Source: an uncultured Methanosarcinales archaeon (GTDB lineage Archaea; Nanobdellota; Nanobdellia; Woesearchaeales; GW2011-AR9). From it: 64,000 nt of DNA. Under the pieces are notes generated by a model that was given only the letters and a program-made list of their open reading frames with translations, was not told the DNA's origin and did not search any database. Below, piece after piece: positions 1 to 64,000 of the stretch (within the stretch, counting starts at the first letter, position 1; every line of letters begins with the position of its first letter). The position numbers were made by a program, and so were the translations under genes. The stretch lies in contig CAZKIP010000007.1 in assembly GCA_964552945.1 (NCBI GenBank), forward strand, positions 745 to 64,744, in the 5' to 3' direction.

Positions 1-2171
1 GCAGTTTCAATATAGAATCAAGTAATACTACATTTAATGTTTCTATCTTTGATGCAAACATTGAAACGGTAAAATTTGTATTCAACAATGGAACGGGAGC
101 AGATTTCAATGTTACACCACAAAATCAATCAGGGTATTGGGTTGCTAGTTACAATGTTTCAACATTAGATACAGCAACACAAACAGTGAAAGTATATGCA
201 AATGATTCATTAGGACATTTAAATTACACAGTCGAATTGACGTTTACAGTAAGTACAGATTCAGTTCCACCAAATGTAACCTGGACCACACCAATAAACA
301 CAAGTAATTTTTCAAAAACATCTAGTAATCAAACATTTAATGTAAGTATTAACGAAGCCAACGTATATGGAGTGTTATTCATCTTTGACAATGGAACAGG
401 AACAGAGTTTAATATTTCAGCAACAAACCAATCAGGAAAATGGGTCACTTCATACAATGTTTCATCTTTAGACGAAGCAACACAAACAGTTAGAGTGTCT
501 GCAAATGACACCTCAGGAAATGTAAACAACACACAAAAAATTACGATTACAACAGATTTCACACCGCCAAACGTGACATGGATTACTCCAACAAACACAA
601 GTAATTTCTCAATAGCTTCAAGTAACCAAACATTCAACACATCTATCTTTGATGCAAACATTAAAACAGTCTGGTTCTCATTTGATAATGGAACGGGAAC
701 AGATTTTAACATTACAGCAAATAATAACTCTGGGTATTGGGCTGCACCATATAATGTTTCAAGCTTAGCAGAAGGGATACAAACAATTATGATTATAGCA
801 AACGATTCAGCAGGAAATGTAAACACAACACAAAGTATTACAATAACAACAGATTACACTATACCTGTAGTTAACATCACATTCCCAACTAACGGAACCA
901 ATTTCAGTATTGGATCTTATAATCAAACTTTCAATGTAAGTATCCAAGAAAGAGACATAGGAACTGTCTTATTTAATTTTGATAATTCATCCGGAACAGG
1001 ATTCAACCTTACTCCAACAAATCAATCAGGATATTGGGTAGCTAGTTACAATGTTTCAAAGCTAGCAAATGGAACACACCTATTAACAATTTTAGTTAAC
1101 GACACTGTAAACAATAAAAATAATACGCAAACAATAAATTTCACTTTTGATAATAGAACAATGCCTGTCGCTCCTGCCCCTGCAGGTGCAGGAAATACAG
1201 GAAGTAGTGGAGGAGGAGGTTCAAGTAGTAGTTCAGGTGGTAGTGCCGCCCCAGCAGCACCATCTGCTCCTTCACCACCTTCTGCCCCAGCACCAGCAAA
1301 AACTCCAGCAAAAGCCCCAGCAAAAAAAGCTAGTGTAAGTAAATCAGCGGTAGGGAAAGGAGATTCTGTAAGCGCCCAAAAAAGTAAAGCTGGAAGAAAA
1401 GGTATTGCTACAGGTTTAGCTTTATTTCAGGATTTAGGTACAGTAACTGCAAAATATAGTGTTTATGTAATTCCTTTTGTAGGAATTATTTTAATGATGC
1501 TTGGGTTAAGTTATGCGATACCTGTTGCAAGAAGAAGGCTTCGCCATAAAATTCAAAGAGAAACAGTCATGGTTCATTCCCCTTATGTAGAATTAGAAAA
1601 AGAAGAAAGAAAGCCAATTAAACAGTGGGGTTTCCATCCCGATCCTTTGCTAGAAAAAGAATTCGAAGATTTAAACACCCAGATTGCCCACATCAGAAAA
1701 GATAGTGAAAAAGTTCCTTTCCATGCTCGGGTATCTAAAGGTTACGAATTAGCAACAAAAAGAGTTCACAAGGAGTTAGAAAAAATTAAAGGAAAAACTC
1801 TCCCTACTTCACAACCAAGAATTCTTTCTCAATCCGAAAAACACAGAGAACTTTTACAAAAGATGGAAGAAATAAATGCTAAAATTGCCAAATTGAAAAT
1901 GGCTAAGGGAGAAAAATTTAAGGTGATTAGCTCTGCTCCAAAAACTAGTATTAAAAATAAAGTAAAAGAAAAAAGAATCTTTCAAACAATAAGTAGAAAA
2001 ATAAGACCAAGAAGTATGATAGAAAAATACGAAATAACTGCCGCCAGGCAAGTAAAAAGAATAAGTAAAAAAGTTGAAAAGATGACTGTTGCAAATAATG
2101 AGCTTTCATCAATAGATGAAGAGATTGCTAAAGTTAAAAGAAAATTAGAACAACAAAAGAATAAATATTAA
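1..2171 (+). CDS. 5'-partial surface (S-layer-like) protein. At least four tandem Ig-like modules of about 99 aa, each carrying about 11 N-X-S/T sequons. These are followed by a Pro/Ala/Ser/Gly linker, one TM helix and a basic, Lys-rich coiled-coil cytoplasmic tail.
   Basis: The reading frame is open from base 3 and continues the same repeat as ORF 186..2171. The DNA repeat period is about 297 bp (motif starts near 267, 564 and 865). Sequons NVT/NTS/NFS/NQT/NGT recur densely. A TM segment (VYVIPFVGIILMMLGLSYAI) is followed by the tail RRRLRHK and a K/E-rich C-terminus. Confidence 0.6.
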   Translation, partial: SFNIESSNTTFNVSIFDANIETVKFVFNNGTGADFNVTPQNQSGYWVASYNVSTLDTATQTVKVYANDSLGHLNYTVELTFTVSTDSVPPNVTWTTPINTSNFSKTSSNQTFNVSINEANVYGVLFIFDNGTGTEFNISATNQSGKWVTSYNVSSLDEATQTVRVSANDTSGNVNNTQKITITTDFTPPNVTWITPTNTSNFSIASSNQTFNTSIFDANIKTVWFSFDNGTGTDFNITANNNSGYWAAPYNVSSLAEGIQTIMIIANDSAGNVNTTQSITITTDYTIPVVNITFPTNGTNFSIGSYNQTFNVSIQERDIGTVLFNFDNSSGTGFNLTPTNQSGYWVASYNVSKLANGTHLLTILVNDTVNNKNNTQTINFTFDNRTMPVAPAPAGAGNTGSSGGGGSSSSSGGSAAPAAPSAPSPPSAPAPAKTPAKAPAKKASVSKSAVGKGDSVSAQKSKAGRKGIATGLALFQDLGTVTAKYSVYVIPFVGIILMMLGLSYAIPVARRRLRHKIQRETVMVHSPYVELEKEERKPIKQWGFHPDPLLEKEFEDLNTQIAHIRKDSEKVPFHARVSKGYELATKRVHKELEKIKGKTLPTSQPRILSQSEKHRELLQKMEEINAKIAKLKMAKGEKFKVISSAPKTSIKNKVKEKRIFQTISRKIRPRSMIEKYEITAARQVKRISKKVEKMTVANNELSSIDEEIAKVKRKLEQQKNKY

Positions 2172-2175
2172 AAGA

Positions 2176-2697
2176 TTATTCGCTTAAAACGTTTATTTTA
2201 CATGAGCAAGGAAATTTCTTAGAAGCCCTCTTTAAAGCTTCTTTAGCAACCTTAACATTAGCCTTATTCACTCTAACTTCCATTAAAGTTTGACCTTCTT
2301 TAACCCTAGCTGCAGAACCAATAGATTTACCATAAGATTTCTTCATTCCCGTACTCAAACGATCTGCTCCAGCACCACTTGCCAAAGCGTTTTCTCTTAA
2401 GATGTGAAAAGGATAAATTCTGATTTTTAGTAAATAATCTTTTACCAAATTTCTTTCTAATAACCGATTTGAAGTCATTCTTGCCGACTCAATAGCATTG
2501 TGCCTAATATTCATGGCTCTTGTCGCATTAAGAACAACCACAGTATCAAATTCCTTATTTGGAGAACCCATAACAAACTTAATAACTTTCATATGAGGAA
2601 ACCCTCCCCTAACAAAGTTTTTAGTGGTATACTTACTAACTCGAGTGTAAGGCCTCTCTAGGTTCTGATACGCTGCAAACTTTCTTAATTTTGCCAT
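2176..2697 (-). CDS. rpl10e: 50S ribosomal protein L10e (uL16)
   Basis: The stretch GAGADRLSTGMKKSYGKSIGSAARVKEGQTLMEVR matches the conserved L10e/L16 core. The size is 173 aa. Confidence 0.85.
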   Translation of the reverse strand: MAKLRKFAAYQNLERPYTRVSKYTTKNFVRGGFPHMKVIKFVMGSPNKEFDTVVVLNATRAMNIRHNAIESARMTSNRLLERNLVKDYLLKIRIYPFHILRENALASGAGADRLSTGMKKSYGKSIGSAARVKEGQTLMEVRVNKANVKVAKEALKRASKKFPCSCKINVLSE

Positions 2698-2739
2698 TTT
2701 TAGCTGTAGATGGGGCTTATTTATAAAGATTACGGGTAA

Positions 2740-5214
2740 TTAAGCAACAGATTGAGAGAGATGTTGTTGTAAACAAAATTTAAATCTTGTCTTCAAACGA
2801 ATATCCTGTTTATTATTACTTTTACCAAGTTGACCATAAACTCCTCCTGAAGTTCCAGACTTAGGAAATGAAGCCCAAATGGGTGCAATTCTATCCCAAA
2901 TAGGCCAAAAATCATCGCTTTTAATAGCTTGTTTAAGTTTCGTAGTACTAACACCAGTACCATGAGCCAGTTTCAGTGCCCCTTTATCTTGATCTAAAGG
3001 ATAAAACCCATTAACGAATTCTTTATTTTTTTTCAGGCCACTATAAGTGCTCCATAAAAATTGGTACCTTCCAGCCCCAGTACTTCGACAACTTTTAGCT
3101 GAACAATCATTTTTTTGCAAACAAGATTTTTTCCAACAAATCCCTTTATTAGTAATTTCGCCGGTCTCAACAGGATGCCCTTTAAGACTCTTAATTTGTT
3201 TAAAAGTCACCATATAATCGTATCTACCTGCTTTATCTGATCCTAACTCAGCTAAGCCAATTGTATCTAGAAGAGCCCTTTCTTCAGGAGAACCATGCTG
3301 AGCAACACAAGCCCCTTCTTTTGGAGTTAAACCAACGTCTCCTTTTGATGCTCCTGAACTCGAAGAAACCTCCTTTTTTACGGGATACACAACATCAAAA
3401 TCCATCCAACCTTTGTCAACTACAAATATATTGCCTTTGATAGCAGCGTTTAAAGTTAATTTATCACTAACCTTCAACCACGCTTGATCTATTTCCTTAC
3501 ATTTCTTTCCATTTTGACAATTCTGCGGAACCTCTTGAACCGAAGGCACAGAACTTGCTCCAGAACCCCCCCCAGAGGTCCCACTAGCTTTTTTAGACAA
3601 ACCCCACTCTCTTCTTAGCTCATCTATCTGAGAACTACTCAAACCAGTTTGAGCAATATAAACATCTTGATATACCTTAACTCCAACTCTTGCATGGCCT
3701 TCTGAATTCCAATGTCTTTGATCACCGGAATTACAATAAGCACATTTATCCTTATCAATTGGGTCTTCTAAAGCAGGACCTAAATCAATTGCTTTAACAA
3801 CCCCTAATTGATCTTTGTTAAGCCAAGAACCCCTACTATTTAACAACTCATTATTAAATTTCTTTACACAACTGCTTTGCCAATTGTTACGTGGACTTAT
3901 TGTGGTGACATATATCTTTTTCACACCCACTTTTTGAGCTCTATCAACCATTTTTATTAAAGAAGTTTTACTGTAAGTACATTGACCGCCTTTTTTATAA
4001 ACCATATTCCCAGAAGGATTTATTATCAAAATATCTAAGGGGTCGCCATTAGGTTTCAAAAAATTCTCAGTAAGAAATTTCAATTGTCGATTAGGAGCAT
4101 AGCCTCCAATTGCTTCCACATTAATTTTTTGGCTACCTGCACAAAGTTTTTTTCTTAAGTAGTATTTCGCCCAACCATAACCAGGAGCAGTATTGGAAGC
4201 ACCAGTAATCCCCACATACAAGTCCTTGCATTTTTCAGAAGTTTTATCTTCTATAATTCCAGCCCCAATAGTAGAAACAGAAATGATTCCTTTATCTTTC
4301 AAAAATTCCTTCCCTTTTTCATAAATTGTTGCTGCATCGCCACTATACCAAACATTAAAAATTTCTCTTCTGTAAGCCTTGCCACTTTTCCAAAAATATA
4401 ATGTTTCAGCTTTCTCCCACATTAATTCCTGGGAAGGCTTTCCATCAACAACTTTTGAATAAATCCTCCACCCACTTTTATCTTGATAATAAAATAATTC
4501 ATCACCAAAATAAGTAGATGGATATTCTGTATTATCTTCCCAAGTTGTAGTAGGCCCATAAAGTGGGGGTGAAGAAACTTTATCATCTAAACCATTCCAT
4601 CCTTCCAAAGGAGAGGAGTATAATAACCGATTTTTACCTTCAGAAGCTTTCTCTGAATAGATATAAATTCCATCATCTGAAGAAACCCATTGTGCAATCT
4701 TATCTGAATTTTGTAAAATTACTAACCACCCACCTTGACTCCAACTAAAAATGTCAAGAACAAAATCCATTTGGCTAGGAGAAGCTAATAGGAGATAAGG
4801 ATATGGTGCAGAGGGAGGAGTTTGAACAGCAGGCCCAGATTCAAGAAAATTTTCTGGGATAAAACCGTCTTTCCATTCAGCATAAAGTTCTATTTTTCTA
4901 TAACTCTTTTTTCCCTCTTTTAACATAAATTCGTAATGTTTAGTTTTCCAATTAATCTCGCCATCTTTCTTAAGAACCAATAACCACCCTTCTTTAATCC
5001 ATGTCCAACCACCGATCTCTTCACCAGTTGCCAGAAAACTATCTGGATCTCCTGAAAATTCAGGTGCACCAAAAGGTTTGGGTTGAGAATTTGCATCAGA
5101 AATCATCTCATCAGTTAAAAGAGAAATCGCCTTTTCCAAAGTAGGTTCTTCAGCTAAAGAACTAAAAGTAAACATGGAGGCCAAAATTACAAGCAAAATA
5201 ATTATTTTCTTCAT
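2740..5214 (-). CDS. Secreted 824-aa multidomain protein with a central SGNH/GDSL-type hydrolase-like domain and a possible lysozyme or transglycosylase-like C-terminal region.
   Basis: N-terminal signal peptide MKKIIILLVILASMFTFSSLA. The SGNH block III (GxND-like) is ...INPSGNMV. The block V pattern DxxH...G is SGDQRHWNSEGHARVG. Gly/Ser linkers are present. The C-terminal segment STGAGRYQFLWSTY weakly resembles an SLT motif. Confidence 0.55.
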   Translation of the reverse strand: MKKIIILLVILASMFTFSSLAEEPTLEKAISLLTDEMISDANSQPKPFGAPEFSGDPDSFLATGEEIGGWTWIKEGWLLVLKKDGEINWKTKHYEFMLKEGKKSYRKIELYAEWKDGFIPENFLESGPAVQTPPSAPYPYLLLASPSQMDFVLDIFSWSQGGWLVILQNSDKIAQWVSSDDGIYIYSEKASEGKNRLLYSSPLEGWNGLDDKVSSPPLYGPTTTWEDNTEYPSTYFGDELFYYQDKSGWRIYSKVVDGKPSQELMWEKAETLYFWKSGKAYRREIFNVWYSGDAATIYEKGKEFLKDKGIISVSTIGAGIIEDKTSEKCKDLYVGITGASNTAPGYGWAKYYLRKKLCAGSQKINVEAIGGYAPNRQLKFLTENFLKPNGDPLDILIINPSGNMVYKKGGQCTYSKTSLIKMVDRAQKVGVKKIYVTTISPRNNWQSSCVKKFNNELLNSRGSWLNKDQLGVVKAIDLGPALEDPIDKDKCAYCNSGDQRHWNSEGHARVGVKVYQDVYIAQTGLSSSQIDELRREWGLSKKASGTSGGGSGASSVPSVQEVPQNCQNGKKCKEIDQAWLKVSDKLTLNAAIKGNIFVVDKGWMDFDVVYPVKKEVSSSSGASKGDVGLTPKEGACVAQHGSPEERALLDTIGLAELGSDKAGRYDYMVTFKQIKSLKGHPVETGEITNKGICWKKSCLQKNDCSAKSCRSTGAGRYQFLWSTYSGLKKNKEFVNGFYPLDQDKGALKLAHGTGVSTTKLKQAIKSDDFWPIWDRIAPIWASFPKSGTSGGVYGQLGKSNNKQDIRLKTRFKFCLQQHLSQSVA

Positions 5215-5798
5215 TTTATCAATTCAAACATTTTTGTTGTTATTATTTTTTTATTCAATTGGGGATTTTCAATTATAAAATCTACGGAATATTCTCCTGC
5301 CAAAGCTTCTTCAGATAAAGTAAAGTAATCTGCGAAAACTACCACTTCACTTTCCATCATGCTACTACCCGAGAATTGGTGAGAATTTTTTTGATCTGCT
5401 TCAAAGATGGTAAATCCTCTAGGATCTTTAACACGATAATTTCTTTTTAATGATATGACATTGCCAGAAACACTACTCTCAACAGCAAACCACAAATAAA
5501 CTCTCTCTCCTTCTGCAAAAGATTCTTTTTCTTGATCACAATACAAATCTTCATCAACAAAATCACAGAAAAGTAAATCTCTCAAAACTAAAGATCCCGC
5601 TCTATCAAAAGGAATAAATTCCGTATTCAAAATTTTCTGCTGACTTTCTCCATCTTTAACATTAATTACTTCCGTCTTTACTAAAATTAAAATAACCGAA
5701 CTTGTTAAAACTACAATAATTAAAAATATCAGTAAGGAAACGAACACTCCACCTTTTTTATTCATTTTATTTAGCTTCATTTTGGACAACACTTCCAA
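5211..5798 (-). CDS. Membrane-anchored hypothetical protein (N-terminal signal anchor, extracellular domain).
   Basis: One N-terminal TM helix (VFVSLLIFLIIVVLTSSVILILV). There is a 4-bp ATGA overlap with the downstream gene and a 22-bp overlap with the upstream giant gene, which implies co-transcription. Confidence 0.5.
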   Translation of the reverse strand: MEVLSKMKLNKMNKKGGVFVSLLIFLIIVVLTSSVILILVKTEVINVKDGESQQKILNTEFIPFDRAGSLVLRDLLFCDFVDEDLYCDQEKESFAEGERVYLWFAVESSVSGNVISLKRNYRVKDPRGFTIFEADQKNSHQFSGSSMMESEVVVFADYFTLSEEALAGEYSVDFIIENPQLNKKIITTKMFELIK

Positions 5799-8700
5799 TC
5801 GCTCGGATTTTTAATACCTCTTTTTTTCAAAATTGAATCTTGACATTGTAAGGACACACATTTATCTGCTTTAGTTTGATCAAAGGTAGACAACTTAGTA
5901 TCCTGACAACTAAAATCTTCATACTGTGGCAAAGTTTCGCATTTTGTTAAAGCACTTGTTTCCCCACAATACTTTTGGAATCTCTTATCAACATCATTAT
6001 CAATCAAACAAAGATACTTCTTTATTTTCTTATATTCAGTTGTTCCAGTTACATATGCAGGATATCCTCCTTCAGCAAATCCTGGTTCAAAGAATCTACC
6101 AAGCAAACTAATAATTTCTCCTCTGAAATTATCCTTCCCTTGCATCACATAGCTAGAAATCCAATAATATAAAGCACTAGCATCATCTAAATTATTCTCT
6201 TTTAATTTAACAATGGCTTCCGCTTTATTTTGAACTAACTGATAATTATCATTCATAAAATCGTCATGCATCCCTATGGCTACAGCAACTTCTTCTTTTT
6301 GAAGTTGTAATTTTATTTTCTGAGTATGAGAGTTTTTCCCAAAGGAACTTTTTGGAACTAAATTGATTGCAGTAAAACAATTATCTCCTGCTCCAGGTTG
6401 TAATAACTCCACTTTAACATTTAAAGAGCCCACATTACCTTTTGAAGAACTCGTCGAAGGAACAGTTTTATATTCACATTTCCCGTTACTCTTCTCAGGA
6501 TTACCTAGAACTTTCTTAAATCTAAACTCACCTAATGTAAAAACAGCAGCATCTATATCGCTCTTAGTTAAATCAATGTCTCCGCCATAAGATAAATAGC
6601 CATTCTTATTAAGATCATACTTCTTACTATTTCCACCAGGAATAACAGAAACATCATTATTACCAACTCTTAGTTGATATTTGTTATTGCTCTGTTTCTC
6701 AAAAAAGAAAGGCATGTTCACACTTTTTGAAGTTGCTTCATCTGGCCAAGCAACAATCTCCAGTTCTTTCCCATTTCCACCACATCCTGCATCACTCACA
6801 GTATCTCTTCTAACAATCGTACCTACTTTACCACCACTGATCATGTCTGGAGTAACTCTTCCTAAACTTAAACTTGGTGCAACCGTACCTGTGTAACCTT
6901 CTCCCAACAAAACAATTTGTTTATTCTTACCTTTGTTATCGGTAACTTTCAAACAAGCTTTATCATTACCTATTCTAACATAAGGTTTCACAACTATTTC
7001 ATTATTTAAAACAAAAAGGTTAGGGGTCTTACAATCAACAAATTCTTCAGTTTCTTTGTTATAACAACGTAAGAAAGGATGTTCTAAATAAGATTGTCCT
7101 CCTTGAAATAATGTACTTAATTCAGGACAGAGATATCTTCCTGTAGCAAAGTCAACTTGACATTGTGCAAATTCCTTACCTGCTTTATGACTTAAAGGGA
7201 AATAAAATAACCCTCCCTGTGCAGTTTGATATCCTTCATCAAAACACTCTTTAGGGTCTTGACCTGATTCTAAAAATAATTCTAATTTTACATGATCATA
7301 TCTGAAATGACTGCTGATTTGTAGAGGATTTTTGTAAGGAATATCATATGGTTGTAATCTAGTAAGTGATCCAAATTTAGAGCCACTTTGAATTATTTTT
7401 TCCTTATCACCCTGGAATGGAGTATTCTGGTTACTTGCTTTCAAACAATCACATCCTTGTCCATCACAAGATTGATCTATTCCTTTATTTCCTAAATCTT
7501 CTACACCAATACATTTTAAGCTAGTTCTGTATCCTCTTAACCGACATCCTGGAATAATATCCATCCCTAAATTGTAAGTAAATTGAGGTAAACCTTGAAT
7601 TGGGTCAAATGAAGTGAATTCCCTGTTAGCAATTAGAGGAAGAACACTAGTTTTCATAGGTCTTCCATAAGCAGAATCTGTAAGGAAATCAAAATTTGAT
7701 GGAAAGTCATAACCTAAAGCAAACAAACACATTGATTGAGTAAATCCTTCAGAACCAACTCTAAATTGTTGTTCAGCAACAGCACCATAATCATCTTTCA
7801 AATCGCTGGTTGAACCTTTCAACCCTTCTGGGATCCCTTGTCTAAGAGCTTTAAAAAGTTGAGTTGCGTCTCCATCCGTAGGGTCTTTAAGTTCGGGTAC
7901 ATCATCAAATGTAACAGGTGAACATTGGTTTGTTAAAAGAGAAATTCCACTATAGATCCAACTACAAACTGTGTTGGTGAAAAAAGTTTTACAAGAACCA
8001 GCATCCTGAATTGCTGAATTCTTAGCTGCTAAAATACAATTTCTAAATTGAATTAATCCATTCTGTAACAGAGTTAATTGATCTTGGATTCTAGGTAAAC
8101 ACATGGTTTGCCAAGCTGGAACATAATCTCTAGGGTTAATTCTAGCAATTTTTTTATCTCCCACAAAATCGGAGATGTGATCTAAACCAAAAGCGGCGGT
8201 GAAATCTCTTCCACCATAATATCTCCATTCAGGATAGTAAGTTCCTTTATTTCTGCCAGATTCTCTATAAATAGAAGATTGTCGGTAACTCCATTCTTCA
8301 ACAACTTCATTTTCTTTTTTCAAAGCAACCCTAACACTTTTACTTTTCTTTAAAGGAACGTCTTGTTTCTCACATGCACATTGATATTTATCTCCAGTAT
8401 TTTCTTCCACAAAACAATCTTTCGTATAACCAGCAGTGAAAGTTGAAGCATCAACTTTTTTACCAACACTACTTCTTAATTTAAGACCTGAAAGGCTTTT
8501 CTCTTCCTTATAACATCCACCACCAGTCAAATAAGCACCAGATTTTTCATCCAATCTATAACCATCTGAAACTGCACGGAAACCAGATTTAGCTTTACAA
8601 ACATTTTTACAACTTTTCTCTTCAGCAACACAAGCAGGCCCGTTTAGATCTCCTTTAAGAGCCAAAACTTTGGATTTAGTTTGTCCAGGATTTAAGACAG

Positions 8701-11254
8701 GATTCAATCTCCAGATTCCTCTGTTATCTAATTTAGTCACATCCTTTGCACAACTTGGATTAGGATCATTCTCAGTACACCTATAGAAAAAAGTTCCCTC
8801 TGCATCTCTCCAACAAGTAAAAGAACTTTCTTTTTGTTCTTTCTTAATTCTTAAAAGTTCAGATGCTTGAGGATTCTTCTCAAGAATAGTTTGACAGTTT
8901 TCTACAGGAGTTAAATAACGACAAAGGCTTGAAGCAACACATTGCTGTTGCTCTAAAATAACTTTTTGTACCTCAGCTTCATCTTTATCTTCGGTCCATC
9001 TTGCAGGAACGGCTCGACAAAAGAAACGATCACAAACTGCTTTGTATAAAGTATCTAACTTTTGTTCAGATTCCCATGCTGCAGCAGTATCTGGACATTT
9101 TTTAGATAATGATTTCAATTCAAAATTGACTGGCAGATTTGCATTAGGGTTTCCAATTAATTTTTTCCAAGCGGCTATTGTTGAATCTAAATAAAGATCT
9201 AGCTGGCCATTTCCAGTAGGACATTTGTCATCCTTTTTTCTACTAGTCCAAGGTTCATACAAAGAAACTACAACTCTTCTTACTTTAAAAACAGCCCTAG
9301 TTAACCATGAGGAATAACAACTTACTCCTGTCCAAAATACAACTGGTTCAAGAATACTATTAATTCTTTCAATTTGATGAATTGTATAATTTACCGCAGC
9401 CATTCCTTCATTTGCTAAAAAGTCCGGAACCAAAGCAGAACTTTCTATAGGAACATCAACAAAATAACCAAGATCTTTACAATCAACTTGAGTTTTACTT
9501 TTACTCCAAGCATTGTTACCTTCTCTTTCTTGGTAAGTTACCAAAATTTTCAAAGGGATTTTTAATTGTCTTTTTTCAAAATCTTTCCAAAAATCCTCAT
9601 CTATTTCAGAAAAGTCTGAAGCCCTCAAAAGTTTAGTAGAAAGATAATACATTGTCTTATCGGGTTTCACAGACTGTGCATTTAAACTTCCGCTGGGAAT
9701 TAACCTACAACCAGCACTATAATCATCCTTTTCAGCATTAGCTTTAGTACAAGCTGGTTGGAACCTTACATCAATTATTCTATATCCTTGTTCATAAGCA
9801 TTTTTCTCTGCATCAAATTTTCCAATTGCCCCACCATTATAAGTAATGTTATAAACCGCTTGAATCGATTCTCTACCTTCTTCCATCAATTGGGGATTTA
9901 ATTTGAAAGGTTGAGGAGGAAATTGTGGTGGAGAAAAAACATTGAACGCAAAATCTGGTGAAGAACAACTATTAATGTAAACCGTTTTAGTTGCATGACC
10001 TACCTTACCCGTCTTATCTTCAGCCAAAATGTAAACCCTATATTGAAGTCTTTTTGCCGCCGATATTTCGTCCAACTTTGGAATTAATATTTCTTGCAAA
10101 CCTGTAGGAACTTCTCTAGGATGAAGATCTTTCAAAGTAGTTAACGAAAAAGCGCTGAATTCAAATTCTTCAAAGACAAATTTTCCTTCACTATCTGCCA
10201 CTACTTTTATAATTGCTTTTTTGAAATTCAAACGATATTCATCTACACTTGGTCTAAAAACATAAAGGTAAACTTCTGCTCCTGGTTCAGTGGTACCTTC
10301 AATTCCTGTTTCTGCCCTTCCTTCATAATATTCATTTCCTTTAGTAAATTGGAAAGTTACAGAAGGTTTTTCTGTATCAACATTTAGCGTTCTAGTTTCT
10401 TTACTTTCCCATCCGGCCAAATCTGTAGCAATTACTTCTAAAACATTGTCCCCTTCATTCAAATTTATTTTTTGGTCAATTATCGTTCCAGTAAATTCAT
10501 TCACAGAACTATTACTTAAAATTATTTCGATGGTACTATTCTCAGAAACAGTACCTTTCAAAGTAAAACTTTTATCTTCAATAAAATCAGGTATTTTTGA
10601 GATAGTTATTTTTGGTTTTATAGTGTCGGTAAAAGTAATACCTTCCACAGAAGCGGTGTTTCCAGAGAGGTCAGAAGATTCAATTCTGATATTATTATGT
10701 TGATTAGCTAAAAGAAAAATATTTTCAAAAATAAAGGAAGCATCTTTCTCCTCTCCAACAATTTTTGCGGTTACACTATCAACCTGTAAATCGTTAACAA
10801 AAATCTTAACATCTGCATTTGCTTCAGTTTTCCCAGATAAAGCCATTTTGTTTCCTTTGTTAGAAGAAGGAATTACAACTTCAAGAGTTGGAGGAGTTAA
10901 ATCAGGAGCCAGAGTTGTAAAGGAGTAGAACTCACCATTATTGTCATCAACTAAACTATTACTTTCAACTGAATAAAAATAAGTTGTTTCGGATTTTAAA
11001 TTGGAAATTAAAAATTTATGTGAAGAAAGTTGGGTAGAATCTCCCTTAGTAATCAAATTGTCTTTACTCTCACCATATCTAACAAAACTATCGGCAGGTT
11101 CATCGGTAATCCAGCTAATTGAAGCAGTATTATCAGTTACATCTGATTTAACATCAGAGATTTGTAAAGCAGATACCAAAGAGATATTCAAAATAAGCAG
11201 AACTAGTAAAATCAAAAAAAGGTTCGCTTTTTTATTTGTCATCTTGTTTATCAT
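5777..11254 (-). CDS. Giant (1825-aa) secreted cysteine-rich protein with an N-terminal fibronectin-III-like domain. Candidate adhesin or surface-interaction protein.
   Basis: Signal peptide MINKMTNKKANLFLILLVLLILNISLVSA. The FN3-like segment is ...SDVTDNTASISWITDEPADSFVRYGESKD...TTYFYSVES. There are more than 60 Cys throughout the extracellular body. The ORF is uninterrupted over 5.5 kb in an AT-rich genome. Confidence 0.6.
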   Translation of the reverse strand: MINKMTNKKANLFLILLVLLILNISLVSALQISDVKSDVTDNTASISWITDEPADSFVRYGESKDNLITKGDSTQLSSHKFLISNLKSETTYFYSVESNSLVDDNNGEFYSFTTLAPDLTPPTLEVVIPSSNKGNKMALSGKTEANADVKIFVNDLQVDSVTAKIVGEEKDASFIFENIFLLANQHNNIRIESSDLSGNTASVEGITFTDTIKPKITISKIPDFIEDKSFTLKGTVSENSTIEIILSNSSVNEFTGTIIDQKINLNEGDNVLEVIATDLAGWESKETRTLNVDTEKPSVTFQFTKGNEYYEGRAETGIEGTTEPGAEVYLYVFRPSVDEYRLNFKKAIIKVVADSEGKFVFEEFEFSAFSLTTLKDLHPREVPTGLQEILIPKLDEISAAKRLQYRVYILAEDKTGKVGHATKTVYINSCSSPDFAFNVFSPPQFPPQPFKLNPQLMEEGRESIQAVYNITYNGGAIGKFDAEKNAYEQGYRIIDVRFQPACTKANAEKDDYSAGCRLIPSGSLNAQSVKPDKTMYYLSTKLLRASDFSEIDEDFWKDFEKRQLKIPLKILVTYQEREGNNAWSKSKTQVDCKDLGYFVDVPIESSALVPDFLANEGMAAVNYTIHQIERINSILEPVVFWTGVSCYSSWLTRAVFKVRRVVVSLYEPWTSRKKDDKCPTGNGQLDLYLDSTIAAWKKLIGNPNANLPVNFELKSLSKKCPDTAAAWESEQKLDTLYKAVCDRFFCRAVPARWTEDKDEAEVQKVILEQQQCVASSLCRYLTPVENCQTILEKNPQASELLRIKKEQKESSFTCWRDAEGTFFYRCTENDPNPSCAKDVTKLDNRGIWRLNPVLNPGQTKSKVLALKGDLNGPACVAEEKSCKNVCKAKSGFRAVSDGYRLDEKSGAYLTGGGCYKEEKSLSGLKLRSSVGKKVDASTFTAGYTKDCFVEENTGDKYQCACEKQDVPLKKSKSVRVALKKENEVVEEWSYRQSSIYRESGRNKGTYYPEWRYYGGRDFTAAFGLDHISDFVGDKKIARINPRDYVPAWQTMCLPRIQDQLTLLQNGLIQFRNCILAAKNSAIQDAGSCKTFFTNTVCSWIYSGISLLTNQCSPVTFDDVPELKDPTDGDATQLFKALRQGIPEGLKGSTSDLKDDYGAVAEQQFRVGSEGFTQSMCLFALGYDFPSNFDFLTDSAYGRPMKTSVLPLIANREFTSFDPIQGLPQFTYNLGMDIIPGCRLRGYRTSLKCIGVEDLGNKGIDQSCDGQGCDCLKASNQNTPFQGDKEKIIQSGSKFGSLTRLQPYDIPYKNPLQISSHFRYDHVKLELFLESGQDPKECFDEGYQTAQGGLFYFPLSHKAGKEFAQCQVDFATGRYLCPELSTLFQGGQSYLEHPFLRCYNKETEEFVDCKTPNLFVLNNEIVVKPYVRIGNDKACLKVTDNKGKNKQIVLLGEGYTGTVAPSLSLGRVTPDMISGGKVGTIVRRDTVSDAGCGGNGKELEIVAWPDEATSKSVNMPFFFEKQSNNKYQLRVGNNDVSVIPGGNSKKYDLNKNGYLSYGGDIDLTKSDIDAAVFTLGEFRFKKVLGNPEKSNGKCEYKTVPSTSSSKGNVGSLNVKVELLQPGAGDNCFTAINLVPKSSFGKNSHTQKIKLQLQKEEVAVAIGMHDDFMNDNYQLVQNKAEAIVKLKENNLDDASALYYWISSYVMQGKDNFRGEIISLLGRFFEPGFAEGGYPAYVTGTTEYKKIKKYLCLIDNDVDKRFQKYCGETSALTKCETLPQYEDFSCQDTKLSTFDQTKADKCVSLQCQDSILKKRGIKNPSDWKCCPK

Positions 11255-11272
11255 ATTACTTTTTTCTTATCT

Positions 11273-13258
11273 TCATTTGATTATTTCAGGCGAAGATACC
11301 AAGGAACTTTTTCCTTCCAATCCACCTATAAAAGTATAAAGTTCATCTTCTGAAAGATCTTCTTCACCAATGGTGTGGAAAATTATTTTTTTACTTTCTT
11401 TCAAATCAGTCCAGGAAGTAGTCCAATTACCTTTGTAACCTGCAACAAAATCGTCATCTTCAAATACATTAATCTCTAATTGATATGCAAAATCAGCTTC
11501 AGCTAAAAATGATAAGGAGTTATAACCTTCCACTTCCACACCTTTCTTTGAAGAAACAAAGACGGATTCTAAAAATGGTTTACCTTCCACGTTTTTCTTT
11601 AATGAATTCAGGGTAATCATGTAAACTGCGTTCTCACTAAGTTCTTCTCCTGAGCTAATAGTAGTTCCATCTAAATTATATTTTAGAACTTCAATTTTTT
11701 CAACAGGAACTTCAAATAAAGGAGTTAAGTGGAGTTCAACTTGTTTCCCACTCTCTGAAACTACTCTTTTCCAATCTTGTAAATATCCTCCTTTTTCTCC
11801 TCTCAAAATTCCACCAACACAATAAGGAAAATTTCTCGTGAAACCTGCTTGGTAACCACTATCTGCAAAATCAAATTCGGTAGCTCCCATATCACATTGG
11901 TATTTCACACAAGTGAAACTCACATTAACATCTTCTAAAGGTTCAGAAAACTTTACTCCACTAAGTGGGCTATCAACGGTTTCCCATGTAAGAATGGTCA
12001 TTGGAAGTTTTTTATTTGAACAAAACAAATTGCTTGGAGGTAAATTAACTGAGTTTGGATCTCTAGCCACAATTACATTTTCCCTATTTGGCATATTTCT
12101 CTGCAAATGTACGGTAAAAGCTGTATTGAAAACAAAATCAGACCTTTGATCTCTCAATTGAACTAAGACCGGATAAGTTACATCATAAGTAAATTTCCAA
12201 TTTTGTAAACACACTTTTGAAAGAAGATCTGAACCACCCGTCATGCCACTCCTCATTTTTCCTCCAATGTTTGGAGTTACTTGAAAAGTAAAGGGATAAT
12301 TGTTATGATAACGGAAAGTTACCGTTAAATCTTCTTTTTGAAATTCATTTCCTACATCCCAATTATAATGATGTTTGTAATATGAAAATTCTTCAGGAAA
12401 TTCAACAACCTCTGTTCCTTTAACTTTAACTTGCGGAATGTTTACTCTCAACAAATCCTGCAAAGCCATCTTTGCCAAATTTACGTCCCACTCTTTCTCC
12501 TTACAGCTAACTTCAAATCCTGCTAAAGGTAGCCTTGGATGATCTAAAGAAAGTAAATCTTGTGTAAGATCTTCGAATTTGAGGGTGTTAACTTCCTGCT
12601 CAACAACCGCTTTAGCAGTGTCATATAATGATTTAAATCTAGTAGGCGACTCAGCATTATGGTTAATTACTTCCGTAACTAAATCTCCATGTTTATCTCT
12701 AATATCAATTTCCCAATGAACATTGAAAAGAACCCTACTTTCAACTAATTCTGTATCAGAATTTATTTCACTCTTTTCTACAAAATCATAAATTTCACCA
12801 TAAGCCTGCTCACTAAACACACATTCACTTAAATGTGCTTCAAGGTAAGTATCAACCCGTTCTTTAATTTCCAACAAAGAAGGAATTCTCAAATTGGAAC
12901 CATATGCCCAATAAGGAACAACGTTTACAGGAGTTATCTTTAAATGAGAACTCTCATCATTAACAATTTCTAAAGGTACGTCAATGTAACCTCCTTGTAA
13001 AGCTATTTTTTCTAACGCTTCGTCTCCCACTCCCTTAATACAAGAAACGATGAATTCTTCAACAGAACTTTTTTCGGTAGGGATTATTTTTGCAGGAATA
13101 AAATTTACCGCTTCTTTTTGTACCAAGATAACTAGTACTAAAACTAAAACAATAAAAATTCCCAGAATTATGAAAACCGTTACCTGTCCTTTTCCAGAGG
13201 GAGCGAACTTGCTTAAAATACTGCCTATTCTAAGTCCATCTTCCCTCTTTTTGTACAT
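11273..13258 (-). CDS. Membrane-anchored 661-aa extracellular protein, first gene of the surface cluster.
   Basis: N-terminal TM anchor VTVFIILGIFIVLVLVLVILV followed by a large non-repetitive ectodomain. It lies 18 bp upstream of the giant gene on the same strand. Confidence 0.55.
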   Translation of the reverse strand: MYKKREDGLRIGSILSKFAPSGKGQVTVFIILGIFIVLVLVLVILVQKEAVNFIPAKIIPTEKSSVEEFIVSCIKGVGDEALEKIALQGGYIDVPLEIVNDESSHLKITPVNVVPYWAYGSNLRIPSLLEIKERVDTYLEAHLSECVFSEQAYGEIYDFVEKSEINSDTELVESRVLFNVHWEIDIRDKHGDLVTEVINHNAESPTRFKSLYDTAKAVVEQEVNTLKFEDLTQDLLSLDHPRLPLAGFEVSCKEKEWDVNLAKMALQDLLRVNIPQVKVKGTEVVEFPEEFSYYKHHYNWDVGNEFQKEDLTVTFRYHNNYPFTFQVTPNIGGKMRSGMTGGSDLLSKVCLQNWKFTYDVTYPVLVQLRDQRSDFVFNTAFTVHLQRNMPNRENVIVARDPNSVNLPPSNLFCSNKKLPMTILTWETVDSPLSGVKFSEPLEDVNVSFTCVKYQCDMGATEFDFADSGYQAGFTRNFPYCVGGILRGEKGGYLQDWKRVVSESGKQVELHLTPLFEVPVEKIEVLKYNLDGTTISSGEELSENAVYMITLNSLKKNVEGKPFLESVFVSSKKGVEVEGYNSLSFLAEADFAYQLEINVFEDDDFVAGYKGNWTTSWTDLKESKKIIFHTIGEEDLSEDELYTFIGGLEGKSSLVSSPEIIK

Positions 13259-13275
13259 AGAATTAGGTATAGTAT

Positions 13276-13295
13276 ATTGCTTTATAAAGCTTGTG
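13276..13295 (-). promoter_or_regulatory. Archaeal TATA box (TTTATAAAG) about 27 nt upstream of the ATG at 13258. This suggests a leaderless transcript for the surface-protein cluster.
   Basis: The palindromic TTTATAAAG at 13281-13289 is spaced from the start codon at 13258 as expected for a BRE/TATA element. Confidence 0.4.
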
Positions 13296-13406
13296 TTATC
13301 TTATCGTGCACAAAAGCACATTAAAAACTAGCAAAGATCATCAAAATTTTATTTGGAGAATGAACAAAATACTTGTTTTTGAATCTCAAAGAGTGCATTT
13401 AACAGA

Positions 13407-14210
13407 TTATCCGATGTAGCTAACTTCTTTTTTCTTTAATTTCGCGCCTGCTTGACTTGAGCCAATTTCAGAGATATATTCCTTAGTTCTTTTCATTAAC
13501 TCTTTCTCTACGGCAATAATTTCACGGGACATTTTCTTAATATCTATCCCAATTGAAAACTTTAAATCTAATATTTTTAACAACTCTTTAGCACCCTTAA
13601 TACCTAGATACATTGGATGGGCAAAAGTTTCAGCCAATATAGCTACTCCTTTAACTTTTCTTTTCTTACCTAAACCTAACAAAACACCAGAAACTCCAAC
13701 TATTGGGCCAACAACTCCAAAAATATGTTTCTCTTTGAGTCCTTTCACATATTGTCTTAAAAGTGGCTGATTGTTTGCAGTACAAAATACTCTAGGATTC
13801 TCTGGAACACTTTGTAATCCAATACCTCCAGTTGTAATTATCTCAGAACATTGAAATTTTTTTACGATTTTAAGAATTTCTTCACAGAAAATAAAACAGC
13901 TAGTTTCATCTATTGGTTGAATATCTCCTGTTAACAAAAGAAGATCCCTCTTTTTGCTTCTAGGCCCATATTTTTTATAATAAATTTCTATCTTTGGCAT
14001 CTCTACCAAATCTTTCTCATTAACAAACACGGAATGAGGAAATTTATATGAAAAGAATGAGTAGAGTTTCTTTGCTTCTAACTCTTCAATTAAAAAGTCA
14101 ACAGCAATTTTCCCCACATTACCTATCCCCGGAAGACCTTCTATGAACAAAGGTTTTCTTAATTTGGGCAAAACTTTCTCTTCTTGTGTTATTTTCCAAG
14201 GGGAATCCAT
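13407..14210 (-). CDS. PAC2-family protein (proteasome assembly chaperone-like).
   Basis: The N-terminal motif LFIEGLPGIGNVGKIAVDFLIEEL matches the PAC2 GxPGxGxVG signature. The size is 267 aa. Confidence 0.5.
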   Translation of the reverse strand: MDSPWKITQEEKVLPKLRKPLFIEGLPGIGNVGKIAVDFLIEELEAKKLYSFFSYKFPHSVFVNEKDLVEMPKIEIYYKKYGPRSKKRDLLLLTGDIQPIDETSCFIFCEEILKIVKKFQCSEIITTGGIGLQSVPENPRVFCTANNQPLLRQYVKGLKEKHIFGVVGPIVGVSGVLLGLGKKRKVKGVAILAETFAHPMYLGIKGAKELLKILDLKFSIGIDIKKMSREIIAVEKELMKRTKEYISEIGSSQAGAKLKKKEVSYIG

Positions 14211-14248
14211 ATAATTAAGAATAACTTTCTGTTTATATAGTTTTGGGA

Positions 14249-14578
14249 TTAACTTATTTTTAGAATTTTTTTAATTTTTTCAAAATTTGCTTTTATATCT
14301 GGTCCAAAATCCTCAATATTTAGTTTAGAAGCTTGCATTTCAGCCATAATTTTACGATATTTTTCAGGCCCTTTTTTGAGAACAAATGCATCAAGTTCTT
14401 TACTCCGATTTCCTTTAGAAGAGGCCATAGATAAATTCATCCTTAATTGGTTTATTTGTTTAGCGATAGCTGCAATTACGCTGTCACGATCTATCCTTTT
14501 TCCACCAGTTATTCTGGCCCATACACTGCTAATGCCCATTTTATTATAGAAATCGTTTGAATATAAATAAGTTTTCAA
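14249..14578 (-). CDS. Hypothetical 109-aa basic protein.
   Basis: ORF only. No motif recognised. Confidence 0.35.
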   Translation of the reverse strand: MKTYLYSNDFYNKMGISSVWARITGGKRIDRDSVIAAIAKQINQLRMNLSMASSKGNRSKELDAFVLKKGPEKYRKIMAEMQASKLNIEDFGPDIKANFEKIKKILKIS

Positions 14579-14586
14579 AAATTAGG

Positions 14587-14705
14587 CTTAATCCAAAATA
14601 ACACAATTTAGTATACTGGCGCCAATTGAGGCACACGGGGTCTCGTCAAAGAGCCCGTAATCGTGCCGTGCCCCAGTATACTAATGTCCTCTATTCTGGA
14701 TGAAG
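14587..14705. repeat. Copy 1 of a conserved GC-rich nested-hairpin element. Either a candidate structured ncRNA or a MITE-like palindromic repeat.
   Basis: Outer inverted repeat CTTAATCCAAAATA / TATTCTGGATGAAG. Inner stem GTATACTGG (14611-14619) / CCAGTATAC (14674-14682). The interior is GC-rich with GGCAC/GTGCC and ACGGG/CCCGT pairs. The element sits in the intergenic region 3' of the PNP gene. Confidence 0.5.
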
Positions 14706-14713
14706 CCCAAAAA

Positions 14714-15625
14714 TTATGGGTTCAGAACCCTTTCTCTGTAAAGTCTAAAGAAATTTGCTACAACCTTCTCAATTCTTTGTTTCACTAGAGGATCTTCTAA
14801 AACTGCGGTAACTTCGGCATGTGAAGTAGAGTTAGTACCATCCTCTTTTGTTGAGTTGGTTATTAAACTCATCCCAACACAATTCATGCCCCTATTTCTT
14901 GCAGCTTCCACTTCAGGGATAGTTGACATCCCCACTGCTTGTAATCCCATATTCCTGAAAGCAATAACTTGCGCTTTAGTTTCATAAGTAGGACCAATTA
15001 CCGCACCATAAGATCCTAGATGCATCTCTCCAGCTTTCATTAATAAAGCAGTTAATTGTTCATCATAAGCATCATGCATTGGAACAAATCGTTGTAAATT
15101 TTCTTGGTCAATAGTTTTAAAATCCATCATTCTTCCAGATAAAGGACAAGGAATACCCAAAGACATATGGCTTGATAAAGCCATTAATTCTCCTACCTTA
15201 TAACTTGTATCTAATCCTCCTGCAGCATTGGTTACAAAATAATTTGCCACACCTAAATTAGCCATTACATTGACTGCAAAAACGGTCTCTAAAATCCCTT
15301 GATTGAATGGTTTATCAACAACTTCATAAAAATGAGTCCTTCCTTGTAAACCAATAATTGGTACCCCTTCTAATTCTCCAAGGTGTAGATTACCAGCATG
15401 ACCTTTTACTGTAGGTACAGGAAATCTAGGAATTTCACTATAAGGAATTATTCTAGAATTATCTATTTTATCAGCCAATCCTCCCAATCCAGAACCTAGA
15501 GTTAAAGCAAATAAAGGCTTAAAATCACCCATCTGTTCTTTTAAGTATTGAGCTGCTTCATCAACATGAGCTTCATAATTACGTTGAAAATCCAATGCGT
15601 CAGTGAGAATTTTTAATGAGTCCAT
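14714..15625 (-). CDS. Purine nucleoside phosphorylase (trimeric PNP/MTAP family).
   Basis: The motifs GSGLGGL, VKGHAGNLHLGELEGVPIIGLQGRTHFYE and MSTIPEVEAAR match the PNP family-1 signatures. Confidence 0.8.
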   Translation of the reverse strand: MDSLKILTDALDFQRNYEAHVDEAAQYLKEQMGDFKPLFALTLGSGLGGLADKIDNSRIIPYSEIPRFPVPTVKGHAGNLHLGELEGVPIIGLQGRTHFYEVVDKPFNQGILETVFAVNVMANLGVANYFVTNAAGGLDTSYKVGELMALSSHMSLGIPCPLSGRMMDFKTIDQENLQRFVPMHDAYDEQLTALLMKAGEMHLGSYGAVIGPTYETKAQVIAFRNMGLQAVGMSTIPEVEAARNRGMNCVGMSLITNSTKEDGTNSTSHAEVTAVLEDPLVKQRIEKVVANFFRLYRERVLNP

Positions 15626-15680
15626 TTAGGACTATTTACCCCCGTTTTTTATATAGTTAACTGCTAAAAAGTCAAAAAAA

Positions 15681-15911
15681 TTACAAATCAAGAATTATAA
15701 TGCCATTATCAGAATCATCTCTGTCTATGATTTGAGGTTCTCTCGTAGGATCAATTCTCCTATCAATAGAATCTTCGTAACCAGGGGGTATTCTGTTAGT
15801 ATCTGGAACGGGAACTCTTAAAGGAACAGGTTCATATCCTGCAGGTTTATCCTCATCCAAGATGTCATAAATTAATGTGTTTCCAAAGATATTATAGTCT
15901 AATTCTAGCAT
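15681..15911 (-). CDS. Hypothetical small acidic, Pro-rich protein.
   Basis: ORF only. Confidence 0.3.
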   Translation of the reverse strand: MLELDYNIFGNTLIYDILDEDKPAGYEPVPLRVPVPDTNRIPPGYEDSIDRRIDPTREPQIIDRDDSDNGIIILDL

Positions 15912-16038
15912 TTTAGTATAGAAATATGCTTAAATATATAAATGTTACGATTGTTTGGTGACGAAAGTACAAAAATGAGATAGCCCCCTTCTTTTTTCTT
16001 CCCACAACATTTTTAAAAAAACTATCAAATAAAAACCC

Positions 16039-16416
16039 ATGAATAAGGAATTCTGGATTAAAGTTCTCTACATCATCCACATCCCAATAACAGTTTTTTG
16101 GTTTGGGCTATTTCTCATCCCAACTTATTTCTGGGCTGATAGAATGCTTTTTCAATTTTGGTACGCCATAGGACTTGTATCTATCCAATATCTGTGGGGG
16201 ATTCTTGTTTTTAGAAAATTTAGTTCAATCTGTCCTGTAACAACGATGATGCAACTTCTTCGAGGATATGATTTAAATGATGAAAGAAATTATAAACATG
16301 GTTTTATTGCTGAATTCATACAAGACTTAAACCTACCTCTGAAACCTAAACACACAGATTATTTACTTAAAACAACTTTTGTAGTAATAGTTCTTCAATA
16401 TATTTTTTTAGTTTAA
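16039..16416 (+). CDS. Small integral membrane protein (3-4 TM).
   Basis: Hydrophobic helices in a 125-aa ORF. Confidence 0.4.
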   Translation: MNKEFWIKVLYIIHIPITVFWFGLFLIPTYFWADRMLFQFWYAIGLVSIQYLWGILVFRKFSSICPVTTMMQLLRGYDLNDERNYKHGFIAEFIQDLNLPLKPKHTDYLLKTTFVVIVLQYIFLV

Positions 16417-16420
16417 TCGG

Positions 16421-16539
16421 GCTTCTTCCAGAATAACATACCTTTGTATACTGGCGCCCTGACGAAGTCGAGCCGATGAGCGAAGCTCATGATAACGGCG
16501 TGCTCCAGTATACAAATTCACTATATTCTGGATGAAGCA
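16421..16539. repeat. Copy 2 of the nested-hairpin element. It exactly fills the gap between two convergent genes.
   Basis: Outer inverted repeat CTTCTTCCAGAATA / TATTCTGGATGAAG. Inner stem GTATACTGG / CCAGTATAC. Internal pairs CGCC/GGCG. Apical stem ATGAGC-GAA-GCTCAT. About 54% GC in a roughly 33% GC genome. Confidence 0.55.
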
Positions 16540-16544
16540 GTTAA

Positions 16545-17228
16545 TCACATAAACACAGAAACTAAATTACCAATCAAATAACCTATAATTCCAGCCCCTA
16601 TACCAACTAAAACAATTTCTATCCCAGATTTAAACCAATTTCTTTTGGTGTAATAAGTCTTAGATAACCCCACCAAAAATAGAACTATTATTGTAAGAAC
16701 TATCGCATATGTAACCGCGGTCATTCCAGAAGAAAGAATGAACGGAGTAATTGGAAATGCCGACCCTACTAAAAAAGAAAGAAACATTGTAAAAGCATTT
16801 CTAAATGGAAGATCCAACTTCTTTTTTGATATTCCAACCTTTTTTCTAACAAGATAATTACAAATAAATTCGGGATGTTTCTTTCTTGAATGGTCCTTAA
16901 AAAGAGAACCAATCTCTTTTCTAGATAAACCTTCTTTTACCAAAATGCTTTTCATTTCACCAATACATTTTTGAGGATTTTTTTCAAGATACTTCCTTGT
17001 TGAGGTAATTTCCTGTTCATAAACTTCTCTCTGTGACTTAGCGGAAAGATAACTACCTGCAGACATTGAAAAAGCACCGGCAAACATACTTGCTAATCCA
17101 GCTAATACCACCATTAAATTGCTACCACCACCAACATAAACTCCCAAAACTAAACCAAGGTTAGAAACCAAACCATCCTCGATACCAAAAACAAAATCGC
17201 GCATCAATTCGCTTAGACCCCTAGTCAT
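16545..17228 (-). CDS. VIT1/CCC1-family iron/manganese transporter.
   Basis: N-terminal FGIEDGLVSNLGLVLGV motif and hydrophobic C-terminal TM helices typical of the VIT/DUF125 family. Confidence 0.7.
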   Translation of the reverse strand: MTRGLSELMRDFVFGIEDGLVSNLGLVLGVYVGGGSNLMVVLAGLASMFAGAFSMSAGSYLSAKSQREVYEQEITSTRKYLEKNPQKCIGEMKSILVKEGLSRKEIGSLFKDHSRKKHPEFICNYLVRKKVGISKKKLDLPFRNAFTMFLSFLVGSAFPITPFILSSGMTAVTYAIVLTIIVLFLVGLSKTYYTKRNWFKSGIEIVLVGIGAGIIGYLIGNLVSVFM

Positions 17229-17512
17229 TTTAAAACCACCTTACACTCTCCATAAACACATTTAATCTCTCCTTGACCACAATCTGCCGTTTCCGGAACA
17301 CATTCTGTAGTACAAATCATTCCTTTACAATCAGGAGCGTTTTCTTTATTAACTGCATCTTTAGCATGGCAACAAGTTGCCTTTACACAATCTGAATCTA
17401 AGGAACATTTTTTTTCCGGAGCTATTGAAACATTCTCCGTTGTACAAGAAATTAATAAAAAAGAACCAACTAATAAAAACAAAATCATTCCTCTTTTTGA
17501 AACATCCATCAT
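17225..17512 (-). CDS. Small secreted cysteine-rich protein (11 Cys in about 72 mature residues).
   Basis: Signal peptide plus the Cys pattern (CSLDSDC, CC, C..C, C...C). There is a 4-bp overlap with gatD upstream and with the VIT gene downstream. Confidence 0.5.
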   Translation of the reverse strand: MMDVSKRGMILFLLVGSFLLISCTTENVSIAPEKKCSLDSDCVKATCCHAKDAVNKENAPDCKGMICTTECVPETADCGQGEIKCVYGECKVVLK

Positions 17513-18795
17513 TCTACAATATCTTCTTCATAAGATAAACTGTCGTTAATTTCTCCTCTTAAATTTTTCCCAATTAATTTTTCAACTTCCTCTTTTTTAT
17601 AATTGGCTAACAACCAAGATAATTTAACTAAGGTAGTATTGGCTAGCATATCTTTTCCTGAAATAACACCTAATTCCAAAAGATCCCTCCCTTTGTCATA
17701 AACGTTCATGTTAACCCCACCAAAAATACATTGAGTGGTCATTACAACAACACATCCTGAATTGATAACTTTCTTAATAGCAGGATAAATTTTTTCATGG
17801 ATTTTACAAAGTTCATTTGGAACTTGCCCCGGCGTATGTCCTAGGCCAGTTCCTTCGATAACTAACCCTTTGTAACCTTTAAAGAATTCGAATTGTTCAG
17901 GAAACATGTTAACATGAACTTTCAATAAACCAACTTTTTCTTCCAACTTTGGTTTTATTACAAGTTTGTTGTTTTTTGGAAAATCCTTTTGCTCAAAAAC
18001 AACTTTACCATCACTATAACCTACCCTAGCAATGATATTGGTATTTACAGCTTTAAAAGCATCCCTTCTTGAAGAGTGAAGTTTGTACGTTTTTGCTGCA
18101 GGTAGAATTTCTGCAAAGTCATCACTTGAAGAACCATGCATACAAATTGCCACTCCGGAAAAATCTGATTCTGCAATTAATTTAGCTGCACTAATAAGAT
18201 TCATTCCTGCATCACTACTTCCTCTATCCGAAGATCTTTGAGCCCCTACTAAAATAATTGGAATTGGTGAAGATTCTACTATAAAAGAAAGACCTGCTGC
18301 GGCTACAGCCAAATTATCTGTACCTATGCCAATGATAATTCCTTTAACTCCTTTCTTTACATATTTTTCAATGGTTTCCGCTATCAGAGAGATGTGAGCA
18401 AACCTTAGATCATCACTCCACATTTGAGAAATTAATTCTGATTCAACATTGGCTATTTTATTTAGCTCTGGGAACATGGCAAGCAATTCCTCAGGGCCGA
18501 AATTTGAAGTAACTCCTCCAGTTCTATAATCAACCTTAGAAGCGATGGTTCCTCCTGTGTGTAATATGGCTATTGTTGGTAATTCAGGATTTTTTGGAAT
18601 CTCTTGAGAGGTTTTTGTTAGGGGTTTATTTTTTTCAATTATTGTCATTTCTTTAATTTCTTTTTTTGGAAAACCCACGTTGTAGCCATTGTCTAGTTTA
18701 AGTAAGACAACTTCTTTTTTTGGGCTTGGGATTAGAATACCTTCTACTTCTTCCTTCTTGGTAGAAATTTTAACTTTATCTCCTGGTTCGGACAT
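17509..18795 (-). CDS. gatD: Glutamyl-tRNA(Gln) amidotransferase subunit D (GatD).
   Basis: The archaeal GatD N-terminal domain is GDKVKISTKKEEVEGILIPS...LKLDNGYNVGF. The asparaginase-type motifs are ILHTGGTIASKV and LVGAQRSSDRGSSDAGMNL. The size is 428 aa. Confidence 0.8.
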   Translation of the reverse strand: MSEPGDKVKISTKKEEVEGILIPSPKKEVVLLKLDNGYNVGFPKKEIKEMTIIEKNKPLTKTSQEIPKNPELPTIAILHTGGTIASKVDYRTGGVTSNFGPEELLAMFPELNKIANVESELISQMWSDDLRFAHISLIAETIEKYVKKGVKGIIIGIGTDNLAVAAAGLSFIVESSPIPIILVGAQRSSDRGSSDAGMNLISAAKLIAESDFSGVAICMHGSSSDDFAEILPAAKTYKLHSSRRDAFKAVNTNIIARVGYSDGKVVFEQKDFPKNNKLVIKPKLEEKVGLLKVHVNMFPEQFEFFKGYKGLVIEGTGLGHTPGQVPNELCKIHEKIYPAIKKVINSGCVVVMTTQCIFGGVNMNVYDKGRDLLELGVISGKDMLANTTLVKLSWLLANYKKEEVEKLIGKNLRGEINDSLSYEEDIVE

Positions 18796-18915
18796 GTTAG
18801 TTTAGAAATTACTTTAATATATATAGGTTTTGCTAGTGTGTTAATAGTCTTTCTGTAGGAGGGGTTTGTTTATTGTACTGAAAGATTGTTTAGAAACTAA
18901 AAAAGGGAGATATGT

Positions 18916-19197
18916 TTAACCAATATAGGGAAGCAGATCTTTTCCATAATTATTAATTCTCATTGCAACTGAACGGGTAGTCCATGGAGCTTGTTCAAGT
19001 AAATTAAAATAAGAATCAAATATGGTCTTTCCATATCCAGAAACATGACCTTCTCCAATAGTAATCCAGCAATTTCCACCAAAAGCATCAAGTCGTTCTT
19101 GATCATGATCTCGGGGAGGTTCATATCTTGAAAGTTTTTTTCTATTAACATACCCCTCCCAAAATGGTTTCGTTAGATTTACAATCAATTCAAGCAT
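18916..19197 (-). CDS. Hypothetical protein.
   Basis: ORF only. Confidence 0.3.
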   Translation of the reverse strand: MLELIVNLTKPFWEGYVNRKKLSRYEPPRDHDQERLDAFGGNCWITIGEGHVSGYGKTIFDSYFNLLEQAPWTTRSVAMRINNYGKDLLPYIG

Positions 19198-19327
19198 ATT
19201 ATTATATTGAGTTAAATATTATATAAATTCTCCTAAACACTCCTCCCCCTCCTCAATTTCCACAACCAGTTCCTAAAACTTTATAAATATTCTACTTCCT
19301 CAGCAAAGCAAATAGAGGTAATACAAA

Positions 19328-20734
19328 ATGGAAACAACTAACGACTACAAAGTAAAAGATATCACCCTAGCAGACTGGGGAAAGAAGGAAATTAAAATCG
19401 CTGAAAAAGAAATGCCAGGACTAATGGCTCTTCAAGAGAAATATAAAAACCAACCACTCAAAGGAGCAAAAATTATGGGCTCCCTTCACATGACCATCCA
19501 AACAGCAGTCCTAATAGAAACCTTAGTGAAACTGGGAGCGGAAGTTAGGTGGGCTTCCTGTAACATTTTCTCAACGCAAGATCATGCCGCAGCAGCCATA
19601 GCCGCTCAAAACATCCCGGTCTTCGCTTGGAAAGGAGAAACATTGAAAGAATACTGGTGGTGTACCAAACAAGCTTTAACCTTCCCAGATGGTTCCGGTC
19701 CAGACTTAATTGTAGATGATGGCGGAGATGCTACAATGATGATTCATAAAGGAACTGAAATTGAAAGTGACCCTGAACTTCTAGAGAAAGATTACAGCAA
19801 AGAAGGAGAGGATTTCAGAGAATTAATTTTATCATTAAAAGAAACTTTTCAAGAAAATAAAGATAAGTGGAAAAAGGTAGCTGAGAAAGTTAAAGGAGTT
19901 TCTGAAGAAACAACAACAGGAGTGCATAGATTGTACCAAATGCATGAACAAGGAAAACTCTTGTTCCCAGCAATTAATGTAAATGACTCTGTTACCAAAT
20001 CAAAATTTGATAATTTATATGGGTGTAGAGAATCTCTTGTAGATGGAATTAAAAGAGCTACAGATGTCATGCTAGCAGGAAAAGTAGCTGTTGTAGCTGG
20101 TTATGGAGATGTGGGAAAAGGTTGTGCTCAATCTTTGAAAGGGTATGGATGCAGAGTTATCATAACTGAGATAGATCCAATCAATGCTTTGCAAGCAGCC
20201 ATGGAAGGGTTTGAAGTTAAGAAAATGGACTCAGCTGTTAAAGAAGGAGACCTTTTTGTAACCACTACTGGAAACACTGACATTATTGTTCAAAAACATT
20301 TCGAAGCTATGAAAGATCAAGCCATCGTTTCTAACATTGGACATTTTGATAACGAAATTGATATGGATTGGTTGGATAACAAATCTGGCGCAGTTATGGA
20401 GGAGATAAAACCACAGTATGATAAGTACACTCTTAACGGAAAAGAGATTTATATTCTTGCAAAAGGAAGACTTGTCAATTTAGGTTGTGCTACTGGTCAC
20501 CCAAGTTTTGTAATGAGTAACTCCTTTACTAATCAAGTTTTGGCTCAGATAAAATTGTGGGAGAACAAACATGAAGTAGGCGTTACAGTTCTACCAAAAG
20601 AATTAGATGAAGAAGTTGCTAGGTTACATCTTGAAAAAATAGGTGTTGAATTAGAAGAACTTACCGATAAACAAGCTGCTTACTTAGGGATTAAAAAAGA
20701 AGGTCCTTACAAAGCAGAACATTATAGATATTAG
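19328..20734 (+). CDS. ahcY: S-adenosyl-L-homocysteine hydrolase, long form with the roughly 40-aa insertion typical of bacterial and plant enzymes.
   Basis: [19 protein letters not shown], the NAD-binding [13 protein letters not shown], and the insertion segment between HKGTEIE and [10 protein letters not shown]. The size is 468 aa. Confidence 0.9.
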
Positions 20735-20744
20735 AGGTATAAAG

Positions 20745-22043
20745 ATGAAAATTGGAATTATTGGCGGATCTGGATTATACAAAATTGATGAATTAGAAAA
20801 TTCTAAAGACATAGAAGTTAATACCAAATATGGTACACCTTCTTCACTTTTAAAAGTTGGAACAATTAAAGGAATAGAAGTAGCGTTCATTGCTAGACAT
20901 GGAAGAGAACATACAATTCCTCCATCTAAAGTTAACAATAGGGCCAATATACAAGCTCTAAAAGATTTTGGTTGCACCCATATCTTGGCTACAACCGCTT
21001 GTGGAAGTTTGAAAAAAGAAATTGGAAGAGGCCATTTAGTTATCCTAGACCAATTCATCGATTTTACTCGACATAGAAACATTACTTTTTACGATGAATT
21101 CAAACCAGGAGAACACGGGCACACACCCATGGCAACACCTTTCGCAGAAGAATTAAGAGAACTATTAATTCAAAGTTGTGAAGAACTAAATTTAGAATTT
21201 CATAAAAAAGGAACAGTAGTTACAATTGAAGGTCCTCGTTTCTCCACAAAGGCTGAAAGTAAAATGTTTGGTTTATGGGGTGCAGATGTGATAAACATGT
21301 CCATTGCTCCTGAGACAGCTCTCGCTAACGAATTAAAAATACCTTATGCAGCTGTAGCCATGAGCACCGATTACGATTGTTTGTTTGACGACGTTCCTCC
21401 AGTAACTCATGAAGAAGTTATGAAAGTTTTCAGTGAAAATGTGAGTAAGGTAATTAATTTGCTTGTAAAAACTATTCCTAAAATTTCTTTGGAAACTATT
21501 GAGGAAAATGAAGAGGAGTATTACGATTTGAAAAGTTCCATCAGAACAATTCCTAACTGGCCCAAGGAAGGAGTAATGTTTAGAGATATTACAACCTTGA
21601 TAAGTAACCCAGAAGCTTTCAGTTATTCCATCAAAAAATTAAAAGAACAATATCAAAATAAAAACATTACAAAAATTGCGGGGATTGAATCGAGAGGATT
21701 TATTTTCGGCGCTCCCTTAGCTAAGGAAATGGGCATCCCTTTTATTCTAATTAGAAAGAAAGGAAAACTTCCTTCTGAAACTGTTTCTCAAGAATATGAA
21801 TTAGAGTATGGAACTGATGTAATAGAATTACATAAGGACGCAGTTTCTCCTGCAGATAACGTTTTAATTGTAGATGATTTATTGGCAACCGGAGGAACTA
21901 TGAAAGCTGCTTGTCAACTTGTGGAGAAATTGCAAGGAAAAGTTGCAGGGTTATCTGTTGTCATAGATCTTCCAGATTTGAAAGGCAAAGAAAAATTAGC
22001 CAATTATGAGATATTTAGTTTAGTAGAATTTGCAGGAGAATGA
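20745..22043 (+). CDS. Fusion protein: 5'-methylthioadenosine (purine nucleoside) phosphorylase N-terminal domain plus adenine phosphoribosyltransferase C-terminal domain.
   Basis: The N-terminal half (MKIGIIGGSGLY..ARHGREHTIPPSKVNNRANIQALKDFGCTHILATTACGSL) aligns with MTAP. The C-terminal half (NWPKEGVMFRDITTL...VLIVDDLLATGGTMKAA) is a canonical APRT PRPP-binding domain. The ORF is continuous over 432 aa. Confidence 0.85.
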   Translation: MKIGIIGGSGLYKIDELENSKDIEVNTKYGTPSSLLKVGTIKGIEVAFIARHGREHTIPPSKVNNRANIQALKDFGCTHILATTACGSLKKEIGRGHLVILDQFIDFTRHRNITFYDEFKPGEHGHTPMATPFAEELRELLIQSCEELNLEFHKKGTVVTIEGPRFSTKAESKMFGLWGADVINMSIAPETALANELKIPYAAVAMSTDYDCLFDDVPPVTHEEVMKVFSENVSKVINLLVKTIPKISLETIEENEEEYYDLKSSIRTIPNWPKEGVMFRDITTLISNPEAFSYSIKKLKEQYQNKNITKIAGIESRGFIFGAPLAKEMGIPFILIRKKGKLPSETVSQEYELEYGTDVIELHKDAVSPADNVLIVDDLLATGGTMKAACQLVEKLQGKVAGLSVVIDLPDLKGKEKLANYEIFSLVEFAGE

Positions 22044-22091
22044 TAACAATTTTTTCTTAAATTTTATTAACTCTAAGAGTTTAACTAAACC

Positions 22092-22649
22092 ATGATAACA
22101 GAAGTGTATGCAGGTACTAGAAAAGAATGGAGAGGGTGGCTTAGGAAAAATCATAAAAAAGAATCTAAGGTTTATCTTATAAAATATAAAAAACATACTG
22201 GAAAACCTTCTTTAAACAACAAAGAAGCTATGGCGGAAGCTATTTCTTTTGGATGGATTGATACAACCATTAAGCGCTTAGATAATGAACGTTATAGACA
22301 ATGTTTTGTTAAAAGAAAAAAAAGTAGTAAGTGGAGTAACAATACTCTTCGTTATGCAAGAGAACAAATTGCAAAAAAAAGAATGTCAAAGTTTGGTATG
22401 GAGATGTATGAACTTGGAAAATCTAAACCAACTATAGATCATAATCTTCCTAAGAATCCAGAGATACCTTCTGAATTGCTTAAAGAATTGAAAAGAGAAA
22501 AAGCATTGGATAATTTTAATAAACTTGCTCCATCTTACAGAAGATTATACATTTATCAAGTTATTAAAGCTAAGAAACCTGAAACAATAAAAAAATGGAT
22601 TACGTTGGTAGTAAATAAAGTTAAAGAAAATAAAAAACCGCACGAATAA
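22092..22649 (+). CDS. YdeI/DUF1801-like protein (possible).
   Basis: The KEWRGWLRKNHKK...VYL..K and AISFGWID patterns resemble the YdeI/OmpD-associated family. The match is weak. Confidence 0.4.
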   Translation: MITEVYAGTRKEWRGWLRKNHKKESKVYLIKYKKHTGKPSLNNKEAMAEAISFGWIDTTIKRLDNERYRQCFVKRKKSSKWSNNTLRYAREQIAKKRMSKFGMEMYELGKSKPTIDHNLPKNPEIPSELLKELKREKALDNFNKLAPSYRRLYIYQVIKAKKPETIKKWITLVVNKVKENKKPHE

Positions 22650-22654
22650 AAAAG

Positions 22655-23689
22655 TTATTTACTAACTTTCTCAATAGCTTTCCTAATCTCTTCCTCGGCA
22701 GTGAGAGGTTTCTTCTTACCAACTTCCATCTTTGGAGCAACAACAACAGGAGAAGTAGTTTCTTTCTTTTCTTTATGAGAAATTTTCCATGTTTTATCTT
22801 TTATTTTTCCAATAACAGAATCTAAATCGTAACTTGGAGGCTCTGGTTTCCACAATAAAGTTTCATTCAATCCATCTTCTTGAGATCTGGGTAAAACATG
22901 AATTGACAAAGTCCCATCTGGGTTATCATCAGATTTCCCTGACTTAAGAATAATGTTAGTTCCTTGAACTCCCAATCCTTCAAAAACAGCTGTAGCAGCA
23001 AATGAAGCTACAAAAAAAAGATGGCTGGCACTTTCTACAGAAAGTTTGTCAACATTTTCTTCTTCTTTGGAATATATTTCCATGTGACCTTTGACAACAC
23101 CTTTCTCTGGAAGAATGCAAAGAGCTTTTTCATCTTCATAGATTACTTTACCTTTTTTATCAGATAAAAAATCTGGTCTCTCTCCCTTACCTTGATGCCA
23201 AGAAGCGGGATTTCTTCCGAAATGATTATTCATCATTATTGGCATATTGTTTGCCAACATATTTTGTTGTTCAGTTGTTAAGGATTCCTTTCTTTTATTT
23301 AACCAGAAATTGAAAAAACCATCTCCCTTCTCTCTAGGGAAAAAGTGAATTAAAAAGTGAGGTGATTGTTGTCCAGCAACTCCGCCATTGGCAACAAAAA
23401 CGTTTATTCCTGTCGAAACCATCCCATCTTTTATTGCTTTTGAAAGACCTGGAATCATTCCAAAATAATGTTTAAATTCATCTGCAGGAATGTAAGGCAT
23501 GATTGGATAATGTTCTTTAAGCATTACAATTGTATGTCCCTTTATAGCGGGATAGATGTCAAGAACTGCTAGAACTTTATCATCTTCAAAAACTTTTTTT
23601 CCTTCCATCTCTCCGGAGATGATTTTACAAAAGATACATTGCTTCTTTTGTTCAGCTAGTTGGGCTTTTATCTCTGGTGTTAGTTGCAT
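22655..23689 (-). CDS. Tandem HIT-like (histidine triad superfamily) protein with a degenerate triad.
   Basis: The first domain begins CIFCKIISGE...DIYPAIKGHTIVMLKEH like Hint, but the triad region is SPHFLIHFFPR with the middle His replaced. The second half repeats the fold and ends LSIHVLPR. Confidence 0.55.
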   Translation of the reverse strand: MQLTPEIKAQLAEQKKQCIFCKIISGEMEGKKVFEDDKVLAVLDIYPAIKGHTIVMLKEHYPIMPYIPADEFKHYFGMIPGLSKAIKDGMVSTGINVFVANGGVAGQQSPHFLIHFFPREKGDGFFNFWLNKRKESLTTEQQNMLANNMPIMMNNHFGRNPASWHQGKGERPDFLSDKKGKVIYEDEKALCILPEKGVVKGHMEIYSKEEENVDKLSVESASHLFFVASFAATAVFEGLGVQGTNIILKSGKSDDNPDGTLSIHVLPRSQEDGLNETLLWKPEPPSYDLDSVIGKIKDKTWKISHKEKKETTSPVVVAPKMEVGKKKPLTAEEEIRKAIEKVSK

Positions 23690-23827
23690 ATTGGAGTTGA
23701 AAGTGTAATTATTTAAAAATCCTCCCTTTGATTTTTTTGAGGGGCGAGTTATTTATAGTTTTTAGGGGTCTTTTGTTTATACATTCAAAAAACGGAGGAT
23801 TTTTTAAAATATTTAAAATGGCTTAGC

Positions 23828-24058
23828 TTACTTCAATGGAACCTCTCTTTCAACAATAACTAAACTTTCTAAATTAACAAAGCCTCCATCACCACAGTTA
23901 AACTTCCTTTTTAATCCTACTGCTTCTTCTTTAGCTTTTACATCGTTGGGACTTTGAAACTTTTCAATAGCTATTGAATAGTGGCTCCCTCCAAGTATAT
24001 CTCCATACCTACCTTTATCTTGGTTACAAATAAGATACGTTGCCATGTAATCTGCCAT
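23828..24058 (-). CDS. Hypothetical small protein.
   Basis: ORF only. Confidence 0.3.
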   Translation of the reverse strand: MADYMATYLICNQDKGRYGDILGGSHYSIAIEKFQSPNDVKAKEEAVGLKRKFNCGDGGFVNLESLVIVEREVPLK

Positions 24059-24273
24059 ATTTCATTTAGAAGCATAAATTTAATATGTCTTTCTTTTTTT
24101 TAATATATACTTTCAAAACTATTTACTATTACAAAACTTAGTTTTTTCCAATAATTTTATTCTATATTAAAATTAAAAGATACAATGAAAAGTTCTTAAA
24201 TGCTTGTTTCTTAGGATCACAAATAACCCTCGGTTTATTCCCCTCTTTCCAAAATTGAACAATCCTCCCCCAC

Positions 24274-24702
24274 TCACTTCTTATTCAAGAAAGGGAAATA
24301 GCCTCCAACAAAACTAGCCATAACAAGTTGATAAAATTGGTTAATCTTTTTAGAATTCTGCTTATTATACATTACAACATCATCACCTGTCTGGAACCAA
24401 GCAAAATCCTTCCTCCCTATTCCATCTAATCCAGAATCTCTAAAATAAGCGGAAGGTTGTTTCCCCGGCCGTCTAATTGAAACTTTCAAAATTTTTCCAC
24501 TAACTTGTAAATCGTAATCCCAAGCAGGAATTCTTTTCTTAATCCTTTCATCATCAGATCTCGGTTTGTAAACCAACCTCCCTTCTTTACCATCTCGCTT
24601 AACTATTTTTACTGCCTCTCCAACATAATCTCTAGGACTGGCAAAAGAAGGAGTGGATAATAGAAGACCACATAATGTAGTTGCAATAGCAGTTCTAAAC
24701 AT
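24274..24702 (-). CDS. Secreted hypothetical protein.
   Basis: Signal peptide MFRTAIATTLCGLLLSTPSFA. The composition is less Lys/Ile-rich than in neighbouring genes. Confidence 0.4.
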   Translation of the reverse strand: MFRTAIATTLCGLLLSTPSFASPRDYVGEAVKIVKRDGKEGRLVYKPRSDDERIKKRIPAWDYDLQVSGKILKVSIRRPGKQPSAYFRDSGLDGIGRKDFAWFQTGDDVVMYNKQNSKKINQFYQLVMASFVGGYFPFLNKK

Positions 24703-24734
24703 TTAATCTTAAAAAATAACCATACTTAAAAATC

Positions 24735-25328
24735 CTACTTCCTTTTTCTAGCCAATAATTTACTCAAAGCTTTCTCAAGTTCTACCATCTCCTTAGAACT
24801 AAAATCAACCCCACCAGTCTCAGCAATAAACCCAGCTTTCTCCCTAGCAAAATCTGCTTCAACTTTCAAAGAGATCCTTCTTGAATCATAAGATCTGCCC
24901 AAACCTTTTCCAGCAATTTTTGCATCAAAATAAGGAGTTCTCACCAATAGAGAATGTAATCCTTCCACATCTGTAGTAGCTAAATATTCGGTTAAAGAAT
25001 CATTAAAAGGAAAAACATCAACTCCATTTACTAAATCAAAGGCTCTAACCTCGGTTCTAGGATTAGAATTTGGTGAAACAACATCATAAAATAATCTGGC
25101 AGATGCATTCAAAAAATCCCTTACTCCTAATCCAGCATCCCAAATAAGTTTGTAAGCACCCATAGAAACATTTCCCATGCCAACAAACCTCTCACCATTT
25201 ACTTTAAGAAAAAATCTTCCTTGGTTGGTTAAAACTAAATCGTAAGGATCTGAAGAACCTAAATCGTACTCAAAAATAGGGGAGCTACTAGAATCTTCAT
25301 ATATTCTTTGACATATCTTATTAGCCAT
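24735..25328 (-). CDS. Hypothetical protein.
   Basis: ORF only. The composition is atypical for this region. Confidence 0.4.
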   Translation of the reverse strand: MANKICQRIYEDSSSSPIFEYDLGSSDPYDLVLTNQGRFFLKVNGERFVGMGNVSMGAYKLIWDAGLGVRDFLNASARLFYDVVSPNSNPRTEVRAFDLVNGVDVFPFNDSLTEYLATTDVEGLHSLLVRTPYFDAKIAGKGLGRSYDSRRISLKVEADFAREKAGFIAETGGVDFSSKEMVELEKALSKLLARKRK

Positions 25329-25366
25329 AATCTAAGAACACCTAACGCCTTATAAAAAAAATAAAA

Positions 25367-26290
25367 TTATTTTTTCTTACTTTTTTCAACTTGTTTAGTA
25401 AGCTTTAACTTTTTGATTAGCTCTTTGTATCTATTCCTAATAGTTACTTCGGTAACTCCTGCCACATCGGCAACTTCTCTTTGAGTTCTTTTTTCACCAT
25501 GGATTAATGAAGCCACATAAAGTGCAGCTGCAGCAATACCTGTTGGACCCCTTCCTGAAGTTAATTCAATGTCTCGGGCCATTTCAAGTATTTCTACAGA
25601 TTTAGATTGAGTTTCAGCAGATAATTTCAAAGCTGAGGCAAATCTAGGGATATAATCTGCTGGATTTGAAGGTTTTATACTAATTCCAAGTTCTCTGGTA
25701 ACAAATCTATAAGTTCTACCAATTTCCTTTTTCTCAATTCCAGAAGCTTCACCCATTTCATCTAAAGTTCGAGGGATTTCGTGTCTTCTACAAGCAGCAT
25801 ATAAAGCTCCTGCAATAACTGATTCCATTGAACGACCTCTAACTAAACCCTTCTGAACTGCTAAACGATATATTCGAGCTGCTTCTTCTTCAACTGATCT
25901 TGGCAATCTTAAAAATGAGCTAACTCTCTTTAATTCTGCTAAAGCTACCTTTAAATTTCTCTCAATAGCTGTGCTAATTCTAATATTCCATTTTCTTAAT
26001 CGAAAGAACTTATCTCTTTCCCTATCAGAACCAACTTTATAGATATCGGCAGTGGTTCCTACTTCAGTGCCTAAACCCTTATCAAAGGACGTATGGGAAG
26101 ATGGTGCCCCAGTTCTTCTCCTATCTGCTCCTTTATCATCTTCAAAACTTCGCCATTCTTGCGAGAAATCAACCATTCTATCTTCAATTACTAAACCGCA
26201 AGTTCTACAAATAGTCTCGCCTTTCTCGACATTTCTAAAAATGTCTTTACTTCCACATTCAGTACATTCTTTTAAGGTTTTTCGTAACAT
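25367..26290 (-). CDS. tfb: Transcription initiation factor IIB (TFB).
   Basis: N-terminal Zn ribbon CTECGS...CRTCG, two cyclin-fold repeats, and the C-terminal segment TIRNRYKEL. The start was reassigned to the ATG at 26290, which is preceded by GGAG. The track's TTG at 26317 is unlikely. Confidence 0.9.
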   Translation of the reverse strand: MLRKTLKECTECGSKDIFRNVEKGETICRTCGLVIEDRMVDFSQEWRSFEDDKGADRRRTGAPSSHTSFDKGLGTEVGTTADIYKVGSDRERDKFFRLRKWNIRISTAIERNLKVALAELKRVSSFLRLPRSVEEEAARIYRLAVQKGLVRGRSMESVIAGALYAACRRHEIPRTLDEMGEASGIEKKEIGRTYRFVTRELGISIKPSNPADYIPRFASALKLSAETQSKSVEILEMARDIELTSGRGPTGIAAAALYVASLIHGEKRTQREVADVAGVTEVTIRNRYKELIKKLKLTKQVEKSKKK

Positions 26291-26326
26291 CTTTATTTCT
26301 CCAGAATCCACCACCAAATAGTTAAA

Positions 26327-26337
26327 TTTATATATAA
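26327..26337 (-). promoter_or_regulatory. TATA box candidate for tfb.
   Basis: AATTTATATATAATT lies about 40 nt upstream of the tfb ATG, with GGAG 9-12 nt before the ATG. Confidence 0.35.
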
Positions 26338-26414
26338 TTTGCGGAGAGGGTTTATAAACCTTTCGCTTTTTTTGATATAGAAAGCTTTATAAATCATAAA
26401 AATGTTCTCAAAGT

Positions 26415-26567
26415 ATGAATAAAAGAGGTCAATTAGGTTGGATTGAATTTAAATATTTTCTAGCCGGTTTGGTTATTGGAATAATTTTACTACTTGTAGT
26501 AATATATCTAAGCAATCAAGGAGTAATTCCTTTCAAGATACCTTTAATCTGTCCGCTCGCTAAATAA
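26415..26567 (+). CDS. Possible 50-aa small membrane protein.
   Basis: ATG...TAA ORF encoding MNKRGQLGWIEFKYFLAGLVIGIILLLVVIYLSNQGVIPFKIPLICPLAK with one TM helix. It was not in the supplied track (under 60 aa). Confidence 0.25.
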   Translation: MNKRGQLGWIEFKYFLAGLVIGIILLLVVIYLSNQGVIPFKIPLICPLAK

Positions 26568-26681
26568 TAATTTGTTTGTTTTTTCTTTATTAATTTTTAA
26601 CACTACTTATTCTGCAGAATAGAAAAAGTTAATAAGAACTATTTAAACTTGTTAAGAACAAAATATTAAAGAGGTAACAGG

Positions 26682-27242
26682 ATGGATGTAGAAAAAATTC
26701 AAAAGATTAACAAACTTGCTCTTGATTTGGAAAGACAAGGCCTAGTTTCAAATAGAGACGAGGCAATTGCCCAAGCAGAAAAAGTATTTAGTAGCGAAAA
26801 TTCTGAAGCTTACAACTCAATTAAAGATAATGTTGATAATGATAGATTTAATCCACAAATAACACCAAAAGATAACGAAAAACCCTTATCAGAAGATAAA
26901 ATCAAAACAATTCTTGAACAAAATTCTAGCTTTTTGGTAAGAAAGATCAAAGAGTTTCAAGAGAAAATAGAAATGATGGAAAATGAAGTAGGTGTTTTAA
27001 AGGACAAGATTGCTCAACAAAAAATTCCTACAATAGGTGAGCTCATGGCTCAAAGTAAAAGTTCAACCGAAAGCGTTGCTTCAGCTTCTCAAGAACCACA
27101 AGTGAATGAAGCACCCGCTCAACCACAAGCACCAACTAAGGAAGAAATAAACAAAGATGTTCCAAAAAATCATCCTCGATCTGGAACCTACAAAGATGAT
27201 GATGTTTCCATAGAAAAATTTTTCTACATGGGTAGCAAATAA
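26682..27242 (+). CDS. Hypothetical coiled-coil protein.
   Basis: ORF with heptad-like charged segments. Confidence 0.4.
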   Translation: MDVEKIQKINKLALDLERQGLVSNRDEAIAQAEKVFSSENSEAYNSIKDNVDNDRFNPQITPKDNEKPLSEDKIKTILEQNSSFLVRKIKEFQEKIEMMENEVGVLKDKIAQQKIPTIGELMAQSKSSTESVASASQEPQVNEAPAQPQAPTKEEINKDVPKNHPRSGTYKDDDVSIEKFFYMGSK

Positions 27243-27427
27243 ATTTTATTTTTTATTTTCTTATTTTAAAAACACCTCGATTATCACCACCATTTAAAGG
27301 CGACAAATTTCGAAGGACATTTATTGAAACTTCCAAAAAGTTTATAAAAAAAGTAACTACTATGGAATAAAAACTTCAAAGGTGAGTTAAAATTAAAATA
27401 GAAAAATATCTGTGTGTAATCTTATTT

Positions 27428-28894
27428 GTGTTAATTTTAGTTGGCAGTGCAACAGCTGCATTAGAGACTTCTGATGAAGTAATTCTCAATGCAGATTATT
27501 CTAGATTCACAGATGAGGATCAAAAAACTATTGCCGTTGAAGGAACTCTCTCTATTAATAATACAGGAGATGTAGATGAAAAAATTAAACTTTCTGTGTC
27601 AAACCTTCCTTCTGATTACAATTCTTCAGATACTTCTGAAACAACAATTGAAGCAAAAAGTACAAAAGAAGTTAAGTTCACAGTAAATATTCCTCATGAA
27701 GAAGGCCCTGATAAAAAAGAAATTGGAGTTTTAAAAATTCTTAATTCAGCTGGAAGTGAAATAAAATCTCTTAAACTTTTCCAAATATCAAAACAAATGC
27801 TTGAACTTGATGAATTAGAAGTAAAATATACTGCTAAAGATGATGATAGTGAAACTGATGAATTTGGAAATGATAAGGACGAATACTCTTTAGATAAAGA
27901 TGTTAAGCCAGGAACTAAAATTGAACTCCATTTTTCTCTAGAAAACCTTTTTGATGGAAGTTATGATGATGACGGAGAGTTAGAAGACGTAACTATAGAA
28001 ATTGAATCTGATGATAATGACCTTTTCTCAGAAGAATTTGAAGAGATTTATGAAATAGATAACATAGATGCTGATCGTAAAGAAACTTTTTCCGTTGATT
28101 TTATTGTTAACGAAGAAGCAGATGAAGACAATTTTGAACTTGATATAACCATTAAAGCTGAAGATGGACAAAAGATTGATTATAAGATTAAAAAGAAATT
28201 AAACATTGAATTAGGAAGAGAATCAGATGATGTTAAATTAACAAAGTTTGAAATTAAACCAGAGAAGATTACTATATGTGATTCGGAATATACTTTTGAT
28301 GTGGAAATAAAAAATCTTGGAACAAGTTCACAAAGATATGCTGGAATTAGCATTTACAATAAAGATTTAGATATTAATGACAACTTTGCAAATATTAAAT
28401 TAGATGAGTTTTCTGATAGCGATAATAGTTGGAGTAAAACCATCACTCACACAATTAGTAAAGATACTAAATCTAAATCCTATCCTTTAGATATTCGTAC
28501 TTATGTTCAGAAAAGTGAAGTTATGGACATTGTTCAAAAGCAATTGGTCTTTTTGAAATGTGATAAAGAAGAGAGTAAAACAGACACTAGTGGAACCACT
28601 GATAAGAAAGATGAAGTTAAGAAAGATACTTTAAAAGGAATTACTAAAAATACTTCAGTAGATTCCAAAAAATCTGGAACAATTACTAATACTATTACTT
28701 CTAATAAAGAAGGAAGTAAAGCCAATACAGAAGCAACAAAAACTTCTGGTTCAAAAATTTCTTCAGCAGCAATTGTAAAAACTGTAGAAGACCCATATAG
28801 TAAGGCAGATATTTTTGTAGCAATTTTGTTAGTTGCGATTGCCCTTACATTAATCATTATCATTACTTTTTTGATGATTTTACTTAAGCCTTAA
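27428..28894 (+). CDS. Highly acidic surface protein with an N-terminal hydrophobic leader, a Thr/Ser/Lys-rich stalk and a C-terminal TM anchor.
   Basis: The D/E-rich body has CARDB-like beta-strand motifs (FSVDFIVNEEAD, TFDVEIKNLGTSS). The C-terminal TM is IFVAILLVAIALTLIIIITFLMILL. The start is uncertain (GTG at 27428 or CTG at 27410). Confidence 0.5.
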   Translation: MLILVGSATAALETSDEVILNADYSRFTDEDQKTIAVEGTLSINNTGDVDEKIKLSVSNLPSDYNSSDTSETTIEAKSTKEVKFTVNIPHEEGPDKKEIGVLKILNSAGSEIKSLKLFQISKQMLELDELEVKYTAKDDDSETDEFGNDKDEYSLDKDVKPGTKIELHFSLENLFDGSYDDDGELEDVTIEIESDDNDLFSEEFEEIYEIDNIDADRKETFSVDFIVNEEADEDNFELDITIKAEDGQKIDYKIKKKLNIELGRESDDVKLTKFEIKPEKITICDSEYTFDVEIKNLGTSSQRYAGISIYNKDLDINDNFANIKLDEFSDSDNSWSKTITHTISKDTKSKSYPLDIRTYVQKSEVMDIVQKQLVFLKCDKEESKTDTSGTTDKKDEVKKDTLKGITKNTSVDSKKSGTITNTITSNKEGSKANTEATKTSGSKISSAAIVKTVEDPYSKADIFVAILLVAIALTLIIIITFLMILLKP

Positions 28895-28976
28895 TTGGCT
28901 TAATAACAAAAAAACAGGGGGTGTAGTTGTTTAGTTCAAAGTAAATTTAAGAAGCTAAATAACATGAGGTAAAAAA

Positions 28977-31900
28977 ATGAAAACAAGAAAAATTTCAATT
29001 ATTCTGTTTGTAATAATTGCTGTTTTATTAACTGCAAAGGCAGCCCTAGGTGCTGTTGTAATTAATGAAGTAATGCCAGATCCTGGCGCATCGTCTGACT
29101 CAGATGGTGAATATATCGAACTTTACAATGATGGAGCATCTACCACCAATATTGAAGGATGGGAAATCTCCGATGCAAATTCTGCACACACTATTGCTAA
29201 TGGTTCTCCCTTGGAAATTGCTGCTGGAGAATTCCTAGTTCTATGTAGTAATGATGATAAGGCAGCAAATGGAGACATTGGTTGTGCATACGAATACGCT
29301 TCCACTATCAGCTTAGTTAATGCTGGAGATACAATTGAATTAAAAGACACAAGTGCTACTTCAATTGATAAAGTAGTTTATACTGCTGCTTCATTTCCTT
29401 TCACAGCTGGAACTTCTATGGAATTAAAACATCATTCTTTAAATAACACCAATGCTTCAAATTGGAGAGCTTCAACCTCTACCATGAGTAATGGTGACAA
29501 AGGAAGTCCAGGTAAGAAAAATAATCATGCACCAACATTTGATGTTTCTGATGATACAATTCTTGAAGACGCTGGTTTGAAGAAGTATGACTTACATGCC
29601 TCAGTAAGTGATCCCGAAGACTCAAAAAGCGACTTGAAGTTCGTTCTTGATTCGCAATCAAATACCTCACTTGTATCTTGTAGCATCAATGCTACAGATG
29701 GACACAATTTAGAATGTAATACTAAAAAGGACCAATCCGGCGAGTCTACCTTAAACTTAACTGTAACAGATACTTATGGAGATTCAACCAAGGATTCCTT
29801 TAAGATAACTGTAAGCGCAGTTAATGATAAACCTGTAATCACTAAAGCTGACAATTCTACAGCTACAGAAGGTCTTGCTTTTACAAAAACAATTACCGTA
29901 ACTGATGTTGATAATAACCAAAGTGAACTTGGAATTAATCTTGACAAATCTACTGTTGATGGCAAAAGTTTCACAAGCCTTGGCTGGACAAGTGCCGGCC
30001 TAGAAATTACTGGAACTCCTAAAGCCTCCGGTGATATGAAAGTTAGTGTAGTTGCAAAAGATAAAGCAGCAGATTCAGATGCTAAAGAATTTACCTTATC
30101 TGTAAAGCCTGCTCTTGAAATTAACTCCCTTACAATTGATGAAGAATTGTGGGTTGGAGAAGAAATTAATGCATCTCCTGGAGAAGGATTTTCAGTTGAT
30201 ATTGGTTTCATAAATAATTATAATAAAGTACTTGGCCATGTAAAAACAGAAGCAAAAGTTAGTGTAACTGGCTTTGAAAACATGCCTTACAAAGGTGAAT
30301 GTGCTGGAGTAGGTTGTAACAAAGGTTACTGGGCTTTAGAAGAAGGAGAAAGTGCAGATGACTCTTTCACTTTCCAAGTTCCATATTCTGTTAGTGCAGA
30401 TACTTTTGACTTAACCATAAGTGTTAGTTATGATAATTTCTGGAGTAAACTATTCCCTTGGTGGGTTTCAGGTTACCTCCATGAACAGAAAATAACTTTC
30501 AAAGTTGAAAAGAAAGAAGCTGAAGTTCACCTAAATAGTGCAGAGTTAAGTGATGAAGTACTTACTTGTGCCAGAGAACCAACTCTTGATTTAGATCTTG
30601 TAAACACTGGAAAGAACGCTGTTTCTTCAGAAGTTTTAATTTTCGATCAAAAACCTAAAGAAGGATCTTTTGACAAAAAAACAGGAACTTTCAAGGAATT
30701 TGCAAGTAAACCAGAACTTAATTTATCAATTCTTATTGATAAAGATGGTAAATTCTCACAAGGATTATCCTTTGAAGATTCTACCAATGGTAAACATAAC
30801 CTCTATGTTTACATTGTAAATCCTTACTTTAATAGTGATGAAAAATTCATTGGTGATTCAGCAGAACTTGAGTTTGAAGTAGATGATTGTTTGAATGTTG
30901 AAGCTATCGAAGAAGAACTTAAGACAAATAAAGATTCATTGAGTTCCACATCAGTTGATTTATTTGAAACTGATGAAGATGATGAATACATTTACATCTA
31001 TGAAGATATGGATTATGAATCTGTATTAAAATTTGAAATAGATGATCAAGATGATGAAATTATCAAATGCTCAATTGATCCAGTAACTGCAAAATTGACC
31101 TGTGCTCCACCCATCTTATTAATGGCTGGAACATCACTTCTTGAAATAATAATTGAACAAGGAAGTTCAGATTTTACTGAAGAAGTAGAAGTAGTTGTTG
31201 CAAACACTCTGGAAGTAACTAAAGTTCTTGTTGATGCAGAAGAAATAAGTGAAAGCGCAGAAACTAAAGGCACCAACCCTATGGAAGAATTTAGTGTTGA
31301 ATTAACTGTTAAGAACCATTTAGGCCATGCAGTTACCGGTGTTTCCGCAACTTTATCTTCAAATCTTTTCAGTAAAGATTTAGAAAGTAAAAGCAAGAAC
31401 ATTGCAGCTGATCAAAGTGAAACTTTAACTTTTAAAACTACTCTTCCAGAGAATACAGTTGCTGGTAAATACCCAGTAAGCATTTCAATCTCAGGAAAGG
31501 ATTTCAAAGATAACACTATTACTCAAAAAGAGTCATTTACTTTTGATAAAGTTGTTGAACAAGAATCTGCTGATTTAAAAATTTCCAAAGTTACTTTAGA
31601 CAACAAGGAAGTTACCTGTAAACAGGAAACGACTGTAACTGTTGACTTAGTTAATCTTGGAAACAATGATGAAGATGATTTAGTATTAAGTGTTAAAGGT
31701 GGAAAAGAAACTTTTTCAACTGAAGAAAACGATGTAGATGAGATTCTTAAGAATGGAGGAACTCTTTCACATGTTTTCAAATTACCAACTTCAAACTTAT
31801 CATCTGGAACAAACGATCTTACTTTAGAAGTTAGCTACCGAAATGGTGCAGCTTCTGTAAGCAAGAAAATTGATTCAATTGAAAAGAAAAGTTGTATCAA

Positions 31901-33821
31901 GAAAGCTGAACCATCAATTGCTGATGGCAATGGTTGGGTTATTTCAGATGGCCAAGAAATGAATGGTTTTGAAGTTACCTTAGCTGAGAAAGGTTATGAC
32001 AACTTAATCAAATGGTTTGTTAATGGAGTTGTTGATAAAGCTCAAACAGGAACCGAATACATCTTCAAACAAGATGAAGTTGGAGAGTATAAAGTTAATG
32101 CAGAAATTAATGGTGAAAAAACAGTTGTTTGGGAAGTAACCGTTACCGATGTACCTTTATCAGTAGAATTAACAACTAACATTGATGAAGATGCTACACA
32201 TGAAGATTTAGAAGTCTTTGAAGATTTCACAGTTGAAAATAAATATGGTAAAATTGTTTTTAATGAGCCTGTAGATTTAACTGAAATTTTAGATCTTGAT
32301 CAGTACATTAAAATTGAAGCTGATGGAGTAAGTGTTGACACATCTGAAGATGGTGCTCCTGAGCTAAATGTAGCTGCAACTGTTTACTTAAAAAAATCAT
32401 TCAATAACCCAATGGTTTTAATCTCAACAAATATGAAAAAGGAAGATTTCAAAAGATGTCCTGCTGAAGATTGTAAGATTAAAAGTAAATCCGGAAAACC
32501 AGTTACATTTACAGTTGAAGGATTTAGTAAAGCCAAAGTTGTAGAAAACGTAGCAGCAACACCTCAAGTAAGTAAGGAACTTTTATTTGACAATGTTGAA
32601 AGAGGAAAGAACTACACTCTTGATTTCACAGTTAAGAATTTAGGTTCACACGACTCTTTAACAATTGATGATGTAAAGTTAGCTGGTGTAAAAACCGGAT
32701 ACGGACTGAAGTTAACTGCAGTAAGTTTTCCAAAAACTTTAGAAGCTGGAAAAGACGTTGCATTGAAATTATCTGTCCTTTCACCTAAAGAAGAGGCATC
32801 TGGCAAAAAAGAACTTGCTAAATTGCAAATCTTCTATGATGGAAAAATTGCGCCTTTAGAAAAAGCGGTTTCATTCCAAGTAAAGGATTATCTGAGCATC
32901 GATAACTTTGAAGTTAACGGAGACGATAACGGAGATCTTTCTGTTAAAGATTTGAACGAGATTGAATTCGAAGTTAAGAATAGTTATACAGAAGACATGG
33001 AAGATGTTGAAATAACTGTAGAAATTCTTGACGTTGATGGAGACGATCTTGAAGAAGAAGTCGAAGTAGACATTGATAAGAACGATGAAGAAAAAGTAAA
33101 AGTTGAATTTGATCTTTCAAGTGAAGATTTAGATGAAGAAGAATACACAGTAAAGATTACTATCAATGCTGAAGCTAAAGATGATAGTGATCATGACTTT
33201 GAAACAACTAAAACTGTGGACTTAGATCTAAATAAGCACGAAGTAATCATTGAAAGTTTAACTTTCAGCCAAGATACTTTACAATGTCCTGGACAGAATC
33301 ACTTACTAGTTGACTTGAAAAACGTTGGTAAAAGTGATGAAGACGATATTGAGGTTAAAGTTAAGAACAGTGCTCTGGACTTAAGTTTAAGCGATTCAAA
33401 TATCGAATTGGACAAATTTAGCAGAAACGATAACGAATACAGGTCTACTTTCAGCATAACTCTTAACGAAGCTGATAAGACAAGTTATCCACTAACTGTT
33501 GAATTGTACAGAGATGGTAAAAAGGAAGAAAGCAAAACTGCAACTTTAAAATTAAAAGATTGTAAAAAGCTGGAAACTTCCTCAACAACTCAGTCCCAAA
33601 ACCAACTTACCAATGATAACTTGGCGAAGCAATTGCAAGCTCAATTACAGCAGCAATTACAAGCTCAACAAGTACAGCAAGTACAACAGCAGCAAGTTCC
33701 AGTTGTAAAAACATCATTTAGAGATAGTAGAACCTACATGTTATTGTTGGGAGTGCTAATCTTCTTGGTGTTCTTTGCAATGGTTTTAGCAGCAGCAGTT
33801 TTGTTGGTTAAGAAGAAATAA
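28977..33821 (+). CDS. Giant (1614-aa) acidic surface protein. It has a signal peptide, a lamin-tail domain (LTD), multiple CARDB/Ig-like domains, a Gln-rich coiled-coil stalk and a C-terminal TM anchor.
   Basis: The LTD signature is VVINEVMPDPGAS..DGEYIELYN...IEGWEISD. The recurring CARDB-like motifs are DLVNTGKNAVSSEV, DLVNLGNNDEDDLVL and DLKNVGKSDEDDIEV. The stalk is QLQAQLQQQLQAQQVQQVQQQQ, followed by the TM LLLGVLIFLVFFAMVLAAAVLLV. Confidence 0.65.
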   Translation: MKTRKISIILFVIIAVLLTAKAALGAVVINEVMPDPGASSDSDGEYIELYNDGASTTNIEGWEISDANSAHTIANGSPLEIAAGEFLVLCSNDDKAANGDIGCAYEYASTISLVNAGDTIELKDTSATSIDKVVYTAASFPFTAGTSMELKHHSLNNTNASNWRASTSTMSNGDKGSPGKKNNHAPTFDVSDDTILEDAGLKKYDLHASVSDPEDSKSDLKFVLDSQSNTSLVSCSINATDGHNLECNTKKDQSGESTLNLTVTDTYGDSTKDSFKITVSAVNDKPVITKADNSTATEGLAFTKTITVTDVDNNQSELGINLDKSTVDGKSFTSLGWTSAGLEITGTPKASGDMKVSVVAKDKAADSDAKEFTLSVKPALEINSLTIDEELWVGEEINASPGEGFSVDIGFINNYNKVLGHVKTEAKVSVTGFENMPYKGECAGVGCNKGYWALEEGESADDSFTFQVPYSVSADTFDLTISVSYDNFWSKLFPWWVSGYLHEQKITFKVEKKEAEVHLNSAELSDEVLTCAREPTLDLDLVNTGKNAVSSEVLIFDQKPKEGSFDKKTGTFKEFASKPELNLSILIDKDGKFSQGLSFEDSTNGKHNLYVYIVNPYFNSDEKFIGDSAELEFEVDDCLNVEAIEEELKTNKDSLSSTSVDLFETDEDDEYIYIYEDMDYESVLKFEIDDQDDEIIKCSIDPVTAKLTCAPPILLMAGTSLLEIIIEQGSSDFTEEVEVVVANTLEVTKVLVDAEEISESAETKGTNPMEEFSVELTVKNHLGHAVTGVSATLSSNLFSKDLESKSKNIAADQSETLTFKTTLPENTVAGKYPVSISISGKDFKDNTITQKESFTFDKVVEQESADLKISKVTLDNKEVTCKQETTVTVDLVNLGNNDEDDLVLSVKGGKETFSTEENDVDEILKNGGTLSHVFKLPTSNLSSGTNDLTLEVSYRNGAASVSKKIDSIEKKSCIKKAEPSIADGNGWVISDGQEMNGFEVTLAEKGYDNLIKWFVNGVVDKAQTGTEYIFKQDEVGEYKVNAEINGEKTVVWEVTVTDVPLSVELTTNIDEDATHEDLEVFEDFTVENKYGKIVFNEPVDLTEILDLDQYIKIEADGVSVDTSEDGAPELNVAATVYLKKSFNNPMVLISTNMKKEDFKRCPAEDCKIKSKSGKPVTFTVEGFSKAKVVENVAATPQVSKELLFDNVERGKNYTLDFTVKNLGSHDSLTIDDVKLAGVKTGYGLKLTAVSFPKTLEAGKDVALKLSVLSPKEEASGKKELAKLQIFYDGKIAPLEKAVSFQVKDYLSIDNFEVNGDDNGDLSVKDLNEIEFEVKNSYTEDMEDVEITVEILDVDGDDLEEEVEVDIDKNDEEKVKVEFDLSSEDLDEEEYTVKITINAEAKDDSDHDFETTKTVDLDLNKHEVIIESLTFSQDTLQCPGQNHLLVDLKNVGKSDEDDIEVKVKNSALDLSLSDSNIELDKFSRNDNEYRSTFSITLNEADKTSYPLTVELYRDGKKEESKTATLKLKDCKKLETSSTTQSQNQLTNDNLAKQLQAQLQQQLQAQQVQQVQQQQVPVVKTSFRDSRTYMLLLGVLIFLVFFAMVLAAAVLLVKKK

Positions 33822-33872
33822 ATTTTTTTATTTTTTATCTTTTTTTTATTTTTTATTTTTTAAAGCGTTGTT
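33822..33872. terminator. Oligo-T tract between convergent genes. Likely an archaeal intrinsic terminator for both.
   Basis: TTTTTTTATTTTTTATCTTTTTTTTATTTTTTATTTTTT runs immediately after the stop at 33821. Confidence 0.4.
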
Positions 33873-34442
33873 AAAAAGTTCTATTTTATCCCAATTGTTT
33901 TGTAATTTCTCATTGATAATATCTTTTAACCATCCCTTATCTCCAGAAAAAACAAGTTCTTTATTTTTGTAGAAAGGCATTTCTAAGGTATGGCTATCCC
34001 TAATTTCAATAATAATCTTGTTGCTAATGGACAATATTGAAGATTTCTTATAAAATGTTCTTGCTAATTCCAACAAAGATTTTGCTGAATCCAAATCTTG
34101 GCAAGCAATGTGGATGATAAATCCTTCATACCTTAACCAGATAGTATCGTTTGTATCGTTTATATCGTTTATACCCTTTGTTTTGTTTGTTTTATTTATT
34201 TCTTCAACTAAATCTAAGAAACTTTCTTCGATGAAATCGTGACTTACTCTTATCCATTCAGTCTCATTTTTTTTCCCACTACCTTTCCAGAAATAAACCC
34301 TTCCAGAACAAGAAGAAGTAGTATAATAATTGTCTAATTTGTTAATTGTTTCAATAATGCTTAAAGCATGCTTATCAACACTTCCTTTCTTACTTTTATC
34401 CAACTTTTCTAGGAAAGTTTTTTTTTGATTATTAAAAGGCAT
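33846..34442 (-). CDS. taw3: tRNA wybutosine-synthesizing protein 3 homolog (Taw3/TYW3).
   Basis: The SSCSGR motif (TTSSCSGRVYFW) is characteristic of TYW3. The size is 198 aa, and it contains an internal low-complexity insert. Confidence 0.65.
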   Translation of the reverse strand: MPFNNQKKTFLEKLDKSKKGSVDKHALSIIETINKLDNYYTTSSCSGRVYFWKGSGKKNETEWIRVSHDFIEESFLDLVEEINKTNKTKGINDINDTNDTIWLRYEGFIIHIACQDLDSAKSLLELARTFYKKSSILSISNKIIIEIRDSHTLEMPFYKNKELVFSGDKGWLKDIINEKLQNNWDKIELFNNALKNKK

Positions 34443-34495
34443 ATTAACTTTTTAGGCAGAAACTTTAAAAATATTGCTCTAAGTTTGCAATATAA

Positions 34496-35230
34496 ATGAG
34501 ATCCGTCAAAAAAATCCTTATAGATTTGAACACTAACAAAAAATATTACATTAAAGAGCTAGATGACAATTTTCATACCAGTAATGGGGTTATTTCTAAA
34601 AAAGACATAAAAGGGAAGGAAACCTTAGTAGTTTCTGATAAGAATAAGAAGTTTGTTTTGTTAGAACCCTCTTTTATAGATTACTGGGAAAAGTTGCACA
34701 GAGGCCCTCAAATCATGAATCAAAAGGACATTGGAATGATTCTTTCAAAGACGGGGGTAAATAAGAATTCTAAAGTCGTCGATGCAGGTGGCGGTTCTGG
34801 AAGTTTATGCTTGTCTTTAGCAAATGTATGTAAAGAAGTTTTTGTTTATGAAATAAATCCTGAACATTTAGATGTAATCCAGAAAAATGTTAAATTGTTT
34901 GGTGTGAAAAATTTACACTTGAAACAAGAAAATGTCTATAAAGGAATTGCAGAGAAAGAACTTGATTTGATTACTTTAGACTTACCAGAACCATGGCAAG
35001 TTACTGAGCATGCTTCTATCTCTCTTAAAACAGGTGGTTTCTTAGTAGTCTACCTACCAAATTTAGGTCAAATGAAAATGTTTATCGATTCTTGCAAAGG
35101 TTCTAAGATAAGAGTTTTGGAAACTTTAGAACTTCTTGAAAGAAAATGGAAGATTCATGACAAGATTATGCGTCCTGAATTTGACATGCTTGGACACACC
35201 GGTTTTCTTACTTTCTGCAGAAAGTTATGA
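34496..35230 (+). CDS. trmI: tRNA (adenine57/58-N1)-methyltransferase TrmI (Gcd14 family).
   Basis: PQIMNQKDIGMIL, the SAM-binding DAGGGSGSL and the DLPEPW motif match the TrmI/GCD14 family. Confidence 0.75.
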   Translation: MRSVKKILIDLNTNKKYYIKELDDNFHTSNGVISKKDIKGKETLVVSDKNKKFVLLEPSFIDYWEKLHRGPQIMNQKDIGMILSKTGVNKNSKVVDAGGGSGSLCLSLANVCKEVFVYEINPEHLDVIQKNVKLFGVKNLHLKQENVYKGIAEKELDLITLDLPEPWQVTEHASISLKTGGFLVVYLPNLGQMKMFIDSCKGSKIRVLETLELLERKWKIHDKIMRPEFDMLGHTGFLTFCRKL

Positions 35231-35300
35231 AAGGTTTTATAAAGTTGTGAATTAACATTTTATTATAAAGGATTTTTGCGAGTTCTTTTTTTAACTAAAA

Positions 35301-35438
35301 ATGGTAAAATTTAATAAAGTAAAATATTGTTACGGATGTAAGAAAAGATTCTTAATCAAACCTGGTGAACCTAACAGAGGTTATTGTAAAAGTTGCCAGA
35401 AGAAGGTTGATAAGGAAAGAGAAAAAGAAGAAGATTGA
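35301..35438 (+). CDS. Possible 45-aa zinc-ribbon protein.
   Basis: ORF MVKFNKVKYCYGCKKRFLIKPGEPNRGYCKSCQKKVDKEREKEED with two CxxC pairs. It was not in the supplied track. Confidence 0.35.
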   Translation: MVKFNKVKYCYGCKKRFLIKPGEPNRGYCKSCQKKVDKEREKEED

Positions 35439-35477
35439 TTTTATTTATTGTCATCATATTACAGAATGCTTAGAAAT

Positions 35478-35804
35478 TCATTCTACTTCAGAATATTTTA
35501 GATTACTCCCATAAAACTTTTCAACAGGATACTTCTCTTCATTTTCAATCATTTTCTGATCAAACCAGTGGATTAAATCAATATCTAATACATCAGCTAA
35601 TCTCAACAAGACATTTAGCACGTCTGCTAATTCTTTAGCCAATTCCTTTTTATCAAAATGTGATTTAAAACGAAATGGTTCTAAAACTTCACCTGCTTCA
35701 AGAACTAATGCTATTGCAAGATCTTTGGGGTTATGAAATTTTGTCCAATCTCTATCCTCACTGAATTTCCTTACTTTTCCTTTAAGTATGTTTATTTCAT
35801 TCAT
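35478..35804 (-). CDS. MazG-like nucleoside triphosphate pyrophosphohydrolase (all-alpha NTP-PPase).
   Basis: FSEDRDWTKFHNPKDLAIALVLEAGEVLE...ELADVLNVLLRLADVLDIDL is the MazG-domain EExxE/metal-binding helix pair. The start was taken at the internal ATG preceded by GGAGGAAG. Confidence 0.65.
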   Translation of the reverse strand: MNEINILKGKVRKFSEDRDWTKFHNPKDLAIALVLEAGEVLEPFRFKSHFDKKELAKELADVLNVLLRLADVLDIDLIHWFDQKMIENEEKYPVEKFYGSNLKYSEVE

Positions 35805-36624
35805 TTTCTTCCTCCAACACCATCCGCATATACCTCTTTCCAACTGCCATGTTTATCGGCTGTTGCATTATTGCATCCAATAATTCAGGAGGTAGTCCTT
35901 TCTGTAAAAGAATTTGTTCTACTCTATATTGAAGTCGTTCTGCTTCCTGTAAAATTGTGGAATCTACTTTCGCCCAAGAATCTGCAAGATACATCAATCC
36001 AACTTCTAATTCATATCCTAAAACGATTGGAAATAGTTTCTTAACTGCTTCTGTAAAATAATCAGATTGTACCCATTCTTTGGTATATCCTAGGCCTGAT
36101 TCTATAATTTCTAATCGAAGCAATCCCAATTCAAAATGTTTTCCTGCGCAGTTAGCAATGTAATCTATTTGTTTATCAGTTAACCCATGAGTGTGTAGAA
36201 TTACTGATACAAATGGTTCTAAAATTATTTGTTGAGAATATTTTTCATGTCCATCAAAATCAAATTTTCCTTCACCAAGTGCTTTGTTAAATTTCCCAAG
36301 ATCATGAAGTGGTAGTGCAATACCAATTAGTTCTTGTTTTGAAACCCCATCAATTTCTTCTTGTAGGTAATCAATCAATGCTTTGTGTAAATATTTAGGG
36401 ATATCACATAGAAATTTTTTTGTTGACCAATATTCCTGTAATTTTTTAGAGTGAGTTATTATCCCCCACTGATGCCACATTGGCTGGTGCTCTTTTGGTG
36501 AATCGAGATTTTGTAGAAATTTCTGTTTGTCTTCTTCTGGAAGTCTAGCATTTCTTAAAGCAATTTGTTTACTAATCTCCGGTAACTTTTCTTCAAGGTC
36601 CTGTACTATTTCACTAGTGTCCAT
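35797..36624 (-). CDS. HD-domain phosphohydrolase.
   Basis: The ordered His...HD...His...His...Asp pattern is WHQWGIITHS, LPLHDLGK, ILHTHG, AGKHFE and YLADSW. Confidence 0.6.
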   Translation of the reverse strand: MDTSEIVQDLEEKLPEISKQIALRNARLPEEDKQKFLQNLDSPKEHQPMWHQWGIITHSKKLQEYWSTKKFLCDIPKYLHKALIDYLQEEIDGVSKQELIGIALPLHDLGKFNKALGEGKFDFDGHEKYSQQIILEPFVSVILHTHGLTDKQIDYIANCAGKHFELGLLRLEIIESGLGYTKEWVQSDYFTEAVKKLFPIVLGYELEVGLMYLADSWAKVDSTILQEAERLQYRVEQILLQKGLPPELLDAIMQQPINMAVGKRYMRMVLEEENE

Positions 36625-36625
36625 T

Positions 36626-37090
36626 TTAGTCTATCTCCAGACCGCAATATTCTTCAGTAAATTCTGGTCGTTCATTCTTATAAGAATTCAAGATTTCATC
36701 TAGAAACAAAACTCTTCTATCATTCTGAGATTTTTCAGGTACCTCAATTGAAATCCTACCTAAAAACCTTCGATCTTTTTGATGAAACCAAACAATCTGC
36801 TCTTTAAAAAAATCTAAGAACTTGTAAGGAACACTTCCTAAATCTTCTGAAGTTCCATAAAGAGCAATAGTGTCCCCCCTTATTTCAGCATATCCTCCTC
36901 CAAGAACATATTCGAAATCAATTTTGAAAGCCGGTGCTATCATTCGATGTAGAGGAAAATTGTTTTCTGTATGTATCCCATAATAATTAAAGAGGTGCAA
37001 TCTATCACTATTGGTGGGAGATTTTGTTATCACAAATTTTTGTGGGAACTGCTTATCTATGTAAACTGGTTTTAATCCTGCCATTGTCAT
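36626..37090 (-). CDS. Hypothetical protein, operon partner of the HD and MazG genes.
   Basis: ORF with a 1-bp gap to the HD gene. The upstream GTGTGTTGGAGA ribosome-binding motif is shared with neighbouring genes. Confidence 0.4.
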   Translation of the reverse strand: MTMAGLKPVYIDKQFPQKFVITKSPTNSDRLHLFNYYGIHTENNFPLHRMIAPAFKIDFEYVLGGGYAEIRGDTIALYGTSEDLGSVPYKFLDFFKEQIVWFHQKDRRFLGRISIEVPEKSQNDRRVLFLDEILNSYKNERPEFTEEYCGLEID

Positions 37091-37120
37091 TTTTTATCTC
37101 CAACACACCTCGATGCCACC

Positions 37121-37837
37121 TTATTTATTGATTCTAGTATACCCTCTGTTAGCTTCGAGAGTGCTCTCAATATTAACTCCTATATCTCTAAGTCTTGAAG
37201 TTAAATCAGCAGATACCCAAACATTTCTAGAAACATGAAACTCCTGAGAACTTCCATCAACAAGAATTGAAGGCAAGTTTGGATCCCTTGTCTTTCCAGC
37301 TTTTAGTCTGTATCCGGCGCTTAGCAAATTAAGAGTAACTCTTGAATCTCTCTCGCCGGTTCTTGAATGTCCAGTAGAAACATCTAAACTTGGCATAATC
37401 CAATTTTGAATTCTTTGTTGCCATAATCCACTGAATTCCTCTTTCGGAACTATTTCAACATTTTTTTTAGAGTATGGATCAACCAAATTTACTCCAGCCC
37501 CAGAACATCCATATCCAGTTGTTAGAACTGCTTCCTCTGATGCAAACCCTGTCACATCGGGGTCAACCATTACAGGAGTCATATCATAAACATTAAAATT
37601 TTGTTTTACAACACCAATTAGCTGAAAGTCAGGAGTCTCTCCTCCATTTGCTCTGTCTTTTATTACAGAAACCGGTCCATCACAACATTGTCCAGAACCA
37701 ACATAGATTGTTCTTGCATCGTTAGAGATGCCCAGTAAATTTATTCCTGTATCAGAAGCATTACTACCTTCAACAGCATAAATTATCTTTCCATCTAGCA
37801 AAACTTTGTTTTCATTAAACCCATATATTCGCGTCAT
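37121..37837 (-). CDS. Hypothetical protein (Gly/Cys motifs GSGQCCDGP, GYGCSGAG). First gene of the operon.
   Basis: ORF only. No family recognised. Confidence 0.4.
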   Translation of the reverse strand: MTRIYGFNENKVLLDGKIIYAVEGSNASDTGINLLGISNDARTIYVGSGQCCDGPVSVIKDRANGGETPDFQLIGVVKQNFNVYDMTPVMVDPDVTGFASEEAVLTTGYGCSGAGVNLVDPYSKKNVEIVPKEEFSGLWQQRIQNWIMPSLDVSTGHSRTGERDSRVTLNLLSAGYRLKAGKTRDPNLPSILVDGSSQEFHVSRNVWVSADLTSRLRDIGVNIESTLEANRGYTRINK

Positions 37838-38111
37838 TTTATTTTCTCCAACACACCCTCATTTTCTTTGTGCATTTCCAAGAACCCCAGTAGCTTGCAA
37901 GGCAATCCATCTTACCTTCTCTTGAGGCCAAGAAGGATGTTCCCTCTCAATTTTTTCTACCATTTCTTCCATCAAGGTTTGTCTTGTATTGTGCATTTTT
38001 GTTATTCCCCCTAATTATTTTATCCCAGTGTTCCCAAAGAGTAGTTAAAGGTTTGTTGAAGAATCTTCTACAACAGAAAAGTTTAAATAAAATAAATCAA
38101 AATTAAAAAAG

Positions 38112-38837
38112 ATGGACCCCTTCAAAAGTGAATTGTTCAAAGATTTAGAAAAATTAAATTACACAATTAATGAGTCAAAGGTATATCTTACCCTCATTAA
38201 TCTAGGCCCTTCCTTAGCTGGAAAGATTGCCAAAGAAGCAAGATTAGATAGATCTAGCACATATAATGCTTTGAAATCTTTGATAGAGAGAGGAATAGTA
38301 TCGACAGTTTTTGAAAATAAAAGAACCATTTATGTTCCTGAAAAACCAAAAAAGATTGTTGATTATTACAAAGAGAAGGAAGAAATTGCAAAAAGAATCA
38401 TCCCTAACTTAGAAAAACAATTTGAGTTCTCACAAAAAAAAACTAATGTAAAGTTATATCGTGGATTTAAAGGTATGAAAACTATTTTTCAAGACATTTT
38501 AGATACGGGAAAGCCGTATGTAGTTATGGGTTCTGAAGGACATTTTAGTAAATTAATGCCTTATTATGCACCAATGTTTAGAAAGAAAAAGGAAATGAAA
38601 AAAATAAAAAATAAAATATTAGTCAGAGAAGGCAGAGATAAAAAATCTAGAAAATTCGCTGAATATAGAAAAGTTCCCAGCGATGTTGAATCCCCATCAA
38701 CCATTGATATTTATGGGGATAAAGTAGCCATATTTATTTGGGAAGACGAACCAAGAACCATTGTTATCGAGAATAAAGATGTAGCTAGAACCTTAGAAAA
38801 TTATTTTTTATTTATGTGGAAACATGCGAAAAAATAA
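38112..38837 (+). CDS. TrmB-family transcriptional regulator.
   Basis: The N-terminal winged HTH is VYLTLINLGPSLAGKIAKEARLDRSSTYNALKSLIERGIV, followed by the TrmB C-terminal domain. Confidence 0.65.
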   Translation: MDPFKSELFKDLEKLNYTINESKVYLTLINLGPSLAGKIAKEARLDRSSTYNALKSLIERGIVSTVFENKRTIYVPEKPKKIVDYYKEKEEIAKRIIPNLEKQFEFSQKKTNVKLYRGFKGMKTIFQDILDTGKPYVVMGSEGHFSKLMPYYAPMFRKKKEMKKIKNKILVREGRDKKSRKFAEYRKVPSDVESPSTIDIYGDKVAIFIWEDEPRTIVIENKDVARTLENYFLFMWKHAKK

Positions 38838-38893
38838 TGTTACTTATCTTCTTAAACAACAATTCTTAAATAGAAGAGATTTCTCTTAAAAGT

Positions 38894-39319
38894 ATGACAA
38901 TTAAAATAAAAAAATTAAATCAAGAAGCTACTCTTCCAAGATACGCCAAAGAACATGACGCGGGAATGGACCTCTTCTCGAATGAAACCCTCTCTTTACA
39001 ACCCAATGAAAGAAAGTTAATTTCTACAGGGATTTCAATGGCTATACCAAAAGGCTACGTTGGTTTAATCTGGGACAAATCAGGCTTAGCAAGTAAGCAT
39101 GGCTTAAAAACAATGGCAGGAGTCATCGATTCAGGTTATAGGGGAGAAATTAAAATTTTAGTACATAACCTTTCAAATAAACCTTACACCATTGAATCAG
39201 GAAATAAAGTTGCCCAGATGCTCATTCAACCAGTAGAACAAAAACAACTTCTTGAAGTATCCGAGTTAGATGAAACTAACAGGGGAGAAGGTGGATTTGG
39301 AAGTACTGGACTAATTTAA
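38894..39319 (+). CDS. dut: dUTP diphosphatase (dUTPase).
   Basis: The motifs AGVIDSGYRGEI and the C-terminal RGEGGFGSTG (motif 5) are present. The size is 141 aa. Confidence 0.85.
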   Translation: MTIKIKKLNQEATLPRYAKEHDAGMDLFSNETLSLQPNERKLISTGISMAIPKGYVGLIWDKSGLASKHGLKTMAGVIDSGYRGEIKILVHNLSNKPYTIESGNKVAQMLIQPVEQKQLLEVSELDETNRGEGGFGSTGLI

Positions 39320-39642
39320 AGTTGATAAATTGCTTTCAAAAGACTTTCTAAAGAGGTTTTCATTTCCTCACCATCTTCGCTAGAAAAAGCCTCCCTTACT
39401 CCATCAACTTCTTCTTGATACATCTCTTGATCTTCCAATCTTTCAGACATCATTTCAACATAGGAGAGAATTAATTCAGGAGGATTATCTCTTACAACCC
39501 AATCAACGCAATCGGGAATCATTCTTTGGCTATAGAACGCATCCAAACTAATCAAATCAACTCCCACAAAAGCTTTATAGAGAACGTGGTCTGCTTTTCG
39601 GTCGTACCATTCCAAACTATCTACAGGATCTAACTCGGTCAT
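39316..39642 (-). CDS. Hypothetical acidic protein.
   Basis: ORF only. Confidence 0.35.
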   Translation of the reverse strand: MTELDPVDSLEWYDRKADHVLYKAFVGVDLISLDAFYSQRMIPDCVDWVVRDNPPELILSYVEMMSERLEDQEMYQEEVDGVREAFSSEDGEEMKTSLESLLKAIYQL

Positions 39643-39673
39643 AATCTCTCAATAAGAAGATTCTTTTTAAAAC

Positions 39674-41146
39674 TTACTTGATTAAATAACCCTTATCCTT
39701 TCTTAGAAACTCTACCGCTAAATCTAATTTAGATCTACTTTCAGAATAAACAGTATACAAAAGGCCACCTTTTTTAATATTGTCTCCAACTTTAACATTT
39801 AAGTAAAGTCCTGAACCTTTATTTTTTGGAGCGCCCGCAATTCTAGCAATTTTTACAATTGTTTTGTTGTCGATAAAAACAACTTTTCCACTCTTACCAC
39901 TTTTTACTTTCAAATGATGTTCTCCCAACTCTATCTTCTTAGCTTTTCCTTGCAATTTAATAATCTGATTCATCTTTTTCAGAGCTTTCCCACTCTCTAA
40001 AAGTTCAAGAGCAACTTTCTTTCCATTACGGTATCTTCCAGTCATCTCCAAAAGAATTCCAGCCATTTCAACCGCTTTCTTCTTCAAATCTTGCGGAGCA
40101 GTAGGATCATCACGAAGCACATGCATAACGTCCTGGGCTTCCAACAAAGGACCTATGCCATTTCCAATTGGTTGTGTCCCATCTGTAACTATTACTTTAA
40201 CACTCATACCCAATTTTTTCCCCAATGATTCAAATTTTTTCTTCAAACTTTTTGCTTCCTTTTTATTTTTGACTTTAACTTCTGGACCCATAGGAATATC
40301 AATAAGAACATGATTTGCAGTAACTGAAAATTTCTTAGCCATTACTGAAGCAAGAAGTTGTCCTTCTGCATCGATTGAAAGCGGATGTTCTACCTCAATT
40401 ATTTTATCATCTGCGGGAGCCAGGTTCATTGAACCACCATGAACTATGCAAGCCCCAGAAGTTCTAACAATCTTCTTAATTTTTTTCTCAGAAAGTTCTA
40501 CTTTAGCTAGACATTCCATCGTATCTGCGGTACCAGCAGGAGAAGTTATTGCTCTTGAACTTGTTTTTGGGATGGTTAATCCAGCTGCTGCAATTATTGG
40601 AATCACCACCATGGTTGTTCTATTTCCAGGAACACCACCAATACAATGTTTGTCTAAAGTAATTCCTTTAAATTTAATTCTTCTCCCTGTGTTAACCATT
40701 GCTTTGGTCATGTTAACTACTTCTTCACTTGACCACCCATGTGTAAAACCGGCAGCTACAAAATAAGTCATTTCGATAGCAGTTAACCTGTCATTGGTAA
40801 TATCATCAATAATATGAAATAATTCGTGATAATTCAGCTCTTTTCCGTATAATTTAGCTCTTATATGAGCTACAGATTTCGGTTTACCTGTAAATTTAAC
40901 ACTTACAAAATCTTTCTGTTTTACTTTTAAAACATCTAGAACTTCTTCAAATAATCCAATTTGTCCTTCGGGAACTGCTTTATCACTCTCAGAAATATCT
41001 AAGATGCAGGTTATGTTCTTTTTACCATCTCTTACTAAAATTCTATCTCCTGAATGAAGGTCCAATTTCTCTGCATCTATATGATTTAGTATAACTACCA
41101 TTATGCCTCCGGTAGCTATATCCATATCTTTAACACGGAACTTCAT
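39674..41146 (-). CDS. AMP phosphorylase / thymidine phosphorylase family (archaeal DeoA-type with an N-terminal extension).
   Basis: The N-terminal domain is MKFRVKDMDIATGG...VILN. The pyrimidine-nucleoside-phosphorylase core is HCIGGVPGNRTTMVVIPIIAAAG. The size is 490 aa, as in archaeal AMPpase. Confidence 0.7.
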   Translation of the reverse strand: MKFRVKDMDIATGGIMVVILNHIDAEKLDLHSGDRILVRDGKKNITCILDISESDKAVPEGQIGLFEEVLDVLKVKQKDFVSVKFTGKPKSVAHIRAKLYGKELNYHELFHIIDDITNDRLTAIEMTYFVAAGFTHGWSSEEVVNMTKAMVNTGRRIKFKGITLDKHCIGGVPGNRTTMVVIPIIAAAGLTIPKTSSRAITSPAGTADTMECLAKVELSEKKIKKIVRTSGACIVHGGSMNLAPADDKIIEVEHPLSIDAEGQLLASVMAKKFSVTANHVLIDIPMGPEVKVKNKKEAKSLKKKFESLGKKLGMSVKVIVTDGTQPIGNGIGPLLEAQDVMHVLRDDPTAPQDLKKKAVEMAGILLEMTGRYRNGKKVALELLESGKALKKMNQIIKLQGKAKKIELGEHHLKVKSGKSGKVVFIDNKTIVKIARIAGAPKNKGSGLYLNVKVGDNIKKGGLLYTVYSESRSKLDLAVEFLRKDKGYLIK

Positions 41147-41338
41147 AATTTACCCTCCTTAGTGTGAAAGGTCCAACAAACTAGTTTGCTTGTGTCTTTA
41201 ACTTTGAATTTCATTCAGGGCCTCTTTTTTGACTTAAATAAAATAAATGCAGTTTATATAACTTACTTTAGTTAATTGTTACTTTAAAGTAGTTAAATAT
41301 AACAACATTTATATAAAAAGGACCTTTTTTATCTAAAA

Positions 41339-41788
41339 ATGAAAAAATACAACTTAAATGTGGGAAAATTGATTCCAGAAATGGCTAAATCCGCTTTTAA
41401 AAAGTACGCGGTTCCACTTTTTGCTTCATTAGCAACTATTGGATGTGGAGATCTTAACGAGGCTTACAATGGAGAATTTATGAAAGTTGAGCTTAATAGT
41501 AAAGGAACAAAGGGAAAAGTTGTTTTATATGAAAATTCTGGTATTACTGGTAGACAGGAAAAGTTCTTTTTTAGATTATCTTCAGCTCCTTCAGAAATCA
41601 GTGCTATTGATTCAAACCAAGTTCGTTTAACAAAATATTGCGATGACAAAGGGCTTGCAGCAATAGAAACTTGTTATGATAATCGTAAAAATATTGTAGA
41701 TAAAGAGAGATTATTATCAAAACAAGAAGAATTTAAAGGGAAATTATCTGATATTATTAACAATACCGTTGAGCAATTACGTGAATAA
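41339..41788 (+). CDS. Hypothetical protein (possible lipobox-like LATIGCG).
   Basis: ORF only. Confidence 0.4.
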   Translation: MKKYNLNVGKLIPEMAKSAFKKYAVPLFASLATIGCGDLNEAYNGEFMKVELNSKGTKGKVVLYENSGITGRQEKFFFRLSSAPSEISAIDSNQVRLTKYCDDKGLAAIETCYDNRKNIVDKERLLSKQEEFKGKLSDIINNTVEQLRE

Positions 41789-41892
41789 AAAATTCAAAAT
41801 TCCTTATTTTTTACATTTTTTCTATAAACAAGCTAATAAACACCATATTCTTAGAAATGTTTTTAAAGGGGCAGTAATCTTACCTAATCTGG

Positions 41893-41986
41893 CGGGCCTA
41901 TGGTCTAGTGGCTATGACAGTGCCCTTACACGGCATTGATCCCCGGTTCGAGATTTATTTCAAACGAAATTCCGGGTGGGCCCACC
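41893..41986 (+). tRNA. tRNA-Val (anticodon UAC) carrying an 18-nt insertion in the T-loop. Candidate non-canonical intron.
   Basis: Acceptor GGGCCTA / TGGGCCC+A+CCA. D-stem GTC/GAC. Anticodon stem GTGCC/GGCAT with loop CTTACAC. Variable loop TGATC. T-stem CCCGG/CCGGG. The T-loop region is TTCGA-GATTTATTTCAAACGAAA-TT (25 nt instead of 7). The insert itself forms ATTTC-AAAC-GAAAT. Confidence 0.7.
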
Positions 41987-42000
41987 ATTTTTACATCAAA

Positions 42001-42243
42001 ATGAACGCAACAATTCTAACAAAACTTAAACCAACCGATTTAATCCCTTTTTATGGTTGGCACGATTACAATAGAAGAACCAGTAGTATCGAAGACAACT
42101 TATTTGACGTGGAAAAAACGTCAGGAACAGACTATCTTGATTCAATGCGAAGACTCCAAGAAAATCGCTTAATAACTAAAGCAGTTACCTTAGCCCCAAT
42201 TATTGGAGCTGCAGCATACTTTATTACTAAATATACTGTTTAA
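42001..42243 (+). CDS. Small protein with a C-terminal TM helix. The start was moved downstream of the tRNA.
   Basis: ATG at 42001 in the frame of track ORF 41908..42243. The upstream part of that ORF overlaps the tRNA, so it was rejected. Confidence 0.3.
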   Translation: MNATILTKLKPTDLIPFYGWHDYNRRTSSIEDNLFDVEKTSGTDYLDSMRRLQENRLITKAVTLAPIIGAAAYFITKYTV

Positions 42244-42290
42244 CCTCCTCGCTTAAAAACCTTTAAATACCCTTAACATTTCTTTTCAAG

Positions 42291-43037
42291 ATGCAGCAAA
42301 AAATATATGACTTGCTTCTAAACGAAGAAGAAATCTCTTGGAGGACAATTATCTACGATTTAGTTAAATCTGAACAGATGAATCCATGGGATATTAACAT
42401 AACCCTTCTAACTCAAAAATATATTGAAACTATTAGAAAAATGCAGGAACATGACCTCAAAATTTCAGGGAAAATTGTCTTAGCAGCAGCGGTACTATTG
42501 AAAATAAAATCATCCCATCTTGTAAACAACGATTTCAGTAAATTTGACTCGCTCCTTACTCAACATGATGATTTAGAGGATATTGAAGAAGAATTATATG
42601 ACCAAATAGAAGGAAGAGGCAATAGAAGCAAAGAACAATACACTTTAATTCATCGTAATCCTCAACCAAGAAACAGGAAAGTTTCAGTGAATGATCTTGT
42701 AGAAGCCCTTCAGAGAGCTATGACCAGTAAAAAGAGAATTTTGGCTAAAATTAAGCCTGTAAAATTCAATTTTCCAAAAAATAAAGTTGATATCATGGAA
42801 GTAATCAAAGATGTTCTTCACAAAATCCAATATTATACAAAAAAAGATGATAAAAAAGAGATAGTTTTTGACCGCTTACTTCCAATGAAAGCTGGTAGGC
42901 AGGAAAAAGTTTACACCTTTATACCTCTTTTACATCTTGAAAATCAGCAAAAATTGACCATGCGTCAAAAAACTCCTTTTTCTGATATTAACATATCTTT
43001 AAACAATAAAAGAGCTAAGAAAGGAAATTCTACATAA
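42291..43037 (+). CDS. Segregation and condensation protein A-like (ScpA kleisin).
   Basis: The N-terminal segment NPWDINITLLTQKYIETI resembles ScpA. The size is 248 aa. The match is weak. Confidence 0.5.
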   Translation: MQQKIYDLLLNEEEISWRTIIYDLVKSEQMNPWDINITLLTQKYIETIRKMQEHDLKISGKIVLAAAVLLKIKSSHLVNNDFSKFDSLLTQHDDLEDIEEELYDQIEGRGNRSKEQYTLIHRNPQPRNRKVSVNDLVEALQRAMTSKKRILAKIKPVKFNFPKNKVDIMEVIKDVLHKIQYYTKKDDKKEIVFDRLLPMKAGRQEKVYTFIPLLHLENQQKLTMRQKTPFSDINISLNNKRAKKGNST

Positions 43038-43081
43038 CTTTTTTAAAAAAGAAGCCGAATTTAGAGGTTATTAAGTTTTAA

Positions 43082-44938
43082 ATGAAATCTACTAAAAATA
43101 TTAAGGTACCTTCCAAGATTGTTGAGCAAGTTATTGGTCAAGAAGAAGCAGTAAATATTATCAAAAAAGCTGCTCTTCAAAGAAGGCACGTTCTTCTAAT
43201 TGGAGAGCCAGGTACAGGAAAAAGTATGCTTGGATTAGCCTTGGCAGAACTTCTTCCAAAATCAGAATTAAGAGACATTTTATCCTTTCCAAACCCTAAC
43301 GATGAGAATAATCCTTTCATTAAAACCATCCCTGCAGGAGAAGGAAGAGACGAAGTTAAAAAAAATCAACTTGATGGCAAACAAGCCTTAAAAAACAACA
43401 ATTTTCTTCTTTTCATTGTCGCAATTGTAGCATTAATTGCACCTTGGTGGGTTAGAAGTTATTACAATTCAGATTTAATGTTTGCCGCCTTTTTTCTTGG
43501 TGGAATGATGTTTTTAGCCGCATTTGCCATTATGATGAGTATGGGGCAAAGAATGTTCAAAGGTAACCAAAACGTCTTTCCAAAGGTAATTGTTGACAAT
43601 TTTGGGAAAAAACAAGCTCCTTTCTTTGATGCTACCGGTGCACATGCTGGTGCCCTATTAGGAGACGTATTACACGACCCTTTTCAATCAGGAGGTTTGG
43701 GAACTCCTGCTAACCAAAGAGTTGTTGCTGGAATGATACATAAAGCTCATTTAGGAGTGCTATTTATCGATGAAATTGCTACTTTAGCGCCAAGAACTCA
43801 ACAAGAACTACTTTCTGCCTTGCAAGAAAAAAAGTTCCCTATAACTGGTCAATCTGAAAGGTCTGCGGGAGCCATGGTTAGAACTGAAGCGGTACCTTGC
43901 GACTTTGTTTTGGTAGCCGCAGGTAACCTAGAAACAATAAAAAATATGCATCCTGCTCTTCGTTCTAGGATAAGAGGGTATGGTTATGAAGTTTATATGA
44001 ACGAGACAATGATAGATAACAAAACAAATAGGTTGAAAATTGCTCGTTTTGTTGCTCAAGAAGTTAAAAGAGAAGCTGGAAAAATACCTCATTTTGATCT
44101 TACTGGAATAAAAGCAATCATTGAAGAAGCCAGAAGAAAAGCTAACAGAAAAAGTCACTTAACATTACATCTTCGTAGTTTAGGAGGGCTAGTAAGAGCC
44201 GCGGGAGATTTAGCCAAAGAAAAAAATTCAAAAACAGTATCAAAATTGCATGTTAAAGAAGCTAGAAAATTAGCTCGTCCTCTAGAGCAACAAATTGCAG
44301 ACAAACACATTGATCGAAAGAAAGAATATGAAGTAATTGTTACTTCAGGAAAAAAGATTGGTAGAGTTAATGGTTTAGCTGTTATTGGTAGTGGTTCTGC
44401 CCATTCAGGAATCTTACTTCCAATTGAATCTGAAGTTACTATGGGAGGAAAGACCTCTGAGATTATTGCTACAGGTAAATTGGGAGAAATTGCCAAGGAA
44501 GCGGTTAAAAACGTATCCGCAATCATCATGAAATATTTTGGAGAAGACATAAAAGAAACCAGGGACATTTTCGTGCAATTTCTTCAAACTTATGAAGGAG
44601 TTGAAGGTGATTCTGCATCTATTGCGGTAGCTACTTCAATCATATCTGCTTTGAAAAACATTCCTGTAAAACAAGAAGTAGCCATGACAGGTTCATTATC
44701 TGTTCGAGGCGAAGTTCTTCCAGTTGGCGGAGTTTCTTCTAAGGTAGAAGCAGCAATCGATACTGGAATAAAAACAATTATTGTTCCAAAATCAAATTTG
44801 CGAGATATAGTAATTGGAAAAGAGAAGTTAGAAAAGGTTAAACTCGTACCTGTAGAAACCATTGAAGAAGTTCTAGAACAAGCTTTAGATTGGAATGGTA
44901 AAAAGGGGATAAAAAACAAAATTTTTGGTAAAATATGA
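43082..44938 (+). CDS. lonB: Archaeal membrane-bound ATP-dependent Lon protease (LonB).
   Basis: Walker [11 protein letters not shown]. Two TM helices are inserted in the AAA+ domain ([37 protein letters not shown]). The C-terminal Lon protease domain has GDSASIAVA and [17 protein letters not shown]. Confidence 0.9.
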
Positions 44939-45267
44939 AATTATATGATGAGTTAAAAATTCTAACCGGTTTAGGTCAACCAGATTTAGATTATGTTAAA
45001 GCCCAAAGAGTTATTTCTCAACAAAGGATTGCAAGATTTGATGAAGAATTAGAGAGAGGAGTAAATAGTCAAAATTTTAGAGAAGACAATTTTGAAGAAC
45101 GACAATTTCAACCATATTTAGGTATTCCATTGTTTCCTCATCAATCAATATATACCTTTGACAGCGCTCAATTATTAGTTGATAGGGCCAAAAATCAAAG
45201 AAAAAAGGCAATTAAGAGATTAGAAAAATTAGACGGAATTGTAGACAGATTAACCCAAGATGCTTAG
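44935..45267 (+). CDS. Hypothetical protein.
   Basis: ORF with a 4-bp overlap with lonB. Confidence 0.35.
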
Positions 45268-45311
45268 AATTACCGTAATCTTTAAAAACCACCCCCTAAT
45301 TTAATCATAAA

Positions 45312-45689
45312 ATGGCTAGATCACAAGAAAAATCAAACAGAAAAGCTTCTGGAGGGCGTTTACGCTCAGGAAGAACTAAAAGAAAGTACGAATTAGCTGG
45401 TTTTCCTGCTTTAACAAAAATAAGCGAGAAAGTAATTGTTCGTTCCAAAAGAATTATTGGTGGAAACACTAAATTAAGAACCCTTTCTACAAATAACATT
45501 ATTGTTTCTGATAAAAAAGGAAAAACTCAAAAAACTGAATTGGTAAATGTAGTTGAAAATCCTGCTAACCCACACCTAGTTAGACGTAATATTTTAACAA
45601 AAGGAGCAATTGTTGAAACAAAATTGGGTAAAGCAAAGATAACTTCCAGACCTGGTCAAGAAGGAACAATTAGCGGAACATTATTGTAA
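45312..45689 (+). CDS. rps8e: 30S ribosomal protein S8e.
   Basis: KASGGRLRSGRTKRKYELAG, ENPANPHLVRRNILTKGAIVET and TSRPGQEGTISG match S8e. Confidence 0.85.
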   Translation: MARSQEKSNRKASGGRLRSGRTKRKYELAGFPALTKISEKVIVRSKRIIGGNTKLRTLSTNNIIVSDKKGKTQKTELVNVVENPANPHLVRRNILTKGAIVETKLGKAKITSRPGQEGTISGTLL

Positions 45690-46367
45690 TTAAACAATCA
45701 TCGTTCCCACAAATTTTTTTCTTTCTAATACATTCTTAAGATTAGCTAGTTTACGTCCATTAACAATGGCTACTTTCATCCCATATTTCTGGGCCATTTT
45801 ACTGGCAATAGGATCAAAAGGAGCATGCATCCCTGACTTAAAATCATGACCAATTATTTCTAGATAGTCATCCCAGGAAATTTCTTTAATTTTTTTAGCA
45901 TCCTTATATAATCGAGGATCTTTATCATAAACATAATCAGTATTGGTAGTGTTAATTACCAAATCAGCTTTGAATTGTTTTGCAAGAATTACTGTGTCTG
46001 TATCAGTTGAACATCCTGGTTCATAACCTGCTCCCACAATAATTTTTTTATTAGTTTTTATTTTCTTATGGGGGTCATAAATAACTTTAGGATAAGCATG
46101 TTCTTTAAACACAACTCTGACCAATTCAGCGTTAAGACGGGTAGCCATAATACCAATCCAATCTTTATCAAGATGGTTTGCTTTGTTAATTTTTTCTCCC
46201 GCTGCTTGGTAGATTCTACAAGTCCTACCGCCACCACAAACAAGAACAAGTCTATCTCCTTTGTTTATGTATTCAACAAATGCTTTTTTTAATTTTTTCA
46301 AGAAAGGAACGTCTATCTTATCTGGAACAATAATTGAACCGCCTAAAGAAATTACTGCTGTTTTCAT
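45690..46367 (-). CDS. pyrH: Uridylate (UMP) kinase, archaeal type.
   Basis: ISLGGSIIVP, LVLVCGGGRTCR and the amino-acid-kinase fold motifs are present. The size is 225 aa. Confidence 0.8.
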   Translation of the reverse strand: MKTAVISLGGSIIVPDKIDVPFLKKLKKAFVEYINKGDRLVLVCGGGRTCRIYQAAGEKINKANHLDKDWIGIMATRLNAELVRVVFKEHAYPKVIYDPHKKIKTNKKIIVGAGYEPGCSTDTDTVILAKQFKADLVINTTNTDYVYDKDPRLYKDAKKIKEISWDDYLEIIGHDFKSGMHAPFDPIASKMAQKYGMKVAIVNGRKLANLKNVLERKKFVGTMIV

Positions 46368-46822
46368 AATTGAGAGAATATTTTAGTTTTTTTAAATGTT
46401 ACTTTTTATTGTTTTTGTCCACTGCCAGACCCATTATATCTAAAAGATATACGCGAATTAGCTGGTTACTTATAAACCCACTCCCCACTGGTCAACCACG
46501 GCTAGACTATATAAACCACCCCCACCATTAAGAATTTATAAAAAAAGAGGTGGAAAACAATGGTCGATCTTTCAACAAAAACCATCAAAAATTTGTTTGA
46601 GCAACAGATAAAAAATCTAACAATGGATACTGTAGTAAGGAAAGAAGATTTTTTTGACTACCAAATGAGTGGAGGATGGATGTAAAATGAATATAAAAGA
46701 GAGAATAGCTTATTTGCTTGAAAAATATACAGAACAGGGAGTTAATTGTAACCCTTTATTGGAAAGACAAACTTTCCTTGATGATCATGACGCTGCCTTC
46801 GCCTAGACACACCTAACCTTCT

Positions 46823-46851
46823 GGGGACGGAAAATATTTAAAACCGTCCCC
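46823..46851. promoter_or_regulatory. Perfect 8-bp inverted repeat (GGGGACGG ... CCGTCCCC) enclosing a TATA-like sequence, 15 nt upstream of the Sua5/YrdC start.
   Basis: GGGGACGG-AAAATATTTAAAA-CCGTCCCC. The loop contains TATTTAAAA about 29 nt before the ATG at 46867. Confidence 0.35.
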
Positions 46852-46866
46852 ACCTTTTAATTTCAT

Positions 46867-47415
46867 ATGAAAGTTATCAATAAAAAAGACTTTGAAAAAA
46901 ACCTCTCCAAGTTTATCAAAAAGATAAAAGAGGGAGCAATTTTTATTTGTCCAACAGACACAATTTATGGACTTAGTTGTGACGCTGAAAATAGCGATTC
47001 CGTTAAGAAAGTAAGAGAAATAAAACAACGTCCTGATGCCCCTTTTTCGATCTGGGCACCTTCCAAAGAATGGATTGAGAGCAATTGTGAAGTTGAAGAC
47101 GAAATAGATAATTTACCAGGACCTTATACTCTAATCTTGCCTTTAATAACAGATTCAATTGCAGATGAAGTAAATCCAAACTTAAAAACAATTGGTGTTC
47201 GTATTCCGGACCATTGGTTCTCAAAAGTCGTTGAAGAGCTAGGTATTCCTTTGATTACCACTTCAGTTAACTTAGCTGGAGAACCGCACATGACCTCTAT
47301 GGAAACTCTTGATGGGAACATTAAAGAGAAAGTTGACTTTATTATTTATGAAGGTGAGAAAGAAAGTCGGGCTTCTACGATAATTAAAAAAGGGAAAAAA
47401 GAGATTAGAGATTAA
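46867..47415 (+). CDS. L-threonylcarbamoyladenylate synthase (Sua5/YrdC/TsaC domain).
   Basis: ICPTDTIYGLSCDAENS, PGPYTLIL, IGVRIPDH and TTSVNLAGEP are the YrdC-fold signatures. Confidence 0.8.
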   Translation: MKVINKKDFEKNLSKFIKKIKEGAIFICPTDTIYGLSCDAENSDSVKKVREIKQRPDAPFSIWAPSKEWIESNCEVEDEIDNLPGPYTLILPLITDSIADEVNPNLKTIGVRIPDHWFSKVVEELGIPLITTSVNLAGEPHMTSMETLDGNIKEKVDFIIYEGEKESRASTIIKKGKKEIRD

Positions 47416-47421
47416 AATTTC

Positions 47422-48378
47422 TTACAATAATTCTGACAAACAGCTATCCATTTCAGAAAAAAATTGCTCAACTTTTGAAGTATCTTTTTTAGTCAATGCA
47501 GCAGCCACAATTAACTTTTTAATTGGAGTATATATTGACATTCTTAGCCGGAAATTATTTTCATCAAAATCGGAATTTACCTTTTTACAAATAGTCATGT
47601 AATAACCTAACAACTCTTCAGTTGAAATTCTATAAGCCGCAAATTCCCATGCAGGGTCACCTACTAGAGCAAACTCAACATCTAGCACAGCTTTTATTTT
47701 TTTCTCACTTTCATCTGCTAAAAAATTACCTCTACCAATATCTCCATGCAAAAAACGACGGGGACTTTTATTTATCACTCTCCTATATTTCTGTAATAAA
47801 ATTTGAAATTTTAATGTGTACTTATCTTTTTTGTTTTTATCAATTACACCATGTTGAGACAATAATGCTAATGACCTCTTTATCTCGTATTTTAAATAAG
47901 AATACCACGTTTTATGATTACCATAAAACTCATTATCTCCACCTACAATTTTACCAAAACCAGAAAATTCAAATTGATGTAATTTTGCGAGAATCTCAGC
48001 AATATGAGGATAATATTCATGTATATTCTCTATTTCAAGCAAGTTTTTTGCTTCAACCAACTCTTGAACCAAAAATGGACGAGTAATTCCATCATTACAT
48101 GTTACCTTTCCTTTAATGATTGTTCTTGGAACTGGAACATAATGTTTTCTTAAAAAATTAAAAACAAAATCAATCTTCTCGTATTGAGGTATATCCTCTT
48201 GGTTATGGCCTATTTTTAGAATTATTTTTACATCATCCTTGTTTACATAGTACACGTAATTATTAATACTATTAAACTCTCTAAAATCTGCTAAAGAAAT
48301 CCCATATATCCCTTTTGCTCTTAATCTTCTAATAACATAAGCAAAATTGAATGTTGTTTTCATGTTGTTAACAACCAA
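47422..48378 (-). CDS. Aminoglycoside-phosphotransferase-like small-molecule kinase (APH/ChoK fold).
   Basis: The catalytic loop is FLHGDIGRGNFL and the DFG-like segment is DVEFALVGDPAWEFA. Confidence 0.55.
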   Translation of the reverse strand: MVVNNMKTTFNFAYVIRRLRAKGIYGISLADFREFNSINNYVYYVNKDDVKIILKIGHNQEDIPQYEKIDFVFNFLRKHYVPVPRTIIKGKVTCNDGITRPFLVQELVEAKNLLEIENIHEYYPHIAEILAKLHQFEFSGFGKIVGGDNEFYGNHKTWYSYLKYEIKRSLALLSQHGVIDKNKKDKYTLKFQILLQKYRRVINKSPRRFLHGDIGRGNFLADESEKKIKAVLDVEFALVGDPAWEFAAYRISTEELLGYYMTICKKVNSDFDENNFRLRMSIYTPIKKLIVAAALTKKDTSKVEQFFSEMDSCLSELL

Positions 48379-48421
48379 TAAAGACCTATTTAAATATTTG
48401 TAAAAAAGAAGTACTTAAGAA

Positions 48422-49075
48422 TTATAATAACGCAGGTTTATTTTTATTGACAACAATCTCAGAGACTTCCAACCCCTTTGGTAATTCCACCAATGAAACA
48501 AGTAACTTTGCTAAATCTTCTGGGTCCATGTAACCTTTCATTTGAACTCCTCCTCTTAAATTAGAATTAAATCCTCCAGGATAAAATCCAATTACTCTAG
48601 ACTTACAACCTTTCAATTCGGCTTGAAGTGTCTTAACAAAGCCACAAACGGCATGTTTTGAAGCATTATATACAGAATTGTTTGCATCACTTCTAAAAGA
48701 AGCAGTAGAAGCAACCACAACAATGTCACCTTCATTTTTTTTAATTATATCAATTAAAGCATTCACAATTTTGATTACAGAGATAGTGTTAATGTCAAAA
48801 ATTTCATTAATATCAAAATCAATTTCTCCAACATTTGCTTTGGGCATTATCCCCGCATTTAGAATTAATAAATCTAAATCAGTATGATCTTTTCTAATTG
48901 TTTCAATAGAATTTGTAATTTCTTGAGAATTTGAAAGGTCAGTTTTTATATTTTCAATATCTAACTCACATTTTTTACGCGAAAGATTTACCACAGAAAT
49001 GTCTTTGTTGAGAAGAAGTTTAGCTATCTCATAACCAAGTCCACTACTTCCGCCAGTAATTACTACTTTTTTCAT
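48422..49075 (-). CDS. Short-chain dehydrogenase/reductase (SDR).
   Basis: TGGSSGLG, NAGI and the YNASKHAV (YxxxK) motifs are present. Confidence 0.85.
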   Translation of the reverse strand: MKKVVITGGSSGLGYEIAKLLLNKDISVVNLSRKKCELDIENIKTDLSNSQEITNSIETIRKDHTDLDLLILNAGIMPKANVGEIDFDINEIFDINTISVIKIVNALIDIIKKNEGDIVVVASTASFRSDANNSVYNASKHAVCGFVKTLQAELKGCKSRVIGFYPGGFNSNLRGGVQMKGYMDPEDLAKLLVSLVELPKGLEVSEIVVNKNKPALL

Positions 49076-49141
49076 TATATTAAAAAAAAGAAAGAAATAT
49101 TAAAAATGTTGCCCCAATAAATGAGGTATTTCTAATTAGCA

Positions 49142-49522
49142 TTATGGCCAAACTGCAATTATTGCTGCCATAACCATAATCGAAACAACGTTATGAGCAT
49201 TGTTTAAGAACCACAATTTCCATGACTTTCCTTGCCAAAGAACGCTTCCTAAAGTTATTGTTCCAATAAATCCTAGCCAAATTAAAAGTGACGTTTGTAA
49301 AGAAGCATTAAGATTTCCTGCTTGAACAAATAACGCTAAAACGTAAGCCATTACAAGCTGAGAAATGAACGCCCAAACCATATTAATTTTATCAGGTTTA
49401 TCTTTAGGATTTACCCCAGATAACTTCATCCACATTTTTCCAAAAACTTTTGGGCTATACCAAATGAAGCCCACAACCATTCCTACAATAGCCGCAACCA
49501 ATACCGCTAAATAATTTACCAT
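49142..49522 (-). CDS. DUF1761-like membrane protein.
   Basis: GFIWYSPKVFGKMW and four hydrophobic helices. Confidence 0.45.
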   Translation of the reverse strand: MVNYLAVLVAAIVGMVVGFIWYSPKVFGKMWMKLSGVNPKDKPDKINMVWAFISQLVMAYVLALFVQAGNLNASLQTSLLIWLGFIGTITLGSVLWQGKSWKLWFLNNAHNVVSIMVMAAIIAVWP

Positions 49523-49541
49523 TTTTTTATTACACCTCTTT

Positions 49542-50588
49542 TTAAAATTTCATCTTTTCGCCATCAACATAGTAAGTTGGACTTTTAATAACCATATCTC
49601 CATGAAAGATGGTTTTTATTTCTCCGCCAAACCACGCATTACTTCCTATAGCCACATGCCCCGTACCTAAAACCTTTTCATCCATAATCATTGAACCAAT
49701 TAAAACTGCAGCAGGGTTTATACCTATAGCTAATTCTCCCACAAAACGAATTCTTTCGGGATATTTAGCTCTGTCTTCAAACTTTTTAAAAGTTTTCTCT
49801 AGTAGGGGTGCCTGCTTACCTTCCATACCAACAACTCTTCCTTTTTTGATATGAATAATAACTGGTTCTTTTACAAGGACCGCTCCATCCATAGTTTTCA
49901 TACTACCATCAACAACGAGTGTTCCGTCAACTCCATGAAAGCCTTTTGGAGGGATGTAAACTTCTCCTGCAGGCATATTTCCTCCTCTTCCTGGTTCATG
50001 ATAGTCGCCAACATTAGATACAGCTTCCATTCCTTCTACATCAAAGACTAAATCTGTTCCTGCTTCAGTTTTAACTCTTATCGTCTTAGCCTTATCCCAA
50101 ACTTTCTTAATTTTCTTAGCTTTTTTTTGCATTCTTCCATAATTAATAGTCATTGCTTCCATAAAAAAATTGAAATAAGTTGGGCTAACATCTCCTAAGC
50201 CAGTAGCAGAAAGAAACCTATGTCCTTTAGCTTTGCAAAAATTTCTAAAACTTTTTTGTTCACCAAATCTTCCAAATTTATTGGAAAGAGCTAGAATTAC
50301 AATATTTTTATCTTTAAGATTTTTAATTGCATCCACAACATGATTGTCGGCAAACATAAACCCTTTTTTCACTCCTTGAAATAGCAAGTTAACATTCAAC
50401 CCCTTTTTCTTGGCAGCTAAATAATATCCATAGCCTAACATGGAAGAAATATTGTTTTCTCCTACTCCATAATCAGAAATAATGAGAACTTCTTCATTAC
50501 CCCATTTAAGAGAACTTTTTGCAATCTTAGAAAATCTACTAGTATGTTTTTCAAGTTTACTTGTCAATTCTTTAGATAGACCAAACAT
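49542..50588 (-). CDS. Aminopeptidase, M29 (AmpS/PepS) family (probable).
   Basis: The C-terminal region ELAIGINPAAV...GTGHVAIGSN...HGDMV resembles M29 thermophilic aminopeptidases. Confidence 0.5.
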   Translation of the reverse strand: MFGLSKELTSKLEKHTSRFSKIAKSSLKWGNEEVLIISDYGVGENNISSMLGYGYYLAAKKKGLNVNLLFQGVKKGFMFADNHVVDAIKNLKDKNIVILALSNKFGRFGEQKSFRNFCKAKGHRFLSATGLGDVSPTYFNFFMEAMTINYGRMQKKAKKIKKVWDKAKTIRVKTEAGTDLVFDVEGMEAVSNVGDYHEPGRGGNMPAGEVYIPPKGFHGVDGTLVVDGSMKTMDGAVLVKEPVIIHIKKGRVVGMEGKQAPLLEKTFKKFEDRAKYPERIRFVGELAIGINPAAVLIGSMIMDEKVLGTGHVAIGSNAWFGGEIKTIFHGDMVIKSPTYYVDGEKMKF

Positions 50589-50674
50589 AAATGATATTAT
50601 GGAGTTCTATATTAAAAGATTTTGCTATTTTAGAATAGTTTCAGGGTTATTTTGCCTTAAAAAATTTTAATCAC

Positions 50675-51622
50675 TCACTTCTTCCGTATCTTAGATACGA
50701 AAAAACCTTCTGTATCATTGTCTTGAGGCCAAATTCGAATTGTCTTTCCCACATCCTCATGATACTTTTTTCCCAGAAATTCCATAATTGGTTTAGAAGT
50801 CTTCAATCCAGGTAACTTAACTTCAACAATTTCCGCATTGGGAAATTTGTTTAATAAAAAATCAACAACTCCTTCATTTTCTTCCGGCTCCACACTGCAA
50901 GTAGAATAAACCATCTCTCCACCTACTTTAAGATTATTAAAAGCAGTCTCAGCCAATTCTTTCTGCTGCCTAGCTAACTTGGAAATCATTCCAGCATTCC
51001 AAATCCTAATAGTTTTCAAACTTTTTCTAATCGTTCCAGTTCCAGAACAAGGTGCGTCTACCAAAATTTTATCAAACTCAAATTCATGAAACCTTTTCCC
51101 ATGCATTAAAGTAACAACTACGCAAGTTAGCCCACTCCTTTGTAAATTAATCCCTAAACTTTGCAATCTCTGCCCTTTGTAATCATTAGCCACAATAAGA
51201 CCTTTATTTTTCATCATCGCTCCAATTTGAGTAGTTTTACTTCCAGGAGCGGCACACATGTCAAGAACTAAATCTCCTGGTTTTGGATTAAGAACTAGAG
51301 GAGGAATCATGGAAGCGGCTTCCTGCACATAAATTGTTCCAAAATGATATTCTAACAAATTTCCAACATCCCTTCTCTCAGGATTAGATATCCAAAAACC
51401 TTCCTTGCACCAGGGAACTTGGTCAAGTACCCATCCTTTCGCCTCAATAGAAGCTTTAACATCTTTTATAGTACCAAGAAGAGTATTAATCCTAATAGAT
51501 CTTCTTAGAAAAGAGAGTGAATATTTCTTAAACTCTTCCCAATCTGTAAGGAGAGAATATCTCTCGATAAATTTAGGTTTGAAAACATAATTTTCTGTAG
51601 ATGGAATTTGAACAGGTTTCAT
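50675..51622 (-). CDS. NOL1/NOP2/Sun-family RNA cytosine-C5 methyltransferase.
   Basis: The SAM pocket is VLDMCAAPGSKT and motif IV is DAPCSGTG. Confidence 0.85.
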   Translation of the reverse strand: MKPVQIPSTENYVFKPKFIERYSLLTDWEEFKKYSLSFLRRSIRINTLLGTIKDVKASIEAKGWVLDQVPWCKEGFWISNPERRDVGNLLEYHFGTIYVQEAASMIPPLVLNPKPGDLVLDMCAAPGSKTTQIGAMMKNKGLIVANDYKGQRLQSLGINLQRSGLTCVVVTLMHGKRFHEFEFDKILVDAPCSGTGTIRKSLKTIRIWNAGMISKLARQQKELAETAFNNLKVGGEMVYSTCSVEPEENEGVVDFLLNKFPNAEIVEVKLPGLKTSKPIMEFLGKKYHEDVGKTIRIWPQDNDTEGFFVSKIRKK

Positions 51623-51671
51623 TTAGATTTAAAAGCAATAGCCTTTTAAAAAAGCTTCCATAAAATGACTT

Positions 51672-52169
51672 ATGGAAGAAAGGATAAGAAATAGCCTCCG
51701 TAAGTTGAGACATTGTCTTAGAGAATCTCAAGCAGAAAGTAACGGGCAAGATTTTGATGCAAATCGTATATTTTATCTGCAAAATATTTCAATGTTAACA
51801 AGAGACGACACCATCGAGGACCCTTACGCTAATTTTGAAAATGCTGAATATTTCGATCTCTGCTCAACCGCTTCTCAAATTGTATGGGAAAGAAGAAGAA
51901 TTATAAGTCATATTGTTAAACCATTGGTCAACCCTTTTTTACTTCAAGCTGAATTAGGAGAAGAGTACGCATCTAGAAGATTACATTCCACTGCTCATCT
52001 TTCTGTATATCATCACCTTGTTGAAAGAATTGATAAATCTGTTGCCGAAGAAGCAAAAGATGGTTATTTCAAAAAGTTAGCGGCATCCACTGATTACAAG
52101 GCCAATTTAGTTAGAGAACAAGACTTGCTAAAAAGGTATATTGCTGTTTTAAAGAAAGAAAAACTTTAA
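51672..52169 (+). CDS. Hypothetical protein (start uncertain).
   Basis: ORF only. Confidence 0.35.
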   Translation: MEERIRNSLRKLRHCLRESQAESNGQDFDANRIFYLQNISMLTRDDTIEDPYANFENAEYFDLCSTASQIVWERRRIISHIVKPLVNPFLLQAELGEEYASRRLHSTAHLSVYHHLVERIDKSVAEEAKDGYFKKLAASTDYKANLVREQDLLKRYIAVLKKEKL

Positions 52170-52194
52170 AAAAAAGGAAATAAATAATCTAAAA

Positions 52195-52764
52195 ATGTAC
52201 TCAACATACTTATTTGATTTGGACGATACATTAATTGATACAAAAATCTATGCAGAAATTTATCCTGCAATTCTTCAACTAATTAAAGAGAAAGGTTTTG
52301 ATATTGACGAAGAAGCAAAAAAGTTCAATATACCTAAAGAGCCACACGGAAGATATGATTCGGGTGATTTATGCAGAGAATTAGGTTTATTAAATGAATA
52401 TTATAAAATTCTTGAAGAAAAAATTAAAGTTATTAATGTTTTACATGAATCAGTTAAAGAAATTTTTGATCAGATAAAGGGGAAGAAGATTGGAATAGTT
52501 TCCAATTCTATGCGAAAAACCATTGACCTTTATTTGAAAAAATATGGAATTACTATTGACTTTGTTTTTTCACAAGATGACGCAAGATGTAAAAAAAATA
52601 AGGAGGAATTTTGGAAGAAATTAATAGAAAAAGAGAAATTGGTTCCAAACGAATGTTTAGTAATTGGTGATAATCCCCTTGATGACGATGAGATACCAAA
52701 AAAACGGGGATTTAATACATTGTTAATAAAATCTTTAGAAGAAGTCAAAACTTTAATAAACTAA
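52195..52764 (+). CDS. HAD-superfamily hydrolase.
   Basis: Motif I FDLDDTLID, motif II VSNS, and motif IV IGDNPLDD. Confidence 0.75.
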   Translation: MYSTYLFDLDDTLIDTKIYAEIYPAILQLIKEKGFDIDEEAKKFNIPKEPHGRYDSGDLCRELGLLNEYYKILEEKIKVINVLHESVKEIFDQIKGKKIGIVSNSMRKTIDLYLKKYGITIDFVFSQDDARCKKNKEEFWKKLIEKEKLVPNECLVIGDNPLDDDEIPKKRGFNTLLIKSLEEVKTLIN

Positions 52765-52797
52765 AACTATTTTTCAATGACATAAAGAGGTATATCC

Positions 52798-53817
52798 ATG
52801 GTAATCAACGTAGCTATTAATGGGTTTGGTAGAATAGGAAGGATGGTTTTCCGTGTAGCAATGAAAGATAAAGCTATTAACATCGTTGCAGTAAACGATC
52901 TTACAGATAATAAAACATTGGCACATCTTCTAAAATATGATTCTGTTCATGGAATACTTCCAGACAAAGTAGGATTTACTAACGGCTATTTGTTAGTCGG
53001 TAAAAAAAAAATTCAAGTTTTATCAGAAAAAGATCCAACCAACATCCCTTGGAAAAAAATGAAGATAGATGTAGTTGTTGAAAGTACTGGTTTTTTTAGA
53101 GATCCTGTTAAGGCAGCTGCACATTTAACTTCCGGTGCAAAGAAGGTGATAATTTCAGCACCATGCAAATGTGAATCTGGAAAAATGTGTCCAGCAAACA
53201 CTTTGACAATTGTTCTTGGTGTAAACGAAAAAAGATACAATAAGAAAAAACATCACATCATAAGTAACGCTTCCTGTACAACCAATTGTGTTGCACCAAT
53301 AATGAAAGTTTTAGAAGAAAAGATTGGTGTGAAAAGATGTTTCTTTACAACAATTCATGGATATACAGCAGACCAACGTATAGTAGATGGTCCCCATAAA
53401 GATTTAAGAAGAGCTAGAGCTGCTGCAGTAAATGTAGTCCCTACTTCTACCGGTGCGGATATTGCAACTGTTGAAGCCATTCCTTCATTAATGGGGAAAA
53501 TCCGTGGTTCAGCTATTCGTGTGCCAATTCCTGATGGAAGTATAACAGATTTTACCATTGAAATGAAAAAGAGTGTAACCGTTGATCAGATTAATAAATT
53601 ATTCAAAAAGCACGCTGCTGGAAAGATGAAGGGCATCATTGAGTATTCTGAAAATGAGTTAGTTTCTTCGGACATTGTTGGCAACCCCCATTCATCCATC
53701 TTTGATTCAAAATTAACAAAAGTCGTGGATGGAAAATTTTTGAAGATTGTTTCTTGGTACGATAATGAGTGGGGATATTCTAAAAGAATGGTCGATTTAA
53801 TTAAGTATGTAAGTTAA
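52798..53817 (+). CDS. gap: Glyceraldehyde-3-phosphate dehydrogenase, class I (bacterial/eukaryotic type).
   Basis: NGFGRIGR, the active-site SNASCTTNC and the C-terminal WYDNEWGYS. These are class I signatures, not those of archaeal type II GAPDH. Confidence 0.9.
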   Translation: MVINVAINGFGRIGRMVFRVAMKDKAINIVAVNDLTDNKTLAHLLKYDSVHGILPDKVGFTNGYLLVGKKKIQVLSEKDPTNIPWKKMKIDVVVESTGFFRDPVKAAAHLTSGAKKVIISAPCKCESGKMCPANTLTIVLGVNEKRYNKKKHHIISNASCTTNCVAPIMKVLEEKIGVKRCFFTTIHGYTADQRIVDGPHKDLRRARAAAVNVVPTSTGADIATVEAIPSLMGKIRGSAIRVPIPDGSITDFTIEMKKSVTVDQINKLFKKHAAGKMKGIIEYSENELVSSDIVGNPHSSIFDSKLTKVVDGKFLKIVSWYDNEWGYSKRMVDLIKYVS

Positions 53818-53839
53818 GCAAAATAGTTAAGCAAGATAA

Positions 53840-55726
53840 TTAATCAAAATAAATTCTGATAATTCCTTTAACTTTCTGAACTCTTCTAACCATTTCTTTA
53901 AGATGTTCCAGATTTCTAGGGATTACTTTGAAAGAGCATTTAGCGTCAACACCAAGCAACTTAGCTTTCGCTTCCTTAACTTCAAATCCTGCTTGAGCAA
54001 TTGTATGTAAAAGGTCTGCTAAAAGACCACTTCTTTCTCCGGCTTCAACATGGAAAGAGATTCTTTGTGTGTAATTCTCTTTCCATTTAACCGGAATTAA
54101 CTTATCTTCTTTCTTTAAAGCTTCTTTACAATTATCTCTGTGAACAGAAATTATTCTTCTTTTTGTTATTAAACCAACAATGTTTTCTCCTGGCAAAGCT
54201 TGACAACATTTGGCCAAAGTACAAACTGCCCGAGGATATTCTTCAGATGAAACTAAGACTCCTTTTTCTTCTTTTACAACTGGTTTAAATAGACGGAAAT
54301 GGAAAGAAGGTAAATTTTCGTAATCTTTCAAAACTTTTCTTATTCTTTGTCTAGCTTTTGAAGATGAAACTATTTTAATCCAACTTCTTCTTGGTCTTTG
54401 TTTTTTATGAGTAATAATTTCTACAACGTCCCCATTCACAAGTTTATGTCTTAACGGAACAAATTTTCCATTAACCTTCCCTCCAACACATTTGCTTCCA
54501 ATTTCTTCATGAACTGCATAAGCAAAATCAAGAACTGTAGATTCAACAGGTAATTCTTTCAAATCTCCGAGAGGAGTATAACAATAAATTTTATCACCAA
54601 AAACATCTACTTGGACCGATTCCAAAAATTCATTATCTTTTTTCTTTAAATCAAGAACCTCTTTCATCCAAGCAATTTTTTTCTCAAATATTTTGTCAGA
54701 TTTGAAATCCTTATATCTCCAATGTGCAGCAATTCCTTCTTCAGCAAACTCCTCCATCTCTGGAGTCCTTATTTGAACTTCGATTACCCACCCATTGTTT
54801 AATTTAACTCCAGTATGCAATGATCGATAAAAATTAGGTTTTGGATTAGCGATGTAATCTTTCAATCTACCTTCAATTGGTTCAAACTTCTCATGTAACA
54901 ATCCTAAAAAAGTGTAACAATCTTTTTCGGTAGGAACAATTACCCTTATCCCTAACAAATCAAATAAATCATTTAACCTTTTCTTTTTACGAACTACTTT
55001 TTTGTAAATACTGTAGATATGTTTTGGTCTCCCTTTAATCTTTAAAAGATCTAATTTTCCCCTAGACATTTCCTTTAAAAGTTCAATGACCCTTTCTATT
55101 TTATGTTCTCTTTCTTCTCTTGTTTCTTCCAGGAACTCTTGTATTTCAACATGTTTTTTTGGATTGATAATATAAAAAGCACAATCTTCCAACTGGACTC
55201 TTATTCTTTCAACCCCTAACCTATAAGCAAGAGGTGCATATACTTCCAAAACTTCAGAAGCCAACCTTTCTCTTTCATCAGGAGGAAAAACATGGACAGA
55301 ATTTAAGTTATCTAATTTATTTGCCAATTTGATAAAAATAACTCTTAAATCATGCAAGGCTGTAACCATAATTCTTCTTAAGGCATCTCCAGGGACATTC
55401 ACATTGTTAATCTTAATATGTCTTAATGTATTGACCTCATTCAATAAAGAAACAATGTTCTTCCCAAATTTATCTTCTATCTCCTTTTCAGGAATTTTAT
55501 CCAATAAACCATGTAATAATCCTGCCAAAACAGTTTCTGGGTCTGCTTTATTTTCAACTAGAATTTTTCCAACACGAATATTATGTTCAGAAAATAAATC
55601 GCCAGCTAGACGTTTCTCCTTCCCCAACTGTTCTTCTACATAATTAACAGCCTTTTCAAAAAGAAGAAGGTCTTCTTCAGTATAACCCTTGCCTCTACAC
55701 AGCAAAAGAAAAGAATTTCCTTCCAT
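53840..55726 (-). CDS. Long RelA/SpoT-homolog (RSH) (p)ppGpp synthetase. The domain order is degenerate HD, synthetase, TGS, CC/ZFD, ACT.
   Basis: The synthetase motifs are GRPKHIYSIYKKV, DLLGIRVIV, YRSLHTGV and EVQIRT. The TGS is YCYTPLGDLKELPVESTVLDFAYAVH..GD. The zinc-finger domain is CTLAKCCQALPGENIVGLIT..ISVHRDNC. The C-terminal domain is ACT. In the HD motif position, LLHGLLDK has Asp replaced by Gly. Confidence 0.85.
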   Translation of the reverse strand: MEGNSFLLLCRGKGYTEEDLLLFEKAVNYVEEQLGKEKRLAGDLFSEHNIRVGKILVENKADPETVLAGLLHGLLDKIPEKEIEDKFGKNIVSLLNEVNTLRHIKINNVNVPGDALRRIMVTALHDLRVIFIKLANKLDNLNSVHVFPPDERERLASEVLEVYAPLAYRLGVERIRVQLEDCAFYIINPKKHVEIQEFLEETREEREHKIERVIELLKEMSRGKLDLLKIKGRPKHIYSIYKKVVRKKKRLNDLFDLLGIRVIVPTEKDCYTFLGLLHEKFEPIEGRLKDYIANPKPNFYRSLHTGVKLNNGWVIEVQIRTPEMEEFAEEGIAAHWRYKDFKSDKIFEKKIAWMKEVLDLKKKDNEFLESVQVDVFGDKIYCYTPLGDLKELPVESTVLDFAYAVHEEIGSKCVGGKVNGKFVPLRHKLVNGDVVEIITHKKQRPRRSWIKIVSSSKARQRIRKVLKDYENLPSFHFRLFKPVVKEEKGVLVSSEEYPRAVCTLAKCCQALPGENIVGLITKRRIISVHRDNCKEALKKEDKLIPVKWKENYTQRISFHVEAGERSGLLADLLHTIAQAGFEVKEAKAKLLGVDAKCSFKVIPRNLEHLKEMVRRVQKVKGIIRIYFD

Positions 55727-55789
55727 TAATTGTACATATGTCTTGATATATTAAAATCTTTGCGGAATAAAGTATCTATTTTGCTATAT

Positions 55790-57028
55790 TTATCCCCATT
55801 TTTCGATTTTTAGAAGTCGATTGTATTTGGCAGTTCTTTCGCCTCTACAAGGTGCTCCAGCCTTAATTTGACCGGTTCCCAACGCAACAACCAAATCTGC
55901 AATGAACGTATCTGCAGTTTCCCCACTGCGATGTGAAACCATTACCTTCCACTTATTTTTTCTAGCCAATTCAGCAGCTTCAAGAGCTTCTGTTAAAGTT
56001 CCAATTTGATTTACTTTTAGCAACAAACAATTACAACTTTTTTCATTGATTGCTCTTATAATTCTAAGTGGATTTGTTACAGTTAAATCATCGCCAACAA
56101 TTTGTATTTTATTCTTTTTAATCCTTTTGGATTCTTTAGTTAACCTTGCAAAACTATCAAAATCACTTTGATCAAAAGGATCTTCGATAGAAATAATAGG
56201 GTACTTCTTAATCAATTTCAAATAGCGAGTTAATAATTTTTCTTTAGTAAGCTTTTTACCATCAACTACATATTTCCCTTTTGAATAAAATTCAGAAGCA
56301 GCACAATCCATGGCGATGTCAACTTTGTTTTTATAACCAGCTTTTTTTATTGCTTTGAGCAATAGTTTAAGAACTATTTCAGCCTTATGCATCTCTTCAG
56401 GAGCAAACCCCCCTTCATCACCCACATTAGTTGATCCTTTCCCATACTTCTTATCAATCTCTTTTTTCAGCTGATGATACACTTCACTTCCCGCACGTAA
56501 ATTATCTTTATATTTTCTCAGATTGGGAGAAATCATAAATTCTTGAAAACTCAAATTGTTATCTGCATGTTTCCCCCCATTGATAACATTAAAGAAAGGC
56601 CGAGGCAATTTTGTTTTAGTTTTTGTTAATTTATTAAGATATTTGAAAAGTTCAAGATTTTTTGAATTTGCAGCGGCTCTTGCACATGCTAAAGAAACAC
56701 CTAAGATTGCATTAGCCCCTAATTTAGATTTATTATTAGTCCCATCCAATTTAATCATCGCAAGATCAATTTCTTTCTGCTTAGAACAATCTTTACCTTT
56801 CAATAATTTGGCTATTTTTTGAACATTTCTGATAGCTTTCTGAACACCTTTCCCTTGATACCTTTTACCACCATCCCTTAACTCCACTGCTTCATATTTT
56901 CCCGTGCTAGCTCCGGAAGGGACAGCTGCGGTTCCAGAATAGTTTTTAGTAAAAACGGTGACTTCTATAGTAGGATTCCCTCTGGAATCCAAAATTTCTA
57001 TGGCCTTGATATTTTTTATTTTAGGCAT
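55790..57028 (-). CDS. eno: Enolase.
   Basis: IEILDSRGNPTIEV, SGASTGKYEA, and the enolase C-terminal barrel motifs are present. The size is 412 aa. Confidence 0.95.
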   Translation of the reverse strand: MPKIKNIKAIEILDSRGNPTIEVTVFTKNYSGTAAVPSGASTGKYEAVELRDGGKRYQGKGVQKAIRNVQKIAKLLKGKDCSKQKEIDLAMIKLDGTNNKSKLGANAILGVSLACARAAANSKNLELFKYLNKLTKTKTKLPRPFFNVINGGKHADNNLSFQEFMISPNLRKYKDNLRAGSEVYHQLKKEIDKKYGKGSTNVGDEGGFAPEEMHKAEIVLKLLLKAIKKAGYKNKVDIAMDCAASEFYSKGKYVVDGKKLTKEKLLTRYLKLIKKYPIISIEDPFDQSDFDSFARLTKESKRIKKNKIQIVGDDLTVTNPLRIIRAINEKSCNCLLLKVNQIGTLTEALEAAELARKNKWKVMVSHRSGETADTFIADLVVALGTGQIKAGAPCRGERTAKYNRLLKIEKWG

Positions 57029-57082
57029 CGCTAAAGATAAGAAAAGAATTATCCTTAATTAAAGTATTGCTTATTCAACCCC

Positions 57083-57189
57083 ATCCGGAATAACACTTTT
57101 TTGTATAATGTTGCCCTGACGTAGTCGAGCCGATGGGCGTAAGCCCATAATGACGGCGTGCACCAGTATACAAAAACATCCATTCCAGA
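57083..57189. repeat. Copy 3 of the nested-hairpin element.
   Basis: Outer repeat ATCCGGAATA / CATTCCAGAT. Inner stem GTATAATG.../CCAGTATAC. The apical stem is ATGGGC-GTAA-GCCCAT, a compensatory double change relative to copy 2. Confidence 0.55.
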
Positions 57190-57195
57190 TATTTC

Positions 57196-58248
57196 TTATT
57201 CTAAAAGTTTAAGCTTGGGTTTAGAGGTAGATTTAGGTTCAGCTGAGAAAGTTCCAATATCGTTCCTAAAATATTGTGTAGGGACGTACAAACCATCATC
57301 TGTAGTTCTGACCCAATCTTCTTCCAAAAGAAAATTGGCAATTTCTCTTCGTAAAGTTGCGTTCTCCACTATTTTGCTCAAATCTTGCTGCGCAACCCCT
57401 CTACTATCTCTAATTGCAGAATATAGTTTATCAACCTCCTCTTTAAAAGGCAATACAGCACAATTATTACAAACTGGAGCATAAACAATCCTCCCATCTT
57501 CCGCTTCTTCAATTCTTTTAGTTTTATCAAAATAAGGGGCAGAAACATATTTTCCAATAATATTGTTTCCTTTTTTATCATCAAAATCATAAAGAGACAT
57601 CTCACCTGCCAATTCTCCAATATCTGCCTCTTCAACAAAATCAAGAGACCATAATCTTTGAGAATGAGAAGCATCATCACCACAATTTTTTCCTCTAATA
57701 AGAGATTTGCAAACTGGATTCAATTGAATTGAACGTACGTAAGGAAAAATTGCTCTAACATGTCCAAAAGGACGATGTCTGAAATCATACTCTAACCCAG
57801 AAACTCCTAAAGTTATTCCCCTCTTTCTACACCAAGAGATAAATTGGATTGCTTCATTAGCTCCCTTTTCATCAAGGCAAAACAAATTAATTTCATCAAT
57901 CACTACAGCACTAATATCTCTATATTTCCAATGTTTTGCGCCGTCAATAACAATTCTTCCATTCTCTCCTTGATCTGCAATTTTTCTAGAATGAATTTTT
58001 TCCATTCTAAATTCTAAATCAGCAACAATTTCAGGAAAGCCCTGAACGGTTTTGGCAGGATATCCCTCCCTACCATCTACTACTAGTTGATTGACCCCAT
58101 CTCTAGTGTTAAAATGAGAATTATAAGCTACAAAATTTTTTCCGGCATGATGAAAAAGTTCAAGCATGGCAACAACAGCTTTAGTCTTACCCCCATTCAT
58201 AATAGAAAACCAGCCAAAAGATTTCCCTTTAAGATCTTCCACGCTCAT
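57196..58248 (-). CDS. tdk: Thymidine kinase with a roughly 140-aa C-terminal extension.
   Basis: The P-loop is FSIMNGGKTKA (TK-type Y/FSxMNxGKS/T). Walker B is VVIDEINLF. The LEYDFRHRPFG region aligns with the TK lasso. The zinc-ribbon cysteines are NPVCKSLIRGKNC and a later CNNC. The extension has no recognised family. Confidence 0.6.
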   Translation of the reverse strand: MSVEDLKGKSFGWFSIMNGGKTKAVVAMLELFHHAGKNFVAYNSHFNTRDGVNQLVVDGREGYPAKTVQGFPEIVADLEFRMEKIHSRKIADQGENGRIVIDGAKHWKYRDISAVVIDEINLFCLDEKGANEAIQFISWCRKRGITLGVSGLEYDFRHRPFGHVRAIFPYVRSIQLNPVCKSLIRGKNCGDDASHSQRLWSLDFVEEADIGELAGEMSLYDFDDKKGNNIIGKYVSAPYFDKTKRIEEAEDGRIVYAPVCNNCAVLPFKEEVDKLYSAIRDSRGVAQQDLSKIVENATLRREIANFLLEEDWVRTTDDGLYVPTQYFRNDIGTFSAEPKSTSKPKLKLLE

Positions 58249-58347
58249 AAAAAAAGAGATTGTAAAGTGATTAATAAACCTTGTTCTCCCTCAAAGAATA
58301 TGTTTGAAACTATAAAACAATTTAAATGAAGTTCATAAACCTAAATT

Positions 58348-60741
58348 ATGCTTCTAAAGAAAATTGTCTTAGAGAATATTCGTTCCTATACTAGAGAGGA
58401 GATTATCTTCCCAGAAGGCTCAATAATTCTTTCTGGAGACATTGGAAGTGGAAAATCTTCCATTCTCTTAGCAATAGAATTTGCCCTATTTGGAACTTCT
58501 CGCCCAGATTTGCCAGGGGAATTGTTGCTTAGAAAAGGCGCCAAACAGGGGTCAGTTGAATTAAATCTTATTATTAACAATCAAGAGGTTTCGATTAAAA
58601 GAAATTTAAAAAAAGAAAAAGAGAATATTAAACAACCTGCCGGCCATATTATTATAAATAATTTGAAAAAAGATCTTATGCCTGGAGAATTGAAAACAGA
58701 GGTTTTTAAGCTTCTTGGCTATCCTGAAGATTTAATATCAAAAAATAAGAATTATCTCTTTCGCTACACCATCTACACCCCCCAAGAAGAGATGAAATTT
58801 GTTCTACAAGAGAATCCTGAAGTAAGACTAGATACTCTAAGAAAAATTTTTGATATTGACAAATACAAAAATGTGAGAGATAACTTACAAGTTTACTTAA
58901 AAAATATGAGAATGAAAATTGCCATTCTTAATACGAAAACAGAACCCTTAGAAGAAGAAAGAAAGAAGTTGGAAGAAGTTAATAAGGAAAATGAAGAGTT
59001 GCAAAAAAGTTTAACTATTTTATTACCCAAAAAAGAGGAGGCAGATTCTCTAATTGCAAAAAAGAAAGAAGAGATTGCTTTACTAGAAAAAAAGGAAGCA
59101 GAATTTCTAAAAAATGAACAAAATTACAAAAATTCACAAATAATTATTAAAGGTAAAACAGAACAATTAATCCTAGAGCAACAAAAGAAGGAGCAACTTT
59201 CTCTACAAATAAGTGCCTTTTCATTCTCCGGAGATAAAAATGAAATTTCTCGAGAAGTACAGGAATTAGAATTAAAAAGAAAAAAAATTATTTCAGAAAA
59301 AAGTACTTTACAAGAACAAATAAATCAACAGCAACTAAAAATCAGACAACAGCAAGAAGAAATTGCTAAATTAGGAGAAGAGATGCTTCTTCTTCCAGAA
59401 AAGGAAAAAGAAATCGCAACCCTTTCAAACCAAATTGCAACGAAACAAGAATTGCAAGAAAAAAAGAAGCATCTGGAAGAACTTTTCCAGAAAACTTTAG
59501 AAATCTCTGCTAAGAACCTCACCATCCTCAATCAATCAAAAGAACTTAGTAACAAAATCCTTTCTTTAGATAATTGTCCTTTATGTCTTCAAGACGTTTC
59601 TCATAATCACAAAGAGAAAATTTCTAACCAAGAACAAGAAAAAATTAAACAATCGGAAAACCTTCTTTTTGAATCCAACAAAAAAAAGGAAGAAATCTCT
59701 CAACAGAAAGCAGAAGTTTCAAAAAAAATTGAAGAGATTGTTAACAAAGAAAAAATACTTGCCAAATTAAGGATAGAATGTTCTCAATTACAAGAGAAAA
59801 AAAGTTTATTTGAAAAGAAAAAGGAAGAATTACCTCAATTAGCTAAATGGAACAATTTATTGATGGAACAACTTGAAAATCTTCCACAAGACACCAATTT
59901 AGAAAAAAATTTGAAAGAAAAAAGGGATTTATTAGAAAAACTTTCAAAAAAAGAATTCTTACAAAAACAGCTTGGAGAATCATTATCCCTGCAGGAAAAA
60001 TTAAACATAGAAATAAGAAAAATTAATCATGAGAAAGAAGCGTTGGAATTATGGTTATCTCAGCAAGAAAATCCTAAAGAAAAAATAACTTTACTGAGAG
60101 AACTTCTACAAGCAGATATGGATAAGGAAAAAGAATTGGCTTTACAACAGATGGAACTAAAAACCAATCTACAAAACTTAATTCGCAGAGCCCAAGAGAT
60201 TAAAACAACAATAGAAAAATTAAAAGAAGGAAAAAATCAATTGATAAAATATAAAGAACATTACAATTGGCTGGACAAATTCTTTCTCAACCTTACTTAC
60301 GCTATTGAAAAACAAATTATGTATAGCATTCATCGATTATTTAACCAACTTTTTCAGGAATGGTTTGCCATTTTAATTGATGACGATCAAATATATGCAA
60401 AAATTGATGATGGTTTCAGTCCCGTTATTGAACAAAATGGTTACGAGATTGGCTTTAACAATTTAAGTGGCGGTGAGAAAACTTCCGCTGCTCTTGCCTA
60501 TCGGTTAGCCCTGAACAGAGTAATTAATGATGTTATACATCAAATAAGAACCAAAGATGTATTAATTCTAGATGAACCAACCGATGGATTTAGCACAGAT
60601 CAATTAGATAAGGTAAGAGACGTTTTAGATAAATTAAGTTTAAGACAAACAATCATTGTTTCGCATGAGAGTAAGATTGAAAGTTTTGTTGAAAACATAA
60701 TTAGAATTAGAAAAGAAGGACACATTAGCCAGATTGTGTAG
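58348..60741 (+). CDS. rad50: Rad50-like DNA double-strand-break repair ATPase.
   Basis: N-terminal Walker A GDIGSGKSSIL. There is a long central coiled coil with the zinc-hook CPLC near its midpoint. The C-terminal signature is LSGGEKTSAALAY and the Walker B/D-loop is LILDEPTDGF. Confidence 0.8.
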   Translation: MLLKKIVLENIRSYTREEIIFPEGSIILSGDIGSGKSSILLAIEFALFGTSRPDLPGELLLRKGAKQGSVELNLIINNQEVSIKRNLKKEKENIKQPAGHIIINNLKKDLMPGELKTEVFKLLGYPEDLISKNKNYLFRYTIYTPQEEMKFVLQENPEVRLDTLRKIFDIDKYKNVRDNLQVYLKNMRMKIAILNTKTEPLEEERKKLEEVNKENEELQKSLTILLPKKEEADSLIAKKKEEIALLEKKEAEFLKNEQNYKNSQIIIKGKTEQLILEQQKKEQLSLQISAFSFSGDKNEISREVQELELKRKKIISEKSTLQEQINQQQLKIRQQQEEIAKLGEEMLLLPEKEKEIATLSNQIATKQELQEKKKHLEELFQKTLEISAKNLTILNQSKELSNKILSLDNCPLCLQDVSHNHKEKISNQEQEKIKQSENLLFESNKKKEEISQQKAEVSKKIEEIVNKEKILAKLRIECSQLQEKKSLFEKKKEELPQLAKWNNLLMEQLENLPQDTNLEKNLKEKRDLLEKLSKKEFLQKQLGESLSLQEKLNIEIRKINHEKEALELWLSQQENPKEKITLLRELLQADMDKEKELALQQMELKTNLQNLIRRAQEIKTTIEKLKEGKNQLIKYKEHYNWLDKFFLNLTYAIEKQIMYSIHRLFNQLFQEWFAILIDDDQIYAKIDDGFSPVIEQNGYEIGFNNLSGGEKTSAALAYRLALNRVINDVIHQIRTKDVLILDEPTDGFSTDQLDKVRDVLDKLSLRQTIIVSHESKIESFVENIIRIRKEGHISQIV

Positions 60742-61477
60742 GAGAATAATCAACTCTAATCGACAAATTACCTTTCTTGTATCTTTCTGAAATTCTTGTA
60801 AGAGCAATTTCAAAATCGGAGGGGTTTGCAGCAATAATAAGGTCTGTTGTAACTGATCTTGGTTGATCTTGATCCCTTAATTCTGCTCCTAGAGCAAAAA
60901 CATGGTGGTCTTGAAGAGCATCTCCAAACAATGTTCTGACATATTGTCCTAGAACCTTATCTTTAATTCTAAATAAGCGATTTTCCCAATCTTGATTAAC
61001 ATATCTTCCAGAAGTTGTAGATAATGCTCTTGAAATTTCGGCAACTCCAAACCTGTATGATCTTGATACAATTCTTGATAAATAATTGTGGTCTCCAGGA
61101 CGTAGATAACTCTGAGATTCTAAACATTCTTCAGCAGCCCTACGCAACAATTGAGGATCAGAATTATTAATTTCAATGAAAAAATCGATATCACTAATTC
61201 TTTTTTGGTTGTTCTTAATAACTGCTACTCCTCCTTCGATAACTGCAGCATCCCCAACGGCTTGTTCTAGCAACAATTTTCCCCGTTTTACTTGTCTTTT
61301 TTGGTTATTTCTTGAACCTCTACTATGGATACCATTTGTTACCTGTACAATGGCACCAAATCTGTGATATCTTATCGCATCAAGAATTAGCGCGTTGTTA
61401 ACAACAATTCTATTAGGTAATCTGCGGGCAGTATTTTCCGGAAGGGTGTTATTGACAAGAACTCCTCCGTTAACCAT
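60725..61477 (-). CDS. Hypothetical basic protein (Arg-rich, composition atypical for the locus).
   Basis: A 750-nt uninterrupted ORF in an AT-rich genome. The protein is rich in R/V/G/A and poor in K. No family recognised. Confidence 0.35.
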   Translation of the reverse strand: MVNGGVLVNNTLPENTARRLPNRIVVNNALILDAIRYHRFGAIVQVTNGIHSRGSRNNQKRQVKRGKLLLEQAVGDAAVIEGGVAVIKNNQKRISDIDFFIEINNSDPQLLRRAAEECLESQSYLRPGDHNYLSRIVSRSYRFGVAEISRALSTTSGRYVNQDWENRLFRIKDKVLGQYVRTLFGDALQDHHVFALGAELRDQDQPRSVTTDLIIAANPSDFEIALTRISERYKKGNLSIRVDYSPTQSG

Positions 61478-61527
61478 CCAATAGAGATTATGATTTGTTT
61501 TAAAATATTATAGGAACTATAAAATAA

Positions 61528-62352
61528 CTAATCTACTACAGATTTCAAAGAAGCAATCCCTACTTCCAACTGTTCATCAGAAGGTTCTTGCGTAGTAATA
61601 CGTTGCAACCATAACCCTGGAGCTACTAAAGCTCTCACAACAACATTTTTCTGAAATTTAGCACTTAACTTAATCAGTTCATAACTAAGTCCACCGATAA
61701 CCGGTAAAAGGAGAATTCTACCAAATAATTTAATCATCCATGACCCATCTAATAAAGAAAATATCAAGATAGACATCAGAAGAACAATGAAAAGAAAAGA
61801 AGTTCCGCAACGAGGATGAAATCTAGAAAATTTCTTAACATTCTCTAAAGTTAACTTTTTACCTGATTCATAACAATAAATGGACTTATGTTCCGCCCCA
61901 TGATATTGAAATAGGGTTTTCACATCTTTCATAAAAGAGATTATTGCTAAATAACCTAGAAAAAGAATTACTCTAAAAGCGCCATCTAAAGCGTCAAATA
62001 GTAAACCATCTGCATGAATCCATCTTGCAGTGAAAAATGGCAAAAGAACAAAAAATAAGACTGCAAACAAAAATGACATCGAAATTGTGCCTATAATTTC
62101 CTTCTTAGATAATTCCTCTTCTTCACCGAGATTTTGATTACTACTCCAAATTAAAGCTCTAACACCATCGTATAAAGTGTAACCTAATCCTACAACACCC
62201 CTTACAAATAGAACGTTAAATATTTTTGGAAAATTACTGCTTTTTTCTTTCTTAATTTTTATTTTTCCGTTAGGAAGCCTTACAGCTATTGCAAACTTTT
62301 CTTTATTTCGCATCATCACTCCTTCGATGACCGCTTGACCCCCAACTTCCAT
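61528..62352 (-). CDS. DUF1385-family membrane protein.
   Basis: The N-terminal segment GGQAVIEGVMMR, the YHGAEHK motif, and multiple TM helices. Confidence 0.6.
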   Translation of the reverse strand: MEVGGQAVIEGVMMRNKEKFAIAVRLPNGKIKIKKEKSSNFPKIFNVLFVRGVVGLGYTLYDGVRALIWSSNQNLGEEEELSKKEIIGTISMSFLFAVLFFVLLPFFTARWIHADGLLFDALDGAFRVILFLGYLAIISFMKDVKTLFQYHGAEHKSIYCYESGKKLTLENVKKFSRFHPRCGTSFLFIVLLMSILIFSLLDGSWMIKLFGRILLLPVIGGLSYELIKLSAKFQKNVVVRALVAPGLWLQRITTQEPSDEQLEVGIASLKSVVD

Positions 62353-62468
62353 AATATCCCTTAATTATAGATATTTATAAAGGTTTCCGCAGTATATGTA
62401 CCTTCAAATTATAATTTAACTATTCTACTGCAGAAATTATTATTAAGTTGAACTATCTATAAAACTAT

Positions 62469-62807
62469 ATGCGCTATATTGCCCTCCCCTCAGCTATCAG
62501 AGAAGAAAACGAAAGAACCACTTATGGTGCACCATATACTATATTTGCTGTAGATGAGAAAAATTATTTTAGAGTTACTGACCTTTCTGAAGATAAACCA
62601 GTTCGCCACCCATTAAAGTACGGAACTAGAGATTACAATCGTATTAAAAAATGGATTAAAGAAAGAAAATTATTTCAATATCCTAACGCTAGAGCACATG
62701 TAACTTTGGAATGGGTTATTGATAACCTCAAAAAAACTTCCCCAATCCTTCCTGCTTGCTCCCCGAAAGAAGTTCCTCTTCTGAATAACCCAACACAGCT
62801 AGGATAG
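62469..62807 (+). CDS. Hypothetical protein (overlaps the 3' end of polB by about 80 nt).
   Basis: ORF only. Confidence 0.3.
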   Translation: MRYIALPSAIREENERTTYGAPYTIFAVDEKNYFRVTDLSEDKPVRHPLKYGTRDYNRIKKWIKERKLFQYPNARAHVTLEWVIDNLKKTSPILPACSPKEVPLLNNPTQLG

Positions 62808-64000
62808 ATTCAACAGCAGGCATAAGTTGATGTTTAAGATAATATTCTACATCATATTCAGTAACTTCTTCAGGAATCATTGCTCTGTCTCTCACCAACC
62901 CTGAACCTTTACTAATAACGTAAGCAATACTCATTCCTGGGACTATCCTCATTCCTCTATCAGCCAACTTTTGCGCAATTTTTACGTGGGGGCTTATTGA
63001 AGAATACTTACTCAATTCACGAGTTATTTGAGTTTTAATAATCAATTTTGAAATAGGAACTTCTCCTTTTCGAAGTTCTTCAATCTTTTGTTTAACATAT
63101 TGCACAGCTTCTTCATTCTTATTATTCAAAACCAATGATAAAACTTCTTCCTGTACTTCTTTAGCAAAAATGGACCAATTTCTTCTTACCATTTCAAAAC
63201 CGGTAATCTTCATTGAGCCATCTTCCTTAATCAATGCATATTTTTTCTTAGCTCCACGAGAACTTCCTTTCAACCCAACAAAAATTCCCCTCGGAAAGAA
63301 CCCTTCAAACTCTAACTCCATTTTTCCTGGAAGATCTTTGTTTATTTTCTCCATGAAAGACATAGATTGTTTCAACTTCTTTTTCTCTAAAACAATGAAA
63401 CAAGAATCCGTGTCAGCATAAATGACTTTGAAACCATCCAATTGAGCTTCTTCAATAACTTTCATAATGTAATCTCTAGCATAAGCGGTAGTTGAAGCAG
63501 CACTTTCAAAAGAATACCATCTGGCCCCGTAAAAAGCAAGATATCCATAAAATGAATTTGCAAGAATTTTTAGTGCATAAGATCTTGACTCAAGTAAAGG
63601 AGTCATCTTCTGTTGTTTCAATTTTCTTCTATTTGTAATAATATCTTCTAAAACAAAAGGAAGAAACCCTTTCTTATCCTTACAGAACCAATATTGTTCT
63701 CTCCCTGGAACAGTCTCTTTATCTTGACAATTCTCTTTTTTAAAACTTTCAGGACCAATATTGTGAGCGGAAATAATTGTTGGATACAAAGAACGAAAAT
63801 CAAAAATAACAACATCTTCATAAATTCCGGGAGTTGGTTCAAAGACAAAAGCTCCTTGAATAGATTCTTGCATCCTTTGTTCAATTTCATTATTACTTGG
63901 TTTATTTGGAGCAATTACGTTATGATCAATCGCTCTTTTCATAATATAATTCTCTACCAACCTACTGAACCTCATTCTAATTACATCAAAAGTTGGCAAT
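62728..64000 (-). CDS. polB: Family B DNA polymerase, C-terminal (palm/thumb) portion. The N-terminus lies beyond the window end.
   Basis: Motif A is DFRSLYPTIISAHNIGPES. Motif B is KILANSFYGYLAFYGARWY. Motif C is YADTDSCFI. The frame runs open to base 64000. Confidence 0.85.
   Translation of the reverse strand, partial: LPTFDVIRMRFSRLVENYIMKRAIDHNVIAPNKPSNNEIEQRMQESIQGAFVFEPTPGIYEDVVIFDFRSLYPTIISAHNIGPESFKKENCQDKETVPGREQYWFCKDKKGFLPFVLEDIITNRRKLKQQKMTPLLESRSYALKILANSFYGYLAFYGARWYSFESAASTTAYARDYIMKVIEEAQLDGFKVIYADTDSCFIVLEKKKLKQSMSFMEKINKDLPGKMELEFEGFFPRGIFVGLKGSSRGAKKKYALIKEDGSMKITGFEMVRRNWSIFAKEVQEEVLSLVLNNKNEEAVQYVKQKIEELRKGEVPISKLIIKTQITRELSKYSSISPHVKIAQKLADRGMRIVPGMSIAYVISKGSGLVRDRAMIPEEVTEYDVEYYLKHQLMPAVESILAVLGYSEEELLSGSKQEGLGKFF

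What the first reader, a model, noticed from the sequence alone, without database searches (positions are those of the whole stretch)
2740..13258. A 10.5-kb co-directional cluster of four secreted or anchored proteins, including an 1825-aa giant. Candidate cell-surface attachment or host-interaction module.
Four minus-strand genes are packed with overlaps of 4 and 22 bp and a gap of 18 bp, so they are probably one transcript from the TATA at about 13285. They encode a TM-anchored 661-aa ectoprotein, an 1825-aa signal-peptide protein with an N-terminal FN3-like domain and more than 60 cysteines, a TM-anchored 195-aa protein, and an 824-aa secreted protein with an SGNH-hydrolase-like domain. None matches a housekeeping family. 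In small-genome episymbiotic archaea, giant surface proteins plus secreted hydrolases are the expected hardware for attaching to a host cell and modifying its envelope. The combination as an operon appears undescribed.
Basis: partly seen in the sequence, partly recalled or inferred. Interest (0 to 1): 0.65.

Follow-up and report, generated by a model that had tools for sequence, protein, structure and literature searches.

The report
Archaeal surface cassette carrying murein hydrolases
A four-gene operon conserved in more than a hundred species of tiny Woesearchaeota-type archaea couples three surface proteins of unknown fold to a constantly reshuffled enzyme that cuts bacterial cell walls, which suggests that these archaea attack or live on bacteria.

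Summary
Four tightly packed minus-strand genes sit behind one TATA box: A (661 aa), B (1825 aa), C (189-195 aa) and D (824 aa). All four carry N-terminal export or anchor signals.

- B has 50 cysteines, not more than 60.
The family profile scores E 2e-28 against 1AM7, and the catalytic Glu is conserved.

The order A-B-C-enzyme is conserved in every related genome with enough sequence (57 of 57 for C). A, B and C align end to end across all of them. The fourth gene is domain-shuffled, and its recurrent domains include many murein-active ones (SLT, GH25, M23, M15, M74, amidase, glucosaminidase, SleB-like, deacetylase) alongside SGNH and several of unclear role. In 53 of 57 loci it carries a previously undescribed 45-residue two-cysteine module. 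In several species murein-directed domains are fused directly to B.

A and C have pilin-like N-termini resembling class III signal peptides. The B core matches no solved or viral structure.

My reading is a surface scaffold that deploys exchangeable bacterial-wall hydrolases at cell contact. Peptidoglycan hydrolases in Woesearchaeota are already published. The cassette, the shared module and the fusions were not in the literature I could search. Function is inferred, not shown.

The parts
13281..13288 (-). TTTATAAA box, candidate archaeal promoter of the four-gene unit
   Evidence: Read directly from the sequence. Its centre lies about 26 nt upstream of the ATG of A. There is no room for a promoter at the A-B, B-C or C-D junctions.
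11273..13258 (-). Gene A, 661 aa. Basic leader, then GQVTVFIILG... hydrophobic helix (pilin-like, class III-type N-terminus). This is followed by alpha/beta domains and C-terminal beta-sandwich domains.
   Evidence: ORF. 246 homologues, the 120 listed being 44-72% identical, none with a Pfam domain. The family profile finds 6654 cluster representatives. The x[GA]Q[IVL]T.[FY] motif is present in 71 of 75 close homologues. A basic leader followed by [GAS]Q[IVL][TS] is present in 116 of 140 distant ones, mostly with leaders of 3-8 aa. AlphaFold model pLDDT 82. Foldseek returns only generic beta-sandwich matches.
13124..13258 (-). A residues 1-45: leader plus hydrophobic helix, a candidate class III (prepilin-type) signal
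   Evidence: Not confirmed by any Pfam model.
5777..11254 (-). Gene B, 1825 aa (1821 aa in the public call). Sec-type signal peptide, FN3/Ig-like stalk, then a disulphide-rich core with no known fold.
   Evidence: ORF. About 48 full-length-type homologues at 33-53% identity. 109 species genomes encode a relative. 50 Cys, many invariant across the family.
10055..11167 (-). B residues 30-400: FN3-like domain plus Ig-like domains (adhesin-type stalk)
   Evidence: Pfam Pur_ac_phosph_N at 40-114 and Glucodextran_B/Big_13 at 225-294. The family profile matches the Bap biofilm surface protein 7dm0 at E 8e-7 over residues 133-283.
5780..10054 (-). B residues 401-1825: cysteine-rich core of beta-sandwiches and long helices, with no structural neighbour found
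   Evidence: AlphaFold model of residues 401-1600, pLDDT 75. No Foldseek hit at E<=1e-3 in PDB or BFVD. Family profile against PDB sequences finds only the N-terminal Ig region.
5211..5798 (-). Gene C, 195 aa from the TTG start (probably 189 aa starting at 5780). Basic leader KKG, hydrophobic helix, and a domain of about 130 aa containing one conserved Cys pair.
   Evidence: ORF. Present in 57 of 57 loci with >=3 kb after B. Alignment A5 shows C78, C87 and G168 invariant. 40 of 63 homologues have Glu at +5 after the putative G/A/S cleavage site; the window protein has Ser there. No PDB, Pfam or PHROG match.
2740..5214 (-). Gene D, 824 aa. Secreted, basic (pI 8.8), multi-domain murein-directed enzyme.
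   Evidence: ORF. pI. Module boundaries from BLAST against relatives.
4285..5151 (-). D residues 22-310: Trp-rich N-terminal domain of unknown function
   Evidence: Shared only with the L021 fourth-gene product. No Pfam hit. No internal repeat found by BLAST.
3640..4284 (-). D residues 311-525: SGNH/GDSL hydrolase domain (Ser340, Asn403, Asp498, His501)
   Evidence: Family profile A7 against solved SGNH hydrolases E 2e-15. GxS and His are invariant. Homologous segments in relatives hit Lipase_GDSL/GDSL_2.
3385..3522 (-). D residues 565-610: 45-residue module C-x5-C-x-E-I-D-x-(V/A)-W ... W, shared by nearly all fourth-gene products. Candidate docking tag.
   Evidence: An iterated HMM finds it in 66 ORFs of 58 loci. 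Of the 57 loci with enough downstream sequence, 53 have it. All 63 tag ORFs in those loci lie downstream of B on the same strand. No Pfam family covers it. No PDB sequence match.
2743..3357 (-). D residues 620-824: lambda-lysozyme-like (lytic transglycosylase type) domain, catalytic Glu656, GAGRYQ 713-718
   Evidence: Single sequence against 1AM7/3D3D E 0.014. Family profile A6 E 2e-28 over nearly the whole enzyme, with the Glu of the WAEGT motif invariant. PHROG 90 'endolysin' E 5.6e-16.

Best explanation
**Shown.** The four genes are one conserved cassette in the core chromosome of Woesearchaeota-type DPANN archaea.
- A, B and C are invariant partners.
- The fourth position always holds a secreted enzyme whose domain make-up turns over quickly. 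Its recurrent domains include many that act on bacterial peptidoglycan.
- Here that enzyme combines an SGNH esterase with a lambda-lysozyme-type lytic transglycosylase, both with catalytic residues intact.
- Almost all fourth-gene products share a 45-residue two-cysteine module.
- In several species murein-directed domains are fused directly to the C-terminus of B.

**Inferred.**
- A and C are held in, or extracted from, the membrane through pilin-like (class III-type) N-termini. Together with the secreted giant B they build a scaffold on the archaeal surface.
- The 45-residue module docks the enzyme onto that scaffold. A covalent fusion to B would make docking unnecessary.
- On contact with a bacterium the complex locally digests the sacculus. 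The esterase would remove O-acetyl groups from MurNAc, which otherwise block lytic transglycosylases. The transglycosylase would then cut the glycan strands.
- This opens the wall for attachment, feeding or killing.
- Turnover of the catalytic domains would track the wall chemistry of different bacterial hosts or prey.
For: **Synteny.** 109 species genomes encode a B relative. The order is A-B-C-enzyme. C is present in 57 of 57 loci with >=3 kb after B, and junctions are typically 4-nt overlaps.

**Stable core, shuffled cargo.** A, B and C align over 94-100% of their length at every divergence level. Fourth-gene coverage is a median 0.59 when B is 70-90% identical, and 0.00 when B is 30-45% identical.

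**Domains of 53 fourth-gene products.**
- Murein-active: SLT 9, Phage_lysozyme2 5, M23 4, Amidase_2 4, Hydrolase_2 4, M15_4 3, Glucosaminidase 2, GH25 1, Polysacc_deac_1 1, plus M74.
- SGNH-type: Lipase_GDSL_2 12.
- Other frequent families of unclear role: FGE-sulfatase 13, DUF2272 8, Metallophos 6.
- A local HMM finds the lambda-lysozyme-like domain in 11.

**Exceptions.** Three of the four loci without the tag still carry such enzymes: L070 has SLT+VanY+Amidase_2, L011 has GDSL, and L066 has two M74 genes.

**Window enzyme.** Lysozyme profile E 2e-28 with invariant Glu. PHROG endolysin E 5.6e-16. SGNH profile E 2e-15.

**Tag.** Present in 53 of 57 loci. All 63 tag ORFs in those loci lie just after B-C on the same strand, with none elsewhere in the +-10 kb flanks. 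D is the only tag-bearing ORF in the 64-kb window.

**Fusions to B.**
- L006: lambda-lysozyme-like domain, 39.6% identical to D residues 619-818, without the tag.
- L024: Peptidase_M74. L043: SH3_3.
- P0036: Phage_lysozyme2.
- Distant clade: VanY at E 3e-31, and M23.

**Export signals** on all four proteins. Pilin-like N-termini of A and C.

**Established knowledge.** These hydrolase families act on bacterial murein, not on archaeal walls. O-acetylation of MurNAc C6 blocks lytic transglycosylases.
Against: - There is no expression, localisation or activity data.
- Binding of the tag to A, B or C is untested.
- In the more distant A-B clade the tag and a separate enzyme gene were not detected. 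Only 2 of 17 long B proteins carry a murein peptidase. So A-B can exist without hydrolases and may primarily be a general envelope structure.
- No Pfam model recognises a class III signal in A or C. The window's C has Ser rather than Glu at +5.
- No pilus machinery was found among the window genes scanned.
- Several frequent cargo domains (FGE-sulfatase-like 13, DUF2272 8, Metallophos 6) have no established peptidoglycan role.
- The enzymes could simply be released into the medium.
Confidence: 0.55

Rival explanations
1. A-B(-C) is the ordinary cell envelope of these archaea: an S-layer-type canopy (B) on a membrane stalk (A). The neighbouring hydrolase is a freely secreted enzyme used to scavenge peptidoglycan debris or to kill competing bacteria. 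It is co-transcribed but not physically coupled to the scaffold.
For: - The A family is very large and near-uniform in length: 6654 representatives, most of 620-690 aa.
- The A-B pair persists in a distant clade without a detectable enzyme gene.
- The chromosomal context is housekeeping genes (PAC2, uL16, enolase).
- The beta-sandwich region of A gives a Foldseek hit to the Sulfolobus S-layer anchor SlaB (E 7e-5).
- Free archaeal peptidoglycan hydrolases that kill bacteria are documented (PMC12352652).
- Peptidoglycan of dead bacterial cells has been proposed as an amino-acid source for Pacearchaeota (PMC11537232).
Against: - B and A have few N-glycosylation sequons (about 3 per 1000 residues). 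The adjacent Ig-repeat protein has 61 per 1000 and looks more like a DPANN S-layer candidate.
- DPANN S-layer candidates are described as sequon-rich, Ig-fold proteins, and S-layer proteins as poorly conserved above genus level (10.1101/2023.10.27.564410). A is 44-72% identical across the 120 listed homologues.
- The SlaB match has TM-scores of 0.12 and 0.17 and is one of many generic beta-sandwich hits.
- Repeated covalent fusion of murein-directed domains to B, and a cassette-restricted shared module on the enzymes, argue for physical coupling.
Confidence: 0.2
2. The cassette encodes a type IV pilus-like fibre or pseudopilus. A and C are pilin-type subunits processed by a prepilin peptidase. 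B is a tip-associated adhesin. The hydrolase clears a path through the bacterial wall for the fibre.
For: - A: a basic leader, mostly of 3-8 residues, followed by [GAS]-Q-[IV]-[TS] and a hydrophobic helix in 116 of 140 family representatives.
- C: [KRNQ][GAS], four residues, then Glu at +5 in 40 of 63 homologues.
- The model of A starts with a 28-residue helix.
- Giant proteins of predatory Omnitrophota also sit next to class III signal-peptide genes and pilus-type secretion genes (10.1101/2023.11.21.568195).
Against: - No Pfam model for class III signals or pilins matches.
- No pilus ATPase, platform protein or prepilin peptidase was found among the window genes scanned, and none appears among the Pfam-annotated genes of the three loci examined.
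- A 661-aa subunit is far larger than fibre-forming pilins.
- In Sulfolobus, class III signals also occur on non-pilus surface proteins (own knowledge).
Confidence: 0.1
3. The hydrolases are autolysins that remodel a murein-like wall made by the archaeon itself, and A-B-C is wall-associated machinery.
For: The enzyme repertoire (transglycosylases, amidases, endopeptidases, carboxypeptidases, deacetylase, O-acetyl-esterase-like SGNH) resembles a bacterial autolysin set.
Against: - No Mur-ligase, MraY/MurG or PBP-type gene was seen among the window genes scanned or among the Pfam-annotated genes of the three loci examined.
- The literature treats murein transglycosylases as normally absent from archaea and reads them in these lineages as directed at bacteria (PMC8204110).
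- Housekeeping autolysins would not be expected to swap catalytic types between species whose B proteins are 70-90% identical.
- Only 64 kb of this genome was available, so wall synthesis genes elsewhere are not excluded.
Confidence: 0.05
4. The cluster is a mobile, viral or defence element rather than a cellular structure.
For: The lysozyme domain is of phage type (lambda R; PHROG 90 endolysin; a phage 'hub' protein 8kea).
Against: - A, B and C have no PHROG hit.
- The B core has no match in viral structure predictions.
- D's lysozyme domain has no tblastn match in 50,697 phage records.
- The cassette sits in the same housekeeping neighbourhood (PAC2 upstream) across the loci examined.
- GC content is flat across the region.
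Confidence: 0.02

Closest known systems
Large extracellular murein-transglycosylase-domain proteins of Pacearchaeota and Woesearchaeota (fam00969, Castelle et al. 2021, PMC8204110) and the GH23 genes of 'vampiristic' Woesearchaeota (Vigneron et al. 2022, PMC9723730)
   Same: Same lineages, same kind of enzyme, and the same inference that bacterial walls are the target. The fourth gene of locus L070 is 3067 aa with SLT, VanY and Amidase_2 domains. It probably belongs to that published family, although I did not verify this.
   Different: Those papers describe single proteins or CAZy counts. In the passages I read they do not describe any of the following: the conserved A-B-C partners, the fixed position of the enzyme gene, the wide range of catalytic types, the shared 45-residue module, or the fusions to B.
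Secreted archaeal peptidoglycan hydrolases that kill bacteria (Strock et al. 2025, PMC12352652). Also the horizontally acquired GH25 lysozyme of Aciduliprofundum (Metcalf et al. 2014, seen only in that paper's reference list).
   Same: Archaea using bacterial-type murein hydrolases against bacteria. Strock et al. note that such hydrolases are especially prominent and diverse in Nanoarchaeota.
   Different: Those enzymes act as free bacteriocin-like proteins. Here the enzyme gene is locked into an operon with three surface proteins and carries a cassette-specific module. That paper does not use the word 'operon', and its three hits for 'neighbo' refer to chromatography fractions.
Cellulosome (scaffoldin with cohesins, anchoring proteins, dockerin-bearing enzymes)
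   Same: Works like it (inference): a giant non-catalytic secreted protein, membrane or surface anchors, and many different polymer-degrading enzymes that share one small conserved module.
   Different: No cohesin or dockerin Pfam match. The tag is about 45 aa with a Cys pair and is not a Ca-binding dockerin. The substrate is peptidoglycan. Tag-scaffold binding has not been shown.
Virion-associated peptidoglycan hydrolases of phage tails, phage lambda R lysozyme, and the specialised lytic transglycosylases of secretion systems and flagella
   Same: A wall-cutting domain attached to, or co-encoded with, a large envelope-crossing structure. It appears either as a separate subunit or fused, with modular exchange of catalytic domains. 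D's C-terminal domain is homologous to lambda R.
   Different: The structure is cellular and archaeal, not a virion or a bacterial secretion system. A, B and C have no viral homologues.
Sulfolobales two-component S-layer SlaA/SlaB
   Same: A large secreted protein plus a smaller membrane-anchored beta-sandwich protein, encoded side by side. Weak Foldseek hit of A to SlaB.
   Different: A is anchored at its N-terminus. Both A and B have few sequons. B is cysteine-rich. Conservation is far higher than is usual for S-layer proteins.
Giant 'archaeovorin' proteins of predatory Omnitrophota (West-Roberts et al. 2023, bioRxiv 10.1101/2023.11.21.568195)
   Same: Very large surface proteins implicated in degrading another organism's wall, encoded next to genes with class III signal peptides.
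   Different: Those proteins are bacterial, exceed 10,000 aa and carry the catalytic domains within the giant itself. They are preceded by a secretion system of more than 10 subunits. No homology to B was detected.

Membership tests
Phage lambda R-type lysozyme (lytic transglycosylase; assignment to CAZy GH104 is from memory) | Sequence similarity over the whole catalytic domain | tested here: met
   The profile of 13 domain sequences scores E 2e-28 against 1AM7/3D3D, covering chain residues 5-140 of 154-158. PHROG 90 'endolysin' E 5.6e-16. The single sequence alone scores only E 0.014.
Phage lambda R-type lysozyme (lytic transglycosylase; assignment to CAZy GH104 is from memory) | Catalytic glutamate in the (W/L)AEG motif, plus the GRYQ motif | tested here: met
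   The Glu is invariant in alignment A6 and is Glu656 in D. GAGRYQ lies at 713-718. Identifying this Glu with the catalytic Glu19 of lambda R rests on my own knowledge.
Phage lambda R-type lysozyme (lytic transglycosylase; assignment to CAZy GH104 is from memory) | Produces 1,6-anhydro-MurNAc from murein | not testable with these tools
   Requires an enzyme assay with muropeptide analysis.
SGNH/GDSL hydrolase | Conserved blocks I (GxS), II (G), III (N) and V (DxxH) | tested here: met
   Alignment A7 has G28/S30, G61 and H191 invariant. In D these are GAS at 338-340, PSGN at 400-403 and D498-x-x-H501. Profile against solved SGNH hydrolases E 2e-15. Weaker hits include peptidoglycan O-acetyltransferase PatB and a DUF459 protein.
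SGNH/GDSL hydrolase | O-acetyl-peptidoglycan esterase activity specifically | not testable with these tools
   Inferred only from its pairing with a lytic transglycosylase. The sequence does not distinguish the substrate.
Archaeal class III signal peptide / type IV pilin-like protein | Short basic leader ending in G/A/S, followed directly by a hydrophobic helix of about 20 residues | tested here: met
   A family: 116 of 140 representatives have [KR]x?[GAS]Q[IVL][TS], mostly with leaders of 3-8 residues, and 71 of 75 close homologues have the motif. The window's A has a longer, 24-residue leader. C: 63 of 70 homologues fit the pattern.
Archaeal class III signal peptide / type IV pilin-like protein | Recognition by a curated model of class III signals or pilins | tested here: not met
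   No such Pfam family was found for ten N-terminal segments even at E<=10. The only related hit was the TadE/G-like model at E about 1.4. No NCBIfam hit.
Archaeal class III signal peptide / type IV pilin-like protein | Glu at position +5 of the mature protein (bacterial-type pilins) | tested here: inconclusive
   C homologues: Glu in 40 of 63 and Gln in 11 of 63. The window's C has Ser. A has Phe or Tyr at that position.
Archaeal class III signal peptide / type IV pilin-like protein | Cleavage by a prepilin peptidase, and pilus assembly genes nearby | tested here: inconclusive
   No peptidase A24, T2SSE or T2SSF domain was found among the window genes scanned. Not every window ORF was scanned, and the rest of the genome was not available. 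Cleavage itself cannot be tested here.
Archaeal S-layer (SlaA/SlaB type) | Many N-glycosylation sequons and Ig-fold repeats; low conservation above genus level | tested here: not met
   A and B have 3.0 and 2.7 sequons per 1000 residues, against 61 per 1000 in the adjacent Ig-repeat protein. A is 44-72% identical across the 120 listed homologues. The criteria are taken from 10.1101/2023.10.27.564410.
Archaeal S-layer (SlaA/SlaB type) | Fold similarity to a solved S-layer component | tested here: inconclusive
   A against SlaB 8qox_B: E 7e-5 but TM-scores of 0.12 and 0.17, among many generic beta-sandwich hits. The B core has no significant hit.
Archaeal S-layer (SlaA/SlaB type) | Lattice formation and very high expression | not testable with these tools
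   Needs transcriptomics or proteomics and electron microscopy.
Cellulosome-like scaffold with docked enzymes | A small conserved module shared by otherwise different enzymes | tested here: met
   The 45-residue module is present in 53 of 57 loci, at variable positions and next to different catalytic domains.
Cellulosome-like scaffold with docked enzymes | Homology to dockerin and cohesin | tested here: not met
   No dockerin or cohesin Pfam hit in A-D or among the top families of 53 fourth-gene products. Tag profile against PDB: nothing below E 0.4.
Cellulosome-like scaffold with docked enzymes | Specific binding of the module to the scaffold | not tested
Needs AlphaFold-Multimer or a pull-down.
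Tc-toxin A subunit-like translocator | Fold similarity to TcA | tested here: not met
   XptA1 was the best PDB hit for the B core, but at E 8.7e-3, probability 0.08 and TM 0.05.

The most novel reading that the evidence does not exclude
A-B-C is a previously unrecognised cross-domain attack or feeding organelle. It would be a pilin-anchored assembly built around an orphan-fold, disulphide-rich giant protein. That protein would dock interchangeable bacterial-envelope hydrolases through a 45-residue module, in effect a cellulosome for peptidoglycan. It would breach the wall of a bacterial host at the contact site. If so, the large, uncultured Woesearchaeales radiation would be parasites or predators of bacteria. 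The cargo enzymes would then report each species' host wall type.
Probability: 0.3. Interest if true: 0.9.

Novelty: new variant of a known kind. Interest (0 to 1): 0.7.

Why it matters
**The open question.** The hosts of Woesearchaeales, one of the most diverse and widespread DPANN groups, are unknown. Whether any DPANN archaeon has a bacterial host is stated as open in the literature (PMC8204110).

**What this cassette adds.** It turns scattered reports of 'a murein transglycosylase here and there' into a lineage-wide genetic unit with fixed position. It ties core surface proteins to enzymes that are expected to act only on bacterial walls.

**What becomes testable.**
- Recombinant cargo enzymes can be profiled against peptidoglycan chemotypes to predict hosts.
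- The 45-residue module and A, B and C give handles for pull-downs, antibodies and cryo-ET of contact sites.
- The A and B genes are markers for finding the system in metagenomes.

**Other value.** It provides three large families without a known fold or function, and a natural library of modular murein hydrolases.

Tried and rejected
- **Homologue search with D** returned nothing, not even D itself, although D is in the collection. D relatives were instead taken from the loci fetched with B.
- **Pfam, NCBIfam and PHROGs on A and C:** no hits.
- **Profiles of A and C against PDB sequences:** no hits. The tag profile gave nothing below E 0.4.
- **Pfam on N-terminal segments** to confirm a class III signal: nothing relevant.
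- **Foldseek of A:** only generic beta-sandwich matches.
- **Foldseek of the B core** against PDB and viral models: nothing at E<=1e-3. The Tc-toxin idea was rejected.
- **tblastn of the lysozyme domain against phage genomes:** no match.
- **The recurring 410-aa and 629-aa genes downstream in relatives** are enolase and RelA/SpoT. They are housekeeping neighbours, not part of the system.
- **The VanY fusion seen in L114** was not found on other B proteins by an iterated HMM.
- **The second cassette in distant relatives** has large proteins that are not B homologues beyond one Ig-like stretch.
- **Internal repeats in D's N-terminal domain:** none found.
- **Bacterial promoter and terminator scan:** no enrichment over shuffles, as expected for an archaeon.

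Full report
**1. The observation**

- A: 11273-13258, 661 aa
- B: 5777-11254, 1825 aa
- C: 5211-5798, 195 aa
- D: 2740-5214, 824 aa

The window is part of a metagenome scaffold on which public gene calls exist. Those calls start B four codons later (1821 aa) and C at window 5780 (189 aa).

A TTTATAAA box lies at 13288-13281, centred about 26 nt before the ATG of A. The next gene downstream, ribosomal protein uL16 at 2176-2697, has its own TTTATAAA box at 2727-2720, inside the 42-nt spacer after D. One transcript covering A to D is therefore plausible.

Each protein has a single hydrophobic segment, at its N-terminus. B has 50 cysteines (2.7%, against a window median of about 1%), not more than 60.

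The surrounding genes are ordinary archaeal housekeeping genes: PAC2, uL16, TFIIB, LonB, family B DNA polymerase, GAPDH and enolase. GC content is flat at about 33-35%.

**2. What the proteins are**

*Library searches.* Pfam sees only an FN3-like domain (residues 40-114) and an Ig-like domain (225-294) at the start of B. It sees nothing in A, C or D. NCBIfam adds nothing above cut-off.

*D is a four-module protein*:
- Residues 22-310 form a Trp-rich N-terminal domain shared with only one relative.
- Residues 311-525 form an SGNH/GDSL hydrolase domain.
- Residues 565-610 form a 45-residue module with two cysteines.
- Residues 620-824 form a domain homologous to phage lambda lysozyme.

*Statistical support.* The single-sequence match of D to 1AM7 is weak (E 0.014). 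A profile of 13 homologous domains matches lambda lysozyme at E 2e-28 over almost the whole enzyme. The glutamate of the WAEGT motif is invariant and corresponds to Glu656 in D; GAGRYQ lies at 713-718. PHROGs calls the same region 'endolysin' at E 5.6e-16. The SGNH profile matches solved SGNH hydrolases at E 2e-15, with the nucleophile Ser (Ser340) and the His (His501) invariant.

The more telling domain, a murein-cleaving lytic transglycosylase, was missed.

*A possible division of labour.* From established enzymology, O-acetylation of MurNAc blocks lytic transglycosylases, and SGNH-type esterases remove that block. An esterase paired with a transglycosylase therefore makes biochemical sense. 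This step is inference.

**3. Relatives and synteny**

*Family sizes.*
- B has about 48 full-length-type homologues at 33-53% identity. All are unnamed or 'hypothetical' and come from Woesearchaeota- or Nanoarchaeota-labelled assemblies.
- A scan of one genome per species found 109 genomes encoding a relative, of which 80 loci were fetched. Some titles read 'uncultured Methanosarcinales'. I take these to be generic labels of third-party assemblies, but could not verify that.
- A has 246 close homologues; the 120 listed are 44-72% identical.

*Gene order.* In the fetched loci the order A-B-C-enzyme is essentially invariant. Of the 57 loci with at least 3 kb after B, all 57 have C directly after B. 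PAC2 is upstream in the three Pfam-annotated loci, and a gene of similar size precedes A in many others. Enolase and RelA/SpoT often follow the cassette; they are housekeeping neighbours.

**4. The fourth gene is exchangeable cargo**

*Turnover.* A, B and C align over 94-100% of their length in every pair of genomes. The fourth-gene products do not:

| Identity of B between the pair | Median alignable fraction of the fourth-gene product |
|---|---|
| 70-90% | 0.59 |
| 30-45% | 0.00 |

*Domain content.* Pfam scans of 53 fourth-gene products give these member counts:

| Group | Pfam family | Members |
|---|---|---|
| Murein-active | SLT | 9 |
| Murein-active | Phage_lysozyme2 | 5 |
| Murein-active | Peptidase_M23 | 4 |
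| Murein-active | Amidase_2 | 4 |
| Murein-active | Hydrolase_2 (SleB-type) | 4 |
| Murein-active | Peptidase_M15_4 | 3 |
| Murein-active | Glucosaminidase | 2 |
| Murein-active | GH25 | 1 |
| Murein-active | Polysaccharide deacetylase | 1 |
| SGNH-type | Lipase_GDSL_2 | 12 |
| Unclear role | FGE-sulfatase-like | 13 |
| Unclear role | DUF2272 | 8 |
| Unclear role | Metallophos | 6 |

Peptidase_M74 also occurs. A local HMM finds the lambda-lysozyme-like domain in 11 fourth-gene products. Several loci carry two such genes in a row.

*Target.* By established knowledge these families cut the glycan strands, stem peptides or cross-bridges of bacterial murein. That includes bonds between D-amino acids, which archaeal walls lack.

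**5. A shared module and fusions to B**

*The module.* Nearly all of these otherwise unrelated enzymes share one short module, consensus xCxNxQRCKEIDxVWxxI...VWDxxxxxWKxFxxxY. An iterated HMM finds it in 66 ORFs of 58 loci.
- Of the 57 loci with enough downstream sequence, 53 have it.
- All 63 tag-bearing ORFs in those loci lie downstream of B on the same strand, at a median 563 nt after the B stop codon. None occurs elsewhere in the +-10 kb flanks.
- In the 64-kb window, D is the only ORF with it.
- Its position within the protein varies: just after the signal peptide in some, between catalytic domains in others.
- No Pfam family covers it, and its profile matches no PDB sequence below E 0.4.

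*The four tag-less loci.* Three still have such enzymes at that position. L070 has a 3067-aa protein with SLT, VanY and Amidase_2. L011 has a GDSL enzyme. L066 has two M74 peptidases. Only L050 goes straight to enolase.

*Fusions.* Murein-directed domains are sometimes fused to the C-terminus of B itself:
- L006: a lambda-lysozyme-like domain, 39.6% identical to D residues 619-818, and lacking the tag
- L024: Peptidase_M74
- L043: a bacterial SH3 domain
- P0036: Phage_lysozyme2
- A distant clade: VanY at E 3e-31, and M23

Fusions of this kind are classical evidence that the separate proteins work together physically.

**6. A, B and C**

*A.* The AlphaFold model is good (pLDDT 82). It shows an N-terminal 28-residue helix, then alpha/beta domains, then several beta-sandwiches. 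Foldseek against the PDB returns only generic tandem beta-sandwich proteins with TM-scores around 0.1: SdrD, the Sulfolobus S-layer anchor SlaB, and pilins.

*B.* The core (residues 401-1600) was modelled at pLDDT 75. It contains beta-sandwiches and long helices, one of about 60 residues. It has no match at E<=1e-3 among solved structures or viral predictions. The best hit, a Tc-toxin A subunit, has probability 0.08. The B core is thus an orphan fold by the searches available.

*C.* C has no match anywhere.

*N-termini.*
- In A the sequence (K/R)(K/R)-(G/A)-Q-V-T-(I/V)-F-I-I-L-G is almost invariant: 71 of 75 close homologues.
- A profile search of 1.84 billion cluster representatives finds 6654 family members, 905 of them at E<=1e-30, most of 620-690 aa.
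- Of the 140 of the 150 best-scoring representatives that start with Met, 116 have a basic leader, mostly of 3-8 residues, directly followed by [GAS]-Q-[IVL]-[TS] and the hydrophobic helix, for example MKKRGQITVFIIVG.
- In C, 63 of 70 homologues have [KRNQ][GAS], four residues, then the hydrophobic stretch. Glu is at +5 in 40 and Gln in 11; the window's C has Ser.

These are the hallmarks, as I recall them, of class III (prepilin-type) signal peptides. No curated model confirms this, so it remains a lead.

**7. How far the core extends**

Distant A-family members fetched from metagenomes are 26-33% identical to the reference sequence of the distant-A alignment. Most of them are also followed by a B-family protein of roughly 1340-2270 aa where complete. 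The third gene there is a different protein of about 280 aa, and my tag, SGNH and lysozyme HMMs find nothing. Only 2 of 17 long B proteins in that set end in a murein peptidase.

The A-B pair is therefore the ancient core. C and the tagged enzyme gene characterise the clade to which the window belongs. This is the main reason I keep a substantial probability on A-B being a general envelope structure to which hydrolases were recruited.

**8. Mechanism and rivals**

*Best reading (confidence 0.55).* A, B and C form a surface scaffold. The tagged, basic (pI 8.8) enzyme docks on it. The complex digests bacterial peptidoglycan at cell contact. Cargo turnover reflects differences in host or prey walls.

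*What is shown:* synteny, domain identities, catalytic residues, cargo turnover, the shared module, the fusions and the export signals.

*What is inferred:* assembly, docking, contact dependence and the esterase-before-transglycosylase order.

*Rivals:*
- **Ordinary S-layer plus free scavenging or antibacterial enzymes (0.2).** Against it: A and B have few sequons (about 3 per 1000 residues), while the adjacent Ig-repeat protein has 61 per 1000 and fits published DPANN S-layer candidates better. A and B are also unusually well conserved. The fusions and the cassette-restricted tag argue for physical coupling.
- **Pilus-like fibre (0.1).** It overlaps with the best reading and differs mainly in geometry. 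No assembly genes were seen nearby.
- **Autolysins for the archaeon's own murein-like wall (0.05).** No wall-synthesis genes were seen, but only a small part of the genome was available.
- **Mobile, viral or defence element (0.02).** Contradicted by the core-genome context and the lack of viral homologues.

**9. Comparison with what is known**

Peptidoglycan hydrolases in these lineages are not new:
- Castelle et al. 2021 described large extracellular murein-transglycosylase-domain proteins in Pace- and Woesearchaeota and suggested bacterial hosts.
- Vigneron et al. 2022 proposed 'vampiristic' Woesearchaeota on the basis of GH23 genes.
- Strock et al. 2025 showed experimentally that archaeal peptidoglycan hydrolases kill bacteria. 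They noted that such hydrolases are prominent and diverse in Nanoarchaeota.

None of the passages I read mentions the A-B-C partners, the fixed operon position, the shared module or the fusions. Five literature searches found no description of the cassette. The library is limited to open-access papers, so absence is not proof.

The closest analogues in how it might work are these:
- the cellulosome (scaffold plus dockerin-tagged enzymes)
- phage tail-associated lysins
- the wall-degrading giant proteins of predatory Omnitrophota, which also sit beside class III signal-peptide genes

Membership in any of these families is not supported.

**10. Verdict**

The system is a new variant of a known theme, namely archaeal murein hydrolases aimed at bacteria. 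Its new elements are a conserved three-protein core of unknown fold, a cassette-specific module, and rapid cargo exchange.

Interest is fairly high (0.7). The cassette offers concrete, testable handles on an open question, the hosts of Woesearchaeales. It is tempered by the prior publications on the enzymes and by the complete lack of functional data.

Noticed in passing
window 1-2171 (+); ORF 186..2171: This is the C-terminal part of an 1834-aa gene that runs off the start of the window. It has tandem Ig-like repeats (Big_13, Big_3_3, Big_7) and 44 N-x-S/T sequons in 722 residues. These are followed by a Ser/Pro/Ala-rich linker, one transmembrane helix and a Lys-rich coiled-coil tail. It fits published descriptions of DPANN S-layer or surface glycoprotein candidates better than B does.
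   Followed up: partly
window 27428-33821 (+): A second giant gene (28977..33821, 1614 aa) combines a lamin-tail domain, a Nup98-type S59 autopeptidase domain and an NPCBM-associated domain. It is preceded by a 488-aa ORF with no Pfam match. This may be another surface module, and the autopeptidase domain is unusual for an archaeon.
   Followed up: no
window 53840-57028 (-): A bacterial-type RelA/SpoT protein (HD, RelA_SpoT, TGS and ACT domains) lies next to enolase. In many relatives the same enolase-RelA/SpoT pair sits directly downstream of the cassette. A (p)ppGpp enzyme of bacterial architecture in an archaeon is worth a separate look.
   Followed up: no
window 13281-13288 and 2720-2727 (-): Identical TTTATAAA boxes lie 22 nt before the ATG of A and of uL16 (box centres about 26 nt upstream). 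This suggests leaderless or near-leaderless transcripts.
   Followed up: partly
window 39674-41146 (-): A thymidine/AMP-phosphorylase-type protein (Glycos_transf_3 and PYNP_C domains). Together with purine nucleoside phosphorylase genes (14714..15625 and 20745..22043), it fits a metabolism based on nucleotide salvage.
   Followed up: no
window 1-64000: No tRNA or tmRNA gene was found in 64 kb.
   Followed up: no
L087 1787-9990; also L091, L096, L100-L102, L131, L152, L163, L164: In a distant clade a second cassette sits immediately upstream of A-B. It consists of an A paralogue (700-730 aa), a protein of 1000-1190 aa, a protein of 590-1210 aa and one of about 265-290 aa. Its large proteins share only one Ig-like stretch with B (hhalign probability 85%).
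   Followed up: partly
L070 16426-25626 (+): The fourth gene here is 3067 aa, with SLT, VanY and Amidase_2 domains and EF-hand-like motifs, and lacks the 45-residue module. It probably corresponds to the 'up to 3,000 aa' murein-transglycosylase family fam00969 of Castelle et al. 2021. I did not verify this.
   Followed up: partly
fourth-gene products of L005-L084 (alignment A2): The most frequent Pfam hit among the cargo proteins is the FGE-sulfatase-like domain (13 of 53). DUF2272 (8), Metallophos (6), DUF218 (3) and Exo_endo_phos (2) also recur. None has an established peptidoglycan role. They may target other bacterial envelope polymers or act as binding domains.
   Followed up: no
window 2740-5214 (-): The word-indexed homologue search returned no hit for D, not even D itself. 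Yet the exact sequence is in the same collection. This is a blind spot of that tool for this protein.
   Followed up: partly

Follow-up and report, generated by a model that had tools for sequence, protein, structure and literature searches.

GC-rich, nested hairpins recur three times after stop codons in the 64-kb stretch of AT-rich archaeal DNA analyzed here (the window), which raises the question of whether they are structured non-coding RNAs or small mobile elements of the MITE type; an earlier note had offered both readings. Hardly any work has been done on the mobile elements and non-coding RNAs of DPANN archaea, whose genomes are tiny and tightly packed, and culture-based genetics is absent for most of these organisms. 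Protein homologues and related loci of the window belong to Woesearchaeota/Nanoarchaeota, in keeping with the AT-rich archaeon that had been proposed as host. As a whole explanation, we regard it as quite likely that the three elements are copies of a DPANN (Woesearchaeota/Nanoarchaeota-type) MITE family with a conserved folded core.

Three folded elements in the window

All three copies were found where they had been claimed to lie, each about 120 nt long and in + orientation (Table 1), but their true ends are a few bases further out than had been drawn, at GG...CC termini. Direct repeats, missed in the earlier note, lie just outside these termini. The covariance-model check that the note had proposed recovered the three copies with a full-element model (R1), and a full-sensitivity scan of the 64 kb gave no fourth copy; a core-only model (R2), run over the window with filters off, returned the same three copies and nothing more. 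The outer inverted repeat and the inner stem are common to the three copies, as had been described, but the inner stem, GTATACTGG/CCAGTATAC, pairs perfectly only in the first two; in copy 3, it is degenerate (GTATAATGT/ACCAGTATAC) and the outer repeats are decayed.

The GC fraction is 0.54-0.58 from P1 to P1 and 0.60-0.62 in P2-P3 versus 0.335 for the whole window, which bears out the description of a GC-rich hairpin in sequence of about 33% GC. Copy 1 is predicted to fold with -45 kcal/mol (z -6.8) and copy 2 with -50.9 kcal/mol (z -8.0), the z score of copy 3 being -4.7; for each copy, 0/200 shuffles were equally stable. No ORF of at least 50 aa lies wholly inside copy 1 or copy 2, and none lies wholly inside copy 3 among the ORFs of at least 70 aa listed there. 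Some copies have an SD-like GGAGG with an ATG after it, but reading this as a small ORF was ruled out, the ATG not being conserved. ARAGORN detected no tRNA or tmRNA in the window.

Table 1. Window coordinates of the three elements, their flanking duplications and their structural parts
Feature	Position	Strand	Detail
Copy 1, whole MITE, 123 nt, two-way-junction type	14585..14707	+	R1 covariance model 117 bits, E 3e-28
Copy 1 left target-site duplication CAAAAATTA	14576..14584		9-mer identical on both flanks
Copy 1 right target-site duplication CAAAAATTA	14708..14716		includes TTA (= TAA on - strand), 14714-16
Copy 1 left terminal inverted repeat GGCTTAATCCAAAATA	14585..14600	+	pairs with 14692-14707
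Copy 1 right terminal inverted repeat TATTCTGGATGAAGCC	14692..14707	+	pairs with 14585-14600
Copy 1 structured core	14610..14682	+	R2 69 bits, E 3e-17; helices covary across 50 distinct copies
Copy 1 P1	14610-19/14673-82
Copy 1 C mismatch	14620		opposite 14672
Copy 1 P2	14621-22/14670-71
Copy 1 junction	14623-29		CAATTGA
Copy 1 P3a	14630-34/14663-67		GGCAC/GTGCC
Copy 1 P3b hairpin	14635-58
Copy 1 3' bulge	14659-62		AATC
Copy 1 GT	14668-69
Copy 2, whole MITE, 122 nt, three-way-junction type	16419..16540	+	R1 93 bits, E 1e-21; R2 19 bits
Copy 2 left target-site duplication TTAATC	16413..16418		longer imperfect form GTTTAATC
Copy 2 right target-site duplication TTAATC	16541..16546
Copy 2 P1	16443-54/16505-16		core 16455-16504
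Copy 2 extra hairpin	16461-69		GAC-GAA-GTC
Copy 3, whole MITE, 118 nt, three-way-junction type	57077..57194	+	R1 63 bits, E 2e-13
Copy 3 left target-site duplication CTTATTC	57070..57076
Copy 3 right target-site duplication CTTATTC	57195..57201
Copy 3 P1, degenerate	57098-111/57162-176		core 57112-57161

Target-site duplications and empty sites

Flanking target-site duplications, which the note had named as a sign of a MITE, are present at all three copies and measure 9, 6 and 7 bp in copies 1, 2 and 3. The 6-7-bp duplications of copies 2 and 3, short or imperfect as they are, count against the MITE explanation. Each copy abuts or overlaps a stop codon, as had been reported, and the elements appear always to follow stop codons because the duplicated target includes the stop codon of the neighboring gene. 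For copy 1, this neighbor is a purine-nucleoside phosphorylase gene of the PNP_UDP_1 family (14714-15625, - strand; TAA stop at 14714-16), for which "MTAP" or "MTAP-like" is our own label. The left duplication of copy 2 overlaps the TAA stop (16414-16) of a DUF2784-like ORF on the + strand and the right one overlaps the TCA (= TGA) stop (16545-47) of a VIT1 gene on the - strand; this copy does span the gap between two convergent genes. The right duplication of copy 3 includes the TTA stop codon (57196-98) of a thymidine-kinase-like gene on the - strand.

The nearest relatives provide empty counterparts of two of these sites. In L079, the same gene pair (MTAP-like protein 72% identical) is separated by a 67-nt spacer that has the same promoter block and no element, giving an exact empty site that can be aligned to the copy 1 insertion site; L079 instead holds related elements at a different site. 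In L082, whose thymidine-kinase-like protein is 87% identical to that of the copy 3 neighbor, no element was present in the 156 nt of sequence downstream of the orthologous gene. Presence/absence variation between relatives, the other MITE sign proposed in the note, was thus seen for copies 1 and 3, and the conservation at orthologous loci that a host gene would display was not. The absence from these loci in relatives means that no particular copy is required by a host gene.

A dispersed family in Woesearchaeota and Nanoarchaeota

Woesearchaeota/Nanoarchaeota MAGs and metagenomes yielded about 75 further copies, with duplications mostly of 8-9 bp; the family is scattered over unrelated intergenic sites in many genomes. 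A core pattern matched 35 DNA stretches in genome contigs, mostly of Woesearchaeota/Nanoarchaeota MAGs and with several contigs per MAG; a left-arm pattern matched 41 metagenome DNA stretches, the core being present in 37/41. Both search patterns fixed some core positions, so part of the apparent core conservation reflects ascertainment. Viral contigs gave 0 matches to the core pattern and 0 to the inverted-repeat pattern. A Thermodesulfovibrionales match (L006), which has no structure, and the left-arm matches L040 and L046/L067/L068, of which the latter three look eukaryotic, were discarded as chance.

Terminal repeats and duplications can be recognized in the majority of the 38 copies from genomes and in 3/3 window copies. 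Perfect duplications, scored in 39 copies, are of 8 bp in 14 and of 9 bp in 13. The terminal inverted repeats have the form GGC..TCCAGAATA / TATTCTGGA..GCC, with ends of GG(C)NNTGTCCRGAAT on both sides in most copies. Complementarity across the 14 terminal-helix pairs is 89%, and 12/14 change on both sides across subfamilies. Simple copies measure 115-131 nt between the duplications (118-123 nt in the window), and composite forms, in which a second core is oppositely oriented, about 183-246 nt. One apparently truncated copy, in L062, is an intact copy holding a second small MITE-like insertion.

The next start codon is typically 42-49 nt downstream of the copy, or 46-53 nt from the terminal repeat itself, and 14 copies lie between divergent promoters versus 3 between convergent genes. 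In co-directional spacers, 12 copies are antisense and 6 sense, a difference that is not significant; orientation against local GC skew is 29:20 (sign test not significant, Wilcoxon p 0.037).

Together, the inverted repeats, the 8-9-bp duplications, the empty sites and the dispersal across many genomes strongly support the MITE half of the "ncRNA or MITE" alternative posed in the note; a family of free-standing host ncRNA genes is not supported, the copies lying within transposon ends and at non-orthologous positions. Immobile, ordinary ncRNA genes or intrinsic terminator hairpins would fit stable, GC-rich hairpins after stop codons in an AT-rich archaeal genome, and also helices that covary (see below). 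They do not fit flanking duplications with terminal inverted repeats, orthologous sites that are empty in relatives while other sites are occupied, or the excess of copies between divergent promoters; moreover, archaeal termination uses T runs, not hairpins. This explanation is largely refuted and has a very low probability.

A palindrome of the REP/BIME type or derived from IS200/IS605, moved on single-stranded DNA by a tyrosine (HUH/Y1) transposase, might be suggested by the imperfect GC-rich palindrome with its extrahelical bases, and a strand-specific folding signal (described below) fits recognition of one DNA strand. Elements of these types have neither target-site duplications nor terminal inverted repeats, however, and both are present here. 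Further, no TnpA, RAYT or TnpB occurs among the Pfam-annotated genes called around the window copies, and Rfam gave no IS605-type RNA match. We therefore consider such an origin highly improbable.

Possible mode of transposition and related elements

For the MITE family, a DDE-type transposase supplied in trans would cut and paste the copies via 8-9-bp staggered cuts. GG termini with 8-9-bp duplications also fit ISL3 or IS256/Mutator-type elements. The best fit is suggested to be IS1595/Merlin, since GG starts and duplications of 8-9 bp recur in the present family and GG termini with target-site duplications of 8 or 9 bp are hallmarks of Merlin and IS1595 (PMC8101967). Unlike in IS1595, no IS1595-type transposase gene with matching ends was found, either in the left-arm scan of metagenomes or in 556 kb of sequence: the former yielded no autonomous parent and the latter no gene-enclosing inverted-repeat pairs 250-6000 bp apart. 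Any transposase family named here is accordingly a lead taken from the hallmarks in the literature rather than a result. In genomes this compact, an insertion would survive only if it fell between a stop codon and the following promoter, and the target duplication would regenerate the stop codon of the neighboring gene; such survival would account for copies that lie right after stops and 42-49 nt before the next start.

The ERIC/IRU, Correia (NEMIS) and RUP elements of bacteria are similar in being non-coding, about 100-150 nt long, bounded by terminal inverted repeats and intergenic near gene ends, and in that the whole element forms a long imperfect hairpin with a conserved interior. They differ from the present family in having bacterial rather than DPANN archaeal hosts, in duplicating TA or another short target rather than 8-9 bp, and in sequence, there being no similarity; the present family has its own asymmetric junction, kept across arm subfamilies, and an optional third helix. 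A search of the literature on DPANN or Woesearchaeota for this family turned up nothing beyond a bulk census of prokaryotic MITEs, the text of which lists a Woesearchaea genome among the MITE-densest archaeal genomes, with about 105 per Mb (PMC11602168); three copies in 64 kb are of the same order. The census passages compared here give no account of this family, its conserved junction or its covariation (PMC11602168).

A conserved, covarying and strand-biased core

The interior of the element has a fixed order: closing helix, C mismatch, GC, C-NNNN (or CU-hairpin)-GA, a hairpin with an AAUC-like 3' bulge, GU, GC and closing helix. The asymmetric junction is kept across subfamilies that differ in their arms and in their closing helices, of which GUAUACUGG, GUGAGCAG, GUAGAAAGUCAGC and AAAGCACUAU are unrelated examples around the same junction. 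Junction nucleotides GCC, GAG and CCGUGC are invariant, the helices covary and one helix is optional. On the + strand, the loops of the hairpins are rich in purines; P3b of copy 3, for example, has a GUAA tetraloop.

Across 50 distinct copies, in an alignment that was fitted to the model and whose members are related to one another, 93% of cells are paired versus 79% in shuffles, and double changes occur at 31/41 pairs; 0/500 shuffles reached any of these measures. Changes on both sides affect 8/8 pairs of P3b and 4/5 pairs of P3a, and pairing falls to 31-56% when the partners are slid. The inner pairs of P1 covary also in copies not chosen on P1 (CUGG/CCAG to CUAG/CUAG or CCUG/CAGG), as does the optional third hairpin (GAC/GUC, GAU/AUC, GGC/GCC). 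The ratio of G·U to A·C is 17:2 in P1-P3 (about 11:2 when copies biased by the search patterns are removed and close relatives collapsed) versus 27:25 in the terminal repeats. Relatedly, the core-only model, which was built from two-way-junction copies only because MAFFT misaligned the three-way-junction copies, matches one strand only.

As judged from the aligned copies, the interior is demonstrably a conserved, covarying and asymmetric module, unlike ordinary MITE filler. In the note, a pure MITE had been expected to lack covariation; the inner helices covary strongly and tolerate wobble pairs strand-specifically, and a structured single-stranded form, probably RNA, therefore still appears to be part of the explanation. 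Because recently inserted copies retain the module, we have moderate confidence that selection acts on it at the level of the lineage of proliferating elements. We have similar, moderate confidence that it acts as one folded strand, since G·U is tolerated and A·C is not.

What the fold-back does is a separate matter. It might serve transposition only, at the DNA level and with no RNA role, as a cruciform or a single-stranded snap-back that brings the ends together or as a site to which the transposase or an architectural protein of the host binds. DNA transposition is evident from the duplications, the terminal repeats and the empty sites, and a core kept in recently inserted copies points to selection for mobility; fold-back would presumably help the ends to meet, 120 bp being less than the DNA persistence length. 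The near-random orientation relative to genes and the composite elements with cores in both orientations also agree with a DNA-level role, and G·T is the most tolerated mismatch in single-stranded DNA too. However, a cruciform or duplex site predicts no asymmetry between G·T and A·C, contrary to the 17:2 observed in the core; known DDE transposases act on duplex ends; and the junction outlives the swap of arms and closing helix, whereas a transposase site should co-vary with the ends. We consider an exclusively DNA-level role possible but on the unlikely side.

The core may also be a candidate new class of functional RNA for which MITEs are only the vehicle, selection acting on the RNA itself. 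Such an RNA might bind a protein, be catalytic, or guide, control or assist the cognate transposase. An invariant junction, covarying helices and one optional helix are what one typically finds in functional RNA motifs; the motif occurs whatever the arm type and closing helix, its wobble tolerance is strand-specific, and the purine-rich + strand loops also speak for it. Conversely, the elements contain no convincing internal promoter or terminator, and the core-only model found the core nowhere outside MITE-like elements in 414,737 bases of related loci plus the 64-kb window. Nor does the core resemble a known ribozyme or protein-binding motif (no Rfam match, K-turn or hammerhead), and the corresponding loci are devoid of the element in the nearest relatives. 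We rate this reading, too, as possible but rather unlikely.

For the MITE with a conserved folded core, the folded strand is most likely a candidate RNA hairpin made when the element is transcribed, the RNA part of this proposal being weak. Our best guess, a speculative one, is that such an RNA might modulate the cognate transposase or render the insertion harmless to its packed neighbors. Because orientation relative to genes is near random, read-through would yield the favored strand only part of the time. The oppositely oriented second core of composite elements is awkward for a single sense transcript.

Comparison with known RNA motifs

Rfam 15 gave no match in the whole window at gathering thresholds, and permissive scans of the window and related copies gave only sub-threshold matches to miRNA-type hairpins and one to GA-cis; hammerhead, twister, pistol and hatchet ribozymes were not matched in the permissive scans. 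The best sub-threshold match was that of the L007 subfamily to the GA-cis RNA (RF02987; 22.9 bits, E 0.006 in a 181-nt search), with which it shares a first hairpin with an AGGAGG-like leader, a stem, a CGAAG loop, a 3' AAU bulge and CCG. This identity was rejected: the gathering score of 34.7 is not reached, the alignment leaves out a stretch of 31 model positions, and the match is absent in another subfamily, 20 other loci and the window copies. Chance hairpin-driven Rfam matches of like strength occur, for example MIR1094 at E 0.023.

The core resembles a kink-turn in having a helix, a one-sided bulge and then G-A opening the next helix, with the A facing G, and a k-junction in that the bulge is replaced by a third helix in some copies. 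However, the first G faces an invariant U rather than A, the bulge has 5 nt rather than 3, and there are no C/D boxes; the core therefore lacks the tandem sheared G·A pairs of a kink-turn. An archaeal C/D-box sRNA was rejected since conserved C (RUGAUGA) and D (CUGA) boxes are absent, CUGA occurring only in the three-way-junction subfamily. As to the hammerhead, CUGANGA-like strings are missing from two-way-junction copies and overlap a covarying hairpin, and there is no GAAA strand. In by-eye comparison with the alignments, C/D-box, H/ACA, kink-turn, hammerhead, group II domain 5, bulge-helix-bulge and dif/origin-box resemblances each fail at a defining position, which for C/D-box and H/ACA agrees with the note's inability to fit either.

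Implications for DPANN archaea

The family represents an active-looking MITE lineage that has spread through many Woesearchaeota-type genomes and that inserts into the few nucleotides separating a stop codon from the following promoter, where the target duplication rebuilds the stop codon, so that neighboring genes survive insertion. Genome annotation gains an explanation for a recurrent GC-rich hairpin that might otherwise be taken for an ncRNA gene or a terminator, and the element is usable as an insertion-polymorphism marker between close uncultured strains. The strand-biased, covarying core is a candidate cis-acting structure for the movement of short transposons or, alternatively, a new transposon-borne RNA motif. 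That the junction-plus-hairpin module is a candidate functional RNA motif of DPANN archaea, previously undescribed and spread by MITEs, seems possible but rather doubtful from the comparisons made here. If this were true, the module, and not the transposon ends, would be what selection preserves.

Insertion sites of the elements

The elements are very probably a MITE family. The three-copy family proposed in the earlier note was confirmed by sequence check and by matches to two covariance models, R1 (whole element; 117, 93 and 63 bits for copies 1, 2 and 3) and R2 (core only, from copies with a two-way junction). In a MAFFT alignment, mean column identity of the copies was 76%. All three have the outer inverted repeat in common; the inner stem GTATACTGG/CCAGTATAC that had been ascribed to every copy is intact in copies 1 and 2 and degenerate in copy 3. 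As had been noticed, the interior is GC-rich (core GC 0.54–0.62 vs 0.335 for the window). The fold is more stable than shuffled controls (z = −6.8, −8.0 and −4.7 for copies 1, 2 and 3), none of 200 shuffles being as stable. R1 found no further copies in the 64-kb window, and R2 run without filters returned only the same three cores.

Inspection of the flanks of related copies showed GG(C)NNTGTCCRGAAT-type terminal inverted repeats at the ends of most, with a short direct repeat directly outside that differs at each site (e.g., TATTCTTC, GATTAAAG, GAATAGTT, TGATGATGA). In a systematic scan of 39 scored copies, perfect flanking repeats were of 8 bp in 14 and of 9 bp in 13. The neighboring gene's stop codon lies inside the duplicated target in 3/3 window copies, which accounts for the observed placement immediately after stop codons. 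Copy 2 indeed fills the gap between two convergent genes exactly, because its two duplicates supply both stops; these genes therefore ended back to back (TAATCA) before the insertion.

The element is absent at two of the three window sites in the nearest relatives. In one (L079), the MTAP-like protein (our label for the PNP_UDP_1-family product encoded beside copy 1) is 72% identical and the same downstream gene follows after a 67-nt spacer that lacks the element and keeps the promoter block TTTTTGAAAA(C/G)TTATTTATAT. In the other (L082), the thymidine-kinase-like protein encoded beside copy 3 is 87% identical, and the 156 nt examined downstream of its gene hold no element, the spacer being too diverged for alignment of the exact empty site. 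Terminal repeats, 8–9-bp duplications and sites empty in relatives thus bear out the MITE alternative of the earlier note. One gene beyond the equivalent of copy 1's site, L079 instead has a back-to-back pair of related elements. The arms and closing helix of one of them have diverged, and the other is composite and cut by the contig end.

The fixed length of the duplications points to a DDE-type cut-and-paste enzyme, not reverse transcription. Terminal GG and 8–9-bp duplications are hallmarks of Merlin/IS1595 (PMC8101967). No autonomous copy was found by the left-arm metagenome scan described below or among inverted-repeat pairs 250–6000 bp apart in 556 kb of sequence. For this reason, and because ISL3 and IS256-type elements would be equally compatible with these features, Merlin/IS1595 is only a lead as parent family.

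Features of the window and of related stretches of DNA (L numbers, from genomes and metagenomes)
Feature	Position	Strand	Remarks
Copy 1	window 14585–14707	+	CAAAAATTA duplicated on both sides
Copy 2	window 16419–16540	+	TTAATC duplicated on both sides
Copy 3	window 57077–57194	+	CTTATTC duplicated on both sides
MTAP-like gene	window 14714–15625	−	beside copy 1
RelA/SpoT homologue	window 53840–55726	−	full-length; HD_4, RelA_SpoT, TGS and ACT domains
Thymidine-kinase-like gene	window 57196–58248	−	beside copy 3; 350 aa, domain partial (residues 97–200)
Weak C/D-box matches	window 16271–16347	+	15–22 bits, E 2–9
Tandem repeat	window 5–1120		four copies of ~297–303 nt, 64–70% identical
Core near ORF	L004:4858–4961	−	closing helix GUAGAAAGUCAGC
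Core in L079	L079:1375–1500		closing helix AAAGCACUAU
Back-to-back pair	L079:1375–1568
Composite element	L008:972–1217
Composite element	L044:340–524
Decayed or interrupted copy	L029:5550–5690
Insertion in a copy	L062:1000–1105		~105 nt; ends AGAGAAGTTTG / CAAACTTCTCT
tRNA gene	L019:2838–2909		48 nt downstream of a MITE copy

Distribution and genomic placement

A genome scan with an exact pattern of core positions only, one genome per species, gave 35 stretches of DNA, nearly all from Woesearchaeota/Nanoarchaeota-type MAGs, which often contribute several contigs each and some of which are labelled 'Methanosarcinales'. One bacterial match (L006) was without the structure and was discarded as chance. 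A second scan, of JGI metagenomes with the left-arm pattern only, gave 41 stretches, with the core present in 37 and the other four being chance matches. Viral contigs gave no matches. Decayed or interrupted copies are known from L029 and L062; in the latter, a different MITE-like insertion lies inside the P3b hairpin of an otherwise intact copy and is a transposon within a transposon. The proximity of a tRNA gene to a copy in L019 may be coincidental.

Copies lie between divergent genes (14/39), co-directional genes (18/39; 12 antisense, 6 sense) or convergent genes (3/39), the remaining four having a gene call on one side only. The start codon is typically 42–49 nt from one alignment edge, i.e., 46–53 nt from the terminal repeat, which places that end immediately before the BRE/TATA block; the opposite end is often a few bases from a stop codon. 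Such placement is the expected remainder after purifying selection on insertions in compact genomes, and does not require function. Copy orientation did not follow local GC skew (29 vs 20 by sign; Wilcoxon p 0.037).

The host is a DPANN archaeon of ~33.5% GC, whose window contig is also present in ENA, Logan and JGI metagenomes. Proteins encoded in the flanks include a proteasome-assembly PAC2 protein, enolase, an SMC_N-domain protein and the PNP_UDP_1-family purine-nucleoside phosphorylase (MTAP-like), whose closest named homologues are from Woesearchaeota and Nanoarchaeota. The thymidine-kinase-like protein has only nine homologues at E ≤ 1e-30, of which those with a named source belong to Nanoarchaeota or unclassified archaeon MAGs, and may be a lineage-specific kinase variant. 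The window also encodes a RelA/SpoT homologue; archaea do not commonly have long (p)ppGpp synthetase/hydrolases. The tandem repeat at the contig start probably encodes a repeated protein domain.

Architecture and covariation of the core

Read along the + strand, the window copies have the terminal repeat followed by an asymmetric internal loop, helix P1 (UUUGUAUACUGG / CCAGUAUACAAA) and the core. A conserved C facing any base leads into P2 (GC/GC), and a one-sided junction, C-NNNN-GA, separates P2 from P3a (GGCGC/GCGCC, or GGCAC/GUGCC, GGUGC/GCACC, GCCG/CGGC). P3b is a variable hairpin of 6–10 bp with a purine-rich loop, followed on the 3' side by a bulge (AAUC and variants) and GU. Roughly one copy in four, among them copies 2 and 3 of the window, has a small hairpin in place of the NNNN bulge, and this hairpin itself covaries (GAC/GUC, GAU/AUC, GGC/GCC).

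Among 50 distinct copies, in an alignment that was fitted to the model and holds related copies in which each search pattern fixed some positions, 93% of cells were paired (vs 79% in column shuffles) and 31/41 pairs had changes on both sides, including 8/8 P3b and 4/5 P3a pairs; 0/500 shuffles attained any measure, and pairing fell to 31–56% when partners were slid. P1 covaries in left-arm-selected copies (CUGG/CCAG to CUAG/CUAG or CCUG/CAGG), and by manual count 16 of the 17 complete simple copies so selected retain CCGUGC as their 3' junction.

The junction behaves as a module, recurring with unrelated closing helices and arms. In composite elements (~183–246 nt; L008, L044, L048, L053, L070, L071 and L074), an outer shell holds, within its P3b, a core with closing helix GUGAGCAG in the opposite orientation. 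These have the same arms and duplications as simple copies; the shell's own junction is degenerate and the nested core canonical. The closing helix of the L004 core is unrelated, and terminal repeats could not be recognised there. A canonical copy lies ~230 nt from this core, and at 12 nt is the start codon of an ORF that on visual inspection resembles a class I aldolase / ADH synthase. R2 matches on one strand only, and found no core outside MITE-like elements in 414,737 bases of related loci plus the 64-kb window.

No Rfam family matched at its threshold. GA-cis (RF02987) gave a sub-threshold match in one subfamily (22.9 bits vs 34.7; E 0.006 in 181 nt), and was rejected because it was not reproduced in another subfamily or 20 other loci and chance hairpin matches of similar strength occur. 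The junction superficially resembles a kink-turn/k-junction, but its first G faces an invariant U. Readings as C/D, hammerhead, group II domain 5 or bulge-helix-bulge each fail at defining positions. Just upstream of copy 2, several Rfam C/D-box snoRNA/sRNA models match weakly at AAUGAUGA...CUGA in the 3' part of a DUF2784-like ORF; these matches may be accidental or reflect a C/D sRNA that overlaps the ORF. In kind, the family comes closest to structured MITEs of bacteria, among them ERIC, Correia and RUP. In the passages covered, a MITE census places a Woesearchaea genome among the most MITE-dense archaeal genomes and does not describe the present family (PMC11602168).

Which strand folds

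If the element acted as a duplex, the two partners of a 'pair' would be separate positions, and G·T and A·C 'mismatches' would be expected at equal frequency. The terminal repeats conform (27 G·T vs 25 A·C). P1–P3 show 17 G·U vs 2 A·C, or ~11 vs 2 after collapsing near-identical copies and dropping three cases that could show up only as G·U, since one side was fixed in the search pattern. This excess suggests selection on the inner part as a single folded strand with the polarity shown, RNA being the simplest candidate. We give a role at the RNA level roughly an even chance: the purine-rich hairpin loops (GUAA in copy 3) agree with it, but no promoter or terminator in the element was convincing, copies are oriented almost at random with respect to neighboring genes, and composite-element cores run opposite to their shell. 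The folded strand may also be one specific single strand of DNA. A role of the core in transposition as DNA, single-stranded or structural, is a less likely alternative than the RNA role. That the core has no specific role beyond hairpin maintenance seems unlikely. The core is retained in fresh insertions and must therefore be of importance to the lineage of elements. Thus, of the choice first posed between ncRNA and MITE, MITE explains the elements, while the conserved, covarying and strand-biased core leaves room for an RNA role and is the interesting residue beyond MITE identity.

Follow-up and report, generated by a model that had tools for sequence, protein, structure and literature searches.

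A predicted bifunctional methylthioadenosine phosphorylase-adenine phosphoribosyltransferase fusion encoded next to ahcY in uncultured archaea

Introduction

5'-Methylthioadenosine (MTA) and 5'-deoxyadenosine are inevitable by-products of SAM-dependent aminopropyl and aminocarboxypropyl transfer and of radical-SAM reactions. In mammals, free adenine comes mainly from S-methyl-5'-thioadenosine phosphorylase (MTAP, or MtnP) and is salvaged by adenine phosphoribosyltransferase (APRT, or Apt). Each enzyme is familiar as a stand-alone protein, the former from the human (1CB0), Sulfolobus (MTAPII; 2A8Y), and Aeropyrum (1WTA) structures and the latter from the type I enzymes 2DY0, 4MB6, and 5B6H and human 1ORE. 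Solved MTAP homologues are trimers or hexamers, solved APRT homologues are dimers, and among the solved structures no chain holds both domains. Some archaeal nucleoside phosphorylases of the MTAP family use adenosine.

The pentose-bisphosphate pathway of Thermococcus (TK1895, the ADP-R1P kinase TK2029, and AMP phosphorylase) resembles the system considered here in that it likewise combines an archaeal nucleoside phosphorylase with a PfkB protein and AMP phosphorylase. In T. kodakarensis, the adenosine phosphorylase TK1895 supplies ribose-1-phosphate to the PfkB-family R1P kinase (PMC9700705). However, the Thermococcus pathway degrades the ribose moiety and has no described APRT fusion, whereas the PfkB partner of the proteins discussed below looks adenosine kinase-like. 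A full-text literature search, which included PMC8437039 and had subscription-only journals outside its coverage, returned no description of an MTAP-APRT (MtnP-Apt) fusion.

Here, we describe a gene in which the two enzymes are joined. In our view, the protein is probably a bifunctional MTAP-APRT through which adenine from SAM by-products is converted back to AMP, having arisen from an mtnP-apt gene pair, with co-expression and co-localization rather than a tunnel as the effect of fusion.

Results

The fusion gene (positions 20745 to 22043, forward strand) lies in a 64-kb stretch of DNA, the whole of which we refer to as the window, and consists of a single continuous ORF of 432 amino acids plus stop. 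The original prediction, that one polypeptide comprises an MTAP and a complete APRT, was borne out, with both halves passing curated equivalog models. The N-terminal half (aa 1 to 250; positions 20745 to 21494, forward strand) scores 286.0 bits against the NCBIfam model TIGR01694 (equivalog cut-off, 274.85; aa 2 to 245) and 162 bits against Pfam PNP_UDP_1 (aa 2 to 244). It aligns end-to-end with human MTAP (1CB0; 263 bits over aa 1 to 248), an MTA-specific enzyme to which it is closest. The MTAP motifs cited in the original prediction were located at residues 8 to 11 (GSGL), 50 to 64 (ARHGREHTIPPSKVN), and 83 to 89 (TTACGSL).

Across 146 fused homologues, the equivalents of human R60, H61, H65, A94, G96, H137, F177, D220, and D222 are invariant, and those of S178 and M196 are each kept in 145. 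The phosphate-binding set, which we take to comprise human T18, R60, H61, T93, A94, and T197, corresponds to S9, R51, H52, T84, A85, and S186; both Thr-to-Ser replacements are conservative, the first being found in nearly all of the fused homologues and the second in all 146. The 6-aminopurine base-binding set (human F177, S178, D220, and D222) corresponds to F166, S167, D209, and D211 and includes the adenine-specific Asp pair, in place of which 6-oxopurine purine nucleoside phosphorylases (PNPs) have residues of the Asn/Glu type. The stand-alone MTAPs share their phosphate-, ribose-, and adenine-binding residues with the N-terminal half of the fusion, which differs from them in the added C-terminal domain; in addition, the window protein has His, and most relatives have Trp, at the 5'-alkylthio pocket position of human V233. 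On this assignment, the MTAP half would prefer MTA or 5'-deoxyadenosine over adenosine and would assemble as a trimer or hexamer.

The C-terminal half (aa 261 to 432; positions 21525 to 22040, forward strand) is a type I APRT domain, scoring 233.1 bits with TIGR01090 (apt; cut-off, 185.85; aa 262 to 428), 232.1 bits with NF002634 (cut-off, 170), and 64 bits with Pfam Pribosyltran (aa 297 to 425). Alignments with the solved APRTs 5B6H, 4MB6, and 2DY0 (about 199 bits; about 190 to 199 bits with human 1ORE included) are full length, without gaps in the motifs. In the 146 homologues, FRD, SRGF, RKxGKLP, EYxLEYG, and DDLxATGGT show no or almost no variation, as do the SRGF arginine (R317) and the catalytic flexible-loop residues E354 and Y355; the adenine-binding residues F279, R280, and D281 fall within FRDIT (residues 279 to 283). 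The PRPP-binding residues, which the original prediction had left to closer alignment, are in place: the loop VDDLLATGGT (residues 376 to 385) is intact, and D377, D378, L379, A381, and G384 are invariant in all 146. All of the signature motifs of stand-alone type I APRTs recur in the fusion, but its C-terminal half lacks a separate start codon, with Tyr standing in place of the Met, and about 10 acidic residues tether it to the MTAP domain. This half would make AMP from adenine and PRPP and is predicted to be a homodimer.

Two divergent proteins, P0126 and P0128, carry a degraded APRT half (101.7 bits with the apt model, against the cut-off of 185.85; PRPP motif, VGEVLATGET), which lends some color to the idea that one half of such fusions is a catalytically dead pseudo-enzyme with a regulatory or scaffolding role. 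For the window protein we consider this very improbable, given that the catalytic motifs of both halves are intact in it and in the 146 relatives and that equivalog cut-offs are passed. Given the conservation of catalytic residues across the 146 fused proteins, both halves are under purifying selection.

Many relatives have a single in-frame stop between the two genes, such that an error in one base could mimic a fusion. Nevertheless, there is next to no likelihood that the continuous ORF is an artifact of assembly, of a frameshift, or of a missequenced stop codon. Three records that were assembled independently, namely a JGI 62-kb contig and two from Logan SRA assemblies, carry the whole gene with 100% identical DNA, which speaks directly against an artifact; in addition, fused genes occur at 27 genome loci and in 120 protein clusters, and the apt Met has been replaced in most fused forms. 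Both Pfam domains were present in 120 of the 120 best database clusters, which range from 100 to 59% identity and from 395 to 700 aa in length (most, 417 to 469 aa). In total, at least 140 fused sequences, from uncultured archaea, are present in public databases. The arrangement had been described as not a standard annotated one; this is half right, in that more than 140 fused sequences are already public, but every source that names the proteins gives only "S-methyl-5'-thioadenosine phosphorylase" or the single orthology number K00772. By sequence, then, the MTAP-APRT fusion is a real variant that combines two ordinary, known enzymes and has no named family.

Among the 80 genome loci examined, the 27 fused ones are limited to Woese-, Pace-, and Nanoarchaeota-type contigs; those without a DPANN-type label comprise one 2.2-kb contig and some "uncultured Methanosarcinales" contigs that share DPANN synteny. 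One fused protein (L006) has an N-terminal extension of 340 aa with an HGDFHSAN motif, which matched no Pfam family and did not resemble the APH-family kinase of the window (E = 0.31).

Forty-seven of the 80 loci were scored as split, and in 42 of these, mtnP is followed by apt within 500 nt; the other five are four Asgard loci, with apt upstream, and one truncated locus (L074). Carriers of the adjacent pair include Desulfobacterota, Nitrospirota, Magnetococcales, CPR bacteria, and some DPANN archaea. The split pairs of Desulfobacter vibrioformis DSM 8776, Desulfospira joergensenii DSM 10085, and others match the fusion in gene content and order and are 50 to 61% identical to the window protein over both halves (69% for the pair at locus L003), yet they encode two polypeptides rather than one. 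The stops of adjacent pairs are real (TAA, TAG, or TGA), with an ATG 0 to 17 codons further on, for example, ...K*MDLKSKIRT, where the window reads ...EEEYYDLKSSIRT. In the split relatives, mtnP and apt often share a frame and are separated by nothing more than a stop, or sometimes a stop plus an ATG, from which we infer that the fusion arose through loss of the stop codon between neighboring mtnP and apt genes, the adjacent split pair being the likely ancestral state.

Full-length tblastn matches in cultured Desulfobacterota at first sight resembled bacterial fusions, but stop-to-stop ORF analysis showed these to be split pairs whose in-frame stop had been bridged by tblastn. Likewise, although the two genes share a frame at 40 of the 47 split loci and in 39 of the 42 adjacent pairs, in-frame pairs are favored when loci are ranked by best tblastn segment, and we draw no conclusion from this excess; the few loci ranked on the MTAP half alone (L069 to L080) showed mixed frames and mixed arrangements. 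The neighbors of bacterial split pairs (a thioredoxin-like protein, glycosyltransferases, and a NERD nuclease) are not conserved, the exception being a SAM hydroxide adenosyltransferase upstream of the pair in Desulfospira.

The linker of the window protein, TIEENEEEYY (aa 251 to 260; positions 21495 to 21524, forward strand), was delimited by its low pLDDT, its hypervariability among fused proteins, and comparison with split relatives. It presumably derives from the old stop codon and intergenic codons, with the start Met of apt having become Tyr (YYDLKSS); most fused forms, the window protein among them, have Y, F, or I at this position. Linker length ranges from 11 to 58 aa among 147 fused proteins, a count that includes about nine residues of the APRT N terminus, and the sequence is hypervariable. 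Structure prediction gave two confident domains (mean pLDDT, 91, with most of the MTAP domain above 90), with aa 251 to 257 as the sole segment with a pLDDT below 50; the pTM was 0.60.

The fused forms are not monophyletic: neighbor-joining (NJ) bootstrap trees with Fitch parsimony required at least five fused/split changes in 200 of 200 replicates. These are rough distance trees rather than maximum-likelihood trees, the clade of the window itself was supported in only 103 of 200 replicates, and on some branches the change may have been either fusion or fission. Locus L003 looks like a secondary split within the fused clade of the window. With so many transitions, the selective advantage of being fused may be small or nil, and the frequent switching and variable linker fit a near-neutral alternative to a translationally coupled gene pair.

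MTAP-APRT is one of several combinations in which an enzyme that releases adenine is joined to APRT. We also found APRT-MTAP fusions in the reverse order (P0123 and P0125), MtnN (Pfs) nucleosidase-APRT fusions (P0157, P0165, and P0242), and triple PfkB-MTAP-APRT fusions with an adenosine kinase-like PfkB (P0015 and L008). These share the same metabolic logic, both halves pass equivalog cut-offs, and all come from uncultured sequences. Their different domain order or partner indicates independent fusion events, which, in the manner of a Rosetta stone, support a functional coupling between adenine producers and APRT.

As originally noted, the fusion gene directly follows ahcY (positions 19328 to 20734, forward strand), at a distance of 10 nt, and this linkage is kept in relatives L002, L003, L008, L011, L015, and L020. 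The ahcY product, a 468-aa S-adenosyl-L-homocysteine (SAH) hydrolase, scores 638.3 bits with TIGR00936 (equivalog cut-off, 497.6) and 495.7 bits with Pfam AdoHcyase, and its NAD-binding domain is present (AdoHcyase_NAD, 267.5 bits). A TATA-box-like element read directly from the sequence (tttataaata; positions 19280 to 19289, forward strand), 39 to 48 nt upstream of the ahcY ATG, is likely the promoter of an ahcY/mtnP-apt operon; inspection of the 10-nt gap before the fusion gene revealed no comparable element. Each gene is preceded by a Shine-Dalgarno-like GAGGT (positions 19315 to 19319 and 20734 to 20738, both forward strand), the second of which overlaps the ahcY stop codon TAG (20732 to 20734) and stands 6 nt from the ATG of the fusion gene. 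The two genes are presumably co-transcribed as one operon. Beyond the fusion, and outside the enzyme proper, lies a convergent gene for a HIT-family nucleotide hydrolase/transferase (positions 22655 to 23689, reverse strand; Pfam HIT, 70.6 bits), a homologue of which also adjoins the fusion in L004, L005, L006, L008, L011, and L020.

Elsewhere in the window, we recovered the other genes that had been named: a separate, 6-oxopurine-type PNP (positions 14714 to 15625, reverse strand; PRK08202/NF006054, 244.7 bits against 218; TIGR01697, 216.8 against 197.1), the AMP phosphorylase of the archaeal AMP/pentose-bisphosphate pathway (39674 to 41146, reverse strand; TIGR03327, 562.1 bits against 535), a dUTPase (38894 to 39319), and a UMP-kinase-type AA_kinase (45690 to 46367); the thymidine kinase amounts to a partial TK domain match (57196 to 58248). 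An organism that lives on salvaged nucleosides would fit these genes and the published DPANN surveys (PMC8407392), but 64 kb is insufficient as proof. Nowhere in the window did we identify an MTR-1-phosphate enzyme (such as MtnA), a PRPP synthase, or an MTA-producing enzyme. The window also lacks pfkB, as judged by phmmer with three PfkB queries against every six-frame ORF of 80 aa or longer.

In relatives, a pfkB gene recurs at this locus. The order ahcY-pfkB-mtnP-apt is found in L003, L011, and L020 (with another order in L015), and apt, pfkB, and mtnP are clustered in the Asgard loci. Among solved structures, the linked PfkB is most similar to the adenosine kinases 3UBO (158 bits) and 4E3A (154 bits), followed by a match of 80 bits; with the NCBIfam R1P kinase model, it scores 118 bits, far under the cut-off of 500 and as one of several weak matches.

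Discussion

Taken together, the domain content and gene context suggest the following route. The MTAP domain would phosphorolyze MTA, and probably 5'-deoxyadenosine too, to free adenine and a (5-substituted) ribose-1-phosphate, and the type I APRT domain would condense the released adenine with PRPP to yield AMP. The product of the presumably co-transcribed ahcY would clear SAH, the other SAM by-product, such that the locus as a whole may return the adenine of spent SAM to the nucleotide pool. On loss of the stop codon, the old intergenic codons would have become a short, disordered, acidic tether, and the main effect of fusion would be obligatory 1:1 co-expression and co-localization rather than a structural tunnel.

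A different substrate can be envisaged for the N-terminal domain. If its chief activity were phosphorolysis of the adenosine that AhcY releases, the ribose-1-phosphate could enter the pentose-bisphosphate (AMP phosphorylase) pathway while the APRT domain recaptured the adenine. The position of ahcY immediately upstream and apparently in the same transcript, the AMP phosphorylase within the window, the repeated linkage or fusion of PfkB to MTAP-APRT (together with its weak R1P kinase match), and the precedent of TK1895 in T. kodakarensis (PMC9700705) are all consistent with such a route. We nonetheless regard it as unlikely. The N-terminal domain scores above the MTAP equivalog cut-off and most resembles a human enzyme that is specific for MTA, a separate PNP is encoded within the window, and the linked PfkB is nearest to adenosine kinases. 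In relatives, an adenosine kinase-like PfkB would take adenosine straight to AMP, leaving MTAP for MTA. In this regard, the original prediction that AhcY supplies adenosine to the MTAP half is not favored by our data: with pfkB between ahcY and mtnP in relatives and an N-terminal half of the MTA type, adenosine is probably not the main substrate.

A second point of interpretation is whether adenine is channeled, as the original prediction had proposed for a fused APRT. In its fullest form, this would mean that ahcY, an adenosine kinase-like pfkB, mtnP, and apt make up a dedicated "spent-SAM to AMP" module, with the four linked in DPANN archaea and the last three clustered in Asgard archaea, and that some DPANN lineages have condensed it stepwise into double (MTAP-APRT) and triple (PfkB-MTAP-APRT) fusions. 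Joining a trimeric domain to a dimeric one would force such proteins into a defined multi-enzyme assembly, a D3 hexamer or something larger, where adenine would pass from site to site without bulk equilibration and would thereby be kept in ultra-small cells; this would be a natural trimer-by-dimer assembly with true channeling. The oligomeric states of the homologues, the persistence of the fusion in many lineages, the independent adenine producer-APRT fusions of several architectures, and the value that channeling would have in a tiny cell prone to losing free adenine by diffusion can all be read in its favor. Even so, we consider it quite doubtful. The disordered, hypervariable linker (pLDDT below 50), which varies from a few to about 47 residues and shows no conserved interface signal, the pTM of 0.60, and the frequent interconversion of fused and split states (at least five changes) argue against it, and bacteria keep the pair split. 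Moreover, fast-diffusing small molecules are rarely channeled by enzyme proximity alone. Obligatory co-expression and co-localization, with no tunnel, therefore remains our preferred account of what the fusion does.

Our findings overturn no existing knowledge: the two enzymes are textbook material, as is the way in which metabolism couples them. The family is, in our opinion, a clean natural case of gene fusion by stop-codon loss, with fused and split forms coexisting among close relatives and with convergent fusions alongside, and it could be used to ask whether fusing consecutive enzymes gives a kinetic benefit. The recurrent ahcY-pfkB-mtnP-apt linkage, in turn, points to one coordinated route by which the adenine of all major SAM by-products may reach AMP. 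There is also a practical consequence. Because the fused proteins carry only MTAP names or K00772, reconstructions of Woese-, Pace-, and Nanoarchaeota based on gene names or KO numbers will report adenine phosphoribosyltransferase as missing, an annotation gap that understates purine salvage in the very organisms whose host dependence is judged by such gaps.

Results

The ORF at 20745..22043 (plus strand) is uninterrupted over 432 codons and begins 10 nt after the stop codon of ahcY, itself a 468-codon ORF (19328..20734, plus strand; TIGR00936, 638 bits against a cutoff of 497.6). Pfam places PNP_UDP_1 at aa 2 to 244 and Pribosyltran at aa 297 to 425, and by the NCBIfam equivalog models the N-half is S-methyl-5'-thioadenosine phosphorylase (MTAP; TIGR01694, 286.0 bits against 274.85, aa 2 to 245) and the C-half as adenine phosphoribosyltransferase (APRT; TIGR01090, 233.1 bits against 185.85, aa 262 to 428). 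With a continuous ORF and both equivalog models passed, the original prediction of a single-ORF MTAP-APRT protein holds, and the motifs it named were all found in place. By every membership test applied in silico, both halves are ordinary examples of their families.

The exact protein is recorded on six contigs, and the 1299-nt gene is 100% identical at the DNA level in all three records compared (a 62-kb JGI contig and two independent Logan SRA assemblies). The same fusion was sought in relatives and found: both Pfam domains occur in all 120 of the best clusters from a 5.8-billion-protein database (100 to 59% identity; 395 to 700 aa, most 417 to 469). That the ORF is an artefact is vanishingly improbable, given the DNA identity across three assemblies and the two-domain architecture of all 120 clusters. 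Where the homologues bear a name, it is only "S-methyl-5'-thioadenosine phosphorylase," from Woesearchaeota or Nanoarchaeota.

The N-half (aa 1 to 248) aligns with human MTAP (1CB0, 263 bits) and also with the archaeal MTAPs 2A8Y, 1V4N, and 1WTA. What we take to be the functional residues of human MTAP were transferred through the 1CB0 alignment (human numbering) and checked in 146 fused homologues. R60, H61, H65, A94, G96, H137, F177, D220, and D222 are invariant, and S178 and M196 are each kept in 145 of the 146; the T93 position is Thr or Ser, that of T18 is Ser in nearly all, and that of T197 is Ser in all. The D220/D222 pair is the hallmark of an enzyme acting on 6-aminopurines (adenine). 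That this half is mainly an adenosine phosphorylase we consider unlikely. The C-half aligns end to end with the solved APRTs 5B6H, 4MB6, and 2DY0 (about 190 to 199 bits), and its FRD, SRGF, RKxGKLP, EYxLEYG, and DDLLATGGT motifs vary little or not at all among fused homologues. The PRPP-binding residues, on which the proposed fusion hinged, are present on closer alignment, and both halves look catalytically competent. Among solved structures, none was found with both domains in one chain. AlphaFold2, given an alignment of 58 sequences, produced a model with a mean pLDDT of 91.1 and a pTM of 0.60, in which pLDDT falls below 50 only at aa 251 to 257. In the prediction, then, two well-ordered domains are joined by a flexible linker that does not fix their relative orientation.

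Scanning GTDB with a single genome for each species gave 80 loci, which stop-to-stop ORF analysis sorted into 27 true fusions, 47 scored as split (mtnP and apt as two ORFs), and 6 incomplete. The fusions lie on contigs labelled Woese-, Pace-, or Nanoarchaeota or "archaeon," save for some labelled "uncultured Methanosarcinales," which yet share the same GatD/HIT synteny, and one 2.2-kb contig labelled Bacteriovoracaceae. At 42 of the 47 split loci, apt lies downstream of mtnP at a distance of no more than 500 nt; the remaining five comprise the truncated locus L074 and four Asgard loci, in which apt precedes mtnP. All Desulfobacterota matches are adjacent split pairs, including those of the cultured Desulfobacter vibrioformis DSM 8776 and Desulfospira joergensenii DSM 10085, and such pairs also occur in Nitrospirota, Magnetococcales, Halioglobus, CPR bacteria, and a dozen DPANN genomes.

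At the split junctions, a real TAA, TAG, or TGA is followed by an ATG 0 to 17 codons on (e.g., LEVK*MDLKEKI and KKVS*MEHIKSKIRT). The fused junction reads ...EFDLKSTIRT in most close relatives of the window and ...EEEYYDLKSSIRT in the window itself; on this comparison, the former apt start Met is replaced in most fused forms, the window's included. The linker spans 11 to 58 residues between conserved domain ends, about 9 of them from the APRT N terminus; in the window's clade it is acidic and of low complexity, and its sequence is not conserved. The simplest reading is that the fusion arose when two tightly abutting genes in one frame lost the stop codon between them. The two genes share a frame at 40 of the 47 split loci and in 39 of the 42 adjacent pairs, a count that we do not use as evidence because best-tblastn-segment ranking favours in-frame pairs, so that the excess may be partly a ranking bias. 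In same-frame split loci such as L016, L017, L021, L024, L030, L032, L033, and L035 (junction near 6741 to 6760), the genes are often separated by a stop codon alone or by a TAA directly followed by ATG. Separately, some fused homologues (proteins P0017, P0022, and P0025 and locus L020) carry a Cys-rich linker insert (NSCNPSCCCHQNCEEEE...), which could be a metal- or disulfide-forming element and resembles the Cys-rich C-terminal tails of Nitrospirota stand-alone MTAPs (...ECKCKK*).

In a neighbor-joining tree built from both halves concatenated (69 taxa, 419 columns; a rough distance analysis), bacterial sequences are all split, and the fused forms of DPANN make up several clusters with split forms between them; the split locus L003 nests among the window's nearest fused relatives. 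Fitch parsimony gave 6 changes on this tree and 5 to 11 over 200 bootstrap trees (never fewer than 5), against a mean of 21.5 with shuffled states; the count could be too high if genes moved horizontally or single stop codons were misread in sequencing. The fused/split state is thus heritable, yet it has switched repeatedly.

Other architectures came to light when 1.84 billion representatives at 50% identity were searched exhaustively and the matches were scanned for domains. Two proteins have the reverse order, APRT-MTAP (P0123 and P0125), and the opposite order points to an independent fusion event; at locus L084, a reverse-order fusion (3001-4560) is preceded by a UDP-glucose dehydrogenase and followed by a PfkB gene (4675-5607). 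A 684-aa protein (P0137) is a candidate fusion of MTAP to a complete UDP-glucose/GDP-mannose dehydrogenase, the family of that upstream neighbour. Four proteins (P0157, P0165, P0242, and P0271) join MtnN (the MTA/SAH nucleosidase, Pfs) to APRT, both halves exceeding NCBIfam equivalog cutoffs; the logic is the same, with a hydrolytic adenine-releasing enzyme. P0124 is a bacterial-type MTAP-APRT with a long linker, P0141 a PfkB kinase-MTAP, and P0015 an N-terminally truncated PfkB-MTAP-APRT of 700 aa that is 71% identical to the window protein. The triple fusion is complete at locus L008, in one 780-codon open frame (4921-7260, plus strand) whose MTAP part lacks its own start codon. The best solved relatives of the PfkB domain are adenosine kinases (3UBO, 158 bits; 4E3A, 154 bits; next match, 80 bits). 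P0126 and P0128 have a degraded APRT half (apt, 101.7 bits, below the 185.85 cutoff), the PRPP loop reading VGEVLATGET in the former and shortened in the latter; they may be pseudoenzyme derivatives of the fusion. In one Woesearchaeota genome (L006), the fusion ORF is extended at its N terminus by a further 340 aa (4936-5955, plus strand) that include a kinase-like motif, HGDFHSANIF; this extension matches no Pfam model and is not related to the APH-family protein of the window.

In DPANN relatives, the order ahcY-pfkB-mtnP-apt is found at L003 (1459-5453), L011, and L020, and pfkB-ahcY-fusion at L015; apt, pfkB, and mtnP cluster at four Asgard (Hod-/Promethearchaeota) loci (L069, L075, L077, and L080, about 4200-6750). 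No PfkB gene lies anywhere within the 64-kb window, where ahcY runs directly into the fusion; judging by these gene orders, the window has lost pfkB from between them. In Desulfospira joergensenii, a SAM hydroxide adenosyltransferase (SAM to adenosine and methionine; L042, 4706-5869, plus strand) stands immediately upstream of the split pair, another SAM/adenosine link.

The contig is archaeal; it carries TFB (25367..26317), GatD (17509..18795), PAC2, LonB, and L10e, its GC content is 31 to 36%, and the exact gene with its neighbours recurs in relatives labelled Woese-, Pace-, or Nanoarchaeota. Adjoining the fusion is a convergent gene for a 344-aa HIT hydrolase (22655..23689, minus strand), kept there in six related loci. 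Its HIT domain covers only aa 26 to 121; the C-terminal two-thirds carries no annotation and may include a degenerate second HIT-like repeat. Elsewhere lie an APH-family phosphotransferase (47422..48378, minus strand; Pfam APH, 74.7 bits), a superfamily that includes 5-methylthioribose kinase, and two giant ORFs of 1825 aa (5777..11254, minus strand) and 1614 aa (28977..33821, plus strand), neighboured by a 661-aa ORF with bacterial Ig-like domains (186..2171). Several mid-size window ORFs (e.g., 11273..13258 and 27428..28894) have no Pfam match.

Discussion

In established biochemistry, SAM-dependent methylation gives SAH, and MTA and 5'-deoxyadenosine come from aminopropyl or aminocarboxypropyl transfer and from radical-SAM reactions. 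AhcY would split SAH into adenosine and homocysteine; the MTAP domain would convert MTA (and probably 5'-deoxyadenosine) to adenine and a ribose-1-phosphate derivative; and the APRT domain would turn adenine and PRPP into AMP, also pulling the reversible phosphorolysis forward. In relatives, the adenosine-kinase-like PfkB would round off the set by converting adenosine to AMP. A TATA-like tttataaata (19280-19289) lies upstream of ahcY, and GAGGT motifs precede both start codons; together with the 10-nt gap, these suggest that ahcY and the fusion form what appears to be one transcription unit.

Fusion would ensure 1:1 expression and proximity of MTAP and APRT. Substrate channelling, as originally proposed, is argued against by a linker that is disordered and hypervariable and by how often the state has switched between fused and split; both suggest instead that fusion is a nearly neutral substitute for translational coupling. 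A defined higher-order particle or real channelling, which could be added to this explanation without excluding it, is quite improbable. We consider it likely that the protein, taken as a whole, returns SAM-by-product adenine to AMP through 1:1 coexpression with no structural channel.

The original prediction also saw an organism living on salvaged nucleosides. The 6-oxopurine-type PNP (14714..15625), AMP phosphorylase (39674..41146), dUTPase, and UMP-kinase-type AA_kinase that it listed are present; its thymidine kinase is a protein whose TK-domain match is partial. With these genes, and with de novo nucleotide pathways annotated in only about 35% of Woesearchaeota genomes in one survey (PMC8407392), such a lifestyle is plausible, although 64 kb cannot demonstrate it. 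A long RelA/SpoT homologue (53840..55726, minus strand; HD_4, RelA_SpoT, TGS, and ACT) is no novelty on an archaeal contig, since RelA/SpoT occurs in about 42% of Woesearchaeota (PMC8407392).

Full-text literature searches found no description of a covalent MTAP-APRT fusion, of its origin from a conserved mtnP-apt operon, of convergent adenine-releasing enzyme/APRT architectures, or of the ahcY-pfkB-mtnP-apt module; databases already contain fusion sequences, naming the MTAP half only. Metabolic coupling of MTAP and APRT is textbook knowledge. The fusion is real, conserved, and uncharacterised, and the mechanism itself is no surprise. Its practical weight lies in the annotation of DPANN purine salvage, and it offers a tidy natural system for the study of enzyme fusion.
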